From: Gnetum montanum
Taxonomy: Eukaryota > Plantae > Gnetophyta
Assembly: GCA_015680685.1 (NCBI GenBank)
Contig: MNCI01000291.1
Coordinates: 197,853-261,852, forward strand
Length of the DNA: 64,000 nucleotides
Direction: 5' to 3'
The position numbers were made by a program, and so were the translations under genes. Numbering within the stretch: the stretch's first letter is position 1; every line of letters begins with the position of its first letter. The notes under the pieces are model-generated. The model saw only the letters and a list, made by a program, of their open reading frames with translations, was not told the DNA's origin and ran no database searches. Of this stretch, positions 1 through 64,000 are shown one piece after another.

Positions 1-790
1 TTTCATCAAGAAGTTTATACCAGGATTTACTGAGATTATCAAATCTTTGATGTACATGCTCAAAAAGGATGGGTAGGTTAAAAAGACACCAGAATCAAAG
101 AAAACATTAGCTGAAATTAAAAAGACTATTAAGGAAGCCCCATATTTAGTTAAACCAAAATTGAAAGAGGATTTTTAGCTATATGCTTTTACTTCTAGCT
201 ATTCATTCACTACTATCTTAACTCAGAAAAAGAATGGTTAAGATGAACCAATAGAATTCTTGCGTTACTAGCTTAAAGGTTTTTAATTAAATTACTCAGA
301 TTTAGAAAAGTAGGCATACATTATGATTAGACTATTGATGCATTTTAAATATTATTTAGAAAGTGCTTTGATTCATGTCATGATAATGAAGCTTATTGTT
401 AAGTAATTGTTAGCTCAAATTGAAATTAGATTATGAAGAGGAAATTGGATCATTAACCTTCAAAGATTTAGATTTTTTTTATAACTATGCAAAACAATGA
501 AAGGAATGGGATTAACCAAGTTAATGGACAAAGAAGATAAAATTTGTATATTAATCTCCCATAGTGGAAATTGGTATGATGAAATTTTATATTTTTTTCT
601 TCAAGGAAAATCCTAGATAATTTAACTATGAGCTAAAGAAGAGCTTTTCTTAAAAATATAAACAAGTTCTTGATGAAAGATGGAATTTTCTATAGAAAGG
701 ATTTTAGAGGATTTTGATTAGAATGTGTTAGGAATGATCAGATAAAGGTTGTGTTGGACCAATTTCTTAATTAACATGATCTTTTCTATG
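1..790 (+). mobile_element. Degenerate Ty3/gypsy pol fragment (RT C-terminus, RNase H, start of integrase region) from a different, AT-rich family
   Basis: Manual translation gives FIKKFIPGFTEI..., LAEIKKTIKEAPYLVKP, ILTQK, NYSDLEK*AY and GNWYDEILYF, with many stops and frameshifts. No aRH is visible. Confidence 0.75.
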
Positions 791-1294
791 AGTTACCAAA
801 ATCTACTATGTAGCACATATTGTTTAAATTTCTAGAGCAACAGTTTAAATTTTTCTACCATAATTTTTTCCACTAAACTAACATTGGTTTCCATACCAAC
901 CAAGCCTTCTTTTCCCTCCTTTATGTTGAACGTTAGTAGCTTGCCAAAAGCATCTTTGAAACCTACCAAGTTTTCATTTTGGTCTTCAAACTTTTCCCCC
1001 CTCTCTCCAACGTTGAAATAAGAAGGTGTGAGATTTTCACCATCTCACCCCCCTTTTTTCCCCTCCTAACATACTCAATGTAAAGGACTTCGGTGAGGCT
1101 TGAAACCAACATTTCCAACATTCCATTATGGTAAAGGGATAAACCCCCCCTCATCTCCCACTTACGAATTATAGTAAGTACATCATGTTTTTCCATTTTC
1201 ATTTCCTTTAAGATTTTTTGAATTCCATTTAGTATAATTTTATTCTATTTTATCATTTATAGCCTATTTTTAAGCAATCCTCAATACTATAGCC

Positions 1295-4200
1295 ATGTCT
1301 TTCCAAAAGTCCACCAAATTTTCCTTCACCCTCATTGGTGAAGATCATAGCCAACAAGCCATGAGGATGTATGATCCCAAAGACCTTTTCATCATTGAGT
1401 GTAGGTAATCTTTGAGGGTAAGGAGGAAGAGTCCCAATTTTTCAGCTATAAATGAAGATCATTATAACTTCATTTGTGCTAAAATATAGGCAAGCATGTT
1501 AATTTCACGAATTGAAGCTAAGGCCAAAAGGGAGTTTGGGCTCATACATAGGGGTGGGAAAGAACACATCCCTTCCACGTATGATGAAAGTTTTCTTAAT
1601 AACATCTATTCTAACATCCTAGCCCAATTGATTATCATGGAAGAGGAAGATGACAAGCCTAGCTTTAAGGAATAATAGGAATATGAGGATGAATTTAAGG
1701 TAGAAGCCTGAAAACATCTTGGAAGGAATATTCCAACAAACATCCCCCAATGTCATAGCACCTTTTTCTAATGCTTTTTTTTTTCTTCATGGGCATGGTG
1801 CCACCATCTTCCACTCCTTCCTACCCTACTACAATAGATACCATGCCAATTATAGCCATACATCACACTTATCCAATGTCACAAACAAACCAACTATAAC
1901 ACATCAATGTCATTTACAACATAGTCTTAATACATAAAATCATCAATGGTGGTTTTTACTATAAAAAATCTATTAACTACTCATGTGGGGTCTACCATGG
2001 GACCCCAAGCAACATAGGGGTTGTATACCCCATTTGTCCCATTTGTGCCTCAAATACCAACACAAACATCTTTCTCTTTGTTTGGCCCAAAATCCATAAC
2101 CATAATGCAACCTCTTCCTTCTATCATGCAATCCATAACGAAACCACAAGGCTCACAATAGGTGCCACAACCTTATGTACAAACCCTGCAATCTACGGGG
2201 CCACTGTAAGTCTTGGATCAAGCCTTCCAAATTATCCAAGACCTAATCAAGGAGTTGAAGAGGCTTAAAGCCTCTACCACACACTCTCAAGATTATGGAC
2301 TTCTACTAGGATGATCCCATAAGTTCTATAGTCCCATCCTTGACACTTTCTCCTAGTGTCCCCATTCCCTAATTTAGCAAATATAATGGAGAAGGTGATC
2401 CTAATGCTCATCTTATTACCTTTTGATCTGAATGTTTACTCTTGCAACCATGGCCTCATACCATCATGAGAATTTTTCCTATTTCTTTGACTAGAAAAGC
2501 ACTTAATTGGTACCTTGCATTTCCTTGAGGATCCATATCCTATTTGGAGGACCTAGTAGCCTAATTTGTCAAGTGCTTCAAGTATAACTTGAAGCTTGAC
2601 ATAATTCTTGACCAACTCATGAAGGTCAAGTAAGGGTCCCTAGAGCCCATACAAAAATTCATTCAACAATGGAATGGACTACTAAATGAAATACTAGAGC
2701 CCATAGCCGAAGCTCACTTATTAGCCATATTCAAGGAAGTAGTTATTGACTTCATCAAGTCTAAACTCTAGTACCTTGATTCATGGTCTCTTAGCTAAGC
2801 ATTCTCACAAATTAAAAATATAGAGAATTTTACAAAGGCCAGTCATGATCCTACCTATATAGCATATAAAATTAAACAAACTCAAAGAGACAAAGAAAAG
2901 AGTAAACAAAACAATACTACCATAAAAAATGTAACCAACAAAACCAAGACCACAAACCAAGGGCTACAAGTCAACCTGCCCAAAGCCACCACCAATGACC
3001 ATAATAACCAACCATCAACTTCTGGGACCACTACATCAACAACAAATAGACCTAACTTCAAAAGGAATAACATGTCTAAATACACTATGTTGCCATTAAA
3101 ACCATCTGAGTTATTAGACCAACTATTAAGAAATGGGCATATGCAACATAAACAAATGACTGAAGCTGCTTGAAAGAAACACAAGTGACTATGCAAAATA
3201 GCCAAAGATCCCACTCAGGCAATGAAGAATGATCCCTATTTACCTAGATACTTCAAGCTAGAATAATTTTTCCATTATCATCAACTATCTAATGATGATA
3301 TAGACTTCTGCCTTGAACTGAAGGATGACCTACAAAGAATGGTAGATAAGAGGAAACTAGTCTTAGATGCTTCTAACCTAGTTCAGCCACAAAAATAATT
3401 AATGTAGGTCTACAAAGACCCATTGAATGTTAATGATAGCTCCTAGGTTATTTTGGCATTCAATGTCAATGATAATTAGAAACCTTCAAAAAACCCATTC
3501 ATAGTTCAAGTGCCCCTCTATAATGTAAGGGCTTCTTTGACTTCCCATAGCTCAAGGTCCCTCTTCATGGTAATAGTACCATCATGAATGCCTTTGAGGG
3601 AACCTTTTGTCATCAAGGTCTTCCAACCCAATACAACTCAAACAACTATAGGTGAACCAACTACACAATGACCCCCTATGGTGGCCAATGCTACTGCCTC
3701 TTCCTTATAGCCAATAGCTAACAAATAAAAAACTACAACCAAACAAGGAAAGACGCATAAGCAAAAGCTTACCAATAAGAGAGATAAGCATATGAAGGTA
3801 CAAAAAGAAGTGGGTCCATCGAAGCCTCCTCCCATTTTGACTATACCCATGACCTCCTCTACCCCAACCTCGTCAACCAACAAGCCATAGGAGGACACCA
3901 AAGCCAATAACAAAACAAAAAGAAAGAGCTATAACAACCAAAGCATAAAAGCCAAAGTCTCCATTTTAGGACACATGAAGGAAGTAAAGAACAATGAGGT
4001 TGACAAGTCCACGACCAATGAAAAAAACTTCCTTAGTGCAATGAACCAAGTCAGGCAATCCGTCAAGCAAAAAATATAACCCTAAGCTTGTATGACCTAA
4101 TCATGACTTCCACCATACATTTTTAGGTGCTAGTCAAAATGTTAACCTCTATACCCATTAGTGAGGATATTCTTACTAACAAGAAAGCCATCCATGTAGT

Positions 4201-4928
4201 GATGATTCCTTCTTGACCAAGGAAAGAGAAGTCAACATCCTTAACCTTTTGCAATAGCAAAATTAAGATTAATCCCCAAAATGGCAAAGTGACTATAGCT
4301 CCTTTATTCATAACTATACACATATGAAAATTTAAAATACATTAGGTGCATATTAATGATGGAGCTGCAACCAACAACATCTCATGCACCATCATTGAAC
4401 ACTTGGGCTTAACTAAGCAAGTACAACCTATAACCATCGCAGCTCTTAAATCCTTCAATGAATTAAGAGTTTTCATCAAGGGGTCTATCTCCTTCAATTT
4501 TGTAGTCAAAGAACAATTCCCTACAACCACTAACTTCTTAGTGGTGGAAGAAACACCAGGATTCAACTTGATCCTAGGAAGACCTTGCTTGGCTCAATTA
4601 CAAACTATGTCCTCACCCAACCATCAAGAAATTCACCTTCCTTATTTGGGAGGTAAAATCATCATTGATGGTGATAACATAGCTTCCCTAACTATCAACA
4701 ACATAGACATAGAACAAGGATTCGAAGTGGATCTTGAAGAAGAAGCTCCTAACCATGAAGAGAAAAACCCAAGACATCCAAAAATGACAATGATAGGCAA
4801 TGGAATACATTATGGGATGAACTCCATTTTAACATCATAAGTGAAGGGGATGGTGAATACAAGCTTATGAAAAGTATTCCTTACTCACTCCCTAATCTTA
4901 CAAAGATTAGAAAGAATTTGTACAAGTG
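1295..4928 (+). pseudogene. gag-protease of copy A (degenerate)
   Basis: ATG at 1295. Retrotransposon gag core YNGEGDPNAHL...IFPISLTRKALNWY (~2380-2580). YH..GH/C knuckle-like motif (~3270-3330). Protease VHINDGAATN...FNLILGRP (4346-4600). Ends KIRKNLYK-stop. Confidence 0.85.
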
Positions 4929-5149
4929 AAGTTCACCTTAACCTTCCCATGCCCCTATGCTTAGATGCAACGATAGCCATATAGTCTTATTTTTCATTTA
5001 TAGTTTATTACATATGCAATTGTTGTTTTATGCTTTATGCACATAGCCTAGTGCATGTAGCCTAAGTTTGTTTGCATTTTTATCTACAACCTTTCTTTAT
5101 TTTTACTTATGTTAAACATCAAAAAAAGCATCTGCTCTAGACCATGTTT

Positions 5150-5355
5150 GATAAGATGTTAAAATAGCACTACCATCTACTAAGATGTTAAATTGGCATT
5201 CTCATCCACTAAGACATTAAATTGGCACTACATCTACTAAGATGTTAAATTAGCACTATAGTTTGCTAAGACTCTAAATTAGCAATATGGCCTACCATGG
5301 CCTTAAACTAGCAAAACTATATAGCCTATTCCTACAATGGCCCAAAACTAGCAAA
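5150..5355. repeat. ~29 bp tandem repeat cluster (consensus roughly CATGGCCTACTAAGGCCTTAAACTGGCA)
   Basis: About 6-7 imperfect units such as ctaagatgttaaattggcact. The same repeat occurs at ~15430-15545, ~20005-20080 and in copies B and C. Confidence 0.8.
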
Positions 5356-5660
5356 CATCCCTTTTATTACTATATCTCTCTTTGCTTAGCCTATTATTGC
5401 ATCGATTATCCATTTGATTTTATAACCAAAAACATCGACATAGTGTTTTTCAAGGTTTATAACATTTACAATATTTACTAATACTATAAATGCATATAGC
5501 CAAAATAAAACCAATGTTTAAATTTAAAGTTAAAATGTCCATAACATACATAGCCAAGGCCACATTAAGTGGCAAAAATGTCCAAGAATACAACCATCTA
5601 TAACCTAGTCTTGGCTAGCCATAGCTATTAACATAAAAACAAAAACAAATAGTCAACAAG

Positions 5661-8600
5661 CTAAACTGAAGGAGGCTGCTAAGTGGCAATTAGAGGAGGA
5701 AGTGGTGAGTTATTCCCATCCTCACTGCTAAGGTCACCAATGTCTTCTAAGGCTTGAAATACAACAACATATAATTAGTTAGTAACCCATAGCCAAAATC
5801 ATAACTAAAACAAAGACTAAAACATAAAATATATTAAACTTGTGGAGATTCTAGCTCCATTACTTCTAGGAGTTGATCGGGAAGCCCTTCCTCCAAAAAA
5901 TGGAGGATTTGGTCCTCTATCATGTTGACCTAGTCAACATCCCCAAGATCAATGCCAGAAATAATGGCAGACCTATTTATAGGGGTCCAAGTAGGAGGCT
6001 CATGAGTAGCAACAACTGTAGAGGTCTCACCTACAACTATGGTAATTTGAAGAGTAGGGGATTGCTCCACCTTGAGAGTACTTTTAAAAATTTAATAAAT
6101 ACTCTCCACTTGGATCCCCTAAATGAATAGCTCTCTCTTGTGTCATTCAACTGACTCCTTCTTAAGCCCCTTTAGAGAGGCCCCATTATCAACCTTATAT
6201 TGATGCTTATGAGCCTTTTGTGTCTTGCCCCACTCCAGGAACCAAGCACAGTGATCCTTTTGGTCCTTAGCCTTTTGGAAGATGAGGTTCATCTACATAT
6301 GTTGTTCCTCCATCTCCCATAGGATTGCTACTTTGTCCTAAATAACATGATAGTAGTGGGCCCACATGATCTTCTTAGTCTGTAACTTTCCTGAGTTAGC
6401 CACTTGGGCTTCCACAAAGGCTTTATGATCATAGAGATCTCTAATTATGTCCTCCTACCTTTGACTCTTTTCCCTTAAGGCCACAACTTCCTCCCATAGG
6501 GATTTGTTGGACCTCTCTAGCTTCCATAATGTTTTTGAGCATGACATCACTAAATTAGTAGCAGGCTCATACAACTTCATGGGTACACTAGATACATTAG
6601 AAGGATGCTTAGGCAAGGATTATATCTTCATGTCTCTAATGGGGTCCCACTCCATGGAGGGTACTATACAAGCACAAAATACAACCATAAAACAAAACCT
6701 AAAATAGCCATAATGCAAGAAAATCCCATGACTAAAGCACATAAAACAAAATCCTTAGCTATATTAGGTGCAACCTAATGCAACCAATCAATGATGTCCT
6801 TAGCCATCCCATGCAAGAACTCCACTTTGTCTAGAGTCTCTACCCATGGTTTCACACAAAACCTAGGGGTAGGAGTTGGCACTAGTAGTTCAAGAACTAC
6901 TGTAAGCATAACAATCATTGAAAGGTTAGGATGGCAACCAAATATAACCAATGAGATATAACAAAAATGTTAAGGCATAGGCATACATGACTCCTTCTCC
7001 TCTTCCTCCTTTGGAATGATGATGGGAGAGGTACCTAGTACCACCTCACCCAACAAGGCATCTAAATCATCTATACCTACATCAGTAAGTCCTTCAACCA
7101 TAGGTTTCTTTAGGAGTTTCTCTTCTACACACCTTTGTTCTACCTCCACAACAACTTTGGCTACTATAACCTGATGCTTATCTACAACCCTAGTACATAC
7201 AAAATTTCTTGACACATGAAACCACAAAGTAGCCATAAATTTTTAAAACATGAAATAGCCAAATTTAAACAAAGAATACCTACAACTACCTAATATGATG
7301 GCTTAAGCTTAAACTTAAGCTTCTTTGAGGTAGGTTGATCTGATGTTGGGGATGCCTCCTTAATAGGCCTCTTGAGTTTCTCCTTGGCTACCTCTTCAAC
7401 CTACATACACCATCACCTAGCATCCTAAACACTAGCAAGAAATGAGAGGGGCTCATCATCATCAGTATTATCAAGAGACTTCTACTACCCAACATCAAGA
7501 TTCTTAGTGGTGATGGATAACATATCATCCTTTGGTGGGTTCTAGGCCTCCATTGTTAGATAAATGTGCTTTATCCAAGGCCTAGAAAGTTGGCTTGATC
7601 TTGGGAAACCCATTATCCATTCCTATACACCACCAGAAACTCTTCAAACCTCTTTAGATAACCTACAAAAAATGCATAGTACATATGGATTATCATAGAG
7701 GTATCAACATGAAGTCTAAGGATCTCCTCTCGAAGCCAAGCCAAAGTAGTCACCCAATCAAATCTGATGCCCTCTACAAGACCTTCTTAAGGGTCCATCC
7801 TTATGCTAAGCCAATTACCTTCTTTTGTGATAGCTATTTGGGAAATGCACGAGACCTAAATAAAGGATATGATTCCTTTATATCAAGGTTTATGATGCTA
7901 TCCATTGAAATTTTAGAGTGGCCCATGTTGGCACCAACCCACTTTAGAACTTCCTTGTGGTGGCCCAATTTCCTTATTGTCTTGGTGGGAACATTTTCCC
8001 CATCAGTAGGAACACCAAACAAGTTGCAAAAGAGGCTAGCACCTATGTCCATGTTGACCTTCACATCTCAAATGATGGTGCTAAAATGACCAATATTCTC
8101 ATCAAAGGAGTCAATGACATGCAACATCTCTATAGCAGGAATAGAAGGGATAGGTGTCATGAATACATCAAGCAAACTTGCATGCAAGATGTTTTCTTGA
8201 ACATATATAGGTGCTTGTCCCTTTATTCATTCCTATGATGATGTCACTTTACCAAACTTCAAAATGAGGGTATCCTCATGACACAAACTTGAAAGTGATA
8301 TAGTGACATCAACCAAGGTGGAAGGTCCTACAAAGCAATAACCAAAGTTTACCATCAATATGAGAAATTTCAATGATTAAGAAAAGTAATAGAGCACTCA
8401 AAGTTATAGCCTTTACATTTACCTTTCCTTTTCTGCTATGATGTGGAGGCCCTGGCTACAAGGGTTTGATCCATGCTATCAACATCTACCTACCAGTTGT
8501 GCATCATCTTATCATCCTTACACTTTTTTTATACATGGTTAAACTTGGTGGCATATTCATCAAAGTCCCCTCTTAAATGTTAATACATAGCAATTCTAAT

Positions 8601-11065
8601 TTAAGGACTCTTGATGAATTTGTCCAAAGTAGTTTGAGCCACTGCCAGGATTTGATCATTGGCGATCAAGCCCTAATCATTGACCTTGTACCTACAAGAA
8701 GTTGTAACATCAATGAAGTTAGGGAAGGTAATCAAGCCAAAAGCATAAAAGCATTACAATAACCATGTTTACCTCTATAGGTAGTACATGGCTCTAAGTA
8801 GGTTCTTGAATAATGTGTATGCTCTATGTGCCATCATCAAAGTATTGTCAGTATTATACTAACTATACTCTAGCATCATCCATATCTCTGAAAGGTAAAA
8901 TGAATGTATGGCATCTACTAGTCCCCCTATAGTCTTAGGAAGTGGCCTATCAATAATGTATTTGGTAATCAAGCTGAATGTTCAAGGCAAAAAGGTCTCC
9001 ACAACAACCCTAGCTACATTTGCAAACAAGTGTGACCACAACATCACACTAATGTTTTTAAGGAGGTAGGCAAGGAAGTCCCTTTCCCCAAGTTGAAACC
9101 ACAACAAGAGCTTTCTAAAAGGCATGTCATGTGGTGGGGTGTTGGTCTTAGGATGACCAATGTAGCAAAAGATACCAACTAGCTCCACTATGATGAGAAT
9201 AGGCCTCAAGAAGACCATGCATGAAGCAAAATACAAAAACATTATAACCAATTGAAATTACTTAACAAAAAGATAAAACATCTAGTTGAAGTGAAATTAG
9301 CCTTTGTAAAAATCTCTAAGATGTTTTTCTAAATTAGTCTAAGTAATTCCACAAGAAAACATTATTACAACCTTGCATAACCTTGCATCATGACCAATTG
9401 GAATTTCTTAACAAATTAAGGAAAAACTTCCTAAGTCAAAGGTGAAATTAGCCTCTATAAAAAGCTCTTAGATGTTTATCTAAATTAGCTTAAGAAATTC
9501 CATAAAAGCATTGTTACCTTATTTTATAGCCTTCATAGCCAAAACATTATAGCTTAAATTAAGCCTTAGCCTAAATTATGCATAAATTTAGAAATTGCAT
9601 CTAAGTTATGCATGAACTTGGAAAAAACATGCAAGTTATGCATAAATTTAGAAATAGCATCTACATTATGCACAAATTTAGAAAAAGCAAGAATAAGTTT
9701 AGAAAAAACATTTAAATTATGCAAAGCATGCATAAATTTGGAAAAATTATCTAAGCTATGCACAAATTTAGAAAAAGCATAATAAACTTAGAAAAAGCCA
9801 TATAGCCATAGTAAAAGCTTATTTAAAATAGAGAAAGGTTTTACTCTTCTTGAAAAAGAAAAAGAAAGCATTAATTTTAAATGTTCACAAAATAAAAACA
9901 TAAGTTATACATGTCAACCACTTCTATTTTCAAATGGGTAATGTACTACAACCATGAGTTTTACCTTGATTCACATAGCCATAGCAAAAAATTCGTAAAA
10001 AACTTTTTTGAGCTCCAAACAAAGTGATTCCACCACCAGTTGAAAGCTTAAATTAAGACCTACATAGGCATGCTTATAAAAAATTCAAAACATTTTCCAT
10101 GTATGTGGGAAAAATTCATCAATTTGGACAATAATCTAAAAATAGCACAAACATCCTTATTACACATGCCTAAGTAAAAAATTCGTAGAAAATTCATTTT
10201 AAGTTCAATCAGAGTGATTCCACCTCTGTTGAAAAGATGAAGCCAATGCCTATCTATCCATAGCTATAAAATAGCCAAAAAATTTTCTTTTTTCTTATAA
10301 AAAATCCACAAAATTACATAAAATTACAAAAGTGACACAAACAACCTAATTGCACAATGTTAGGAAAACAACCATAACTTCTTTGTTTCAAGGTCAAATT
10401 AAATGAGATAATAGCCATCAGAAAGATCAAATAAAGGGCTAGAAAACCATAACCTTAAATTTTACAAATTTTTAGCTGTTCTACCAAGAAAACAATATAC
10501 AGCTTTACTTTCTTTTTCATATCAAAACTTCAAAAATCTCAAAACCTAGATTTTATATAGCCATGGAAATAATGGAAACAACCAAAACCATTGAAACACA
10601 TTAAAATTCACATAAAAATAATGGGGTAGGATTTTTCTTACAATTTAATTTTAACAAATCCTAAAGCCTAGATCTAAAAAGAATGGCCACACCCCAAGAT
10701 TTTGCAAAAAATGCATGAAACAACAAACCATATTTTTAGAATCAAATATATGAAAGCGAAAGTGATGAAACAACTATAGATCTGCATGGGAGCAGCCAAA
10801 ATAGAAGATGAAATTTCATAAAAATTCCATTTTAATCCCTCCACTAGGTATATTTGAAAAAATGACCTCAACACATAAGAAGCAAAAAACTTAAAAAACC
10901 ACAAGAAACAAAGGCAAAAATAGGTAGAACTGCCTACCTTTGAGCAATAATAGAAGAAGCATCAATGGAGATGGGCCTAGGAACTTCTCCTAAATTCCAA
11001 TAACATTCATCCATCTTCTAAATTATAGGAGTTTGGGTCTTTCCCCCTCATTTCTTTGGTGCCAT
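5661..11065 (-). pseudogene. Antisense ~8-exon accessory gene of copy A (plant-transposon-protein-like domain plus coiled-coil C-terminus), degenerate
   Basis: Exons at ~11065-10938 (MAPKK.GGK...), 9216-8773, 8691-8423, 8327-7280, ~7215-6985, ~6900-6760, ~6662-5840 and ~5755-5661. Introns are GT-AG, with matching phases at the first three junctions (2, 2, 1). ORF-track peptides 7834..8064, 8982..9251 and 6970..7236 match those of copies C and B. Confidence 0.8.
9250..9800. repeat. Intronic repeats: duplicated ~150 bp unit (9250-9540) and ~32 bp tandem array (aaattatgcataaatttagaaaaagcat)
   Basis: About 7 visible units at 9565-9800. They produce the spurious repetitive ORF 9566..9763. A shorter version lies at ~49940-50030 in copy C. 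Confidence 0.8.
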
Positions 11066-11679
11066 GGCAGGCTCAACATTGGGAATGGCTGAAAACTAAA
11101 GAAGGATGAGAGGTTAATGCTAGTTGCGAGGAAGATGGGAGGCTTCTACACTAAGAATTGGTTGTTTCTACTACAAGAACCTCTTCCAAAGATCTCTTCC
11201 ATTGTGTTGTTTCTATAGAATGATGGTTGTGATCAAAACTTGCAAAATTTGACATATAAAACTCATCTAAACCCTAAACACACACCTTGAAGCCCCATCT
11301 ACCAATTCAATGCATCATAACTAAAGGTGCATTGAAGTAAAAGAGGGAAAAGTCTAGTTCATGTTAATTTTGGATGGGAAACAACTTCACTTTTCAAAAT
11401 TTTAAAATGTTTTGGATTGTGGGCCCCCACCCTACACCTTCATTCTTAACCAAAACTTGTATCAATGCTAAAATTTTTGCAAATTTTCACACTTAAAAAA
11501 TTATGGAAACCTTAACCCCATGCATCCATGCTAGGAATACCATGCCTAGAATTGAAACATGCCTATTATTTTATAAATTCATTAAAATTACCAATATTTT
11601 TCTATTTTTAGTAATCCAAACTTGCCTTTTTCACCTCAAATTTCCAAAAGTGGGTAAGACATGAGCAAGGCTAAACACC

Positions 11680-14600
11680 ATGAATTTCCATGCTAGGGTA
11701 GCAATTCCCAACATGGAAGAAGAGGGGTGACATTCACTCTTACCTCCCAACATCCATCTAGTGCAAGTTTGACCCCAAAGTGGGCCCCACATAGCCTAGA
11801 AGCCCTCTAAGCATCTCTGACAACCTCGAAATCCCATCAAAACTAGTCAAAATTGGTTAAAATGTAGGATTTAGTGTTTTCCAAATTAAGGGAGGCTTCT
11901 TCCATGTTGAGCCTCTTACCCTCAATGTGGATAGATCGGGGGAAGCAAAAAAATAACCTAAATTAATGACCTAACCATTTCTTAATGCCCAATAACCCCT
12001 AGACCTTGCTAGAACCCTCTAGAGCATCTAAAAGCCCCAAAATTGGTTCCAAGCGGTAAAAAAATGACATACCCCTCTCATCCATGCTGAGGCCACCATG
12101 TCCAATGTGGAAGAAAGTGGGGATATTGCATGAGGTACTTGGAAGCCTCCAAATTATCAAATCTTGACACCCAACATTAACCATCAACACTAGCAACCCC
12201 AAAGGTTGACATGCATAGTTGATCGGTTGTCAATTTGGCCTAGATTTGAATTTCTTTATTAGGGAAGACCACTTCCATGTTGAGCCTTCCATCCTCAATA
12301 TGGAAAAAGGGGGAATCCTAAAAACCCCCTCACAACCTCCGAAATGATAGATCTTGACCATAGGCACTGATGCCCAACACCAACAACCCTGTAAACACTC
12401 ATGCATAGTATGATTAATCATAAAAGGATTAAAAATATTTCCCCCCAATCTTCCACACTAAGCATGGGAGTCCTAGCATGGAAAAAAATGGGCGAAGCCC
12501 AAAAATTACCTAATGACCTTTAAAATAGCCAAATTTTGACAATAGATGTTCACATTCAATACCAATAACCTTAGAAGCTTACATGCATGACCGAAAATGA
12601 TCAAAAAGATTTTTTCCTAATTTTCCATGCTAATCATGGAATCCCTAGCATGAAAAAAAAGGGAGGAACCTCAAAAAATGCCTAGTGATCCTTGAAATAG
12701 CCAAATTTTGACAATAGATGGCAGCAGTTGACACTAGCAACCTTAGAAGCCTACATGCATAACTGAAAGTGATCACAAAGGGTCAAAAATAATTCACCCA
12801 AATTTTCCACACTGAGCATGGAAGCCCCAACATGAAAAAATGAAGGGAAGCCCAAAAATTACCTACTGACCCTTAAAATAGCCAAATTTTGACAATAGAT
12901 GGTAGTAGTCAACACTAGCAACCTTAGAAGCCTACATGCATAATTGAAAGTGATCACAAAGGGCTAAAAACCTTCCCACCCCCCACCCCCCAACCAATTT
13001 TCCACACTGAGCATGGAATCCCTAGCATGAAAAAAATGGGAAATCCCAAAAAATGCCTAGTGATCCTTGAAAAAGCCAAACTTCAACAATAGATGGCAGT
13101 AGTCAATAGTAGTAACCTTAGAATCCCGCATGCATAACTGAAAGTGACCACAAACCCCCAATTTTCCACATTGAGCATGGAAGCCCCAACATGGAAAAAA
13201 TGAGGGAATCTCAACAACCACTCATCAACCTTCAAAATAGGAAAATTTTAACACTAGGCTTTGACCATCATCACTAGCAACCTTGGGGACCTACATGCAT
13301 GATCAAAATTAATGCAAAAGTATAAAAATCTATTTTCCCCCAATTCTCACATTGAGAATACTATCCCTAGTATGGAAAAAGAGGGGGAAGGTCAAAAACC
13401 ACTTGGAAAACCTATAAACTAACTTGCTTTGACTCCACACCCTAGCCTTCAACCTTGATAGTTCCTAAGGCTGACATGCATGGTCAATTGAAGTCAAAAC
13501 TAGACTATATCAAAGTTTTATGGTGTCTCTACATTGGAAATTCTTTGGTCCATGCTGCTTAGCATGGAAATTAAGGGGGAAACCTATTTGGAATTCATAA
13601 CTACCTTAGAACAACATTAACTGAGCTTGCATGCACTCTAGGACCTTGTCGACATCATTTGGAGCCTTCAAACTTCAAGGAACTAATGTCAGAAGGATAA
13701 AAATTGATTCCCCTAGTTTTCCACATTTAGAATCTTAGTTCTAGCATGGAAAAAATTTATAAGCCTAAAAAAATCTTAGAAATATCCAAAATAACCAAAA
13801 TTTGATGCCAAACCCTAGTCCTTAACCCTACTCACCCTAGAGGTTGACATGCACACTCGATTGAGGTCAAAATTACTCTAGATCTAAGTTGCATGATTCT
13901 TCACACTAGGGATCCATTTTTCCATGCCTAGGGTGGTATCCATAGCATGTAAACGCAAGGGGAAACTTGTTTGAAACTCATAAACACCTCATAATAACAT
14001 TAAATGACATTTCATGCACTCTAGAACCCTGGCAGCAATCATTGGAGCCATTAAACTTCATGAAACTGATCCTAGATGGCCAAAAGGTGGTTCCCCCTAA
14101 TTTTTCATGCTATGATCTTCATCCCCAATGTGGAAAAAGGATAGAAAAAACCACTTATGAATGTTCAAAACTGCTAAATTTTGACATGAATCCATAGCCC
14201 TTAACCCTGGTAACTCCAAGAGGTAACATGCACGGTCGATTGTGATGCAAATTGGCCTAGATCTAGGATTATTGCTTCTTCCATGCTGAAGTAACTTCCC
14301 TAAATTGAAAAAAATTTGGAAAGCTACTATTTTACTTTTGGAGATAAGATGCCATTCCCAGAAGCCAAAGATCTAGGCTGGAGAAGCCTAGGATAACATA
14401 GCCTCAAGATTTTTCTTATCTAACCTTATTTCAACCTCCAAAACTCATTCCCCCCATTCTTCCATGTTGGAGTAACTCCCCCAACGTGGGAATATGGGGA
14501 AGACCTTAATTACCCTTAAACATCCTTCAAACGTATCTGAAGTTAGCCAAAAGCTTGTAGAATCGAAGTCTACGACCCTAGGGTTCTTGAAACCTAGTCA

Positions 14601-15070
14601 TAGTGTCCCCAAATCACTCTAACTTCATAAAATAAGTATTCCCCTATTTTTCCATGCTGAGGATACTATGACCAACATGGAAAAAAGAGGGGAAAGTTAT
14701 TTTGACACCTAGTGACACTCAAACTAGCCTTAAATTACCTCAACACGAAGCCAAGAGATGCACAAGTTTTAGATCTAGACTCCAATCACTTGTTTGATCA
14801 TATTTGACCTCATTTTTTCTTTAATTCTGGTTTTTCATGCTAAACCCCCTCTTTTCCATGCTAGCTAATGTGGAAACAAGGGGGAAAGGCTTCAAAACTT
14901 TCTTTTTGACCTTTATAAACCTTTAAAGTACCCAATTTTAATCGATCTAACCTTGTGCTACCTTGGGAAGGTTCCAAAACCTTGGTTTTAGACTCTGAGC
15001 ATCCCAAAACCTATTTTCTTTAGTTTTCATACTAAAGGTCCTTGTTTCCACGCTAAGCCCAACATGGAAG
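11680..15070. repeat. Internal array of ~170-190 bp units, each with an inverted-repeat core TTCCA(C/T)(G/A)CT...AG(C/T)(G/A)TGGAA
   Basis: Cores at ~11685, 11900, 12080, 12272, 12450, 12622, 12804, 12999, 13162, 13343, 13527, 13719, 13920, 14102, 14279, 14460, 14649, 14853 and 15046. Confidence 0.85.
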
Positions 15071-15760
15071 CCTCAAAACACTTGATTTATAGGTCCAAAC
15101 AACCCAAAAATAACCCTAATTAATGCCTAAACTCACCTAATAGCCCTGTAGCCTTAAAACATGGCCTACTAAGGTCTAAAACTAACAAAACCTAATCATG
15201 TTTTTACCTATACTAGCCAAATTTTATCATATATAACCTATTTTTCTTGATTTTTTCCCTATTACATAATGTTTTAGCTTGTTTTTAGACTTATGTTATC
15301 TTGTTAAACTTGTTAACCTTCTATGGCTTTTATACAACCTTATATGTTCATGTTTTTCTTATTATAGCTCTATTTTCCTTTGTTTGGCCTTTAAATGATA
15401 TCAAATAGTGGGGTTTGACCTTTCCTAACCACCGTTTGACACCATATGACCATGGCCTGCTAAGGCCTTAAACTGCCATCATAGTCCACTAAGACTGTAA
15501 ACTGGCATCATGGCCCACTAAGGTCTAAAACTAGCAAAAATTGTGGCCTTTGTTGACCATTTGTAGCCTTATAATTCCCCTTGTTTGACCTTTATGTGAT
15601 CTTTTTTTGCCTCTATTGCAATTTTCCAAATTGACCTTATCTTTCTAATGACCTTGAATGGCCTTGATTACATTAGATTTGCATGCGTTTTATGTTATTT
15701 TAACATTATTTATTTACTTTTATCTAGGGGCCACTTAATATGCTTTTGGTTGACATGTAG

Positions 15761-18700
15761 GATCAAAGTATGAGTACCTAGGAGTAAATTAATTTGCCTT
15801 TGTATCTACATGGACCTCACGATGATATTGAATGGTGTATCAACCCTAATTGCCTAGATCTTAAGTTTGAGAGTCTTGTAGACCACATAGCCTTAATAGA
15901 GAAACCTAGTCAAAACCCTTGACTTAGAAGCAAGAGACATAACTAAAGATTCTTTAGTTGAGGTTCCTATCACAACACGTAGTGGTAAGGAGAAAACCCT
16001 TAAACTAAGTTCCTTACTAGAGCCTCAATGTGCCCAAGACATCACCAAAGTCTTATAGAATAGCATTAAGGCATTTTCCTGGTCATATGAAGATATGTTA
16101 GGCCTAGACCCACATTTAATCTAGCATGACATCATATTGGACCCTAGCATTAGACTAGTTAAGAAAAAAGTGCACAAGATTAAACCTGATTTGGCCTTGG
16201 TAGTTTGCAATGAAATCATAAAGCTCTACCAAGCAAGTTTCATTAGGGCTATCGATTATGTAGAATGGGTATCCAACATAGTGGTAGTTCCTAGGAAAAA
16301 TGGGAGTATCTATATTTGCATTGATTTTTGAGACCTAAATAATGCAACCATCATGGATGACTTCCCTTTGCCTAGTATTGATCAACTTATCAATACTATA
16401 GTTGGACATGTCATGTTGTCCTTTATGGATGGATTCTTGGGATATAACCAAATTAGGATCAACCTAGAGCATCAACTTAGCATGACCTTTATGATCCCAT
16501 GGGGTACTTTTTGTTATACCATGATGTGCTTTGGCCTTAAAAATGCTAGAGCAACATACCAAAGAGCCATGAGCTATATCTTCAGTGATTACATGTTAGG
16601 TTTGCTTAATGATTACGTAGATGACATAGCTATGAAATCTAAGATAGTCAATGACCATGCTAATGACCTAGATATTGTTTCAAATATGAGCTTAGGCTCA
16701 ATTCTAAGAAGTATGTCTTCAGTTCCAAGATTGGTAAGATGCTTGGCTTTGTAGTCTTTGAAGTAGGGATACATGTAGATCTTGATAAGGTTAAGGCCAT
16801 ATCCGAATTAGCAACACCTATCAATCTTAAAGAGCTTTAGGGATTACAAGGTAGATTATAGTTTATTCATAGGTTTATTGCTAGGCTTATAGATAAGTTA
16901 CAACCCATGAAACACTTGCTTAAGAAAGGAGTTCACTATGAGTAGATGACTCAATGCAAAGAGGCCTTTGAAAACCTTAAACAAGAATTAACACAACTGC
17001 CAACAATTTATCCTCCATAAGAAGGTAAATCATTTTACATTTATCTTGTCATCTTTGATACATACATTACCTCTCTACTCTACCAGAAGCATGATGATGA
17101 ATTAGAAATGCATGTATACTACCTTAACCATGTTTTAGTTCCCCACAAGACTTGATACACTAAAGTGGAGAAGTATTGTCTAGCACTAGTCTTCTCTTTG
17201 AAGAAATAAAGACACTAACTCTTCAAAAGCCAAGTCAACGTAATTTGCAAGGACAACATACTCAAAGCCATAATGACCAACATCTATGAAAGTAGCTGTA
17301 TAGCCCAATGGAAAGTCATAACCATGGAGTTCGACCTCCATTACATCTCTCAATGCTCAACAAAAGGTCAGGCTATAACTGTACAACTCACAATTTTACC
17401 TATTAATGACCAAGCAACCATAGATCTTGAGTTCCCTAATGAACACATTAACCTAGTTAGCTAAGTGCCCAAGGATTATGAGGTAGTCATGAACTTCAAT
17501 GGAGCTTCAACTGCCCATGGGGCTAGTGTTGTTGCCATCGTAACATTCGCACCTAGTGAGATCTGATGCTTTGCCTATCATTTTAAGTTCCCATGTACCA
17601 ACAACATAGTGGCATATGAGGGTTTGATCAAATGAATAATGGTAGCTTGTAACCTAGAAATTAGATGCCTAGCCATCAAAGGTGATTCACAACTTGTGGT
17701 TAACCAAGTAATCAAAGACTATGCATGCAAAGCTAAGTACTTATAGCCTTACTGTGACCTAGGAAAGTAGTTATTACAACAATTCATAGACATTGATTTC
17801 CAACACATACCTAGAAACGAAAACATTGTAGTTGATAAAATTGCAACATTAGCCCTTAGTGTGATGGTAGATGTGTTTAGCAAGTTGTCCACATTAACTG
17901 TGGATTGTGCTACTTCCATTACACAAAACACTAACGATACCTTTATGGCCATCATTCATACTGCTCCTTCCAAGAAGTGGTATGATGATCTCAAATTTTA
18001 CATTATGCATGGTGAATCCTCACAAGGTGTAACTACTACTTAGAAGGACACCATATGCAAGAGATCGAAGCAGTATGTCGTTGTAGGTGATAACACATTA
18101 TGTCAATGATCTTATGATGGCATGCTTTTAAAGTGCTTAGGTAAAACTGAAGCTGGAACAATCCTAAAGGAGGTTCATGAGGGAGTGTGTGGAGGACATA
18201 TAGGACTTAGAGCCATGGATTCTAAGATTAGATGGTTAGGCTACTATTGGCCCCATATGGAAAATGACTAATTGCAAAAGGTTAAGTGATGTGACACATG
18301 CCAATGATATATTAACCTAATATATGTATCACTAATTGAGTTACATACAACCTAGATAACATGGTCATTTCAACGATGAGGGTTGGATATCATTGGACCC
18401 ATAATGCCTAAGTCTTCCATAGGACATAGCTTCATCATCACTACAACCAAATACTTTACCAAGTGGATTGAGGCTATTTCACTAAGGAACATCACATCTA
18501 AACAAGTTTGCAAATTTATCCTAGATGACATTGTAGCTCGTTTTAGCATACCCATGACCATAGTTACAGATAATGGACCTTAATTTAGTAGCCAAGAAAC
18601 CAAGGATTTTTATCACAACCTAAGCATTAAGCATTCTTTCTTGTCACCTTACTACCCTCAAGCCAATAGACAAGCGGAAGCAAGCAACAAGGCAATCATC

Positions 18701-19960
18701 AACTTGCTCAAGTAGATGCTCAACAACAGCAAACAGAAATGACATGAGCTACTTGCCCATGAACTATGGGTATAAAAAACAACCTATCACTTGACAACTA
18801 GTGATGAGCCATGATATCACGTCCTACCTCATCTTCTATAAATAAGAGGCGGCACCCTTTGTTCCAGGGGAGTTAGACTTAGACCCTTAGCCAGATTCTT
18901 GTAGTTTTTTTATTCCAGAGTTAGAATTGTTTCCGTGTGCCAGCAGTAGGAGTCATAGAGTGAATGGATCTTTATTCGAGAAATTTGTACTTGAGCACAA
19001 TTTTGTGTACGGCAATAAAGAAGAACTTTATGATAAACCTTGCAGCATACCGATGAAGCTAAGTAGTAATTAATTATTTTTAATGCTTTCCTAGCTAATT
19101 AATATCTCTCTCAACCTTCAACCCCCTTAGTTAAATACACTCAGTACAATCGCTTCGAGCATACGTGTAGCGCTTGGTAACCCAGTAACAATTAGCGTTT
19201 GGTAATCCCAGTAGTGTTGCACTAGTTCAGGATGTGTACGGCAAGTGGGAATGGATACTGGTGTTAGGAACATTTAGAAACTAGTTAACAAATAGTTAAT
19301 GTAAGTTAGCCACTTAGTTCTCTTTCCTTCCCCTTTATTAGCAGAAGACATAAAAAAATATAAAAGCTATAAAAATCATGTACCTCAAGCTTACTTAACC
19401 ATACAATCGTGATAATACAAGTAGGTTTGGGAAGACAACGATTGATTAACCCTGAGTGTTCCATTAAGGCACGTAAGCACTTAGTCCTTGGAGTTTGACC
19501 GGATCGTGCGTGAAATGCTCGTATTCGTATGGTTGAGTGTAGGGGTACCTTGCCACTCATCAACTAGCATGATCCCTTATAGCCTTATTTATGGTTTTGA
19601 AGATATTTTACCTCTTGAATTGTAGGTTTCATCGCTCGAAGTAGCCTTGACCAAGTTCATCAATAATAAGAAAAATAAGGAGTTACAGATATCAGCCCTG
19701 GATTTGATGGAGGAGCGACATATGCAAGTGCTTGCTGACATTGATCATTATCAAAAGAGGCAAAAGCAAAAACATCATTATAACTTGACCATGCACAAGA
19801 TCAAGGAGGGGGACCTAGTCCTCAAGGTTGTTTGTAAGCATGTGCATCCTTCCTTGTTACTAGAGCCTATGAGAATGGAGCATTTAGAATAGCCAACATG
19901 GATGGAAATGAGCTAGTCAATCCAGTCAATCATTCATATCCAAAGCCATACTACATGTAG
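15761..19960 (+). pseudogene. pol of copy A: RT - RNase H - archaeal-type RNase H - integrase (degenerate, interrupted by a solo LTR)
   Basis: RT motifs AFSWSYEDM, EWVSNIVVVPRKNG, DDFPLPSID, SFMDGFLGYNQI, FGLKNA.ATYQR, YVDD (~16614). aRH motifs TNNIVAYEGL, IKGDSQLVVNQV, HIPRNEN (~17490-17850). INT motifs HEGVCGGH, CDTCQ, GLDIIGPI, TDNGP, YYPQAN.QAEASNK. Confidence 0.92.
18802..19562 (+). mobile_element. Solo LTR (Athila-like) inserted in the integrase of copy A
   Basis: TGATGAG...CTCATCA termini with a perfect 5-bp TSD ACTAG. TATA box CTATAAATA at ~18835 and AATAAA at ~19014. Homologous to 31043-32109. Confidence 0.9.
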
Positions 19961-20210
19961 CTAATAATCATCAACAAGAAAGCTTGCTTTTAATGATCCG
20001 TTACAACCTTAAACTAGCAACATGGCCTGCCAAGGCCTTAAACTGGTATCATGGCCTACCATGACCTTAAACTAGCAACTGTGCTAACCTAGATAGTTTG
20101 ATTCTCATGTGGCCTATATGCATTGTAGTGTTATGATATGTAGTGGTGTTTTATATTCTTTGTTGATGTCTCTTGAGTTAATCTTCCAAGCACCAACAAA
20201 GAAGGGCAAT

Positions 20211-21801
20211 TGAAACACCATAAAAATTTGCATGTTATAGTCAATCTTCATCATGAAGCTTTCACCCCATGAAACCCAAGGCAAAACTTCATTGTAAATG
20301 TGAAAATTGTAGCCCACAATGGACAATTTCACATACTTTATACTTTCAGGGCTGAAAAATGCCTCATAAGTGGTTAAAGCCTCATTCCCCACGTAAAAAA
20401 AGTCACCTAGTATCTATATTTGGGCTTTGAGAGGGGGGGAGGGGTCAAAAACGCCTTTTGGAATGTTAAAAAAGTCAATTTGATGGGTTTTATGAGGGGT
20501 ATACATTTTTCTATGCTAGAAACACATGTAGGGGGTAGATCTCACCTACCCTCAATGTGGAAGGATGGGGGTTTTGGAAACCTTTTTCCTTCAACATGGA
20601 GACCACATGCATAGCTTGGAAATATTCCTTCCTCAACATAGAAGTTTTTCCCCAACATGGAAACTTTTCCCTCTTAGCATAAAAGTTTCCCCCTAACGTC
20701 AAGTTTTCATCTCCAACGTGGAAAATTCAATCCCCCAATGTGGAAGCCACAAAAGCAAAAATCCATCACTTCATGCACTTCAACATTGACCAACCACTTT
20801 AACAAACATAGTGGAGAGCTCAATGTGGAAGATTCATCTCTAGCGTGGAAGGTGTGCCCTGGGTACTATTTATAGTAAACAAAATAGACATGGGGGGAAG
20901 CACATACTATGTATGGTAAGCCCCTAAATTTGGGCACCCATCTTACCTAAAATGGCAGCAAATTTATAGCCATTTGACAACCAATTTGTAGCCAAATCAT
21001 AGCCAATTTGCAACCCCATTCATGACCCAAAGATCCTATAAAATCCAAACTCAAACAGCATTGAGAGGTTCTAGAATTTTTAGCAAGTTTAGCATTTTTT
21101 TGTTCAACAATTTCAAACAAGTTCAGCATTATCAAGCAATTTTTTTTGGCATACACAACATTTTTCAGAATTCCACACTTGGGGCATTCTTAGGCACTCG
21201 AGAGCTTTTGCAAGTTCCCATACTTGCATTCTCTTGAACCCTAGTATAGAAGTATTGTAGCCTTAAGATTTGTCGATTTTGGGTGTTAACACTATACCTC
21301 TAGGATTTCCAAACCCCAGTGTGGAGCAATTTAGCATCCAAATTTTCCACTTTTCTCACCCCCCAACAGTGATCCAACTTGTAGATCTAAGGTTGTAGTA
21401 GTGAAGGAAGGTTTGATAGCATTAAGAGTGGCTTAGCACCCAAATTGTGAAGTAGATCACATTGGCTTCAACGGGCTTTGAACTCTTGCATAAGTGAATC
21501 CCATTTTTGCTTATCCAAGCACCATTTGTACACATTTCTCTAACTTATTCTTTATTCTTTCTTAATAAAGTTTTAAGTTTTGAGTTTTGTGTTCAAAAAA
21601 TAAATTTATCTTCTATGCATTATTTGGATTTGTTTATATTCCCACATTTCGCATCTCATAAATCCTTGGTTGATTTGTCAAACCAACTAGGGTACCTTGA
21701 ATCCCATTTCTCTAGTGGAGGCCCTAGGGATTCAGGGTTGGGGAATTGCTGCATTGAGGATCCTTGGTTTTTTCTAGTAATCAAGGTTTTCGATCACAAC
21801 A
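20211..21801 (+). repeat. 3' LTR of copy A
   Basis: TG...CA ends, directly after the PPT. Homologous to 34478-36017, 39598-41104 and 59152-60728. Sense TATA-like CCTATAAAA at ~21034 and AATAAA at ~21564. Confidence 0.9.
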
Positions 21802-22735
21802 TTAAGAAAAGATTAACAAAGCAGTGTGGTCCAAAGTAGGCGCTAATAAGGTCTACATTAAGTTTGCACTTAACCCATACTTATTTGCTATTAATATGGA
21901 TGAATTAACAAAGAAAATACAAGATAAAATCCCTTGGTATATGCTATTTGTAGATGATATTGTGTTGGTGATACATATTAAGAAAATATTGCTATTAAAA
22001 TAAAGAAATGGATACATGCTTTAGAATCAAAAGGCTTAAAAATTAGCAAAAGTAAGATAGAATATATGAAATGCAATTTTAATAATAGCATAAATAGTGG
22101 TGAAATAGAAGTGACTATTCAAGGCCAAAAAAAAAAAGTCCCTCAGTGCAAACAGTTTTTTTACCTAGGATCAATCTTCCAATGAGATGGTGAATTTGAT
22201 AAAGATATCAAAAATAGAATTGAGGCAAGATAGTCAAAATGAAGGCACCCTTGTGATATTCTATGTGATAAAAGAATACCAATAAAATTAAAGGGGAAAT
22301 TTTATGGGACAATAGTTAGGCCTACTATCTTATATGATGTTGAATGCTAGGCCGTACAAAAGAGGAATGAACAACAAATCAGTGTGGTAGAAATGTATAT
22401 GTTTCTATGGATGTTAAACGTTACTAGAAAAGATAAATTACATAATACAAACATTAGAGGAAGACTTGGAGTGGGTTCTATTTCAAATAAGTTACAAAAA
22501 TGGTGGCAAAGAAAATTAGACAATAAGCCTATAAGCAAAGGTTGTGACATCACTATTCTAGGAAAGCCATTGAAAGGAAGACCAAAGATGACATGGGAAA
22601 ATCCAATCGAAGATTATTTGAAGAAACTACAAATAAACAAAGATCTAACTCTTTATAGAGGCCAATGGCAAAAAAGAGCTCATGTAGCCGACCCCATTTT
22701 GTTGGGGCAAGGCTAGGATAATGATGATGATGGTA
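21802..22735 (+). mobile_element. 5'-truncated RTE-clade LINE (RT C-terminus and 3' end), degenerate
   Basis: Peptides ALNPYLFAINMDEL, PWYMLFVDDIVL, ALESKGLKISKSK.EYM, FYLGSI, IPIKLKGKFYGTIVRPTILY, GRPKMTW. 3' hairpin gccgacccca...tggggcaaggc followed by a (TGA)n tail. Confidence 0.9.
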
Positions 22736-22925
22736 ATCTCTTTTTACTCTTTAGATAAATCTTCTTGGGTAATCTCTTCCATTGTATGGTTCATGATATG
22801 TATTTTATTTATGTTTTGATAATGTGGTGGAGTTAGCATAGCTCCATTCAAAGTTGTGGAATTCATAATTTTTGTGCCAATATTTAATTTAAAATTATTG
22901 AAAAATATCCAGTGAAAAAAAAAAA

Positions 22926-23062
22926 ACTCATGTAGCCAACCCCATTTGTTGGGAGAAGGCTAGGATAATGATGATGATAGTAATCTATTTTTACTCTTTA
23001 GATAAATCTTCTTGGGTAACCTCTCCATGATAAGTATTTTATTTACGTTTTGATAATGTAGT
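22926..23062 (+). repeat. Local duplicate of the RTE 3' end plus flank (copy of ~22678-22826)
   Basis: Near-identical ctcatgtagcc(g/a)acccc...gataatgatgatga...ttttgataatgt. Preceded by an A-run. Confidence 0.85.
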
Positions 23063-23161
23063 GAGCCTAGGTCTCCACGGCCCTAACGTGGAATTTTTAC
23101 CACTAGACTACAGCCAGAAGTTGAACAATCCTCTAAGTCACAACTTCTATGCGAAATTCCG

Positions 23162-23176
23162 AAAAAAAAAAAAAAA
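23162..23176 (-). terminator. Pol III oligo-T terminator of the tRNA gene
   Basis: T15 run on the minus strand ~30 nt downstream of the tRNA. Confidence 0.7.
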
Positions 23177-23206
23177 TAGTTTAAGCATGCAAGAACTATT
23201 CCGGAC

Positions 23207-23279
23207 CGACTCCACTGGGGATCGAACCCAGAATCTCCGGTTCCGTAGACCGGCGCCTTATCCATTGGGCCATGGAGTC
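23207..23279 (-). tRNA. tRNA-Arg(ACG)
   Basis: 73 nt: GACTCCATGGCCCAATGGATAAGGCGCCGGTCTACGGAACCGGAGATTCTGGGTTCGATCCCCAGTGGAGTCG. All stems pair, the anticodon is ACG, and A and B boxes are intact. Confidence 0.97.
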
Positions 23280-25045
23280 ATTATTTAGTAGGTTTCTTAT
23301 TTGTACACATACTATGTCGTATAGAAAAATATATTTCATAAATTTATCGGATATTGTTCTTCTCATCTGAGACTTGTGAGGAAAGATAAAAATATCCAAA
23401 AGCCTTTTTAGCTGACCACGTATTCACCCAATAAACATGAGTTTGCTGATGACACAGCCATAACCGTCTTTGAAGCGGTGCTTATACGGCTCTGCACTCA
23501 CACTGAATGTGATGCTCAACCTGGCCAATAATACTGTTTCCTCATCAATTTCCCATAAAATTCATAACCAATTTGGTTGGTTCACCACTTTCTTATTCGA
23601 GGTTAAGTCACACATTGTTTGGTGGCAGCAGTAATATATAAACAATAACAAGTGACCCTGTACATATCACGATAAACATTATGAAGAAATTTGGTGTATT
23701 CTCTGTTCAATTACCGTCAGGATCAGTACCCGGCTAACAAGCATGGATTGCACATTTTGTATGCTCACAAAAGGTATATATGTAATGTTCGATCATATAT
23801 CTATTTGGAGGACTTGATCTTGTGCAATTCATGCACGTTAGCCTGGCTCTGGCCCTGATCTTATCAAATCAAAAATTTATACTTGTGAAGGAAGCACAAC
23901 CCAGAACTATAGATCATGTTTTCTTCGTCTTTATTTTGAGGTAGGTCTCTTAATCATCTCGCTGGATCTCAGTAGTATGTTTATGCATTGCCTTTTTTTT
24001 AATGGGTTGCAGCTGCCGGTAGCTTTACTTTTCTGCAGTCTTTGGTTCTGCTGTCTGACCAAAGACTGCATTTTGGATTTCTAAATCCTGATACTTTGTA
24101 ATATTTCTACTGATGAAATTACTCTTAATTTTGAGCATCTTCCTCTTCAAATATCCATTTATGTCTCTGTGATGTAGATGCGTACATTTTCAATGTAGAT
24201 GAGGCTGCTGAGCAGCTCGCCCCTTCCAACTGGAAGAAATGATTTCTGTGATTACAATCATTTTATGTGCGATCTGATATCAGAAACTCATGCAGCATAT
24301 GAATTAGTAGACAATAAGTTCAAGTGTTTTCACATCTCAAAAATAGCCGTGAAGAATTCTGTTATTTACTTATTTATATGGGAAGAAAAATTACAAATAG
24401 ATCAAACTTTAGCTCTTATAGAGGCAAACGGCTAACGATAACTCAGTAGCCAGCGCCATATTCTAATCCCAATGTGCCAGACAGCATCAATATTTCAAAA
24501 GAATTTGTAACCTACCCTTCATGGTGTAAACCAAAATAATCAAGAAACGAAATAAAATGAACAATTAAAAATTCACCCAGAGCTGTCCAAATTTCACATT
24601 CTTTGCTTAAAATACTCGATATGTACAGTGTTGATGAAATAAATCACCAAGACGATTCGATGCATATAATGTCAACGAGTTTACACCAGTAAATAGTTCC
24701 GAGTCTTTCTTAACAAGCAAGAACATAAATATTTTGCTTGATTATTTACCTACCACAGTTTCCAATAGCCACCCTAAATTTCTTAGAAAAAACAATACAC
24801 CCATATTATATAAAACAGTGAAAATTTTAGTAGTACTGATCGTCTTTGAGAATCTGGTTCATAACAGCTCTGATATGCTTAGAAAATCTAAACAATACAC
24901 CCACTTGTTCTTCATTTCAAGGTTGCACTTCCTCTTTCCATTTGCTTCCAGACAAATAGTTTCATTTTGCTAGTGGGGCTCTTACCTTGAATAACTGTAA
25001 GGTCGTCCATCAAATGAGGAGTCTTGAAACATAAATTGTGAATAA

Positions 25046-28000
25046 TTACGAACTCCTGATCAAGGGTAAGCCAACAGCCACAACTATCAATGTTGCTGGA
25101 AGTCCAAACTTTATATGATTCCAAAATGACAGGTAGTATCCAAAGGACTGGACTTTTCTTGCTTGTTCGCATACAATCAAATTTGCAGCTGATCCTATCA
25201 AGGTCAAATTGCCTGCTACCGTGCTAACCCAGGCTAAGATGAGCCATGCTTTTGTCACAGTAGTTGGACTGATTTTTGCTGCAGAAGCTGCAACTTGAGG
25301 ACCGAGCAGTAATACTGAAAAATAATAATAGTAATTGATTACCCAATTTTTAGAAGTGCGCCTGCCAAAATATTTAAAATCATTCAATGTGCAGTTAAAG
25401 TTCAGAATGACTAATTATTTAATTAAAATTCATGGTGCTAGTTTCAGCGTCACCAGGTTTTCATGTTCTTTTAAAACATATTTTGTATATCTCAGATAAT
25501 TACAGTTCAATGCTCAAAGCAAAAAGAAATTCTGAAACTGAATGTTTCCTAGTAACAGAATAATGTGTACGAAAGCTCAATAGTTTGTAAGGTGAGAGAA
25601 TAACCTGTTGGAACATTAGAGGCAATATTTGACAGAAGAATTACAGTGAATGACAAGACTGCCATCCCACTCACACTATTAATGTGGGCGTGAGGTTCAA
25701 TAGAATCCCAAAATGTCGCAGGTATGCCTGTCTTATTGAAGCCATCAACAGTGATGAACATACCCGCAAAAAATACCAGCAGTGAATATGAGACCTGTTT
25801 TATCCGTTACAACAATAAAGAATGTCAGCTTCAAGGAATAGGCATGGAAATTCGGAGCATCAATTTCAGATATGCATGACCTAATTTTATTGTCTTCTTC
25901 TGGACCCTCTCATAATATTAGTTCTTACCCATGACCCTTGATTTATTAGCAGTAAACTAACAGGCTTAAACAATGTCTAAATATACCCAACAGCCAATAG
26001 TATGCAGTATGTGGTTTGGCAATTCTTGATGAAATGATAAGGAATTTTGAACCATAACCAGCTAATATGAAATCATTCAGTACCAAAACTGAAGTCAATA
26101 TCCAAGATCTCCAGGTAATTCAGTTTTACCTAAGCATTCTTATTCTATGACCATTTATTCTTATTCTATGAAATTATATTGCAATTGGAAAAACTAAGGA
26201 AACAATTTAGCAAAGAGCTACAGGAAACCACTTTAGGGTGCATCATAAAACTCAGATCACTGTGCTATCATCAGATCATATTGTATATGAATCTTGGCCA
26301 AGAGGCAAAACAAGCTCTGTTTTATTTAAATACAAATAGAGGAAGATTAAGGAAACACGTCATGAAATCATTCACCTGCCTTACCGGGTTACCCATGCTG
26401 ATAGGGTAACAGCATCAAGATCATGGTGATGAGAGTAGAATGAAGAAACTACGAAAACTTAATTTACTTTTTCATTGCAACAAATAATTAAAGCAAAATA
26501 GGATATTACACTGGAAGATATCAAAGAAATTAAATTAATAGAGAAATTCAGGAACTGATCCTAGTTAATTTCCACTACTAAGTTCGATGAAATCAACCTA
26601 ATCTACAATCAAGAAAATTAAATCTAAGGTATGTTAACGGGACTTAGTTGTGTGATTCTCTTGAAATGGGTTTACCCACTTTTGATGCCTAAATGTCTTG
26701 CAGTTTTTTCTCCTCAAAACTTTTTGCAAAGTTAAGCATTTCTTCTCCAATCCCCGAATGTTATTCTAAATCCGAGCATCCGACAGCGTGATTTTAATCA
26801 GAGTTTATTTTCTACCTCGGACAACCCAGTCCAGAACCCAGATCATGATCTAAAGTCTTATTCCAAATACTGAAATACAGTGTCGTGGGTTCACTTTTTT
26901 TCAAGACAATTAACCAAAAGTCTTCTAACAGAATGACTACCCTGTTATAACCATAATACCGAAACATTAATCTCAATTATTCATCGTGATCCTAGCCTTG
27001 TCCTCAGTCTTAACCATAAGGGGTTGCTACCTGAGATATCTTTCGAATTCAGCCCTATTGAGGGCTAAAGCTTAAGCTATTTGAAATGTTTTCATGTCAG
27101 CTCCAAGTTCAAAATTTCGAACACTATCCGACTGTAGATATAACCAACTTGCCATGGCCGACATGATACTCAAACAAGTTCTCTTAAAATAACGAAATCT
27201 GTACATACATGGCTATTTTTAGCATACCTTGTCAAAACTGGGACCTGCATCTGTAAAATCAAGAATGGTAAGCACAATTGCAGCTGCAATAGCAGTCCAT
27301 GACATGTCCAACCCACAAAGCAGGGCCACAAGCATTCCAAGAGTCACCACATAAACACACAACTTCCATCTAATCTCTCTCCAATTCCTCTTTCTCTTCT
27401 TCACCTCCTTCCCCATCTCCACAGATGCATCATTTGCTATTTGCTTACCATGGCTTACACATTCAACCGACCTTCTTGACCCACTGGATCTTAGTTCCCC
27501 CAATGATTCTTCTACAATCTGAATTGAATTCTCCGAAAGAAACTCTGCATTTTGCACTCTTGAAGAAGTGCAACCACCATCAGATTCCAAGTCTTCCTCA
27601 AATTTCTTTTCTACATCTTTACTCTTCTTAACATCCCCCTGATTCAGCTCCTCCCCATCAACATCCATCCGACTATTTCCAGACCCACAGCGAGACATTG
27701 CAGGTGGGGAAAATCTATGGCTCTTGATACTCTCATCCTCTGCAAGATCAGAAAGTTCAACAATACAATCAAAATTCTCTTTCCCATCCTCCATTTTAGG
27801 GCGAAGTTGATTCCAAAACAGAAGCAGCAGAATCCCACAGTTAACCAAGATGCCCACAAGCATAGCCAGAACCAGGTCTGCCAAGAATTTCCCAAAAGAG
27901 ATGTGGCCATGCATTGCAATCACAAGGTTCTGGGGATTCCCAATGGGAGTTGCAGCTGACCCAATGTTGGCACTGGAAGCCAAGGCAAGTAGGTACGGCA

Positions 28001-28424
28001 GAGGGGGCAGATTTTTGTGCCTGCAAATCTTGAGAACAAATTCTGTGAGCACAACACAAGAAGTATCATTGGTGAAAAGGGCACTGGCAATGGCGGAAAC
28101 AAGGCAGATTCTGCAGAGCAGGTCCTTGCCCCCTTTGTTCCGCCATGAAAGCACGCGGCCAAGGTACTGAAACATATCTGCTCTCTCCAAGTAAACGGTG
28201 ACCAACATTGTTCCAAAGAGAAGCCCTAAAACAGATAAATCCACAGCATTGTAGGCCTGATTTGGAGATAAGATTTTGAAAACTACCATGAGCAATCCCC
28301 CCAGAAGGGATCCTGCTGTTCTGCCGATGGGAAGACATGGAAGAGATGGGAAAACTGCTACCACCCAGAACAGGAAAAAGCTTATGCTCCCTAAAACCAC
28401 AGTGATTGTTGAAGCCAGAGCCAT
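25046..28424 (-). CDS. LSI2: Lsi2-like silicon efflux / arsenite transporter (ArsB/NhaD/CitMHS superfamily). 3 exons: 28424-27228, 25794-25605, 25314-25046; 551 aa
   Basis: Motifs [121 protein letters not shown] introns of phase 0 and 1 give an uninterrupted frame. Confidence 0.95.
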
Positions 28425-30100
28425 ATCTTTCTCTGCAACTTGGATTGAAACCCACAAAGAATGGATTGACCATTCTCCTGCCAGTCTCAGTTTTGAAGAA
28501 TTCGGAAGCTTCTGCAACGAAGAATTTCAAACTCATTATAAAAACGCTGAAAATTGAAAACACAAATCCGTTTGCGTGGCATTTTCAGGGTCGGCATTTT
28601 TTAGACAGAGTGAGGTCAAGAATGCATAGAAAGCTCTGGCCCGCATTCCAATTTTCATGGTTGTCTGCGTGTGAGAAGTCAGAGGATGCACAAGCTCTGA
28701 AGTCGACATGTCTCAGATTAAAGTCAGAATCCAGCATCATCACCATTGTCGTGATGCACCAGGATTCCTTCTTGAAATGCAGAATTTATCCAACACATTT
28801 CCAAGATCTAATTAACATGCAGAGTTTCGTCGGCAGATTAAGTACCGTTTGCAAACATGTTAACTGCAACAGTTTGAGGTATTTCTTTACTCGTTTATAT
28901 GCTTCTAAATGCCGCCAAGAAAGCCGTAATCCTGGAGCATCTCCACGTCATTGTTGCCTTGCCGAAATCAACCATTGACCCTTTGAAAAAAAAACAAATA
29001 AACATAGGCGACTGCAGGTAATAAATCAATTAAAATTAGTATCTGCAAGTATATGAGTGAAGGTTTTAAGAAATTATTTGGGATTTAAAAAGTTTATAGT
29101 TTCTGAAAAATTTAAATCTGCATAAACTTTCAAATATGCAACCATAAAGTTTAAAAAATATTTGAGGTCCAAAAAGATCGTTTTTCTAAAAATTTAAACG
29201 TGCATAAAATTTCAAGATATAAAACTGAGATTTAAATGATAGAAAATTTCAAAGTGGCGTTGTATTGGAAAAAATTTCATGGTTTATGATTTATCTGTCC
29301 AGAGAAGATGCGAAGCCTGATCATTATCATTTATAATGGCTTTTGAAAAAATTTTCATAGATTTTATTAACTATGTTTTAACCACTAAACCTTATTATTA
29401 AGATTTGCAATTTGTGCAACCGTCCATGAGATCAGTAAAAGTTGCCAAAAGATCGAATACCATTTAATAACACCACAATCCTGCTTGAGGTCACTAGGGT
29501 GATCATCGTAGGATGTCTGGAACTATTTCAGATACTCTTTTAAGAAAATTTATTTGACTATTCGACTAGATTCATAATTTCTAATCTGCTAACGACCTAG
29601 CAGGTAAATACCATTTTTTATCCGGCATTTCTCTGCTAACGAGCTCGCAGGTAAATTCTTTAGAGAACAGATATTCCGTGACGTTGGTTAACAGTCAAGA
29701 CCACACTATGCTCGCGATCGCATTTTGTTACCTCAGCTCAGGAAAATAAACCGATTACGTTTTTATTCGTTAAACACACGCATGAGAGAATAATCCTTCG
29801 CATATTTAAATTACGAAGAATGGCCTTTATTATGTTGGATTAAAAGCACATGATGATAATGAATGGTTCTTCTTGAGTGTGTAAGTTATTTTTCTTTTCT
29901 AAGCGATAACAAGTAAAGCTCTTTCTAGGTTTTAATTAAGGCTTTTAAATTGGAAATTTTAAGTTATAAGTTTGATTCCAATGTGTAATGCTAACCATCC
30001 AACCACTAACCAACCTTCATCAAATATCAATACTATACCTACTAACAATTATCCTCTTAAAAAGGAAATATCATCAACCTTAACATCTGCGTTAACCATT

Positions 30101-30890
30101 TGATTAGTAGCAAGTAGTTCCTAAGTATTTCCTTCTTACCTCTCACTTGTGTAGGTTCTCATGTATAGTTAAGTGTGAGCTAAGGCATATGATATTTATT
30201 TATATTTTATAGTTTTATAGCTTTAATCCAAAGCATTGAAGTAAAGATAAATGATTCATAAATTAACTACTCTAGCTATCTAACGATTCTAAGCTAACTA
30301 TCCTAACATAAGTATTGAAGCCCACTTGTACACATCTTGAACTCGTATCAATGCTGCTGAGTTACCAAGTGTCAATTACTGGGCACACCAAATTGCCAAT
30401 ACTAGGATTACCAACCATTGAACGGTACGCTCAAAGTGATCATACTTATGTGTTCATTATGAAGCATATTAATTAATTAAGATAAGAATGTAAATTGCAT
30501 TAATAATGAAGTGCATGTAAGGAATATTAATCTAGTCCAACTGCTACAAGGAATGTGAAGAATCTTGTCTTTATTGTTGGTCACTTCAATGTGTTTAGGG
30601 ACAAGATGCTCGAATAAAGATTTGAACAATTACGTGAGTTCCTACTACAAGCACTTAGAAAATATTCTAACTTTGAAGAAAGAATACTGCAAGAGTTCAA
30701 CTATGTTATTGACTTAATGTGCCATAAATGCAGTGGTTGCATGCATTTATATAGGCTTGACATGACACTGCATCAACACATTTGCATTAATGCATATTTC
30801 CATGCATTGATAAGGCTACATCGATGGGGCGATGTCGATGAAGTTGCATCAACATATGCTCGTCAATGTAGTAGTTGACGTGATTCATCA
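30101..30890 (-). repeat. Old, diverged 3' LTR of an Athila-like element (minus orientation)
   Basis: Shares blocks with the solo LTRs (caagatgctcgaataaag, cctactac, ttctaact, ttaccaa). Ends ...TCATCA at 30890. The adjacent minus-strand TTTACTCAAGGATGAG...TAGTTGTGAGTGTA resembles the Athila pre-LTR/PPT motif. Confidence 0.65.
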
Positions 30891-31042
30891 TACACTCACA
30901 ACTAAGTAAAAACTCATCCTTGAGTAAACATAAATAGGATTGAGGTTCTTACAAAATTGGGAAGGTATGAAATTATTGATTGACTAGCTAACTACTGATT
31001 GACTCTAAGTGCTGAGTTATAGAAAATTACAAAATAGGTATT

Positions 31043-32109
31043 TGATGAGTGGCGAGGTACCCCTACACTCCACCATACGAATACGAGCGTACACGCACGA
31101 TCCGGTCGAACTCCGTAGACTAAATGCCTTAACGCCACAAGAAACACTTGGGGTTAATCGTTCGTTGTCTTCCCAGGCTTGCTTGTATGTGTCACGGTGT
31201 ATGGTTAAGCAAGTCTGAGGTATGTGATTTTTTTGGTATTTTCGGCTTATCTTCTATGCTACCAGGAGGAAGGGTTGAGAAAACTAAACTAACTCTAACT
31301 AAGATCTAAGTCTAAATTAACTAGCGTCAGCATCCGTTCCCACTTGCCGGACACACCCTGAACTATGCAACTGCAGCTTACCAAACGCTAATCGTTACTG
31401 GGATCGCCACACGTAACGCAAGTGCTCGAAGTGGTCGTACTGAGGCACCTATTTAGCCTACGTGTGATAAGCAGCCGATTCCTTAGCCAGCCGTACACAC
31501 CCGTGGGTGCTCGTAACTAAGTCGTACTTATCACACGATCTAGCCTAGCAATGAGCAGCCGATTCCTCAACTAGCCGTACACATTAGACCCGGGAGTTAC
31601 CAAGCGCAGAATCCTGGAATACGCTACTGGGTTACCAAGCATCCAATGCTCGTAATTGAGTCGTACTCATGCATTGCGTCAAGCAGCCGATTCCTTGACT
31701 AGCCGTACACGTCCGTAGACGCTCGTAATCAAGTCGTACTTGAACGCACTAGGAAAGCAGGAAATAAAGCAATAAAACCATGTACTGCAAGGTTTATCCA
31801 ATCAAGTTCGTCTTTATTGCCGTACACAACTTGGGTTCAGGTTACAAGATGCTCGAATAAAGAGCCGTTCACTCTAGGACTCCTACTACGGGCACATGGG
31901 GAAAAATTCTAACTCTGGAGTGATCAATTTGCCAGAGCTTCGCTACACTAGCCAGGATTGGGAAATGAAGGGAGTGCCACCTCTTATTTATAGATATGGC
32001 GGCGGGACGCGATATCGCGTACGCGATATCGCAGGAGAAGACGTGATATCGCGACGGCCGCGATATCGCGTACGCGATATCGTGGCCTAGTGTAAGTCGC
32101 GTCTCATCA
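31043..32109 (-). mobile_element. Young solo LTR (Athila-like), CpG-rich
   Basis: TGATGAG...CTCATCA termini. TSD GTATT/GTATC. TATA box CTATAAATA on the minus strand at ~31985-31993. Almost identical to 50549-51341. Confidence 0.92.
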
Positions 32110-32199
32110 GTATCTAGGACAACAAAATTGGACACCTTTTACAACATTGATACCAGGATCCCTCTAATTGTTGTAGATGGGACGAAGTTCAAATAGTGC

Positions 32200-34477
32200 T
32201 AGGAGGTGGGGGCTCCCAGGGTGCTAAAGGACCTTCTCTAGGCTTTGGTACATGTGGTAGTGGTCACAATTGAGGCTATCTTGCTGTAGTTGCTGCTTTA
32301 GGAGGAAGTTGAAAAGCATCCAACAATGCTTTCATTTTCTCTTCTTTGCTATGTGGATCGTATGCAGTTCACATGGCTTTGCTAATGTGGGATGGTACGA
32401 GGATGTCCCACGAGCAAGACATTGTTGGCAACAACTACTTAGCAGTTATAAACCACATTGTGAATTCTTTCCATTCAATGTCGAACATCTTGACAAGGTT
32501 TTGCAACTTATGGTAATTGTTCATTCTTCTAGCCAGGTCCTTAACAACTGATTGTTAATTAGTGAATTAGCTCTTGAGGACTTCAAGCTATGTGTTGGCT
32601 ATCTCCAAATTTTGTTTAGTCTCTTTACGATGCTTGAACTTAGCCTTATAGAGGAGGTACGAACTAACCACTTGTTCCTCTAGCTTTGTCCTTGGCATTC
32701 CCACAATTAACAAAGCCAAGTTTGCATATTGGAGGTTGGTGAGCTTTATGTATTCTATCATCTCTTCTATTTGCATCTCCTTTAGGTGAATTTCAGCTTT
32801 ATTGTATGTGTTTAAGTTATTAAAGATTGGTTGCCATACATTGCCTCTTTGTTGGAGTTGCTGGAGTGCTTTGTTCATCTTCGCATTGGCCATTTGAATT
32901 TCTTTCTTAATCATTTCCTTGAGGAGTCCAACCCGGTCTCTATAATGATTTTTCACCTTTTCAAACTTTAGGAACTTATTTTTCCAAGCAACTACCTAGA
33001 TGGCCATCTTTTGGCAAAGCACCGGAACTTCCTCCATAGAGAGATTTCTATTTTTTGCTACCAACCTCCTCAAGTCAAGGTTCACCTTGGCTAGCTACTC
33101 CTATTGTTATCATAAAAATTTGACAATTTTATTCTTTTGTTCCTCAACATTCCACAAGTGATGAATATCTTTGGTGATGATCAAGTTTTCATTGAGGACT
33201 TGAGCCAAGTCCTTATCGTTGTTGAATGTGAGTGCTTTCGATAAGGAGGCATCAAATACTTTCATCTCCTTTACATTCTCAACCTCTTTAAGTTTTTGCT
33301 AAAGCTATTGGAAAGCTTCACCTCTATTAAGGTTCAGGTTGAGAATGGAAGAAGTAGAGAGATGGGCCTTCAACTTCACAACTTTAGCATCCAATGAATA
33401 GTTTTTAGTAGTGGCTACCTATAGCTAGGCATTAGCGATGATGATCTTGTCCTTTGTCTCTAACAGCTTCAACTGGGTTACTGTAATCTCATTCAAAAGA
33501 TCAAAGATCTCCAGAAGTGGTTGCCTAGTTCCCACTAGTTAGTCCCACCTCCTCATGTTGGGTTGCACTCAGTCAAGCACTTCCTATACCTACAGAAGCT
33601 CATACATCTTTCAAAGAAGTATGTCTAACATGGCTACTAAATAAGCATTCAAGGCCTCGGCCACCACTTCTACCACTATCTGTTACCCATGGTGTTGTAT
33701 CACTAAGATAGTTGCCCCCTTGCCTTCCTCCACATGCACTAAAAAATTTGTATTATTCCCAAATATTTCAGGGAGCTCTTGTCTAGGGATGGATACTCTA
33801 ACTTCCCTAGTTCTCAAATTCATTCTTGCAAGCACATGTGTTCTTTGTGTCAAGAATAGTGGGACTATCTCCTCCAACTAGCTAACAGTTTGGATAACAT
33901 CGTTGAGATGGCTCAATGCTAGATGGTAGACTGATGGCTATCCACCACTTGCCTTACGTGTAGTTTTGATAGCAATTGTGCACAAAGTTTTTGAATTCTT
34001 TCAGTAGCTTCTTAGGCCTCTAGTGTGGTCTCTTTGGTAGGTGGTGGTCGTGGATGCTCCTTTTCTAGTAGCTTTGAAGCTACTTTATCTTTCATCATAT
34101 CTTGCCAAGATGTGACAAGAGCATGGAAAAGCATGTAATTGGCATGATGTGCTATGCCTCACCTTTGATAGATTTTTTTTGATAAGATACAAAAAGGGGA
34201 GTGTCATCCTCTCTTTCTTATTTTCTTTGAAGAGCTTCTCGATTTTGAGGTGGATGAGCCAAGGGAGGTTGATGAGGAACTTAGCACTTAGAGCGATGTA
34301 TGCATGGAAAAAGAAGGTTGTAACCTTACTCAACCTTACCGTAGGATTCAAGTGATAGGCTACTATCTTGAAGTAAGCATGCTCTACTTTAGTTAGTACG
34401 ATGTATTTCTTACGGATCATCCCATAGCAACATTGTATCTAATCTTTCTTTGCTTCAAGGTCTACCCATGTGGATAT
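32200..34477 (-). pseudogene. Degenerate 3' accessory ORF (ORF2/env-like, coiled-coil) of the old Athila-like element, interrupted by Tat copy B
   Basis: Minus-strand ORF pieces 34085..34420 (YHLNPTVRLS...FLINLPWLIHLKI), 33683..33877 and 32588..32956 (coiled-coil-like). They lie upstream of, and in the same sense as, the 30101-30890 LTR. Confidence 0.6.
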
Positions 34478-36017
34478 TGAAACACCACAAAAATTCACAT
34501 GTTGTAATCATTTTTCATCATGTAGCCTTCACCTCATGAAACCCGAGGAAAAACTTCATTATAAATGTGAGAATTGTAACTTATGAGGGGCAATCTCATA
34601 TATTTCATACTTTTGAGGTTGAAAAATGCCTCATAAGTGGTCAAAGTCTCATTCCCCAAATGGGAAAAGGTCATGTATTGTCTATATTTGGGACTAGGAG
34701 GGTCAAAATGCCTTTTGGGATGCCAAAAATGATAATTTGATGGGTTTTATGGGGGCAATAGACTTTTCTACATTGGAAACACTTTCAGGGGGTAGATTTT
34801 AGCTACCCTTAGCATGGGGGCATCTGGGTCACCTACTCCCAACATGGAGGGATAGATTTTAATGTGGAAGGATGAGGAACCCACAATGGCCAATGTGGAG
34901 GGGTTTGACCTTCCCTCCCAATGTTGATTCCTTCATCCCCCTAGCATTAACTCACCTTCCTCCCAATGTAGAAGTAGTAGAGACTAGATTTTAATGCTCC
35001 ATTGACTTCAACATTGACCATGCACTCCAGCAAGAAAGGTTGAAGACCCAACATGAAAGAACAAAGCCAGCATAGATGGTATGCGCTTGTTACTATTTAT
35101 AGTAAATAGAATGGACATGGGGATATGGAACTTTCCATACATAGTAAACCCAACCCAAACCCCACCCACATCCCCACACCTCATCCCCCCTACCCACCTC
35201 TCTCTCCCCCCTCCCTCAACAAAAAAAAATGGCATCCATCTCATTTGTACGTGATAGAAACTTGTAGCCAATCTATCAATCATTTTGTAGCCAATTTGTA
35301 GCCCCAATCATGGCCCAAAACCTATAAGAACAAATTTGAAACACCATTTTGAGGTTACACACTTTTTACATTTACATGCTTTGGCATTTTGCAGCATCTA
35401 AGAGCTCTTGCATACTTGCAAAAATGTAGCTTCTCAAACCCCCCTTAGCATGGAATCCCTATGGCCCTATAACATCCATTTTCCCCCCTAAGATTTGTGA
35501 GTTTTTGGTCTTTACGCTGCACTCCCAAGATTTTCAACTCCTAGCATAGAACACTTTGGTAACCAAATTCCTCACACCTCTCAACCCCCTAGCAGTAGTT
35601 AACATTACAAATTTGAGGTAGCAATAGAGGGGATTTGATAACATTAGGAGTATGGTAGGACTTCTGGATCATGGAGTTGGTTGCATCAACTTCAACAAAC
35701 CTTGAACCCCCATCAAAGTGAATCCATTTTACTCTTCCACAAGCACTCCTTATATACATCTATTGAACTCATTCTTTATTTTTTAATAAAGTTTTAAGAT
35801 TTCAGGTTTGTGTGCAATTTGTAGTTTCTTTTAATTTTTAGATCTGTATTTTTCCTTCTTGCATTATTTGCTTTTGCATTCTGTAAGTCCCTGGGTGATC
35901 TATTGGATTATCCAAAGCACCTTAGATCCCATTTTTTGAAGGCCCTAGGGATTCGGGGTTAAAGCTATTGTATTGGAATTTATGGTCTTCCAACAATCAA
36001 ATTTTTTAGTTGGTATA
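34478..36017 (+). repeat. 5' LTR of copy B
   Basis: Starts TGAAACACC, is homologous to the other LTRs, and is followed by a PBS. Confidence 0.85.
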
Positions 36018-36023
36018 GTTTTC

Positions 36024-36040
36024 TAGTGCTAGAAGGAGAG
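36024..36040 (+). promoter_or_regulatory. Primer-binding site (tRNA-Asn type), copy B
   Basis: tagtgctagaaggagag is a decayed TGGCGCTAGAAGGAGGG, complementary to the plant tRNA-Asn 3' end (CCCTCCTTCTAGCG-CCA). Confidence 0.75.
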
Positions 36041-36728
36041 CCTCCCCCAAATTTGTTTGTCAAAATCAATTTACCTCATAACCAACGTTGCTCTCCTAGC
36101 TAATATTTGCTTCCTTTTAACACCAAAAGGCCTTTGAATCTATTCATAACCAACGTTGCCACTGATACCACCATAACAAAATCCTCAGTGTGGAAGTTGT
36201 AGGTGCATGGATTTTGGATTTTCATAACACCTGCTATGAATTCCTTGCCCAAAACCAACATTGTTTTAGTGTGGAAGCTATTCCCTATTGGTTGCCAAAA
36301 TTTTCTCAATTTTCTAGCTTTGGTGGTTTTAACAACCAAACCCTCGTCCCTCCTTCCTAGCTATAAATTGAAAGCCTACCAAAATTACTTTCTAGTGGAA
36401 ACCCCAGGTCTCCACTTTGGTTTTAAACCCTCTCGTTTTCACCAATGTTGGCTAGGAAGGTAAGAGATCTACCTATCTCACCCCTCCCTTCCTTTCCCCC
36501 TATTGCACCTAGTGTAGGTGTAGCTAGGAAGCCCAATGTGGATGAGGTTTAAAACCATATTCCCAACTTGTCATTTTTAGTAAAGGGACGTACCTTCCTT
36601 AACCTCCACTTACTATTTATATTAAGTACTATTTTTGCTTACTTTAGCCATTTTTAAATTCCACTTTCTAGAATTTACTTCTTTTTCATCTTTTATAATA
36701 TTTTCCAAGCCTTTTTAGCATTGTAGCT

Positions 36729-39597
36729 ATGTCTTTCCAGTAGTTGACCAAGTTGCCATTCACATTCATTGATAATCGGTTTGACCAGCAAGCCATGAGG
36801 ATATATGATCCAAAGAATCCTATTATCATCAAATGTAGGTAGTCATTGAGACTAAGGGGAAAGAGTCCTGAATTCTTGGTCATAAATGAAGAGAATTCGT
36901 GTTCATAAATGAAGAGCACTACAACTTCATTTATGCCAAGATCTAGGTTGGCATGCTGATTTCATGAATGAAAGCATAAGCCAAAAGGGAATTTGAACTT
37001 ATACATCACAATGGTAAGGAATATGTTCCTTTTCCCTATGACCACATACCTCTCATCGACATCTATGCTAGCATCTTAGCCCACCTAACAGAGATGGATG
37101 AAGAGAACCAAAAGGCTACCTTGGATGGGTAGCTAGAGGAGGAGGCGGATGAGTTCAAGGTCAAATCTAAGCCCAAAAATGTCTTGGGTGCACTTTTCCA
37201 ATAATGCATCCCTAAGACAATAGGGCCTATCTCCACCTTCTTTATCTCTTCCATAGAGCATGTCCCACCACCTTCATTCCCATCTTACCCAACCATGTTT
37301 GGTTCCACACTGGTCATCAATGCGTACCAAGCACAATTGGTGCCATAGTCTATCACCTTCCATTTCTCCATGGCATTTTCCATCTAGCCATAGTCTGGCT
37401 AATCATCATCGATGGTGGTTACTACCACCAACCTATAAACCTCTCAGAAGGGGCTTGCCATGGGATCCCAAGTAACCCAAGGATCATGTACCCTCTTTAT
37501 TTCATTTGTGCCTCAAGCACCAGCACAAACCTCCTTTTCTCTATTTAGCTTGCTAATTGCCATTATAATGAAACCTCTCTCCTCTATCCCACAATTTATA
37601 GTAAGGCCACAAGCCTCTTAGCATGCACTGCAATCCTTCATTCAAACATTGGATCCCACAGGGGCACTGCAGGGCCTGGATTAGGTCTTATAGATGATCC
37701 AAGACCTGACAAAGTAGTTGAAGAGGCTCAAGGCCTGTACTTCTCAAAGCATTAAGACCATGAACTTTTACGAGGATAACCCCATTAATCTTGTGGTCCC
37801 ACCCTTGACACTTTCTCCTGGTGTTCCTATTCCCTAGTTTATGAAGTATAATGATGAGGGTGATCCCAATGCTCACCTTATAACATTTCATTTGGAGTAA
37901 TTGTTATTATAGGCCTATCCACACACTATTATGAGGATTTTCCTTATGTCCTTGGCTGGGAAAGTGCTTGACTAGTATCACATCCTACCTAGAGGATCTA
38001 TATCCTCTCTTGAGGACCTGATAGTCCAGTTTTTTAACTACTTCAAGTATAGATTGAAGCCCAATACCATGCTTGACTAGCTAATGAAGATCAAGTAGGG
38101 ACTCCTCAAACTAGTGCAGAGGTTCATCCAATGATGGAACGATTTTCTAAATGAGATACCAGAGCCTATAGTAGAAACCCACCCTTTAGCTATATTCAAG
38201 GGGATGGTTAATGATTTTATAAAATCTAAGTTATACTACCTTGACTCATGGTCTCTTAGTCAAGCATTCTCCTAGACAAAGAACATAGAGGATGTTGCAG
38301 AGGCTAGTCATGACCCTACATATGTAGCATATAAAATTTCACACACATGAAAGGACAAAGAGAGAGGTAAGCCAAATAACGTAGCCATAGCAACCATAAC
38401 CAAAGAGACCAAAATCACTAAATAGGGGCCAAAGGCCAACCCACCAAAAGTCCCTACTAACAACCAAGATAACCAACCATCAAACTCAAGGGCCACTACA
38501 TCGATTGCTTCTAGGCCAAACTTTGAGTGAAAGGATTGTAGCAAGTACACTAGCTTACCCTTGAAGCCATCCAAATTGTTAGATCAACTATTGAAGAGTA
38601 GGTACATACCATATAAGTAAATGATCGAAGCCACTCAAAAGAAGCATAAGTAATCATGCCATCCTACTCGAGCAATAAAGAATAACCCTCAACTACCAAT
38701 GTACTTTAAGCTAGACTACTTTTGCCACTATCACTAACTACTTGGTTATGACATGGACTTCTACCTCACACTAAAGGATGACCTATAGAAAATGATAGAT
38801 AAGGGAGAGTTTATCTTAGATGCCTCCAACCTAGTCTAAGCATAGAATCAATTGATGCAAGTGTATAAGGACCCATTGAACACTAATAAAAACCCCTATG
38901 TTATATTGGCATTCAACATCTATGACAATAGAAGGCATGTGAGGGAATCATTCATGATTTAGGTGCCTCCTCATAATGAAAGAATCTCTTCAACTACCAC
39001 TAGCTCAAGAACTCCTTTTGTTGTAAGAGTACCATTACAAATGGCTTCAAGGAAACCTTTTGTCAGTAGGGTACCCTAGGCCACTACAACCCAACCAGCC
39101 ATCACAACTGAGCAATGATTGCTAGTGGTGGCCAATGCCATAAATTCTTCCTTCCAACCAAAAAATGAAAATCAAAAGGCCTCAACTAAGTAGAGGAAGA
39201 AGCCTAAGTAGAAGCCTAATAACAATAATGACCAACAAGCCAAGTCATGGAAGGAAGTGGGCTTGTAGAAGCCCACTTCCAGATCCTTAGTGTCCATGAC
39301 TCCTACAACCTAGGCTACTTCTACAAGCAAATCATGAGAAAAACACAAAGGCCAAGAGAACAAGAAAGAGAAAAATCCATAGTCACCTAAGGCTAAAGTA
39401 TGCATGGAGGAAGTGAAGCACAACTAGTGTGACAAGCCCATGGCCAACGATAAGAACTTCCTAAGTGCAACAAAATAAGTTAATTAATCCCTCAAATAGA
39501 AAAACATAACCTTGAACTCATATGACTTGATCATGACTTTGGTTACACATCGGGAAGTGCTAATTAAAATGTTGACTTCTATTCCCATTAGTAATGG
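36729..39597 (+). pseudogene. gag of copy B, 5' part
   Basis: ATGTCTTTCCA start as in copy A. YNDEGDPNAHL...IFLMSLAGKVLD.Y gag core at ~37845-38050. Confidence 0.82.
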
Positions 39598-41104
39598 TGA
39601 CATACCACAAAAATTTGTATGTCATAGCCAATGTTCATCATATAGCTTTCACCCCATGAAACCCAAGGTAAAACTTCATCGTGAATGTGATGATTGTAAT
39701 CAACAGTGGGAAATTTCACATACTTTATACTTTTAAGGCTAAAAAATATGCCATAAGTGGTCAAAACCTCATTCCCCAAGTTAAAAAAATCACCTAATGT
39801 CTATATTTGGGCTTGGAGAGCCGGGGGGNGAGGGGGTATACATTTTTCTACACTAGAAACACTTATAGGGGGGTAGATCTCACCTACCCCTAGCATGGAG
39901 AGGTTGGGGGGTTTCTCCTCAACTTGGAAACTTTCCCTCCCAATGTGGAGACTACATGCTCAGCTTGGAAACCTTCCTGCCTCAATGTGAAAGTTTGCTT
40001 CTAGTGTGGAGACTCCATCCCCAGTGTGGAAACTACATGCCTCCAGTGTGGAAGCCACAAAAGCCAAAATTCATCACTTCATGCAGTTCAATGTTGACCA
40101 GCCACTTTAGCAAACATGGTGGAGAGCTTACCATGGAAGATTCATCTCTAACATAGAAGGTGTGCCTTGGTTACTATTTATAGTACATGAAATGGGCATG
40201 GAGGAAAGCACTTACTATGTATAGTAACCCTCTCCTTGCCCCCCCCAAAAAAAAAAATTGAGCACCCATATTACTTGAACAAGGAAGAAATTTTGTAGCA
40301 ATTTAGCAGCCAATTTGCTGCCATTTAAAGCCATTTTGTAGCCCCATTCATGGCTCAAAACCTATAACAACTAGCATCAAACACCATTTACAAGTTCAAC
40401 ACTTTTCATAGTTTAGCAATTTTCTCAATGTTCCATTTTTTTAGTACTTGAACACATTAAGCATACACACAAGCAATAATTCCACATTTGGGGCATTTTC
40501 AAGCATTCAAGAACTCTTGCAATCTCTCATGTTTTCATTTTCTTGAACCTAGTGTGGAAGCATTATTAGCTTGAGACTTATGGATATTTTGTTTCAACAC
40601 TACACTTTGGTGGTTTCCAAACCCTAGTGTGGAGCAATTTGGCATCCAAAGTTTCCACTTTTCTCACCCCTAGTAGTGACCAACATTGTAGATCTAAGAT
40701 TGTAGCAACAAAGGTTCAATATCATTTGAAGTGATAAGACATTTGGATTGTGAAGTTAACTACATCAAGACCTTGAACCCCCTACTACCCTTTCAGGCAT
40801 CATTTGTATACATTTCTCTAACTTATTCTTTATTTTGTCATAATAAAGTTTTAAGTTTTGAGTTTTGTGTCCAAGATATATTTGTTTATTTTTCTATGCA
40901 TTACTCAGATCTATTATTAGGTTTTGCATTCCATTTCATTACACTATTTCGCAAACCCTTAAAGTCCTTGGTTGATCTACCAGATTAGCCAGGGCACCTT
41001 GAATCCCATTTTCTCGGAGGTCCTATGGATTCATGGGTTGAGAAAATGCTATGCATTGAATCTCCTTTGATTTTTTTTAGCGATCAAATTTTCCAGTCAC
41101 AATA
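39598..41104 (+). repeat. 5' LTR of copy C
   Basis: TGACATACCA...TCACAATA, followed by a PBS. Confidence 0.88.
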
Positions 41105-41112
41105 GTTTTTCT

Positions 41113-41129
41113 TGGTGCTAGAAGAAGGA
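41113..41129 (+). promoter_or_regulatory. Primer-binding site (tRNA-Asn type), copy C
   Basis: tggtgctagaagaagga, 8 nt after the LTR end. Confidence 0.78.
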
Positions 41130-41229
41130 CCTCTACCCAATTTCTATGCCAAAATCTATTAACCATATTGCCAACATTGTCTTCTAGTAATAAATTTGCA
41201 TTTTTGCAGCTAAGACATTGAAAGATCAA

Positions 41230-42200
41230 TGTTTCCCCTTCCCCCCTGTGACCAAAATTGTAGCATGGAAGTTGTAGGTGGTTGGGTGGTGGCTTTTCAT
41301 AGCAACTACTATGAATTTTTTAGCACCAAAGCTAGCATTGAAACCTTTTCATATTTTTTCCTTTTGTTGCTAATTTTTCTAGTTTCCAAAGTGGGTGATG
41401 CACTGCTTTCAAAAATTATCAAACTTCCAAAAGTTAGCTTTCCCCCAGTTTTCCAAGCCAAGAAAATTGGCAACCTGCCAAAACCAAGTTCTTAGTAGGA
41501 AATACTAACTTTTCACTTTGATTTTTTCAACCTTTCCCCTTGTCAACATTGGATTAGAAGGGGTGAGATTCCCATTGTCTCACCCCCCTTCTTCCCCCTT
41601 GCCATACCCAATGTAGAAATAGTTGGGAAGCCTAGTGTGGGAGAGGTTTAACACCAACTTTTCCCAAAGAAAACATTGCAAATTGAAAGTGTTTTTCCAT
41701 ATTTTTATAGCTAGAACTCCTAAAATATCAATGATACCCCTTCCCCCTATGCTCAAAACAACATGGAAGTTGCAAGTGGTTGGGTGGTGGTTTTTCACAG
41801 TAGTTGCTGTGAATTTTTCAACCTCAAAGCTAACATTGAAACCTTTTCCCTTTTCCTTTTGCTACCAATTTCAATCTTTTTTAGCTTCTAAATTTCGTGG
41901 TACAACCCTTCTAGGAATTACCAAATTTCTATAAGTTACCTTTCCCCCATTTTCCCAAGCTGAGAAAATTGGCAGACTACCAAAACCAAGTTTTAATGGA
42001 AAAACCCAACTTTCCACTTTGATTTTTAGCCTTCTCCTCATCAATGTTGGAATAGAAGGGGTGAGATTTCCATTATCTCATCCCCTTTTTTCCCCCCTAC
42101 CATACTTTATGTAGAGGTAGTAGAGAGGCCAATGTGGGTAAGGCTTGTTACCAACATTCTCAACTTTCCATTTTTAGTAAAGGGGTAAACCCCCCTTACC
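41230..42200. repeat. ~500 bp tandem duplication in the 5'UTR of copy C
   Basis: catggaagttg(t/c)a(g/a)gtggttgggtggtgg, gaaaattggca, ccaaaaccaagt and agaaggggtgagatt each occur twice, ~480-500 bp apart. Confidence 0.8.
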
Positions 42201-42317
42201 CCCACTTACTAATTTTAGTAAGTAGTCTATTTTCAATTGTTTTTAGTTGAATTCCATTTGCTAGAATTTACTTCTATTTTACCATTTATAGCATTATTTT
42301 AAACCATTATCAACATC

Positions 42318-45238
42318 ATGGCCACGTCTTTCCAACAATCCACCAAATTTCCCCTCACCCTCCAACAAGACATGAGGGTCTATGACCCCAAAGACCCTAC
42401 CATCATTGAATGTAGGTAGCCTTTGAGAGTCAAAGGGAAAAGTCCCAACTTTACCCCCGTAAATGAAGATCATTATCACTACATTTGCACCAAAATGCAG
42501 GCTAACCTCATGATTCCACATGTGGAAGTAGAGGAAAAAAATGGAGTTTGACCTCATACATTAAGATGGAAAAGAGTATGTCCCATCCCCATATGACCAA
42601 ATGCCTCTAACTAATGTCTATGCTAGTATCCTAGCTTCATTGATCACGATGGAAGAGGAAGATGACAAGCATATCTCAAAAGAACAAGAAGAGGAGGATG
42701 AATTTAGGATGGAATCCAAGCTTGAAAACATCTTGGGAGAATTGTTCCAACAAACATCCCCTAAGGTCATAGTGCCTTCCTCTAACATTTTTATTTTCTC
42801 CATGGACATGGTGTTACCATCTTCCACTCCCTCCTATCCTACCATAGTTGGTCCCACACTAGTCATAGCCACACATCAAACTCAATCAACATCATAGCTA
42901 ACTACCTATAACACATCTATGCCATTTGCCACACAACCTCAATCTATGTAACCATCAACATTGGTTTTTACCATCACAAATCCATTAAATACCCATGTAG
43001 GGCCCACCATGGAACTCCAAGAAACTTAGGGATCACACACCACATTTATTCCATTTGTGCCTTAGGTACTAGCACAAACATCCTTTTCCTTGTTTGGCCC
43101 ACAAGCTACAACTATAACACAACCTCTTCCTTCAATCTTGCAACCCATAACGAGGCCACAAGTCTTACAACAAATACCATAGTTCTATGTACAAACCCCA
43201 TAACCAACAAGGACACCATAGGGCCTAGTTCAAGCCTTCTAAATTATCCAGGACCTAACAAAGGAGTTGAAGACACTTAAAGGCTCTACTTCATAAACTA
43301 TCAAGATTGTGGACTTCTACCAAGATCATCCCATCAATTCTATAGTCCCACCCTTGACACTTCCTCCTAGTATCTCTATTCCCCAATTTATAAAATATAA
43401 CAAGTGATCCTAATTCTCATCTTATAACCTTTAGTTATGAGTGCTTACTCTTGCAGTCATGGCCTCATACCATCATGAGGATTTTTCCTATGTCGTTAAC
43501 CAGGAAAGCACTTGATTGGTACCATGCATTACCTAGAGGATTCATATCCTCTTTGGAGGACTTGATAGCCTAATTTGTCAACTACTTCAAGTATAACTTG
43601 AAGCTTGACACAACACTTGATCAACTCATGAAGGTTAAGCATGAACCCCTTGATCTTGTACAAAAGTTCATCTAGTAATGGAATGGACTAAATGAAAAAC
43701 TAGAGCCCATTATCAAGGCCCCGCCCATATTTTAGCCATATCTAAGGGGGTAGTGAATGAATTTATTAAGTCAAAACTCTACTACCTTGATCTGTGGTCC
43801 CTTAGCCAAGCATTCTCATAAACTAGAAGTATAGAGGATGCTATAGAGGCCAATCATGATTTGACCTACATAGCATATAAAAATCAACACACATGAAGAG
43901 ACAACGAGAAAAACAACACAAAAAACAAAGAGAAAAACAAATAAAACAATACAATGGTAGTAATTGTGACCAAAGAAAAAAAGACCATGAATTAGGGATC
44001 AAGGATGAACCCACACAAGGCCCCCACTAATGACCACAATAATCAACCATCAACTTGTGGGGCTACTACATTGACAATAACCATACCTAAGTTCTGAAGA
44101 AAGGATAGGTCCAAATACACTACCTTACTTATGAAGCCATTCAAGTTACTAAACCAATAATTAAAGAGTGGGTGCATCAAACAAAAGCAACTAATTAAAG
44201 CTACTTGAAAGAAACATAAGTGGTTATGCAAAATAGCCAAGGACCCCACTCAGGCAATGAAGGATGATCCCCAACTTCCTAGGTACTTCAAACTAGACCA
44301 TTTCTACCATTATCACCAACTACTAGGTCATGACATAGACTTCTACCTCTCACTAAGGGATGACCTACATAGGATGATAGATAGGAGGGAGCTTGTTTTA
44401 GATGCTTCCAACCTAGTTCAACCACAACATCAATCGATGAAAATCTACAAGGACATGTTGAATGCTAATGATAACCCTTACATTATTTCAACATTTAACA
44501 TTGATGATGATTGGAGACTTGTAAGAGAACCATTTGTGATTCAAGTATCCCTTTGTGATGAAAGGTCTTCTTCAACTTTCCATAGCTCAAGATCCTCCTT
44601 CATCATAAGAGTATCATCATGAGTATCTCCAAGGGATCCTTTTGTCATTAGGGTGCCTCATACTAACACAACCCAAACATCCATAGCCCAAACAGTTGCA
44701 CAATGACCTCCTGTGATGGCTAATGCTACTACCTCTTCCTTACAACCAATGGCTAACAACCAAAAAACTTCAGCTAAACAAAGGAAAAAGCATAAGCAAA
44801 AGCCTAATAACAAGGGTGACAAGCAGATGGAAGCACAAAAGGAAGTGGGTCCATCGAAGCCCACTTCCATTGCATCTATACCCATGACCTCCTCTACCCA
44901 ACACGCTTCAACCAACAAGCCATAGGAGGACACCAAGGCATGTAACTAGAACAATAAGAAAAAGTTGCAAAAAACACAACCTAAAGTTGAAGTTCACATT
45001 TTGGGGCACATGGAGGAAGTAAAGCATAATGCAATGAATTACCTCATGGTTGGGGCAATCCAAAAGAAGGCAACAACCCAAGAAATCCAATGATGACAAC
45101 AATAAGCAACAAGATGCATTATGCAATGAATTGCCTTTTAGCATCATTAATGAAGGTGATGGCAAATACAAGCTTGTGCAGAACAAACCTTACTCATTCC
45201 CTAATCTTGCAAAGATTAGGAAGAATCTACACAAGTGA
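42318..45238 (+). pseudogene. gag of copy C; protease deleted
   Basis: Colinear with the copy A gag up to ~45030, then jumps to the post-protease tail (LWxEL...KIRKNLHK-stop). Confidence 0.8.
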
Positions 45239-48200
45239 AGTAACCTTTCTATCCCATGCCCTTATAACCAAGTAGCCATATAGCCTAACCTTTCTTTTTC
45301 AAATTCGTTATACTCTTTCATACATTTTTATTCTACCCTTTATGCATGTAGCCTAAGCTCATTTTCATTTTTACTTATTGATTACAACCTTTATTTACTT
45401 TTACTTGTATTATAAACATCAAAAGCACTATATATATACACACACACAACATGGCCCACTATGACCAATTACAGTCCACTAAGACTCTAAACTAGTGTTT
45501 TAGTCCACTAAGACTTTAAATTGGCAATGATAAACAAGCTTGCCATAGCCTTAAACTAGAAAAATTATGATTTTATAAGACCTTAAACTGGCATCATGGC
45601 TTGTCATGGCCATAAATTGGTAACACTATATAACCTATGCCTGTGATGGCCTAAAACTAGCAAATGTCCCTTTTATTATTATATCTTTCTTTACTTAGCC
45701 TATTATTGCATTGATTATTTATTTAATGTTATAATCAAAATGTTAACATAGCCATTCTCAACATTCAAAGCATTTACAACATTTACAACATTTACTACAA
45801 CTATAGATACATATAGCCAAAAATAAAACCAAAATTTAAATTTAAAGTTGAAATGTCCATAACATACATAAGCCATGGCTACACTGTGTGGCAAGAATGT
45901 CAAAGAATAGCAACCATATATAACATAGTCTTGGCTAATCATAACCATCAACATGAAAATAAAAACAAATAGCCAACAAAATAAATTGATGGAGGCTGTT
46001 GAGTGGCATCCAAAGGAGGAAGTGGTGGGTCATTCCCACCCTCACTACTAGGATCACCAATGTATCCTAAGGCATGAAATGCAACAACATATAGCTAGTT
46101 AGCAACCCATATCCAAAATCAAAACCAAAGGTCAAAAACTAAAACATAGAATATACCAAACCTATGGAGATTCTAGCTCCATTACTTTCAGGGGTAGATG
46201 GGAAAGGCCTTCCTCCAAATGATGGAGGATTTAGTCCTTCTTCATGTTAACCTAGTCAACATTCCCAAGATCAATGTTAGAGAGGATGTTGATCCTTTCT
46301 ATAGTTATACAAGTAGGTGGCTCCCTGGAAGCAGCATCCATAGAAGGCTCATGTACAGTAGTGGTAATCTAAAGACTAGGGAATTGCTCCACCATGAAAG
46401 TACTTTCAAAAAGCTAATAAGCACTCTCTACTTAGATCCCTTGGATGAATAGCTCTTTCTTCCACTATTCAACTAACTCCTCCTTAAGCCACTTAAGGTA
46501 GGCCCCACAATCTACCTTGTACTATTGCTAATGGACCTTTGGTTTCTTACCCCCCTCTAGGACCTAGGTATAGTGATCTTTCTAGTCCTCAACCTTCTAA
46601 TAGATGAGGTTCATCTACATACGTTGTTCCACCATCTCCCATAGGACAACTACTTTGTCCTAAATGACATGCTAGTAGTAGGCCCACATGATCTCCCTAG
46701 TCCATAACTCCCCCCAGTTAGTCACTTGGACCTCCACAAAGGCCTTTTAGTCTTAGAGATCTTTAATGATTTCCTATTATCCTTGAGTCTTTTTCCTTAA
46801 GGCCACAACTTCTTCCTATAGAAATTCATTGGACCTCTCTAGCTCTCATGAAGTTCTTGCACACGACATTGCTAGATTAGTAGTAGTATCATACAACTTC
46901 AAGGGTACAATAGATACATCAAACGAAAACTTAAGTAAGGAGTTAATCTCCATGTCTTTACTAGGGTCCCACTCCATAGAAGGTGCTACACAATCATAAA
47001 ATATAACCATAAGCATAATTTACAACCTAAGATGGCCATGACATAAGCATGAACTATAACATAGAGAAGCAACTAAGGCACATAAAATAAAGTCTTTACC
47101 TATCTTGGGTGCAACCTATTATAATCGATCAATGATGTCCTTAGCCATTCCATGCATAAAATCCACCTTGTTTGGAGTCTCCACCTATGGTTTCACACAA
47201 AACTTAAGGATGGGAGCTTGTAGTAGTGGCTCAAGAACTATTGTAAGCATAACAATCATCAAAAGGTTAGGATGAAAACCAAAGATAAACAATGAGATAA
47301 AATGAAAGCATTGAGGCATGGCCATACTTGGTCCTTCCTCCTTCTCTTCCTTCTTTGGGATGATGATGGGATATGTACCTGGTACCACCTCAGTGAACAA
47401 GGTGTCTAGATCATCTATACCTACATCAGCAAATTGTTCAACCTCAAGTTGCTTTAGGAGTGCCTCTTTTACATACCTTTGTTTTGCCTCTGCATTAGCT
47501 TGACATGCCATAGCTTGACACTTTTCTACAACCATAGCACATAGAAAACTAGTTAACACATGAAACCATCACATAGCCATAAAATTTAAAGCATAAACAT
47601 CAAACAACCAAACTTAAAACAAGCTTACCTATGACTACCTTCTATGATGATGTAAGCCTAGACGTGATCTTCTTTAAGGAAAGTTGGTTTAATGCTGGTG
47701 TTGCCTCCTCCATAGGCCTCTTGAGTTTCTCTCAAACTATACTTTCAACCTCCATGCATCATTTTTTGGCATTCAGGACACTAGAGAACATGATAGGCTC
47801 ATCATCATCAATGCTATCAAAGACTTGCATTACCTAACATCAAGATTCCTAGTAGTCATGGATAATGAATCATCCATTCCCTCTGGTGGATTCCAAGCTA
47901 CACCATTGGATAAATGTGCTTTGTCCAAGGCTTAGAAAGTTGGCTTAGGTCTTAGGAAACCCATCGTCCATTCCTTTAAACCACCAAAATCTTTGCAAAC
48001 CTCTTCAAATAACCTACAAAAAATTTCAAAGTACATATGGAATATTGTAGAGGTGTCAACATAGAGTAAGGATATCCTCTTGAATCCCAATAATTAAAGT
48101 AGTCACCCAGTCAAATCTAGTGCCCTCCATCAAGAATTTCTTAAAGATCCATCCCTGCATTATGATAATTACCTTCTTTTGTGATAGCCATTTGGGACAC

Positions 48201-50548
48201 GCATGAGACTTGAACAAAGGATATGATTCCTTTGCATTAGGATTTGTGAAGCTATCCATGGAAATTTTGGAGTGGCCCATGTTAGGACCAAGCCATTGCA
48301 AAACTTCATTGTGATGGCCAGTTTTCCTTACTATCCTAGTGAAAACCTTTTCCCTATTAGTGGGGACACCAAACAAGTCATGAAAGAGGCCTGCACCAAT
48401 GTCCATGTTCACCTTCACACCCTAGATGATGATGCTAAAACAACCAACCTTCTCATTAAAGGAGTCAATGACATGCAACACCTCCATAGTAGGGATCGAA
48501 GGAATAGGTGCCATAAATACATTAAGCAAACCTATATGTTGGATGTTTTCTTGAACATACCCAAGTGCTTGTTCCCTTAGCCAATCCTGTGTTGGTGTCA
48601 CCTCACCAAACTTTAGGATTAGGGTATCCTCATGACATGCTCTTGAAAGTGGAATGTTAACGTCAGTAGAGGTGGAGGGTCTTGCAAAGAAATAACTAAA
48701 GTTCAGAATCAACATAAGAAAGTTTAACAATAAGACAAAGCAACAAAACACTTAAAGTTATAGCTATGAAGCAATAGAAGGTATAACCTTTATATTTACC
48801 TTTCCTTTTCTTCTTTAGTATGGATGTCCTAGCTACAAGGGTCTAATCCATGGAGTTTTTGGAATCTATCCACTAGTTGTGCATTGTCCCATCATCCTTA
48901 CACTTCTTGTATACGAGATTGAACCTTGAGGTGTATGAATCAAAGTCCTCTCTTAACTGTTGATACAAAATTATTCTAATTTGAGGACTCTTGGTGAATT
49001 CATCCAAAGTAGCTTGTGCCACTTCCAAGATTTGATCGTTGATGATCAAGCCTTGATCTTTGAGTTTTTACCTACAAGAAGTTTGTAAAAGTAATGAAAT
49101 TAGGGAAGACAATTAAGTTAAAAGTAGAAAAACATTACAATAGCTATGCATACCCTTGTAAATGATACATGGCATTGGGTGGGTTTTGGAATAACATGTG
49201 GGCTCTATGTGCCACCATCAGAGTATTATCAAAATTATACTATCTATACTCTAGCATCATCTAAGTCTCTGTGAGGTAACATGGGCTAATGGTATTTGCT
49301 GAGCACTGCACTATCCTAGGAGGTGGCTTCTCAGAAATAAATTTGATAATCAGGCTAGATTACCAAGGCAACAGGGTCTCCATTATAACCCCCACGACAT
49401 TAGTAGACAAGTGTGACTACAACATTCCACTAAAGTTCTTTAAGATATAGGCAAGGGGTTTCCTTACCCTAGGTCGAAACCACAACGATAACTTTCCCAA
49501 AGGCATATTAGGGAGTGGGGTATTGGTCTTGGAATGATCAATATAGCACAAGATACCCACCAACTCCCCAGTGATGAGGATGGGTTTCAAGAAAACCCTG
49601 CATAAAGCAAAACAAAAACATTATGACCATCTGGCATTACTTGGAAAATTTAGAAAAACCATCTAGTCAGAGATGAAATTAGCCTTTGTAAAAAGCTCTA
49701 AAGTGTTTATCTAAATTAGCTTAAGAAATTCCATGAGAAAACATTATTACAACTTTACATAGCCTTACATTATAAAAATACTTGGCAAATTTAGAGAAAA
49801 CATCTAGTCGAAGGTGAAATTAGCCTTTGTAAAAAGCTCTAAGCTGTTTATCTAAGATAGCTTCATAAAAGCATTATTACCATCTTTTATAACCTTTTAC
49901 ATCATAACCAAGGTATTATAACCAAAACTAAGCGTTAGTCTAGATTTTGCATAAATTTAGAAAACAGCATCTAAATTATGCATAAATTTAGAAAAAGCAT
50001 GCATGAATTTAGAAAAAAGCATATAGGCATAGTAAATTTTTTTTGAAATACTAGTAAAGCCTTTATTTTCTTAAAAAAACATATTTAAAGAATAATTTTT
50101 ACATGAGTTTTACAAGAAAAGCTATACATATCAATTGCATCCATCCAAAGTTTTGCCTTATTCAGATAGTTCAACCCAAAATTTTATCAAAAAGTCATGA
50201 AAGTTCCAGTTTCAATTATTCCATATGGAAAGAACCCTAAACTCACAAGCTTTTCAGGAATAACCTTTACAACCAAAAATACATAGTCATTTTCACATAA
50301 AATATAGAAAAATCAATAGAATAACCATAGCCATCACCATGAATTCCTGTTTTACCCAAGCTTAGGAAACAAATTCACCAAAACTTTGTTTGAGCTCCAA
50401 AAAAGTGATTCCACCATTGTTTGAAAGCTTAAATCAACCCCTTCACACACATGATTAAATAAAATTTAAAACCTTTGACATTTATTCATAAAAAATTGCC
50501 AATTTGGATGAAATTTTGAAACTGGCATAAACCTCCTTTCAACATAGC

Positions 50549-51341
50549 TGATGAGTGGCGAGGTACCCCTACACTCCACCATACGAATACGAGCGTACAC
50601 GCATGATCCGGTCGAAGTCCGCAGACTAAATGCCTTAACGCCACAAGAAACACTTGGGGTTAATCGTTCGTTGTCTTCCCAGGCTTGCTTGTATGTGTCA
50701 CGGTGTATGGTTAAGCAAGTCTAAGGTATGTGATTTTTTTGGTATTTTCGGCTTATCTTCTATGCTACCAGGAGAAAGGGTTGAGAAAACTAAACTAACT
50801 CTAACTAAGATCTAAGTCTAAATTAACTAGCGTCAGCATCCGTTCCCACTTNNNNNNNNNNNNNNNNNNNNNNNNNNNNNNNNNNNNNNNNNNNNNNNNN
50901 NNNNNNNNNNNNNNNNNNNNNNNNNNNNNNNNNNNNNNNNNNNNNNNNNNNNNNNNNNNNNNNNNNNNNNNNNNNNNNNNNNNNNNNNNNNNNNNNNNNN
51001 NNNNNNNNNNNNNNNNNNNNNNNNNNNNNNNNNNNNNNNNNNNNNNNNNNNNNNNNNNNNNNNNNNNNNNNNNNNNNNNNNNNNNNNNNNNNNNNNNNNN
51101 NNNNNNNNNNNNNNNNNNNNNNNNNNNNNNNNNNNNNNNNNNNNNNNNNNNNNNNNNNNNNNNNNNNNNNNNNNNNNNNNNNNNNNNNNNNNNNNNNNNN
51201 NNNNNNNNNNNNNNNNNNNNNNNNNNNNNNNNNNNNNNNNNNNNNNNNNNNNNNNNNNNNNNNNNNGGGACGCGATATCGCGTACGCGATATCGCAGGAG
51301 AAGACGCGATATCACAGCCTAGTGTAAATCGCGTCTCATCA
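50549..51341 (-). mobile_element. Young Athila-like LTR (solo LTR or collapsed element) in intron 1 of the copy C antisense gene
   Basis: TGATGAG...CTCATCA termini with a perfect TSD ATAGC. Near-identical to 31043-32109. The middle is an N gap. Confidence 0.88.
50852..51266. other. Assembly gap
   Basis: Run of N. Confidence 1.
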
Positions 51342-52229
51342 ATAGCCTTGATAAAAAATTCATTTTGAGTCCAATCAGATTGATTCCACCTCTGTTAAAA
51401 AACTAAAGCCAAGACCTAATTAGCCATATCCAAAAAATAGCCAAAACCCTTACTTTTTTCTTAGGAAAAATCTGTGAACAAACATGAAATTTTAAAAATG
51501 GTATAAAGAACCTAATTGCACAACCTTAGGAAAATAGCTATAACTCCATTGATTCAAAACCAAATTGAATGAAATAACATCTGTTGGAAATCTTAAACAT
51601 GGGGCTACAAACTCATAAAATCAGGTTTTAAAAATATGCAGCCATTTTCTTAAGAAAAACTACACAACATTGTCTACTTTTTTTCATGTAGAAAAGCTAA
51701 AATTCCTAAAGCCCAAATTAACAAAAGCATTAAAACATAGCCAAAAAAACTAAAAAAATTGATACCCATTATAAAGCATACTAAAATAATGGGGTAGGAT
51801 TTCATTTAAATTTAATTTTGACCAATTCCTTGGCCTAGATTAGAAAAAATGGCCATACCCCCAAATTTTGGGAGAAAAGCATGAAAACATCAGACTAGAT
51901 TTTAAAAATTGAATCTATTAAAGAAAAAAAATGAAAAGACCATGGATTCATGTGGAAATGACTAAAATAAGAGGTGAGATTTTGAAATAATTTCAATTTA
52001 CCCCCTCTATTAGTGTATATCTAAGAAAAAATGGCCTTACATGTAATAAGAATAAATACAAGAAGACCATAGAAAACAAGTAAAAATGAACATAAAAATA
52101 GGTAGAAATGTCTACCTTGAAGTGGTAATGGATGAGGCCTAGATTAAGATAGGCCTAGGAACCTCTAGCAACTCCCTACTACATTTGTCTACTCTTTGGA
52201 TCATTGAATTCCAACTCTTTCCTTGTTTG

Positions 52230-54810
52230 TTTCCATCCATGTTGATCATCTCATTCACAATGTGGATGGATGGGGGGAAGTCAAAGTGACTTAAATTGAC
52301 TATCTAGTAGCCATTTTTCAAAGCTTGGTGATCCCTAGACCTTGAAAAAACCATCTATAGCATCTAGATGCCCTAAAAGTAGTCAAATATGGTACAAAAC
52401 TACCATCCCTCTCTTATCCATGTTGGGGCCATCATTCCCAATGTTGAATAAATCGGGGGAGACTGCATGAGGCACTTAAAAGCCTCCAAACTGATGGATC
52501 TTAGTACCAAACATTGACTATCAACATTGGCAATCCTAGAGGCTAACATGCATGATCTATTGGCTCTCAATCTAGCCTATATCTAACTTTCTTAGTTGGG
52601 GAAGACCTCTTCCACACTAAACATCCTAGTCCTAGCATGGATGCAAAGGAGGAAGCCACTAGACTTCTAAAAGTAATCATTGATGACCAAAAACCATTTC
52701 CTCCTAATTTTCCACACTAATCCTCCCACCCTCAGCATGGATGAAAGGGGGGAGCCTAAAAACCCTCTCACAACCTTCAAAATAACTAGCTTTTAACCTT
52801 AGATACTAATGGCCACCACCGGCAACCCTATAGACACTCATTCATAGCTTGATTTAATCATAAAAGGTAAAAAGATCTTCCCTCCTGATCTTCCATATTG
52901 AGTATGGAAGCCCCAACATGGAAAAATGGGGGGAAGCTTAAAAATTACATAATAATCCTTGAGACAATCAAATCTTAACATCAAGAATCAGCAGTTGACA
53001 CTAGCAACCTTAGAAGCTTGTATGCATAGCTAGGAATGATGCAAAATGGTAAAAATTAGGGTCTCTTAGTTTTTCCACATTGCAAGCCACCTCCTCCACA
53101 TTGCCTAGCATGGAAGGAATGGGGGAATTTTTAGGGAACTCCAAAATAGCCTCCAAATATCTTGAATGAACACCAGAAAGACCTACATATGTCCCAAAAT
53201 CTTGTTTGCACATCCTAAGATCATCAAGATTGTCAAAATCAATCATGAATAGTCACAAAGAATTTCCCCCATTTTTTCCATGCTGAGCATGGGAGGCCCA
53301 GCATGGAAAAAATGGGGAACATCAAAAACCACTCAAAAACTCTTGAAATGATCAAATTTTGACACCAAACATTGGTAATCGACACTAGTAACCTTAAAGA
53401 CCTACATGCATGACTAGAAATAATGCTAAAAGCTAGAGAGTTGCTTTCCCTTATTCTTCCACGTTGAGAATACTATCCTTAGCATGGAAAATAGGGGGAA
53501 GCTCAAAAACCATCTAGGAAATCTCCAAACTAGTCAAACTTGAGCTTAAACCCTAGTCCTTAACCCTAGTAAGCTTAGAGGCATGCATGCATAATCAATT
53601 GAGGTCAAAACTAGCATAGATCTAGGATTTATGGTTCTTTCATGTTGGGGATCCCTTTTTCTATGTTGAGGATGGTATCTGCAATGTGAAAACTAAAGGG
53701 AGAACCCATTTGGAAACTCTTAAACACCTTAGAATGACATCAAATGATCTTACATGAACTCTAGAACCTTACCAGCAATCATTGGAGACTTCAAACCTTA
53801 GAAAACTAACCCTAGATGGTTAAAAAAGGGTTTCCCTATTCTTCAACATTGAGCTCCCTAGCCCCAATGTGTAAAAATGGAGGGAAGCTTCAAAATCACT
53901 TGTGAGTAGTTAGAATTACCAAAATTTGACATGGAGACCTAGCCCTTGGCCCAAGCAACTCTAGAAGCTAACATGCACAGTTGATGGTAATTTGAATAGG
54001 TCTAGATCTAGGATTCTTGCCTCATCCATGCTAGAGGAGATCCTTTCCACACTTGGTGTCATGGAAACAAGGGGACAAAGTTACTTTTCCACTTTTGGTG
54101 GCAAGATGACACTCCTGAAAGCCAAAGATCTACATTGGAGAAGTGTAGGACCTCATAGCCTTGATATTTTGCTCATTTGACATCATTTTGATCTTCAAAA
54201 CCCATTCCCCCCAATTTTCCATGCTAGAGTAGGTTTCCTAGCATGGAAAAAAGAGGGGAAGACCTTAAGTACCCTTGAATGACCTCAAAATTAGCCAAAA
54301 ACTTGTAGAATCTTGCTTTATAGCCCTTTAGGCCTAGAAACATGGTTAATGTGATCTTAAACCACTTTAAATCCATGAAACAAGTGTTCCCCAATTCTTT
54401 CATACTGGGGATATTATGCTTCACATGGAAAAAGGAGGGGATGCCATTTCAATATGTTTTTACACTCAAAATCAACTCAAATTGCCTCAAAGTGAGCAAG
54501 AGGATGCATAACTTCTAGATCCAGGTTTTGGTTTCTTGTTTAACCTTGTTTGACCCTATCTTAGCTAAGATTTTTGTTTTACACACTAAGCCCCCTTTCT
54601 TCCACATTGGCCAACATGGAAACAAGGGGGGAAGGCTCTGAAACTTGTGTTTTGATCTTTATAGACATCTAGAGTGCCTAACTTTGATGAATTTGACCCT
54701 ATGCTACCTTGGGAAGGTCTTGGAACCTTAATTTTGGACCGTTTAGCACCCCAAAACTGATTTTCATGCTAAGGATCCCTATTTCAACTGTGAACCCAAA
54801 GTGGAATCCT
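52230..54810. repeat. Internal ~180 bp palindrome-core array of copy C
   Basis: Same inverted-repeat cores as in copy A (e.g. 52710, 52891, 53276, 53456, 54216, 54600). Fewer units. Confidence 0.82.
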
Positions 54811-55510
54811 CAAAACACTTGATTTTTGGGTCCAAAAGGCCTAGAAATAACCCTGATTGATGCCCAAACTCACTTAATAGCCTTGTAGCCTCAAAACATG
54901 GCCCAATAAGGTTTGAAAATGGCAAAACCTAACCATGTTTTACCTATATTGGCCAAAATTTATCATTTATATCCTTTTTTGCTTAATTTTAAACTTATTA
55001 CATATTTTTTTGGCTTGTTTTTGGACTTGTGTTACATTGTTGACCTTGTTGACCTTCTATAACCTTTATACAACATTGAATGTTCCTTATGTGTCTTATT
55101 ATAGAATTATTTTCCTTTTTTTTTCCTTTGAATGGTATCAAATAGTGTGGTTCGACCTTTCCTAACCACTATTTGACATCATGTGACCATGACCTACTAA
55201 GGCCTTAAATTAGCATCATAGTCCATAAAGATCCTAAGCTAGAATCTTGGCCTAATAAGGCCTAAAAATAGAAAAATTATCACCTTTTTTGATCATTTGT
55301 AGCCTTATTTCTCATACTTCCCCTTGATTGATCCTTATTTAACCTTTGTTGGCCTCTATTATACTTTGTTGAATTTTCCCTACCTCATTGATGATCTTGA
55401 TAGCCTTGTTTGCATTAGATTTGCAAGTATTTGGATAATTTTATAGTATTTTAGTATTATTTATTTAGGTTTACCCAAGTCCCACTTAATATGCTTTTAG
55501 TTGCCATGCA

Positions 55511-58500
55511 AGATCAAAGTATGAGTACCTGGGAGCAGATCAATTTTCCTTTGTATCTACATGGACCTCAAGGTGATGCTGAATGGTTTATCGACCTTAA
55601 TTACCAAATATTGAGCCTGAGAGTCTTTTAGACCACATATCCTCAATAGAAAACCCTCTAGAATGGTCTAAAAGCCTAGTCAAAACCCTTGACTTAGTGG
55701 TCGGTGATAGAAGACTCTCTAGTTGAAGTTCCTGTCACAACACACAATTGTAAGAAGAAAACCCCTAAACTAAGTTTCTCACTAGAGACTGAATATGCTC
55801 AAGACATCAACAAGGTCTTACAAAGAAACATTAAGGTCTTTTCCTGGTCATATGAAGATATGCCAGGCCTAGATCCATGTTTGATCCAACACAACATCAT
55901 ACTAGATCCTCACATTAGACCAATTAAGTAAAATGTGCATAAGATTAGACTAGATTTTGCCTTGGCATTTTATGATAAAATCTCAAAGGTCTATCAAGCT
56001 GCTTTCATTAGGGTTGTTGACTACATGGAATGGGTGTCCAACATAGTGGTAGTCCCTAAGAAAAATGGGAGTACCCGTATTTTCATTAATTTTTGAGACC
56101 GAAATAAAGAAACTATTAAGAATGACTTTCCTTTGCCTAGTATTGATCAACTTATCAATACTATGGCCAGACATGCCTTGTTGTCCTTTATGGATGGATT
56201 CTTGAGATATAACCAAATTAGGATCAACCTAGAGCACCAACTTAGCATAACCTTTATGATGCCATGAGGTATCTTTTTCTATACTATGATGCCATTTAAC
56301 CTTAAGAATGTTGGAGGAGCCTATCAATGTGGCATGACCTATATATTTAGCAATTACATGCTAGGTTTGCTTAATGATTACCTAGATGACATAACCATTA
56401 AGTTCAAGATGGCTAATGATCATGCTAATGACCTAGACCTTGTGCTTAAACAATGCCTCAAATACAAGCTTACGCTCAATCCCAAGAAGTGTGTCTTTGG
56501 TGTCAAGACTAATAAGATGCTTAGCTTTATAGTATTTATAGGGATATGTGTCGATCCTAATAAGATTAAGGCCATATCAAAATTTGTAGTTCCTACCAAC
56601 CTTAAAGAGGTTTGTGGATGGCAGATTATAGTTTATTCATAGGTTTATCATTAGGCTTACAAATAGGTTAGAGTCCATGTAATAATTGCTTAAGAAAGGA
56701 GTTCACTATGAGTGGATGACTTAATGCCAAGAGGCCTTTGAAAACCTTAAGCAAGAATTGACACAACTACTAACAGTCTATCCTCTGCAAGGGGGTAAAC
56801 CATTTTACATCAACCTTTCCATCTTTGATACATCCATTGCCTCTCTACTCTATCAGAAACATGATGATGGAGTAGAAATGCCCATATACTATCTTAGCCA
56901 CATGTTAGTTTCCCATGAGGTTCAGTACATTGAAGTGAAAAAGTATTATCTAGTAGTAGTCTTCTTGTTGAAGAACTAGAGACACTATCTCTTCAGAAGC
57001 GAAGTCAACATAATTTGCAAAGATAACATACTTAGAGCCATAATGACCAACATCTAAAAAAGTAGCCATATAGCCCAATGGAAAGCCATAACCATGAAGT
57101 TTAACCTCCATTATATCTATCAATTCTCAATGAAAGGTCAAGCTATAGCTGTACAACCCACACCTGTTGACGGACAAGCAACCATAGATTTTGAATTCCC
57201 TAATGAATACATTAATGCAATTATCCAAGTGCCTAAACATTATGAGGTAGTCATGCACTTTGATGAAGCTTCAACCACCCATGGGGCCAATGTTGCTACC
57301 ACCATAACATTTCCATCCAATGAGATCTAATCCTTTGCCTATCGTTTTGAGTTTTCATGTACCAACAACATAGTGGAGTATGAAGGTTTGATCAGAGGAA
57401 TGATGGTAGCTCATGACCTAGGAATTAGATTCTTAGTAAGCAAAGGTAATTCACAACTTATTGTTAACCAAGTAACTAAAGTCTACGCATGTAAAGCTAA
57501 ACACTTAAGACCTTACTATGACCTAGGAAAACAATTGTTATAATAATTCATAGACATTAATATCTAACATGTACCCTGAAGTGAGAATGCCATAGACAAT
57601 GCAACTACAATGTCAGCCATTAGTGTGATGTTAGATGTATTTAATAAGTTGTCCACATTAATCGTGAACTGTGCTACTCCCATCACATAGAACACTAAGG
57701 ATACCCTTGTGGTCATCATTCATACTACTCCTCCTAAGGAGTGGTATGATGATATCAAATTCTACCTTATGCATGGAAAATCCTCACAAGGCTTGACTAC
57801 TACTGAAAAGGATGTTGTACTTAAGAGATCAAAGAAGTATGTCATCATAGGTGATAATAAATTATGTTGATGATCCTATGATGACATACTCCTAAAGTAC
57901 TTAGGTAAAACTGAAGCCAGAATAGTCCTAGAGGAGGTTTACGAGGACGTTGGTGGAGGACATATAGGATCTAGAGTCATGGCTACTAAGATTATATGGT
58001 TAGGTTATTACTCGTCCCATATGAAAATGACTACCTATAGAAGGTTAAGCTATGTAACACATGTCAATGATATAGTAACCTTATACATGTATCACCAACT
58101 AAGTTGCACACTACTCAAATCACATGGCTTTTTCAATGATGGGGATTGGATATCATTGGACCTATAACACCTAAGTCTTTCATAGGGCATAGCTTCATCA
58201 TCATCACAACCAAATACTTTACAAAGTACGTTGAGGTTGTTCCCTTAAGGAGACTACAATTGAATAAGTTTGCAAATTCTTTCTAGATTACATTGTAGAC
58301 CATTTCATCAATGATTTCTTTCACAACCTAGGCATTAAGAATTCTTTCTCATCACCTTATTACCATCAAGATAGTGGACAAGTGAAAGCAAGTAATAAGG
58401 CCATCATCAACTTACTTAAAAACATGCTTGACAATAGCAAACACAAGTGGCATGAGTGGCTTGTCCATGCACTATGGGCATATAGAACAACCTATCACAT

Positions 58501-58930
58501 GGTAACTAGTATGACCTCTTAGAGCTTTGTTTATGGTTCTAAAGTTGTTTTGCCTTTTTAATTATGGGTGTCATTATTCTGAGTAGCCTTGATTGAGTTC
58601 ATCAACAATGAGTAGAACAAGGAATTGTAGATAGTGACCCTAGACTCGATGGAGGAGTAATGTATGTAGAAAGTTGCTCACATCGAACATTATCAATAGA
58701 GGTAGAAGCAATAACATCACCATAACTTGACCATGTGCAAGATCAAAGAAGGTGACTTGGTTCTTAAATCTATCTATGAGCATGTAAACAAATTCTCAAC
58801 CAACTAGGAAGGATCCACATTCTCACTAGAGCCTATGGAAATGATGCTTTTAGAATAGCCAACATGGATGGGAATGAGCTAGCCAATCCAATCAATCATT
58901 CTTATCTAAATCCATGTTACATGTAGTTGA
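55511..58930 (+). pseudogene. pol of copy C (RT-RH-aRH-INT), degenerate
   Basis: Motifs VFSWSYEDMPGLDP, MPFNLKN.GGAYQ, YLDD, LNPKKCVFGV, HFDEAS...TNNIVEYEGL, WGLDIIGPI, ALWAYRTT. Confidence 0.92.
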
Positions 58931-59151
58931 CAATCATCATCAAGCAAGCTTGCTTTTGATAGTCTACTACAACCTTAAACTAGAAACACAACCTATTACT
59001 TCAAACTAGCAACATTGGTAACCTAGATAGCTTGATTCTATCACCTCACGTGACTTGTATGCATTGCAGCATCATAATGTGTAGTGCTATTTTATATTCT
59101 TTGTTAGTGCCTCTCAGGTCAATCCTCCAGACATCAACAAAGAGGGGCCAT

Positions 59152-59821
59152 TGAAACACCATGAAAATTTGTATGTCATAGCCAATGTTAATCATGTAGT
59201 TTTCACCCCATGAAACTCAAGGCAAAACTTCATTGTGAATATGAATATTGTAATCCATAGTGGGTAATTTCACATACTTTATACTTTTGGGATTGAAAAA
59301 TGCCTCATAGGTGATCAAAGCCTTATTGCCCAAGTCAAAAAAGTCATCTACTATCTATATTTGAACTTGGGAGCATCAAAAATGTCTTTTGAAATCTCAA
59401 AAATGGTAATTTGATGGGTTTTATGGGAGGTATACATTTATCTAAGCTAGAAAAAATTGTAGGGGGGTAGATCTCACCTATCCCCAACATGGAGAGATGG
59501 GAGGATTTCCCCTTAGCTTGGAAACTTTCCCTCTTCCCCTAGCATGGAGATTGCATGCTCATCTTGGAAACCTTCCCCCTAAACATGGAAGTTTTACCCT
59601 AGCATGAAAACTACATGCCACCAACATGGAAGATATAAAAGCCAAAATTCATCACTTCATGCACTTCAACATTGACCAGCCACTTCAACAAGCATGATGG
59701 AGAGCTCAGCATAGAAGATTCATCTTCAAAATGAAAGGTGTTCCCTAGCTACTATTTATAGTAAATAGAATGGCCATGGGGGAAGAATTTACTATGTATA
59801 GTAACACCCCCCACCACCCAC

Positions 59822-59854
<33 letters not shown>

Positions 59855-60728
59855 ATTTGGCATCCATCTCACTTGAATGAGGTAGAAATTTTGCAATAAT
59901 TTGGCAGGCATTTTGTAGCCAAATCACAACTATTTTTCAGCCCCATTCATGGCCCAAAACCTATAAAAACCAACCTCAAACACCATTTACATGTTCAACA
60001 CTTTTCACACTTTAGTAATTTTCTCAAGGTTCCACTCTTTTTTAACACTTGAACACATTAAGCATACACATAAGCAATAATTCCACACTTGGTGCATTTT
60101 CAAGTACTAAAGAACTCTTGTAATCTTCCATGTTTGCATTCTCTTGAACCCAAACATGGAAACATTATCACCCTGATACTTGTGGATATTTGGTGTCAAC
60201 ACTACACTTCAAGGATTTCCAAACCCTAGCATGGACTAATCTAGCATTCAAATTTTCCACTTTTCTCACCCTCTAGTAGTGATCAATGTTGCAAATCGTA
60301 GATTGTAGTATTGAAAGTTTAATAGCAATGGGAGTTGTAAGACATCCAGATCATGGAGTTAACTACATTAACTTCAATGAACCCTAAACCCCCATCCAAG
60401 TGAACCCCCTACTACACATTCAAGCACCATTTGTACACATTTCTCTAACTTATTATTTATTTTTGCTTAATAAAGTTTTAAGTTTTGAGTTTTGTGTGCA
60501 AGATATATCTATTTATTTTTCTATGCATTAGTCGAATCTACTATTAGTTTTTGCATTCCATTTTGTTATATTATTTTGGAAACCCTCCAAGTTCCTAGTT
60601 GATCTACTAGACCAACCAGTGTGCCCTAAATCCCATTTTCTTAAAGGCCCTAGGGATCCATGTGTTGAGGAACCATTGTGCACTAGATTTGCAATTTTTT
60701 CCAGAGATCCAATTTTCGGATCACAACA
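59152..60728 (+). repeat. 3' LTR of copy C
   Basis: TGAAACACC...TCACAACA, directly after the PPT. Confidence 0.9.
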
Positions 60729-61503
60729 AAGGACATTCTTACTAACAAGGAATCCATCCATGTGGTAATGATTCCTTCTTCACCAAGGAAAAATAAGTCA
60801 ACATCGTTGGTGTTTCATGATAGCATGGTCAAAACTAGTCCCAAAAATGGCAAAGTGACCAAGGCTCATCTTTTCATAAACATATGCATAGGGCAGTAAG
60901 AGGTGCATTGAGTGCATGTTGATGATGGTGCTACAACTAATATTATCCCATGCACCATTGTTGAACACCTAGGCTTGATAGGGCAAATACAACATACAAC
61001 AACATCTGCTCTTAAGTCCTTAAATGGGTCAAGGGTTGCTATCAAGAGGTCTATCTTCTTGGACTTTGTAGTAGGGGAGTAATTCCCCATAACTTCCAAT
61101 TTCTTGATAGTGGAGGAGATACCAAGGTTTAACCTTACCCTAAGAAGACCTTGGTTGGCTCAATTATGGGCTATATCTTCACCTATCCACCAAGAGATTC
61201 ACCTTCATTACAAGGGAATGCAATCATCATTCATGATGATAATGTGATTCCCCTGGATGTTAATAATGTAGATATAGAGCAGTGGTCTAAGTGGAGTTTC
61301 AAGAGCAAACTCCCAACCACGAAATGCAAAAACCTGAAAGAGCAAAGAAAGCCAAAAGCGACAACAATGAACAACATAACACACTATGGGAAGAACTTTC
61401 CTCCAACATCATTAGTGAAGGGGATGGAGAGTACAAACTTGTGCAAAGCATGCCTTACATGTTTCCTAACCTTTCAAAGATTAGGAAGAGTTTGCACAAG
61501 TAA
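60729..61503 (+). pseudogene. Remainder of copy B gag-protease
   Basis: VHVDDGATTNII (~60912), FNLTLRRPWL, and the end KIRKSLHK-stop. Confidence 0.85.
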
Positions 61504-62319
61504 GGTGCACCCCTAATCCTTCCACGTTAATCCCTTGCAACCTTTGTATCCATGCATTGATAGCTAGTTAGCCTAGATTTCCTTTGTTTCCTGTTGAGTA
61601 TTGTTGTTTACTTTATTTTTGCATTGTTTTAGCCTTTTTATTATGTAGCCTAAAGACATAATTTTATTTGCATTTCTATTTTTACTTTTCTTTTTTAACA
61701 TGGTATAAAATAGAAAACCCATTAAAAAATTTAAAATAGAAAATCACCAAAAAATATATGAGTTTCCTTTCAACCTAGGCCTATCATGGCCTAAAATTGG
61801 CAACATTATATGGTCCATCATGGTCTAAAATTGGCAAAACCCATGGTTTACAAGGCCTTAAACCAGCACTATAGTTCGCTAAGACTTTAAATTGGCACCA
61901 CAATCTACTAAGAGTCTAAACTAGCACCATGTTCCACTATGACCTTAAACTAGTGATAAACATATAGCCCACCATGTCCTAAAATCGACAAGAAAACCTC
62001 ATCCTATAGCCTTTCATAGTCTTATAGTTTAGCCAACATAGCCATTCTCAACATAGTTATTTACAACATTCATAGCCTTAAAACCTTAAAACAATAAAGT
62101 CATCAACAACATATATAGGAAAAACTAAAACCAAAACTTAAAATTTAAAACATTTTAAGAATAATATATAAAAATATATCTAGCCATGGCTAGATTGTAT
62201 GGCATAAATATTAAAGTAGTAAACCAAAAGTGTCAAAATGTCTACATCTCAAACATTGGCCAACATTGTTCATGTAAGATCCAACATGAAAACTAAAATG
62301 AAATAGAAAATAAGTGCTA

Positions 62320-64000
62320 TCACACCAAATGTCTCGTGGTGCTAAGAGGGCATCTGGAATAGGAGGTGATTTATCATCATCATCACTATCACTGTTGGGG
62401 CCTCTAGTGTTACTAGATGCCTATTGCATAACAACATAAAATCAATTAGTAACTAATAGCCAAAACTATGACTTAAATAAATCCAAAATTAAAATTCAAA
62501 AATTAAAAGCCTTCAAACTTACAATTTGGCTTCATGAACTCTTGGAGAAGATGTTGAAGGCTAGTCTCCAAACAATGGAGAGTCTGGTCTTCCATCATGT
62601 TGGCCTAGTTGACATCTTCAAAATTAATTTCAATGAGGATGTTAATCCTATCCACACCCATCCATGATGGCAGCTCCCATGAGACTGTAGCCATATAAAT
62701 CTCATCTGTAGTTGTAGTGACTTCAAGAGAAGGAGACTCAACTACTGTGACAGTGCTCTCAAAGAGTTTTTAAGCACTCTTAGCCTCAATTCCCTAAATG
62801 AACAGCTTCATCTTACGATATTCAATTGTATCCTTCTTTAGCCATTTCAAGTATGCCTCCCAATTAGCCTTACACTATCTCTTATGATCTTTTTACACCT
62901 GGCCCCACTCTAGGACCTAGGCACTGTAATCCTTCTAGTCTTGGGCCTTTCAAAAGATCAAATCCATCTACATCTACTGATCAACCAACTCCCTAGAAAG
63001 AGCCACCTTGCCATGGATAGTGCACTAATAATAGGCCCACATGATCTCTTTAGTCTGTAAGTTCTTGAGTTATCCACTTAGGCCTTCATGAAGGTCTTAT
63101 TATCCTTGAGATCCCTAAGCCTCTCTAACTGCCTTTTATTTTTCTCCTCAAGGCCACAACTTACTCCCATGAAGTTTTTGCACATGAAACTGCAAGATCA
63201 ATGGTAGTTTTGTATAGCTTCATGGGGACATTTTGAGTTTCAAAAGGAAGCTTAGGTAAGGAGTCAAATTCCTTGTCTTGGGTCAAGTCCCACACAACTA
63301 ATGGCACTAAAACCAACAAGTATACCATAAACAAAATATACAATTGTATACCATCAAATCCTTTGGTGATGATAGATAGTAAATCTCCTATGTTCTTTGG
63401 TGGATTTTGGGCTTGCATAGTTGGATAAACATGCTTTATCCAAGGCCTAGATGGTTGGTTTAAGTCCTAGCTTACCCATCATCCATTCCTACTCACCACC
63501 AAGAACTTTGTGAATCTCTTTAGATAACCCACAAAAAATGCATAATGCATGTGGATTATCGTAGAGGCATCTTCACAAAGTTTGAGGATTTCCTCCTTGA
63601 GGCCCATAGCTAAAGAATTAGCCTAGTTGAAGCATGTGCCATCCATCAAGACCTTTTTGATGGTTCATCCCTATGCAATACCGATTACCTTCTTTTGAGA
63701 CAATAATTTAGGGAAGGCACTGGATCAAAACAAAGGATAAGATTCCTTTGCTTCAAAATTTGTGAAGCCATCCAACAAAAGCCTAGAGTAGCCCTTGTTG
63801 GCACTAAGCCACTCATAAGCTTCCTTGTAATGACCAATCTCCTTCACTGGTTTGGTGGCAACCATCACCCCATCAACAAGGATACCAAAAAATTCATAGA
63901 AGGTTGCCTTACTAATGGCAATGACAATCACTATGCCTCATGCTATGATGTGGAGCACATTGGCTCCTACATTAAAGAAGTCAATGACATTTAACATCTC
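62320..64000 (-). pseudogene. 3' part of the antisense accessory gene of copy B (with internal deletion)
   Basis: ORF pieces 63725..63931 (...FTNFEAKESYPLF) and 63161..63418 (...VPMKLYK) are homologous to copies A and C. Confidence 0.78.

Follow-up and report, generated by a model that had tools for sequence, protein, structure and literature searches.

A Tat-clade Ty3/gypsy family of Gnetum montanum in which a likely Ogre-type intron of about 11 kb, with a likely antisense gene, lies between gag-PR and pol

A window of 64,000 nucleotides from Gnetum montanum (contig MNCI01000291.1, positions 197,853 to 261,852) contains three copies (A, B and C) of one LTR retrotransposon family, all on the plus strand. 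The domain order of copy A is gag(-PR), a 10.8-kb spacer and RT-RH-aRH-INT. A leader remnant (858..1294) matching the leaders of B and C precedes a broken gag-PR frame (1295..4929; gag ATG 1295, capsid about 2300-2730, protease 4163-4651, stop 4927-4929), while the 5' LTR and the PBS of A are absent from the window. The spacer, a putative intron, covers 10,835 bp (4926..15760) and is followed by the broken pol region (15761..19960, INT stop 19958-19960). Only about 250 bp separate the INT stop at 19960 from the 3' LTR (20209..21801); the LTR length is about 1.55 kb. Pfam matches in pol were, in order, RVT_1, RT_RNaseH, RVT_3 (aRH), Integrase_H2C2 and rve. The gag match was weak (E 0.016), and the protease had no Pfam match, yet matched the proteases of RT relatives (E 1e-9). 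An older solo LTR of another abundant family, with a 5-bp TSD, lies inside the INT of A (18802..19563, plus strand).

The complete layout was seen in the window in two copies only, A and C. Copy C (39597..60728; both LTRs, K2P 0.234; PBS 41113) runs from gag through a 10.3-kb spacer (45235-55511) to RT-RH-aRH-INT, with the stop at 45236-45238 and the pol side from 55512. It has lost the counterparts of A 3997-4756, where the protease lies, and of A 11045-11900. Its TSD has decayed beyond reading, and its spacer carries a young solo LTR with a 5-bp TSD (50549..51351, minus strand) that spans a gap of 415 N. The separation of gag-PR from pol in A and C agrees with the original observation. C is nested in the protease region of copy B. 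The left part of B (34476..39592) comprises the 5' LTR, the PBS (36024) and gag up to the C insertion; the right part (60729..64000) comprises the protease, the stop, a repeat block and the 3' exons of an antisense gene, and is cut by the window end. Sequence matches bore out that B has the same left half as A and C, in a more diverged form. The A and C spacers are colinear in blocks. Colinearity had been claimed for all copies, but B is interrupted by C, lacks A 6706-7492 and terminates at the window edge, so that "all copies" means two complete copies and 3.3 kb of a third. Taken over its copies, the family has LTRs, a PBS and a polypurine tract, and all coding frames of all copies carry stops and frameshifts. 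A host tRNA was the sole match of an Rfam search.

Blocks of a 29-bp repeat bound both the spacer and pol. On the plus strand of copy A, one lies after gag-PR (5146..5354), one before pol (15450..15549) and one after INT, before the polypurine tract (19993..20082). Duplication of a whole ancestral intron around the cassette was considered and rejected, since similarity beyond the 29-bp blocks did not beat shuffles (11, 17, 199 and 124 of 200). Contig joints at 5284-20009, 5311-20061 and 5314-20050, with sides of 20-29 bases, may be deletion derivatives or repeat artefacts. The spacer also contains a degenerate array (11850..14730, core 12422-13154) with units of about 170-195 bp, each bearing a short palindrome. 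The palindrome motif has 11 sites in the window, 10 of them inside two arrays, against 0.58 matches expected and with 0/100 shuffles as high; since the pattern had been taken from the array itself, this enrichment is partly circular. Palindrome half-sites were enriched in the LTR and the leader too.

The array lies upstream of the start of the antisense gene, which was modelled on the minus strand (5500..11065) from dN/dS, splice sites and base composition. Its seven exons are 11065-10938, 9216-8423, 8327-7280, 7181-6987, 6899-6775, 6663-5840 and 5753-about 5670, followed by a 3' UTR to about 5500; 30-bp tandem repeats occupy part of intron 1 (9571..9776). The antisense frame had the lowest or near-lowest dN/dS among the six frames in 5/5 antisense comparisons (0.27, 0.45, 0.54, 0.46 and 0.43; protease control 0.27), and a non-coding control gave 0.43 in one frame (A-C). 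The plus frame mirroring exon 3 was equally low (0.43-0.45), so the strand there is not fixed by dN/dS alone. GT donors were found at 6/6 junctions in A and C. AG acceptors were found at 4/6 in A, 3/6 in C and 2/2 in B, every junction having AG in at least one copy. Five of the six junctions were phase-compatible and junction 5 misfits; the splice sites were chosen by eye, so this agreement is partly selected. The T content was 44-51% in the introns of the model vs. 26-31% in its exons. Copy B lacks exons 4-5. The multi-exon antisense gene claimed for the spacer is supported by dN/dS, splice sites and U-rich introns: it has a likely seven exons, and its frames were under selection.

The antisense protein resembled nothing in the searches performed. 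No homologue was found for exon 3 among longer proteins or in a profile search of 1.84 billion representatives, nor for exon 2 among proteins of near length, and exons 2, 3 and 6 had no Pfam match. PMD (PF10536), an identity guessed by eye, gave no match at E<=1 or E<=10 and is unsupported, the homologue and Pfam searches being empty. TRP28 (PF04195) did not match exons 2, 3 or 6, a search whose sensitivity is reduced by decay. Exons 2 and 3 were compared as possible duplicates of each other, which was rejected. AlphaFold models had mean pLDDT of 33.2 and 33.8. A crude heptad score marked a single 28-residue stretch in exon 6, suggesting a coiled coil there.

Stranded RNA over 5503-5903 had its first mates on the plus strand, that is, minus-strand RNA (17.8 vs. 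0.4 and 14.6 vs. 0.09). Loose poly(T) ends were present before 5502 in 15 and 16 reads, and none of A, B or C has a genomic T-run at this site. Most RNA reads were less than 90% alike to the window copies and fitted them in part only, which assigns them to relatives. A diverged relative makes polyadenylated RNA from the minus strand that ends at the place matching the 3' end of the antisense gene. The minus-strand excess in X13 also extended over gag and part of pol. The four RNA runs, of short reads, contained no splice joints of any kind. In a separate analysis, no PR-to-RT joint was among the 15 joints listed, with 4,414 more unlisted.

Divergence was compared along the element. Between A and C, K2P was 0.284 in gag, 0.282 in the left spacer, 0.265 in the right spacer plus pol and 0.292 in the 3' end plus LTR. 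Between A and B it was 0.442 in gag, 0.423 in PR plus the 3' part of the antisense gene, 0.386 in the exon-3 part and 0.414 in the LTR. The bases of B on either side of C correspond to neighbouring positions of A (4162/4163). The sequences flanking A and C on the 3' side show no relationship (score 29, against a mean of 33 for shuffles). A, B and C are independent insertions, and the divergence of the spacer keeps pace with that of gag, pol and the LTR. As originally claimed, the spacer has no LTRs or TSD of its own: low-stringency self-BLAST found no LTR match within it, and no terminal inverted repeats or CACTA ends outscored shuffled sequences (48 and 47, where shuffling reached up to 48 and 60). 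In the X1 contigs, summed depth was 9.6-26.9 thousand in gag-PR bins and 8.6-17.3 thousand in antisense-gene bins, but merely 2.7-5.4 thousand in the array. The matched divergence, the separate flanks and the gag-like depth of the antisense gene support the proposal that the cassette moved together with the family and, in these copies, was not inserted as a nested element. Relatives that lack the cassette or have diverged strongly may be common, as pol depth (27-70 thousand) reached 3-5 times the spacer depth.

The criterion for the Tat clade is the RT-RH-INT order with an additional RNase H, which Pfam located here; the position of this aRH, between RH and INT, is common to Ogre, Retand and non-angiosperm clusters. 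TatI, TatII and TatIII of REXdb were excluded, as their aRH lies before RT or after INT (PMC6317226). The RT was 45-52% identical to its best matches, which are elements of Ogre-like layout, and formed a long branch beside all 53 sampled matches in a tree built without labelled references or outgroup. In the nearest named RT cluster (avocado), gag-PR and pol are separate ORFs. The same holds for Ogre (REXdb Tat/Ogre; TatIV and TatV, Ustyantsev et al. 2015), which shares the order RT-RH-aRH-INT and has an intron between the two ORFs; here a gag-PR stop is present in 3/3 copies.

A donor-like site (GT at 4926 in A) overlaps this stop in 3/3 copies and is followed by U-rich DNA. A U-rich tract and an acceptor-like site precede pol, with AG in A (15759-15760) but not in C; a second AG follows at 15767-15768. 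Joining donor 4926 to the second AG would fuse the frames, and joining it to the first would end gag-PR four codons on, its stop overlapping the pol ATG. Given these splice-like ends, the most probable identity of the spacer is an Ogre-type PR-RT intron enlarged about 40-fold. We assign a probability of roughly 0.6 to the reading that the copies belong to an old Ty3/gypsy family of the Tat clade, whose gag-PR is parted from RT-RH-aRH-INT by a likely Ogre-type intron of about 11 kb that holds a likely seven-exon antisense accessory gene, with the palindrome array as its predicted promoter region.

Alternatively, pol could be expressed from its own mRNA, through a bidirectional array promoter or a leader splice, and translated from ATG 15770 as in foamy viruses, with the first repeat block as a possible end of the gag-PR RNA. 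This ATG, which follows the acceptor-like site by ten bases, is the same in A and C, the donor and first AG are out of frame, the array sits between two divergent gene starts, and one type of 29-bp block follows both gag-PR and INT. We nevertheless consider separate expression unlikely: the donor-like site exactly on the stop in 3/3 copies is expected of an Ogre-type intron, the second AG yields an in-frame fusion, and the array showed no RNA starts and an RNA depth near zero. Complex retroviruses and foamy viruses have accessory and antisense genes and possibly translate pol separately, and foamy viruses keep PR together with RT. In the present family PR goes with Gag, and no env is present. 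Of the original interpretation, the Tat domain order, the multi-exon antisense gene and the co-travelling cassette are supported; compared with a separate pol, an enlarged Ogre-type intron would account more simply for the donor- and acceptor-like sites.

It is quite improbable that the cassette is a passenger, i.e., a host gene or DNA transposon that entered a short PR-RT intron, was tolerated since splicing removed it, and was propagated with no benefit to the element. Seven exons with plant-like introns do resemble a captured gene, and B has lost two of them, but the A-B dN/dS values of 0.27 and 0.45 indicate selection after the subfamily split, the spacer lacks terminal repeats and a TSD, no host or transposase homologue was found, and a relative still makes polyadenylated RNA. 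A single chimera, arising from nested elements or misassembly and duplicated locally, would explain why all three copies fall in one 64-kb window, with an assembly gap inside C and no public contig spanning the element, but is largely refuted already by the unrelated flanks and own LTRs of the copies, the clean nesting of C in the far more diverged B and the high copy number of the spacer in genomic contigs of two organisms.

The family also resembles Ogre in its very large size (Ogre reaches 24 kb) and perhaps in a coiled coil, suggested here and found at the C-terminus of the extra ORFs of Ogre. The PBS of B and C, which we take to be of the Asn type, mismatches the 3' end of the window's tRNA-Arg(ACG), the sole Arg isoacceptor compared, whereas 89% of Ogre members have a tRNA-Arg PBS. 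The extra gene of Ogre, often PMD, lies upstream of gag in sense orientation or downstream of pol, and not in the PR-RT gap; here no PMD match was found and no G-patch was seen after PR. In Ogre the gap is an intron, spliced in part and 274 bp long on average (PMC6317226), in contrast to about 10.8 kb with splice-like ends here. Retand elements (Grande, RIRE2, Tat4; PMC11963269) likewise carry an antisense gene and a tandem array as a block, but downstream of pol, ahead of the 3' LTR. In Retand the stretch from pol to this LTR measures 2.9-6.6 kb and contains antisense ORFs, unlike the short one here, and Retand LTRs are 315-1,194 bp; a TRP28 match is missing here and the gene is modelled with seven exons. 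Non-angiosperm Tat clusters (Tat J, K and others), candidates compared by description, share the aRH position; the parts of their descriptions consulted list five arrangements of the aRH and mention no gene in the PR-RT interval (PMC10508981, PMC13468544).

Under the enlarged-intron reading, an unspliced LTR transcript of about 20 kb would serve as the genome and make Gag-PR, and splicing of the spacer would set pol next to gag-PR. Use of the second AG would give fused frames and use of the first a stop-restart arrangement; the data fit either. Transcription of the antisense gene is predicted to start in the array and run toward gag-PR; Grande gene23 has its own upstream promoter (PMC7264820). 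The product of the antisense gene is a predicted nuclear helper of the element, like that of gene23 or the antisense proteins of Retand and Ogre, and, more speculatively, might bind the palindromes. As a further speculation, the cassette probably came from the usual position between pol and the 3' LTR by recombination between 29-bp blocks. A bolder version remains tentative and rather doubtful: an undescribed Tat lineage of about 22 kb would have turned its PR-RT intron into a cargo space of 10 kb, housing a spliced accessory gene that encodes a new family of protein, with pol made via a stop-restart overlap or a separate mRNA. The protein, on palindromes common to the array and the LTR, would keep the element transcribed, young members would still be expressed, and length-limited LTR pipelines would have missed the layout.

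Surveys of plant LTR elements recognise only two locations for extra genes, upstream of gag and downstream of pol (PMC6317226, PMC7264820). A position between PR and RT was not found for extra genes in the literature checked, consistent with the original claim that no such lineage has been described. A third slot at the PR-RT junction would show that the intron split makes room for cargo, which would be dropped from the spliced RNA and kept in the genome RNA. A gene that depends on the spliceosome and has a promoter of its own would then sit midway along a genome that is copied by reverse transcription and approaches the known limit of size. Elements of such a layout would be annotated as two fragments. 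The family offers a natural test of the roles of accessory proteins and arrays, a question in the Retand and Ogre literature.

A self-BLAST of the window detected three copies of one retrotransposon family. Copy A (about 858-21801) lacked the 5' LTR, copy C (39597-60728) retained both LTRs, and copy B started at 34476, was interrupted by copy C between bases that are adjacent in copy A, and had its right side cut off by the window end. Every reading frame was decayed, with a CpG observed/expected ratio of 0.04-0.26 versus 0.53 in a neighbouring stretch. With stops read as X, copy A displayed a weak gag and a protease (PR, identified solely via similarity to relatives), followed by RT, RH, aRH and INT in the order typical of Tat elements. 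The gag-PR frame of copy A ended at 4929, and the pol side started at 15761. The split layout of the original prediction was thus whole in copies A and C only, since the right half of copy B lies beyond the window, and copy C had lost the protease. The leader of copy C also carried a direct duplication of about 460 bp (41200-42158).

The K2P distance was flat across gag, spacer, pol and LTR between copies A and C (0.27-0.29) and flat along the element between A and B (0.39-0.44); the LTR pair of copy C differed by 0.234. The flanks of the copies were mutually unrelated, and the spacer, the approximately 11 kb between gag-PR and pol, displayed no LTR match by self-BLAST and no terminal inverted repeat. 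These results agree with the earlier claim that the spacer replicated with the family and argue against a nested insertion. The spacer ends had in common only a 29-bp repeat block, also located 3' of INT; 22 of its 23 plus-strand matches fell inside the blocks (0-3 in shuffles), and DNA flanking the blocks had no significant similarity. In the genomic contig set X1 (80% likeness; summed depth, which does not equal copy number), the depth of the antisense gene carried by the spacer (8.6-17.3 thousand) was similar to that of gag-PR (9.6-26.9 thousand), the palindrome array was lower (2.7-5.4 thousand) and pol was higher (27-70 thousand). Contigs from a second organism (X2) gave a profile of the same shape. 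Because of the pol excess, relatives that lack the cassette or have diverged may exist.

The truncated 5' end of copy A abutted what remains of the RNase H/integrase region of an unrelated element (1-780, plus strand), and a decayed LINE fragment (21802-22750, plus), presumably RTE-like from its RT motif, adjoined the 3' LTR of copy A. A decayed retroelement piece (32200-34300, minus) was located upstream of the copy B 5' LTR. Two host genes were encoded on the minus strand: tRNA-Arg(ACG) (23206-23280) and, intact among the repeats, a multi-exon transporter gene (24987-28424; Pfam CitMHS/ArsB), which we take to be of the Lsi2-like silicon efflux type. Another family, which is transcribed and very abundant, was represented by solo LTRs at 18802-19563, 30160-32110 and 50549-51351, with a PBS-like start behind the LTR that is presumably of the tRNA-Asp type (Athila-like). 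The copies at 31043-31345 and 50549-50851 were 98% identical, showing that the family moved recently. Poly(A) at 19037 was found in 295 reads of the RNA data set X13 and verified the strand sense.

The antisense gene was modelled by frame comparison of the three copies, with splice sites picked by eye, as seven minus-strand exons that begin with an ATG at 11065 and end near 5670. Donor GT was present at 6/6 junctions in copies A and C, and acceptor AG at 4/6 in A, 3/6 in C and 2/2 in B; at these sites chosen by eye, phase agreed at five of six junctions. T content was approximately 44-51% in introns and 26-31% in exons. For exons 6 and 3, the A-B dN/dS was 0.27 and 0.45, respectively; the corresponding values of gag and protease were 0.18 and 0.27. 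One frame of a non-coding control gave 0.43, and A-C values therefore carry little weight. Pfam, protein database and profile searches returned no homologue of the protein, and its structure models were unusable.

In two stranded RNA runs from one study, minus-strand reads piled up at 5503-5903 (17.8 versus 0.4 and 14.6 versus 0.09). Poly(T) immediately preceded 5502 in 15 and 16 reads, and no T-run is present near 5502 in copies A, B or C. Most of these reads were less than 90% alike to the window copies, indicating that they came from relatives, and no splice joints were found among them. Minus-strand reads of a relative also piled up at 7502-7538, near the end of B exon 3 (92 and 69 reads), possibly a second 3' end or a retained intron, and covered the protease region at 4307-4342 (30 and 23 reads), which may reflect read-through of the antisense gene into gag-PR.

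Immediately upstream of the antisense gene start lies the array, with units of 172-194 bp at 12422-13154, each containing one palindrome, and a low-identity extension over about 11850-14730. Half-site density was highest in the arrays (11-12 per kb), intermediate in LTRs and leaders (6-9) and lowest in coding or neighbouring DNA (3-6). In Grande, a Retand element, the gene23 promoter is likewise located upstream of its gene (PMC7264820). We infer that the array serves as the promoter region of the antisense gene.

A donor-like GT overlapped the gag-PR stop and was followed by U-rich DNA in all three copies. Before pol, a U-rich tract preceded an acceptor-like site, its AG present in A and absent from C. 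This corresponds to the arrangement of Ogre, where PR and RT lie 274 bp apart on average and some transcripts have the gap spliced out (PMC6317226). Joining the donor to the first AG would end gag-PR four codons on, its stop overlapping the pol ATG; joining it to an AG eight bases further would fuse the two frames. Both splice forms are predictions, and neither gag-PR/pol joint was seen.

The best RT matches were 45-52% identical, the named ones coming from poplar, grape, beech and others. One top match belongs to a cluster from avocado with one ORF for gag-PR-G-patch and a separate one for pol. A tree of copies A and C and 53 of the 118 usable RT matches, built without outgroup or labelled references, placed A and C together on a long branch, away from every other sequence. 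Judged by eye, their RT lacked a small insertion present in three Ogre references (supplement of PMC11963269). The family was filed as Tat with an Ogre-like layout.

A split gag-PR/pol, an antisense extra gene and a tandem array are each separately known already from Ogre or Retand. No gene between PR and RT was described in the accessible parts of the literature searched (PMC4408406, PMC6317226, PMC11963269, PMC7264820, PMC13468544, PMC12786077 and PMC10508981; few subscription papers), the element table and FASTA of PMC6317226 aside, which may contain such elements. The split Tat element with an antisense gene in its PR-RT gap is a real feature, for which the evidence comes from two old copies with the complete layout and from RNA of relatives. 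Relative to that literature, as far as accessible, it is new in how its parts are ordered, in how large the gap is and in carrying an orphan gene of seven exons.
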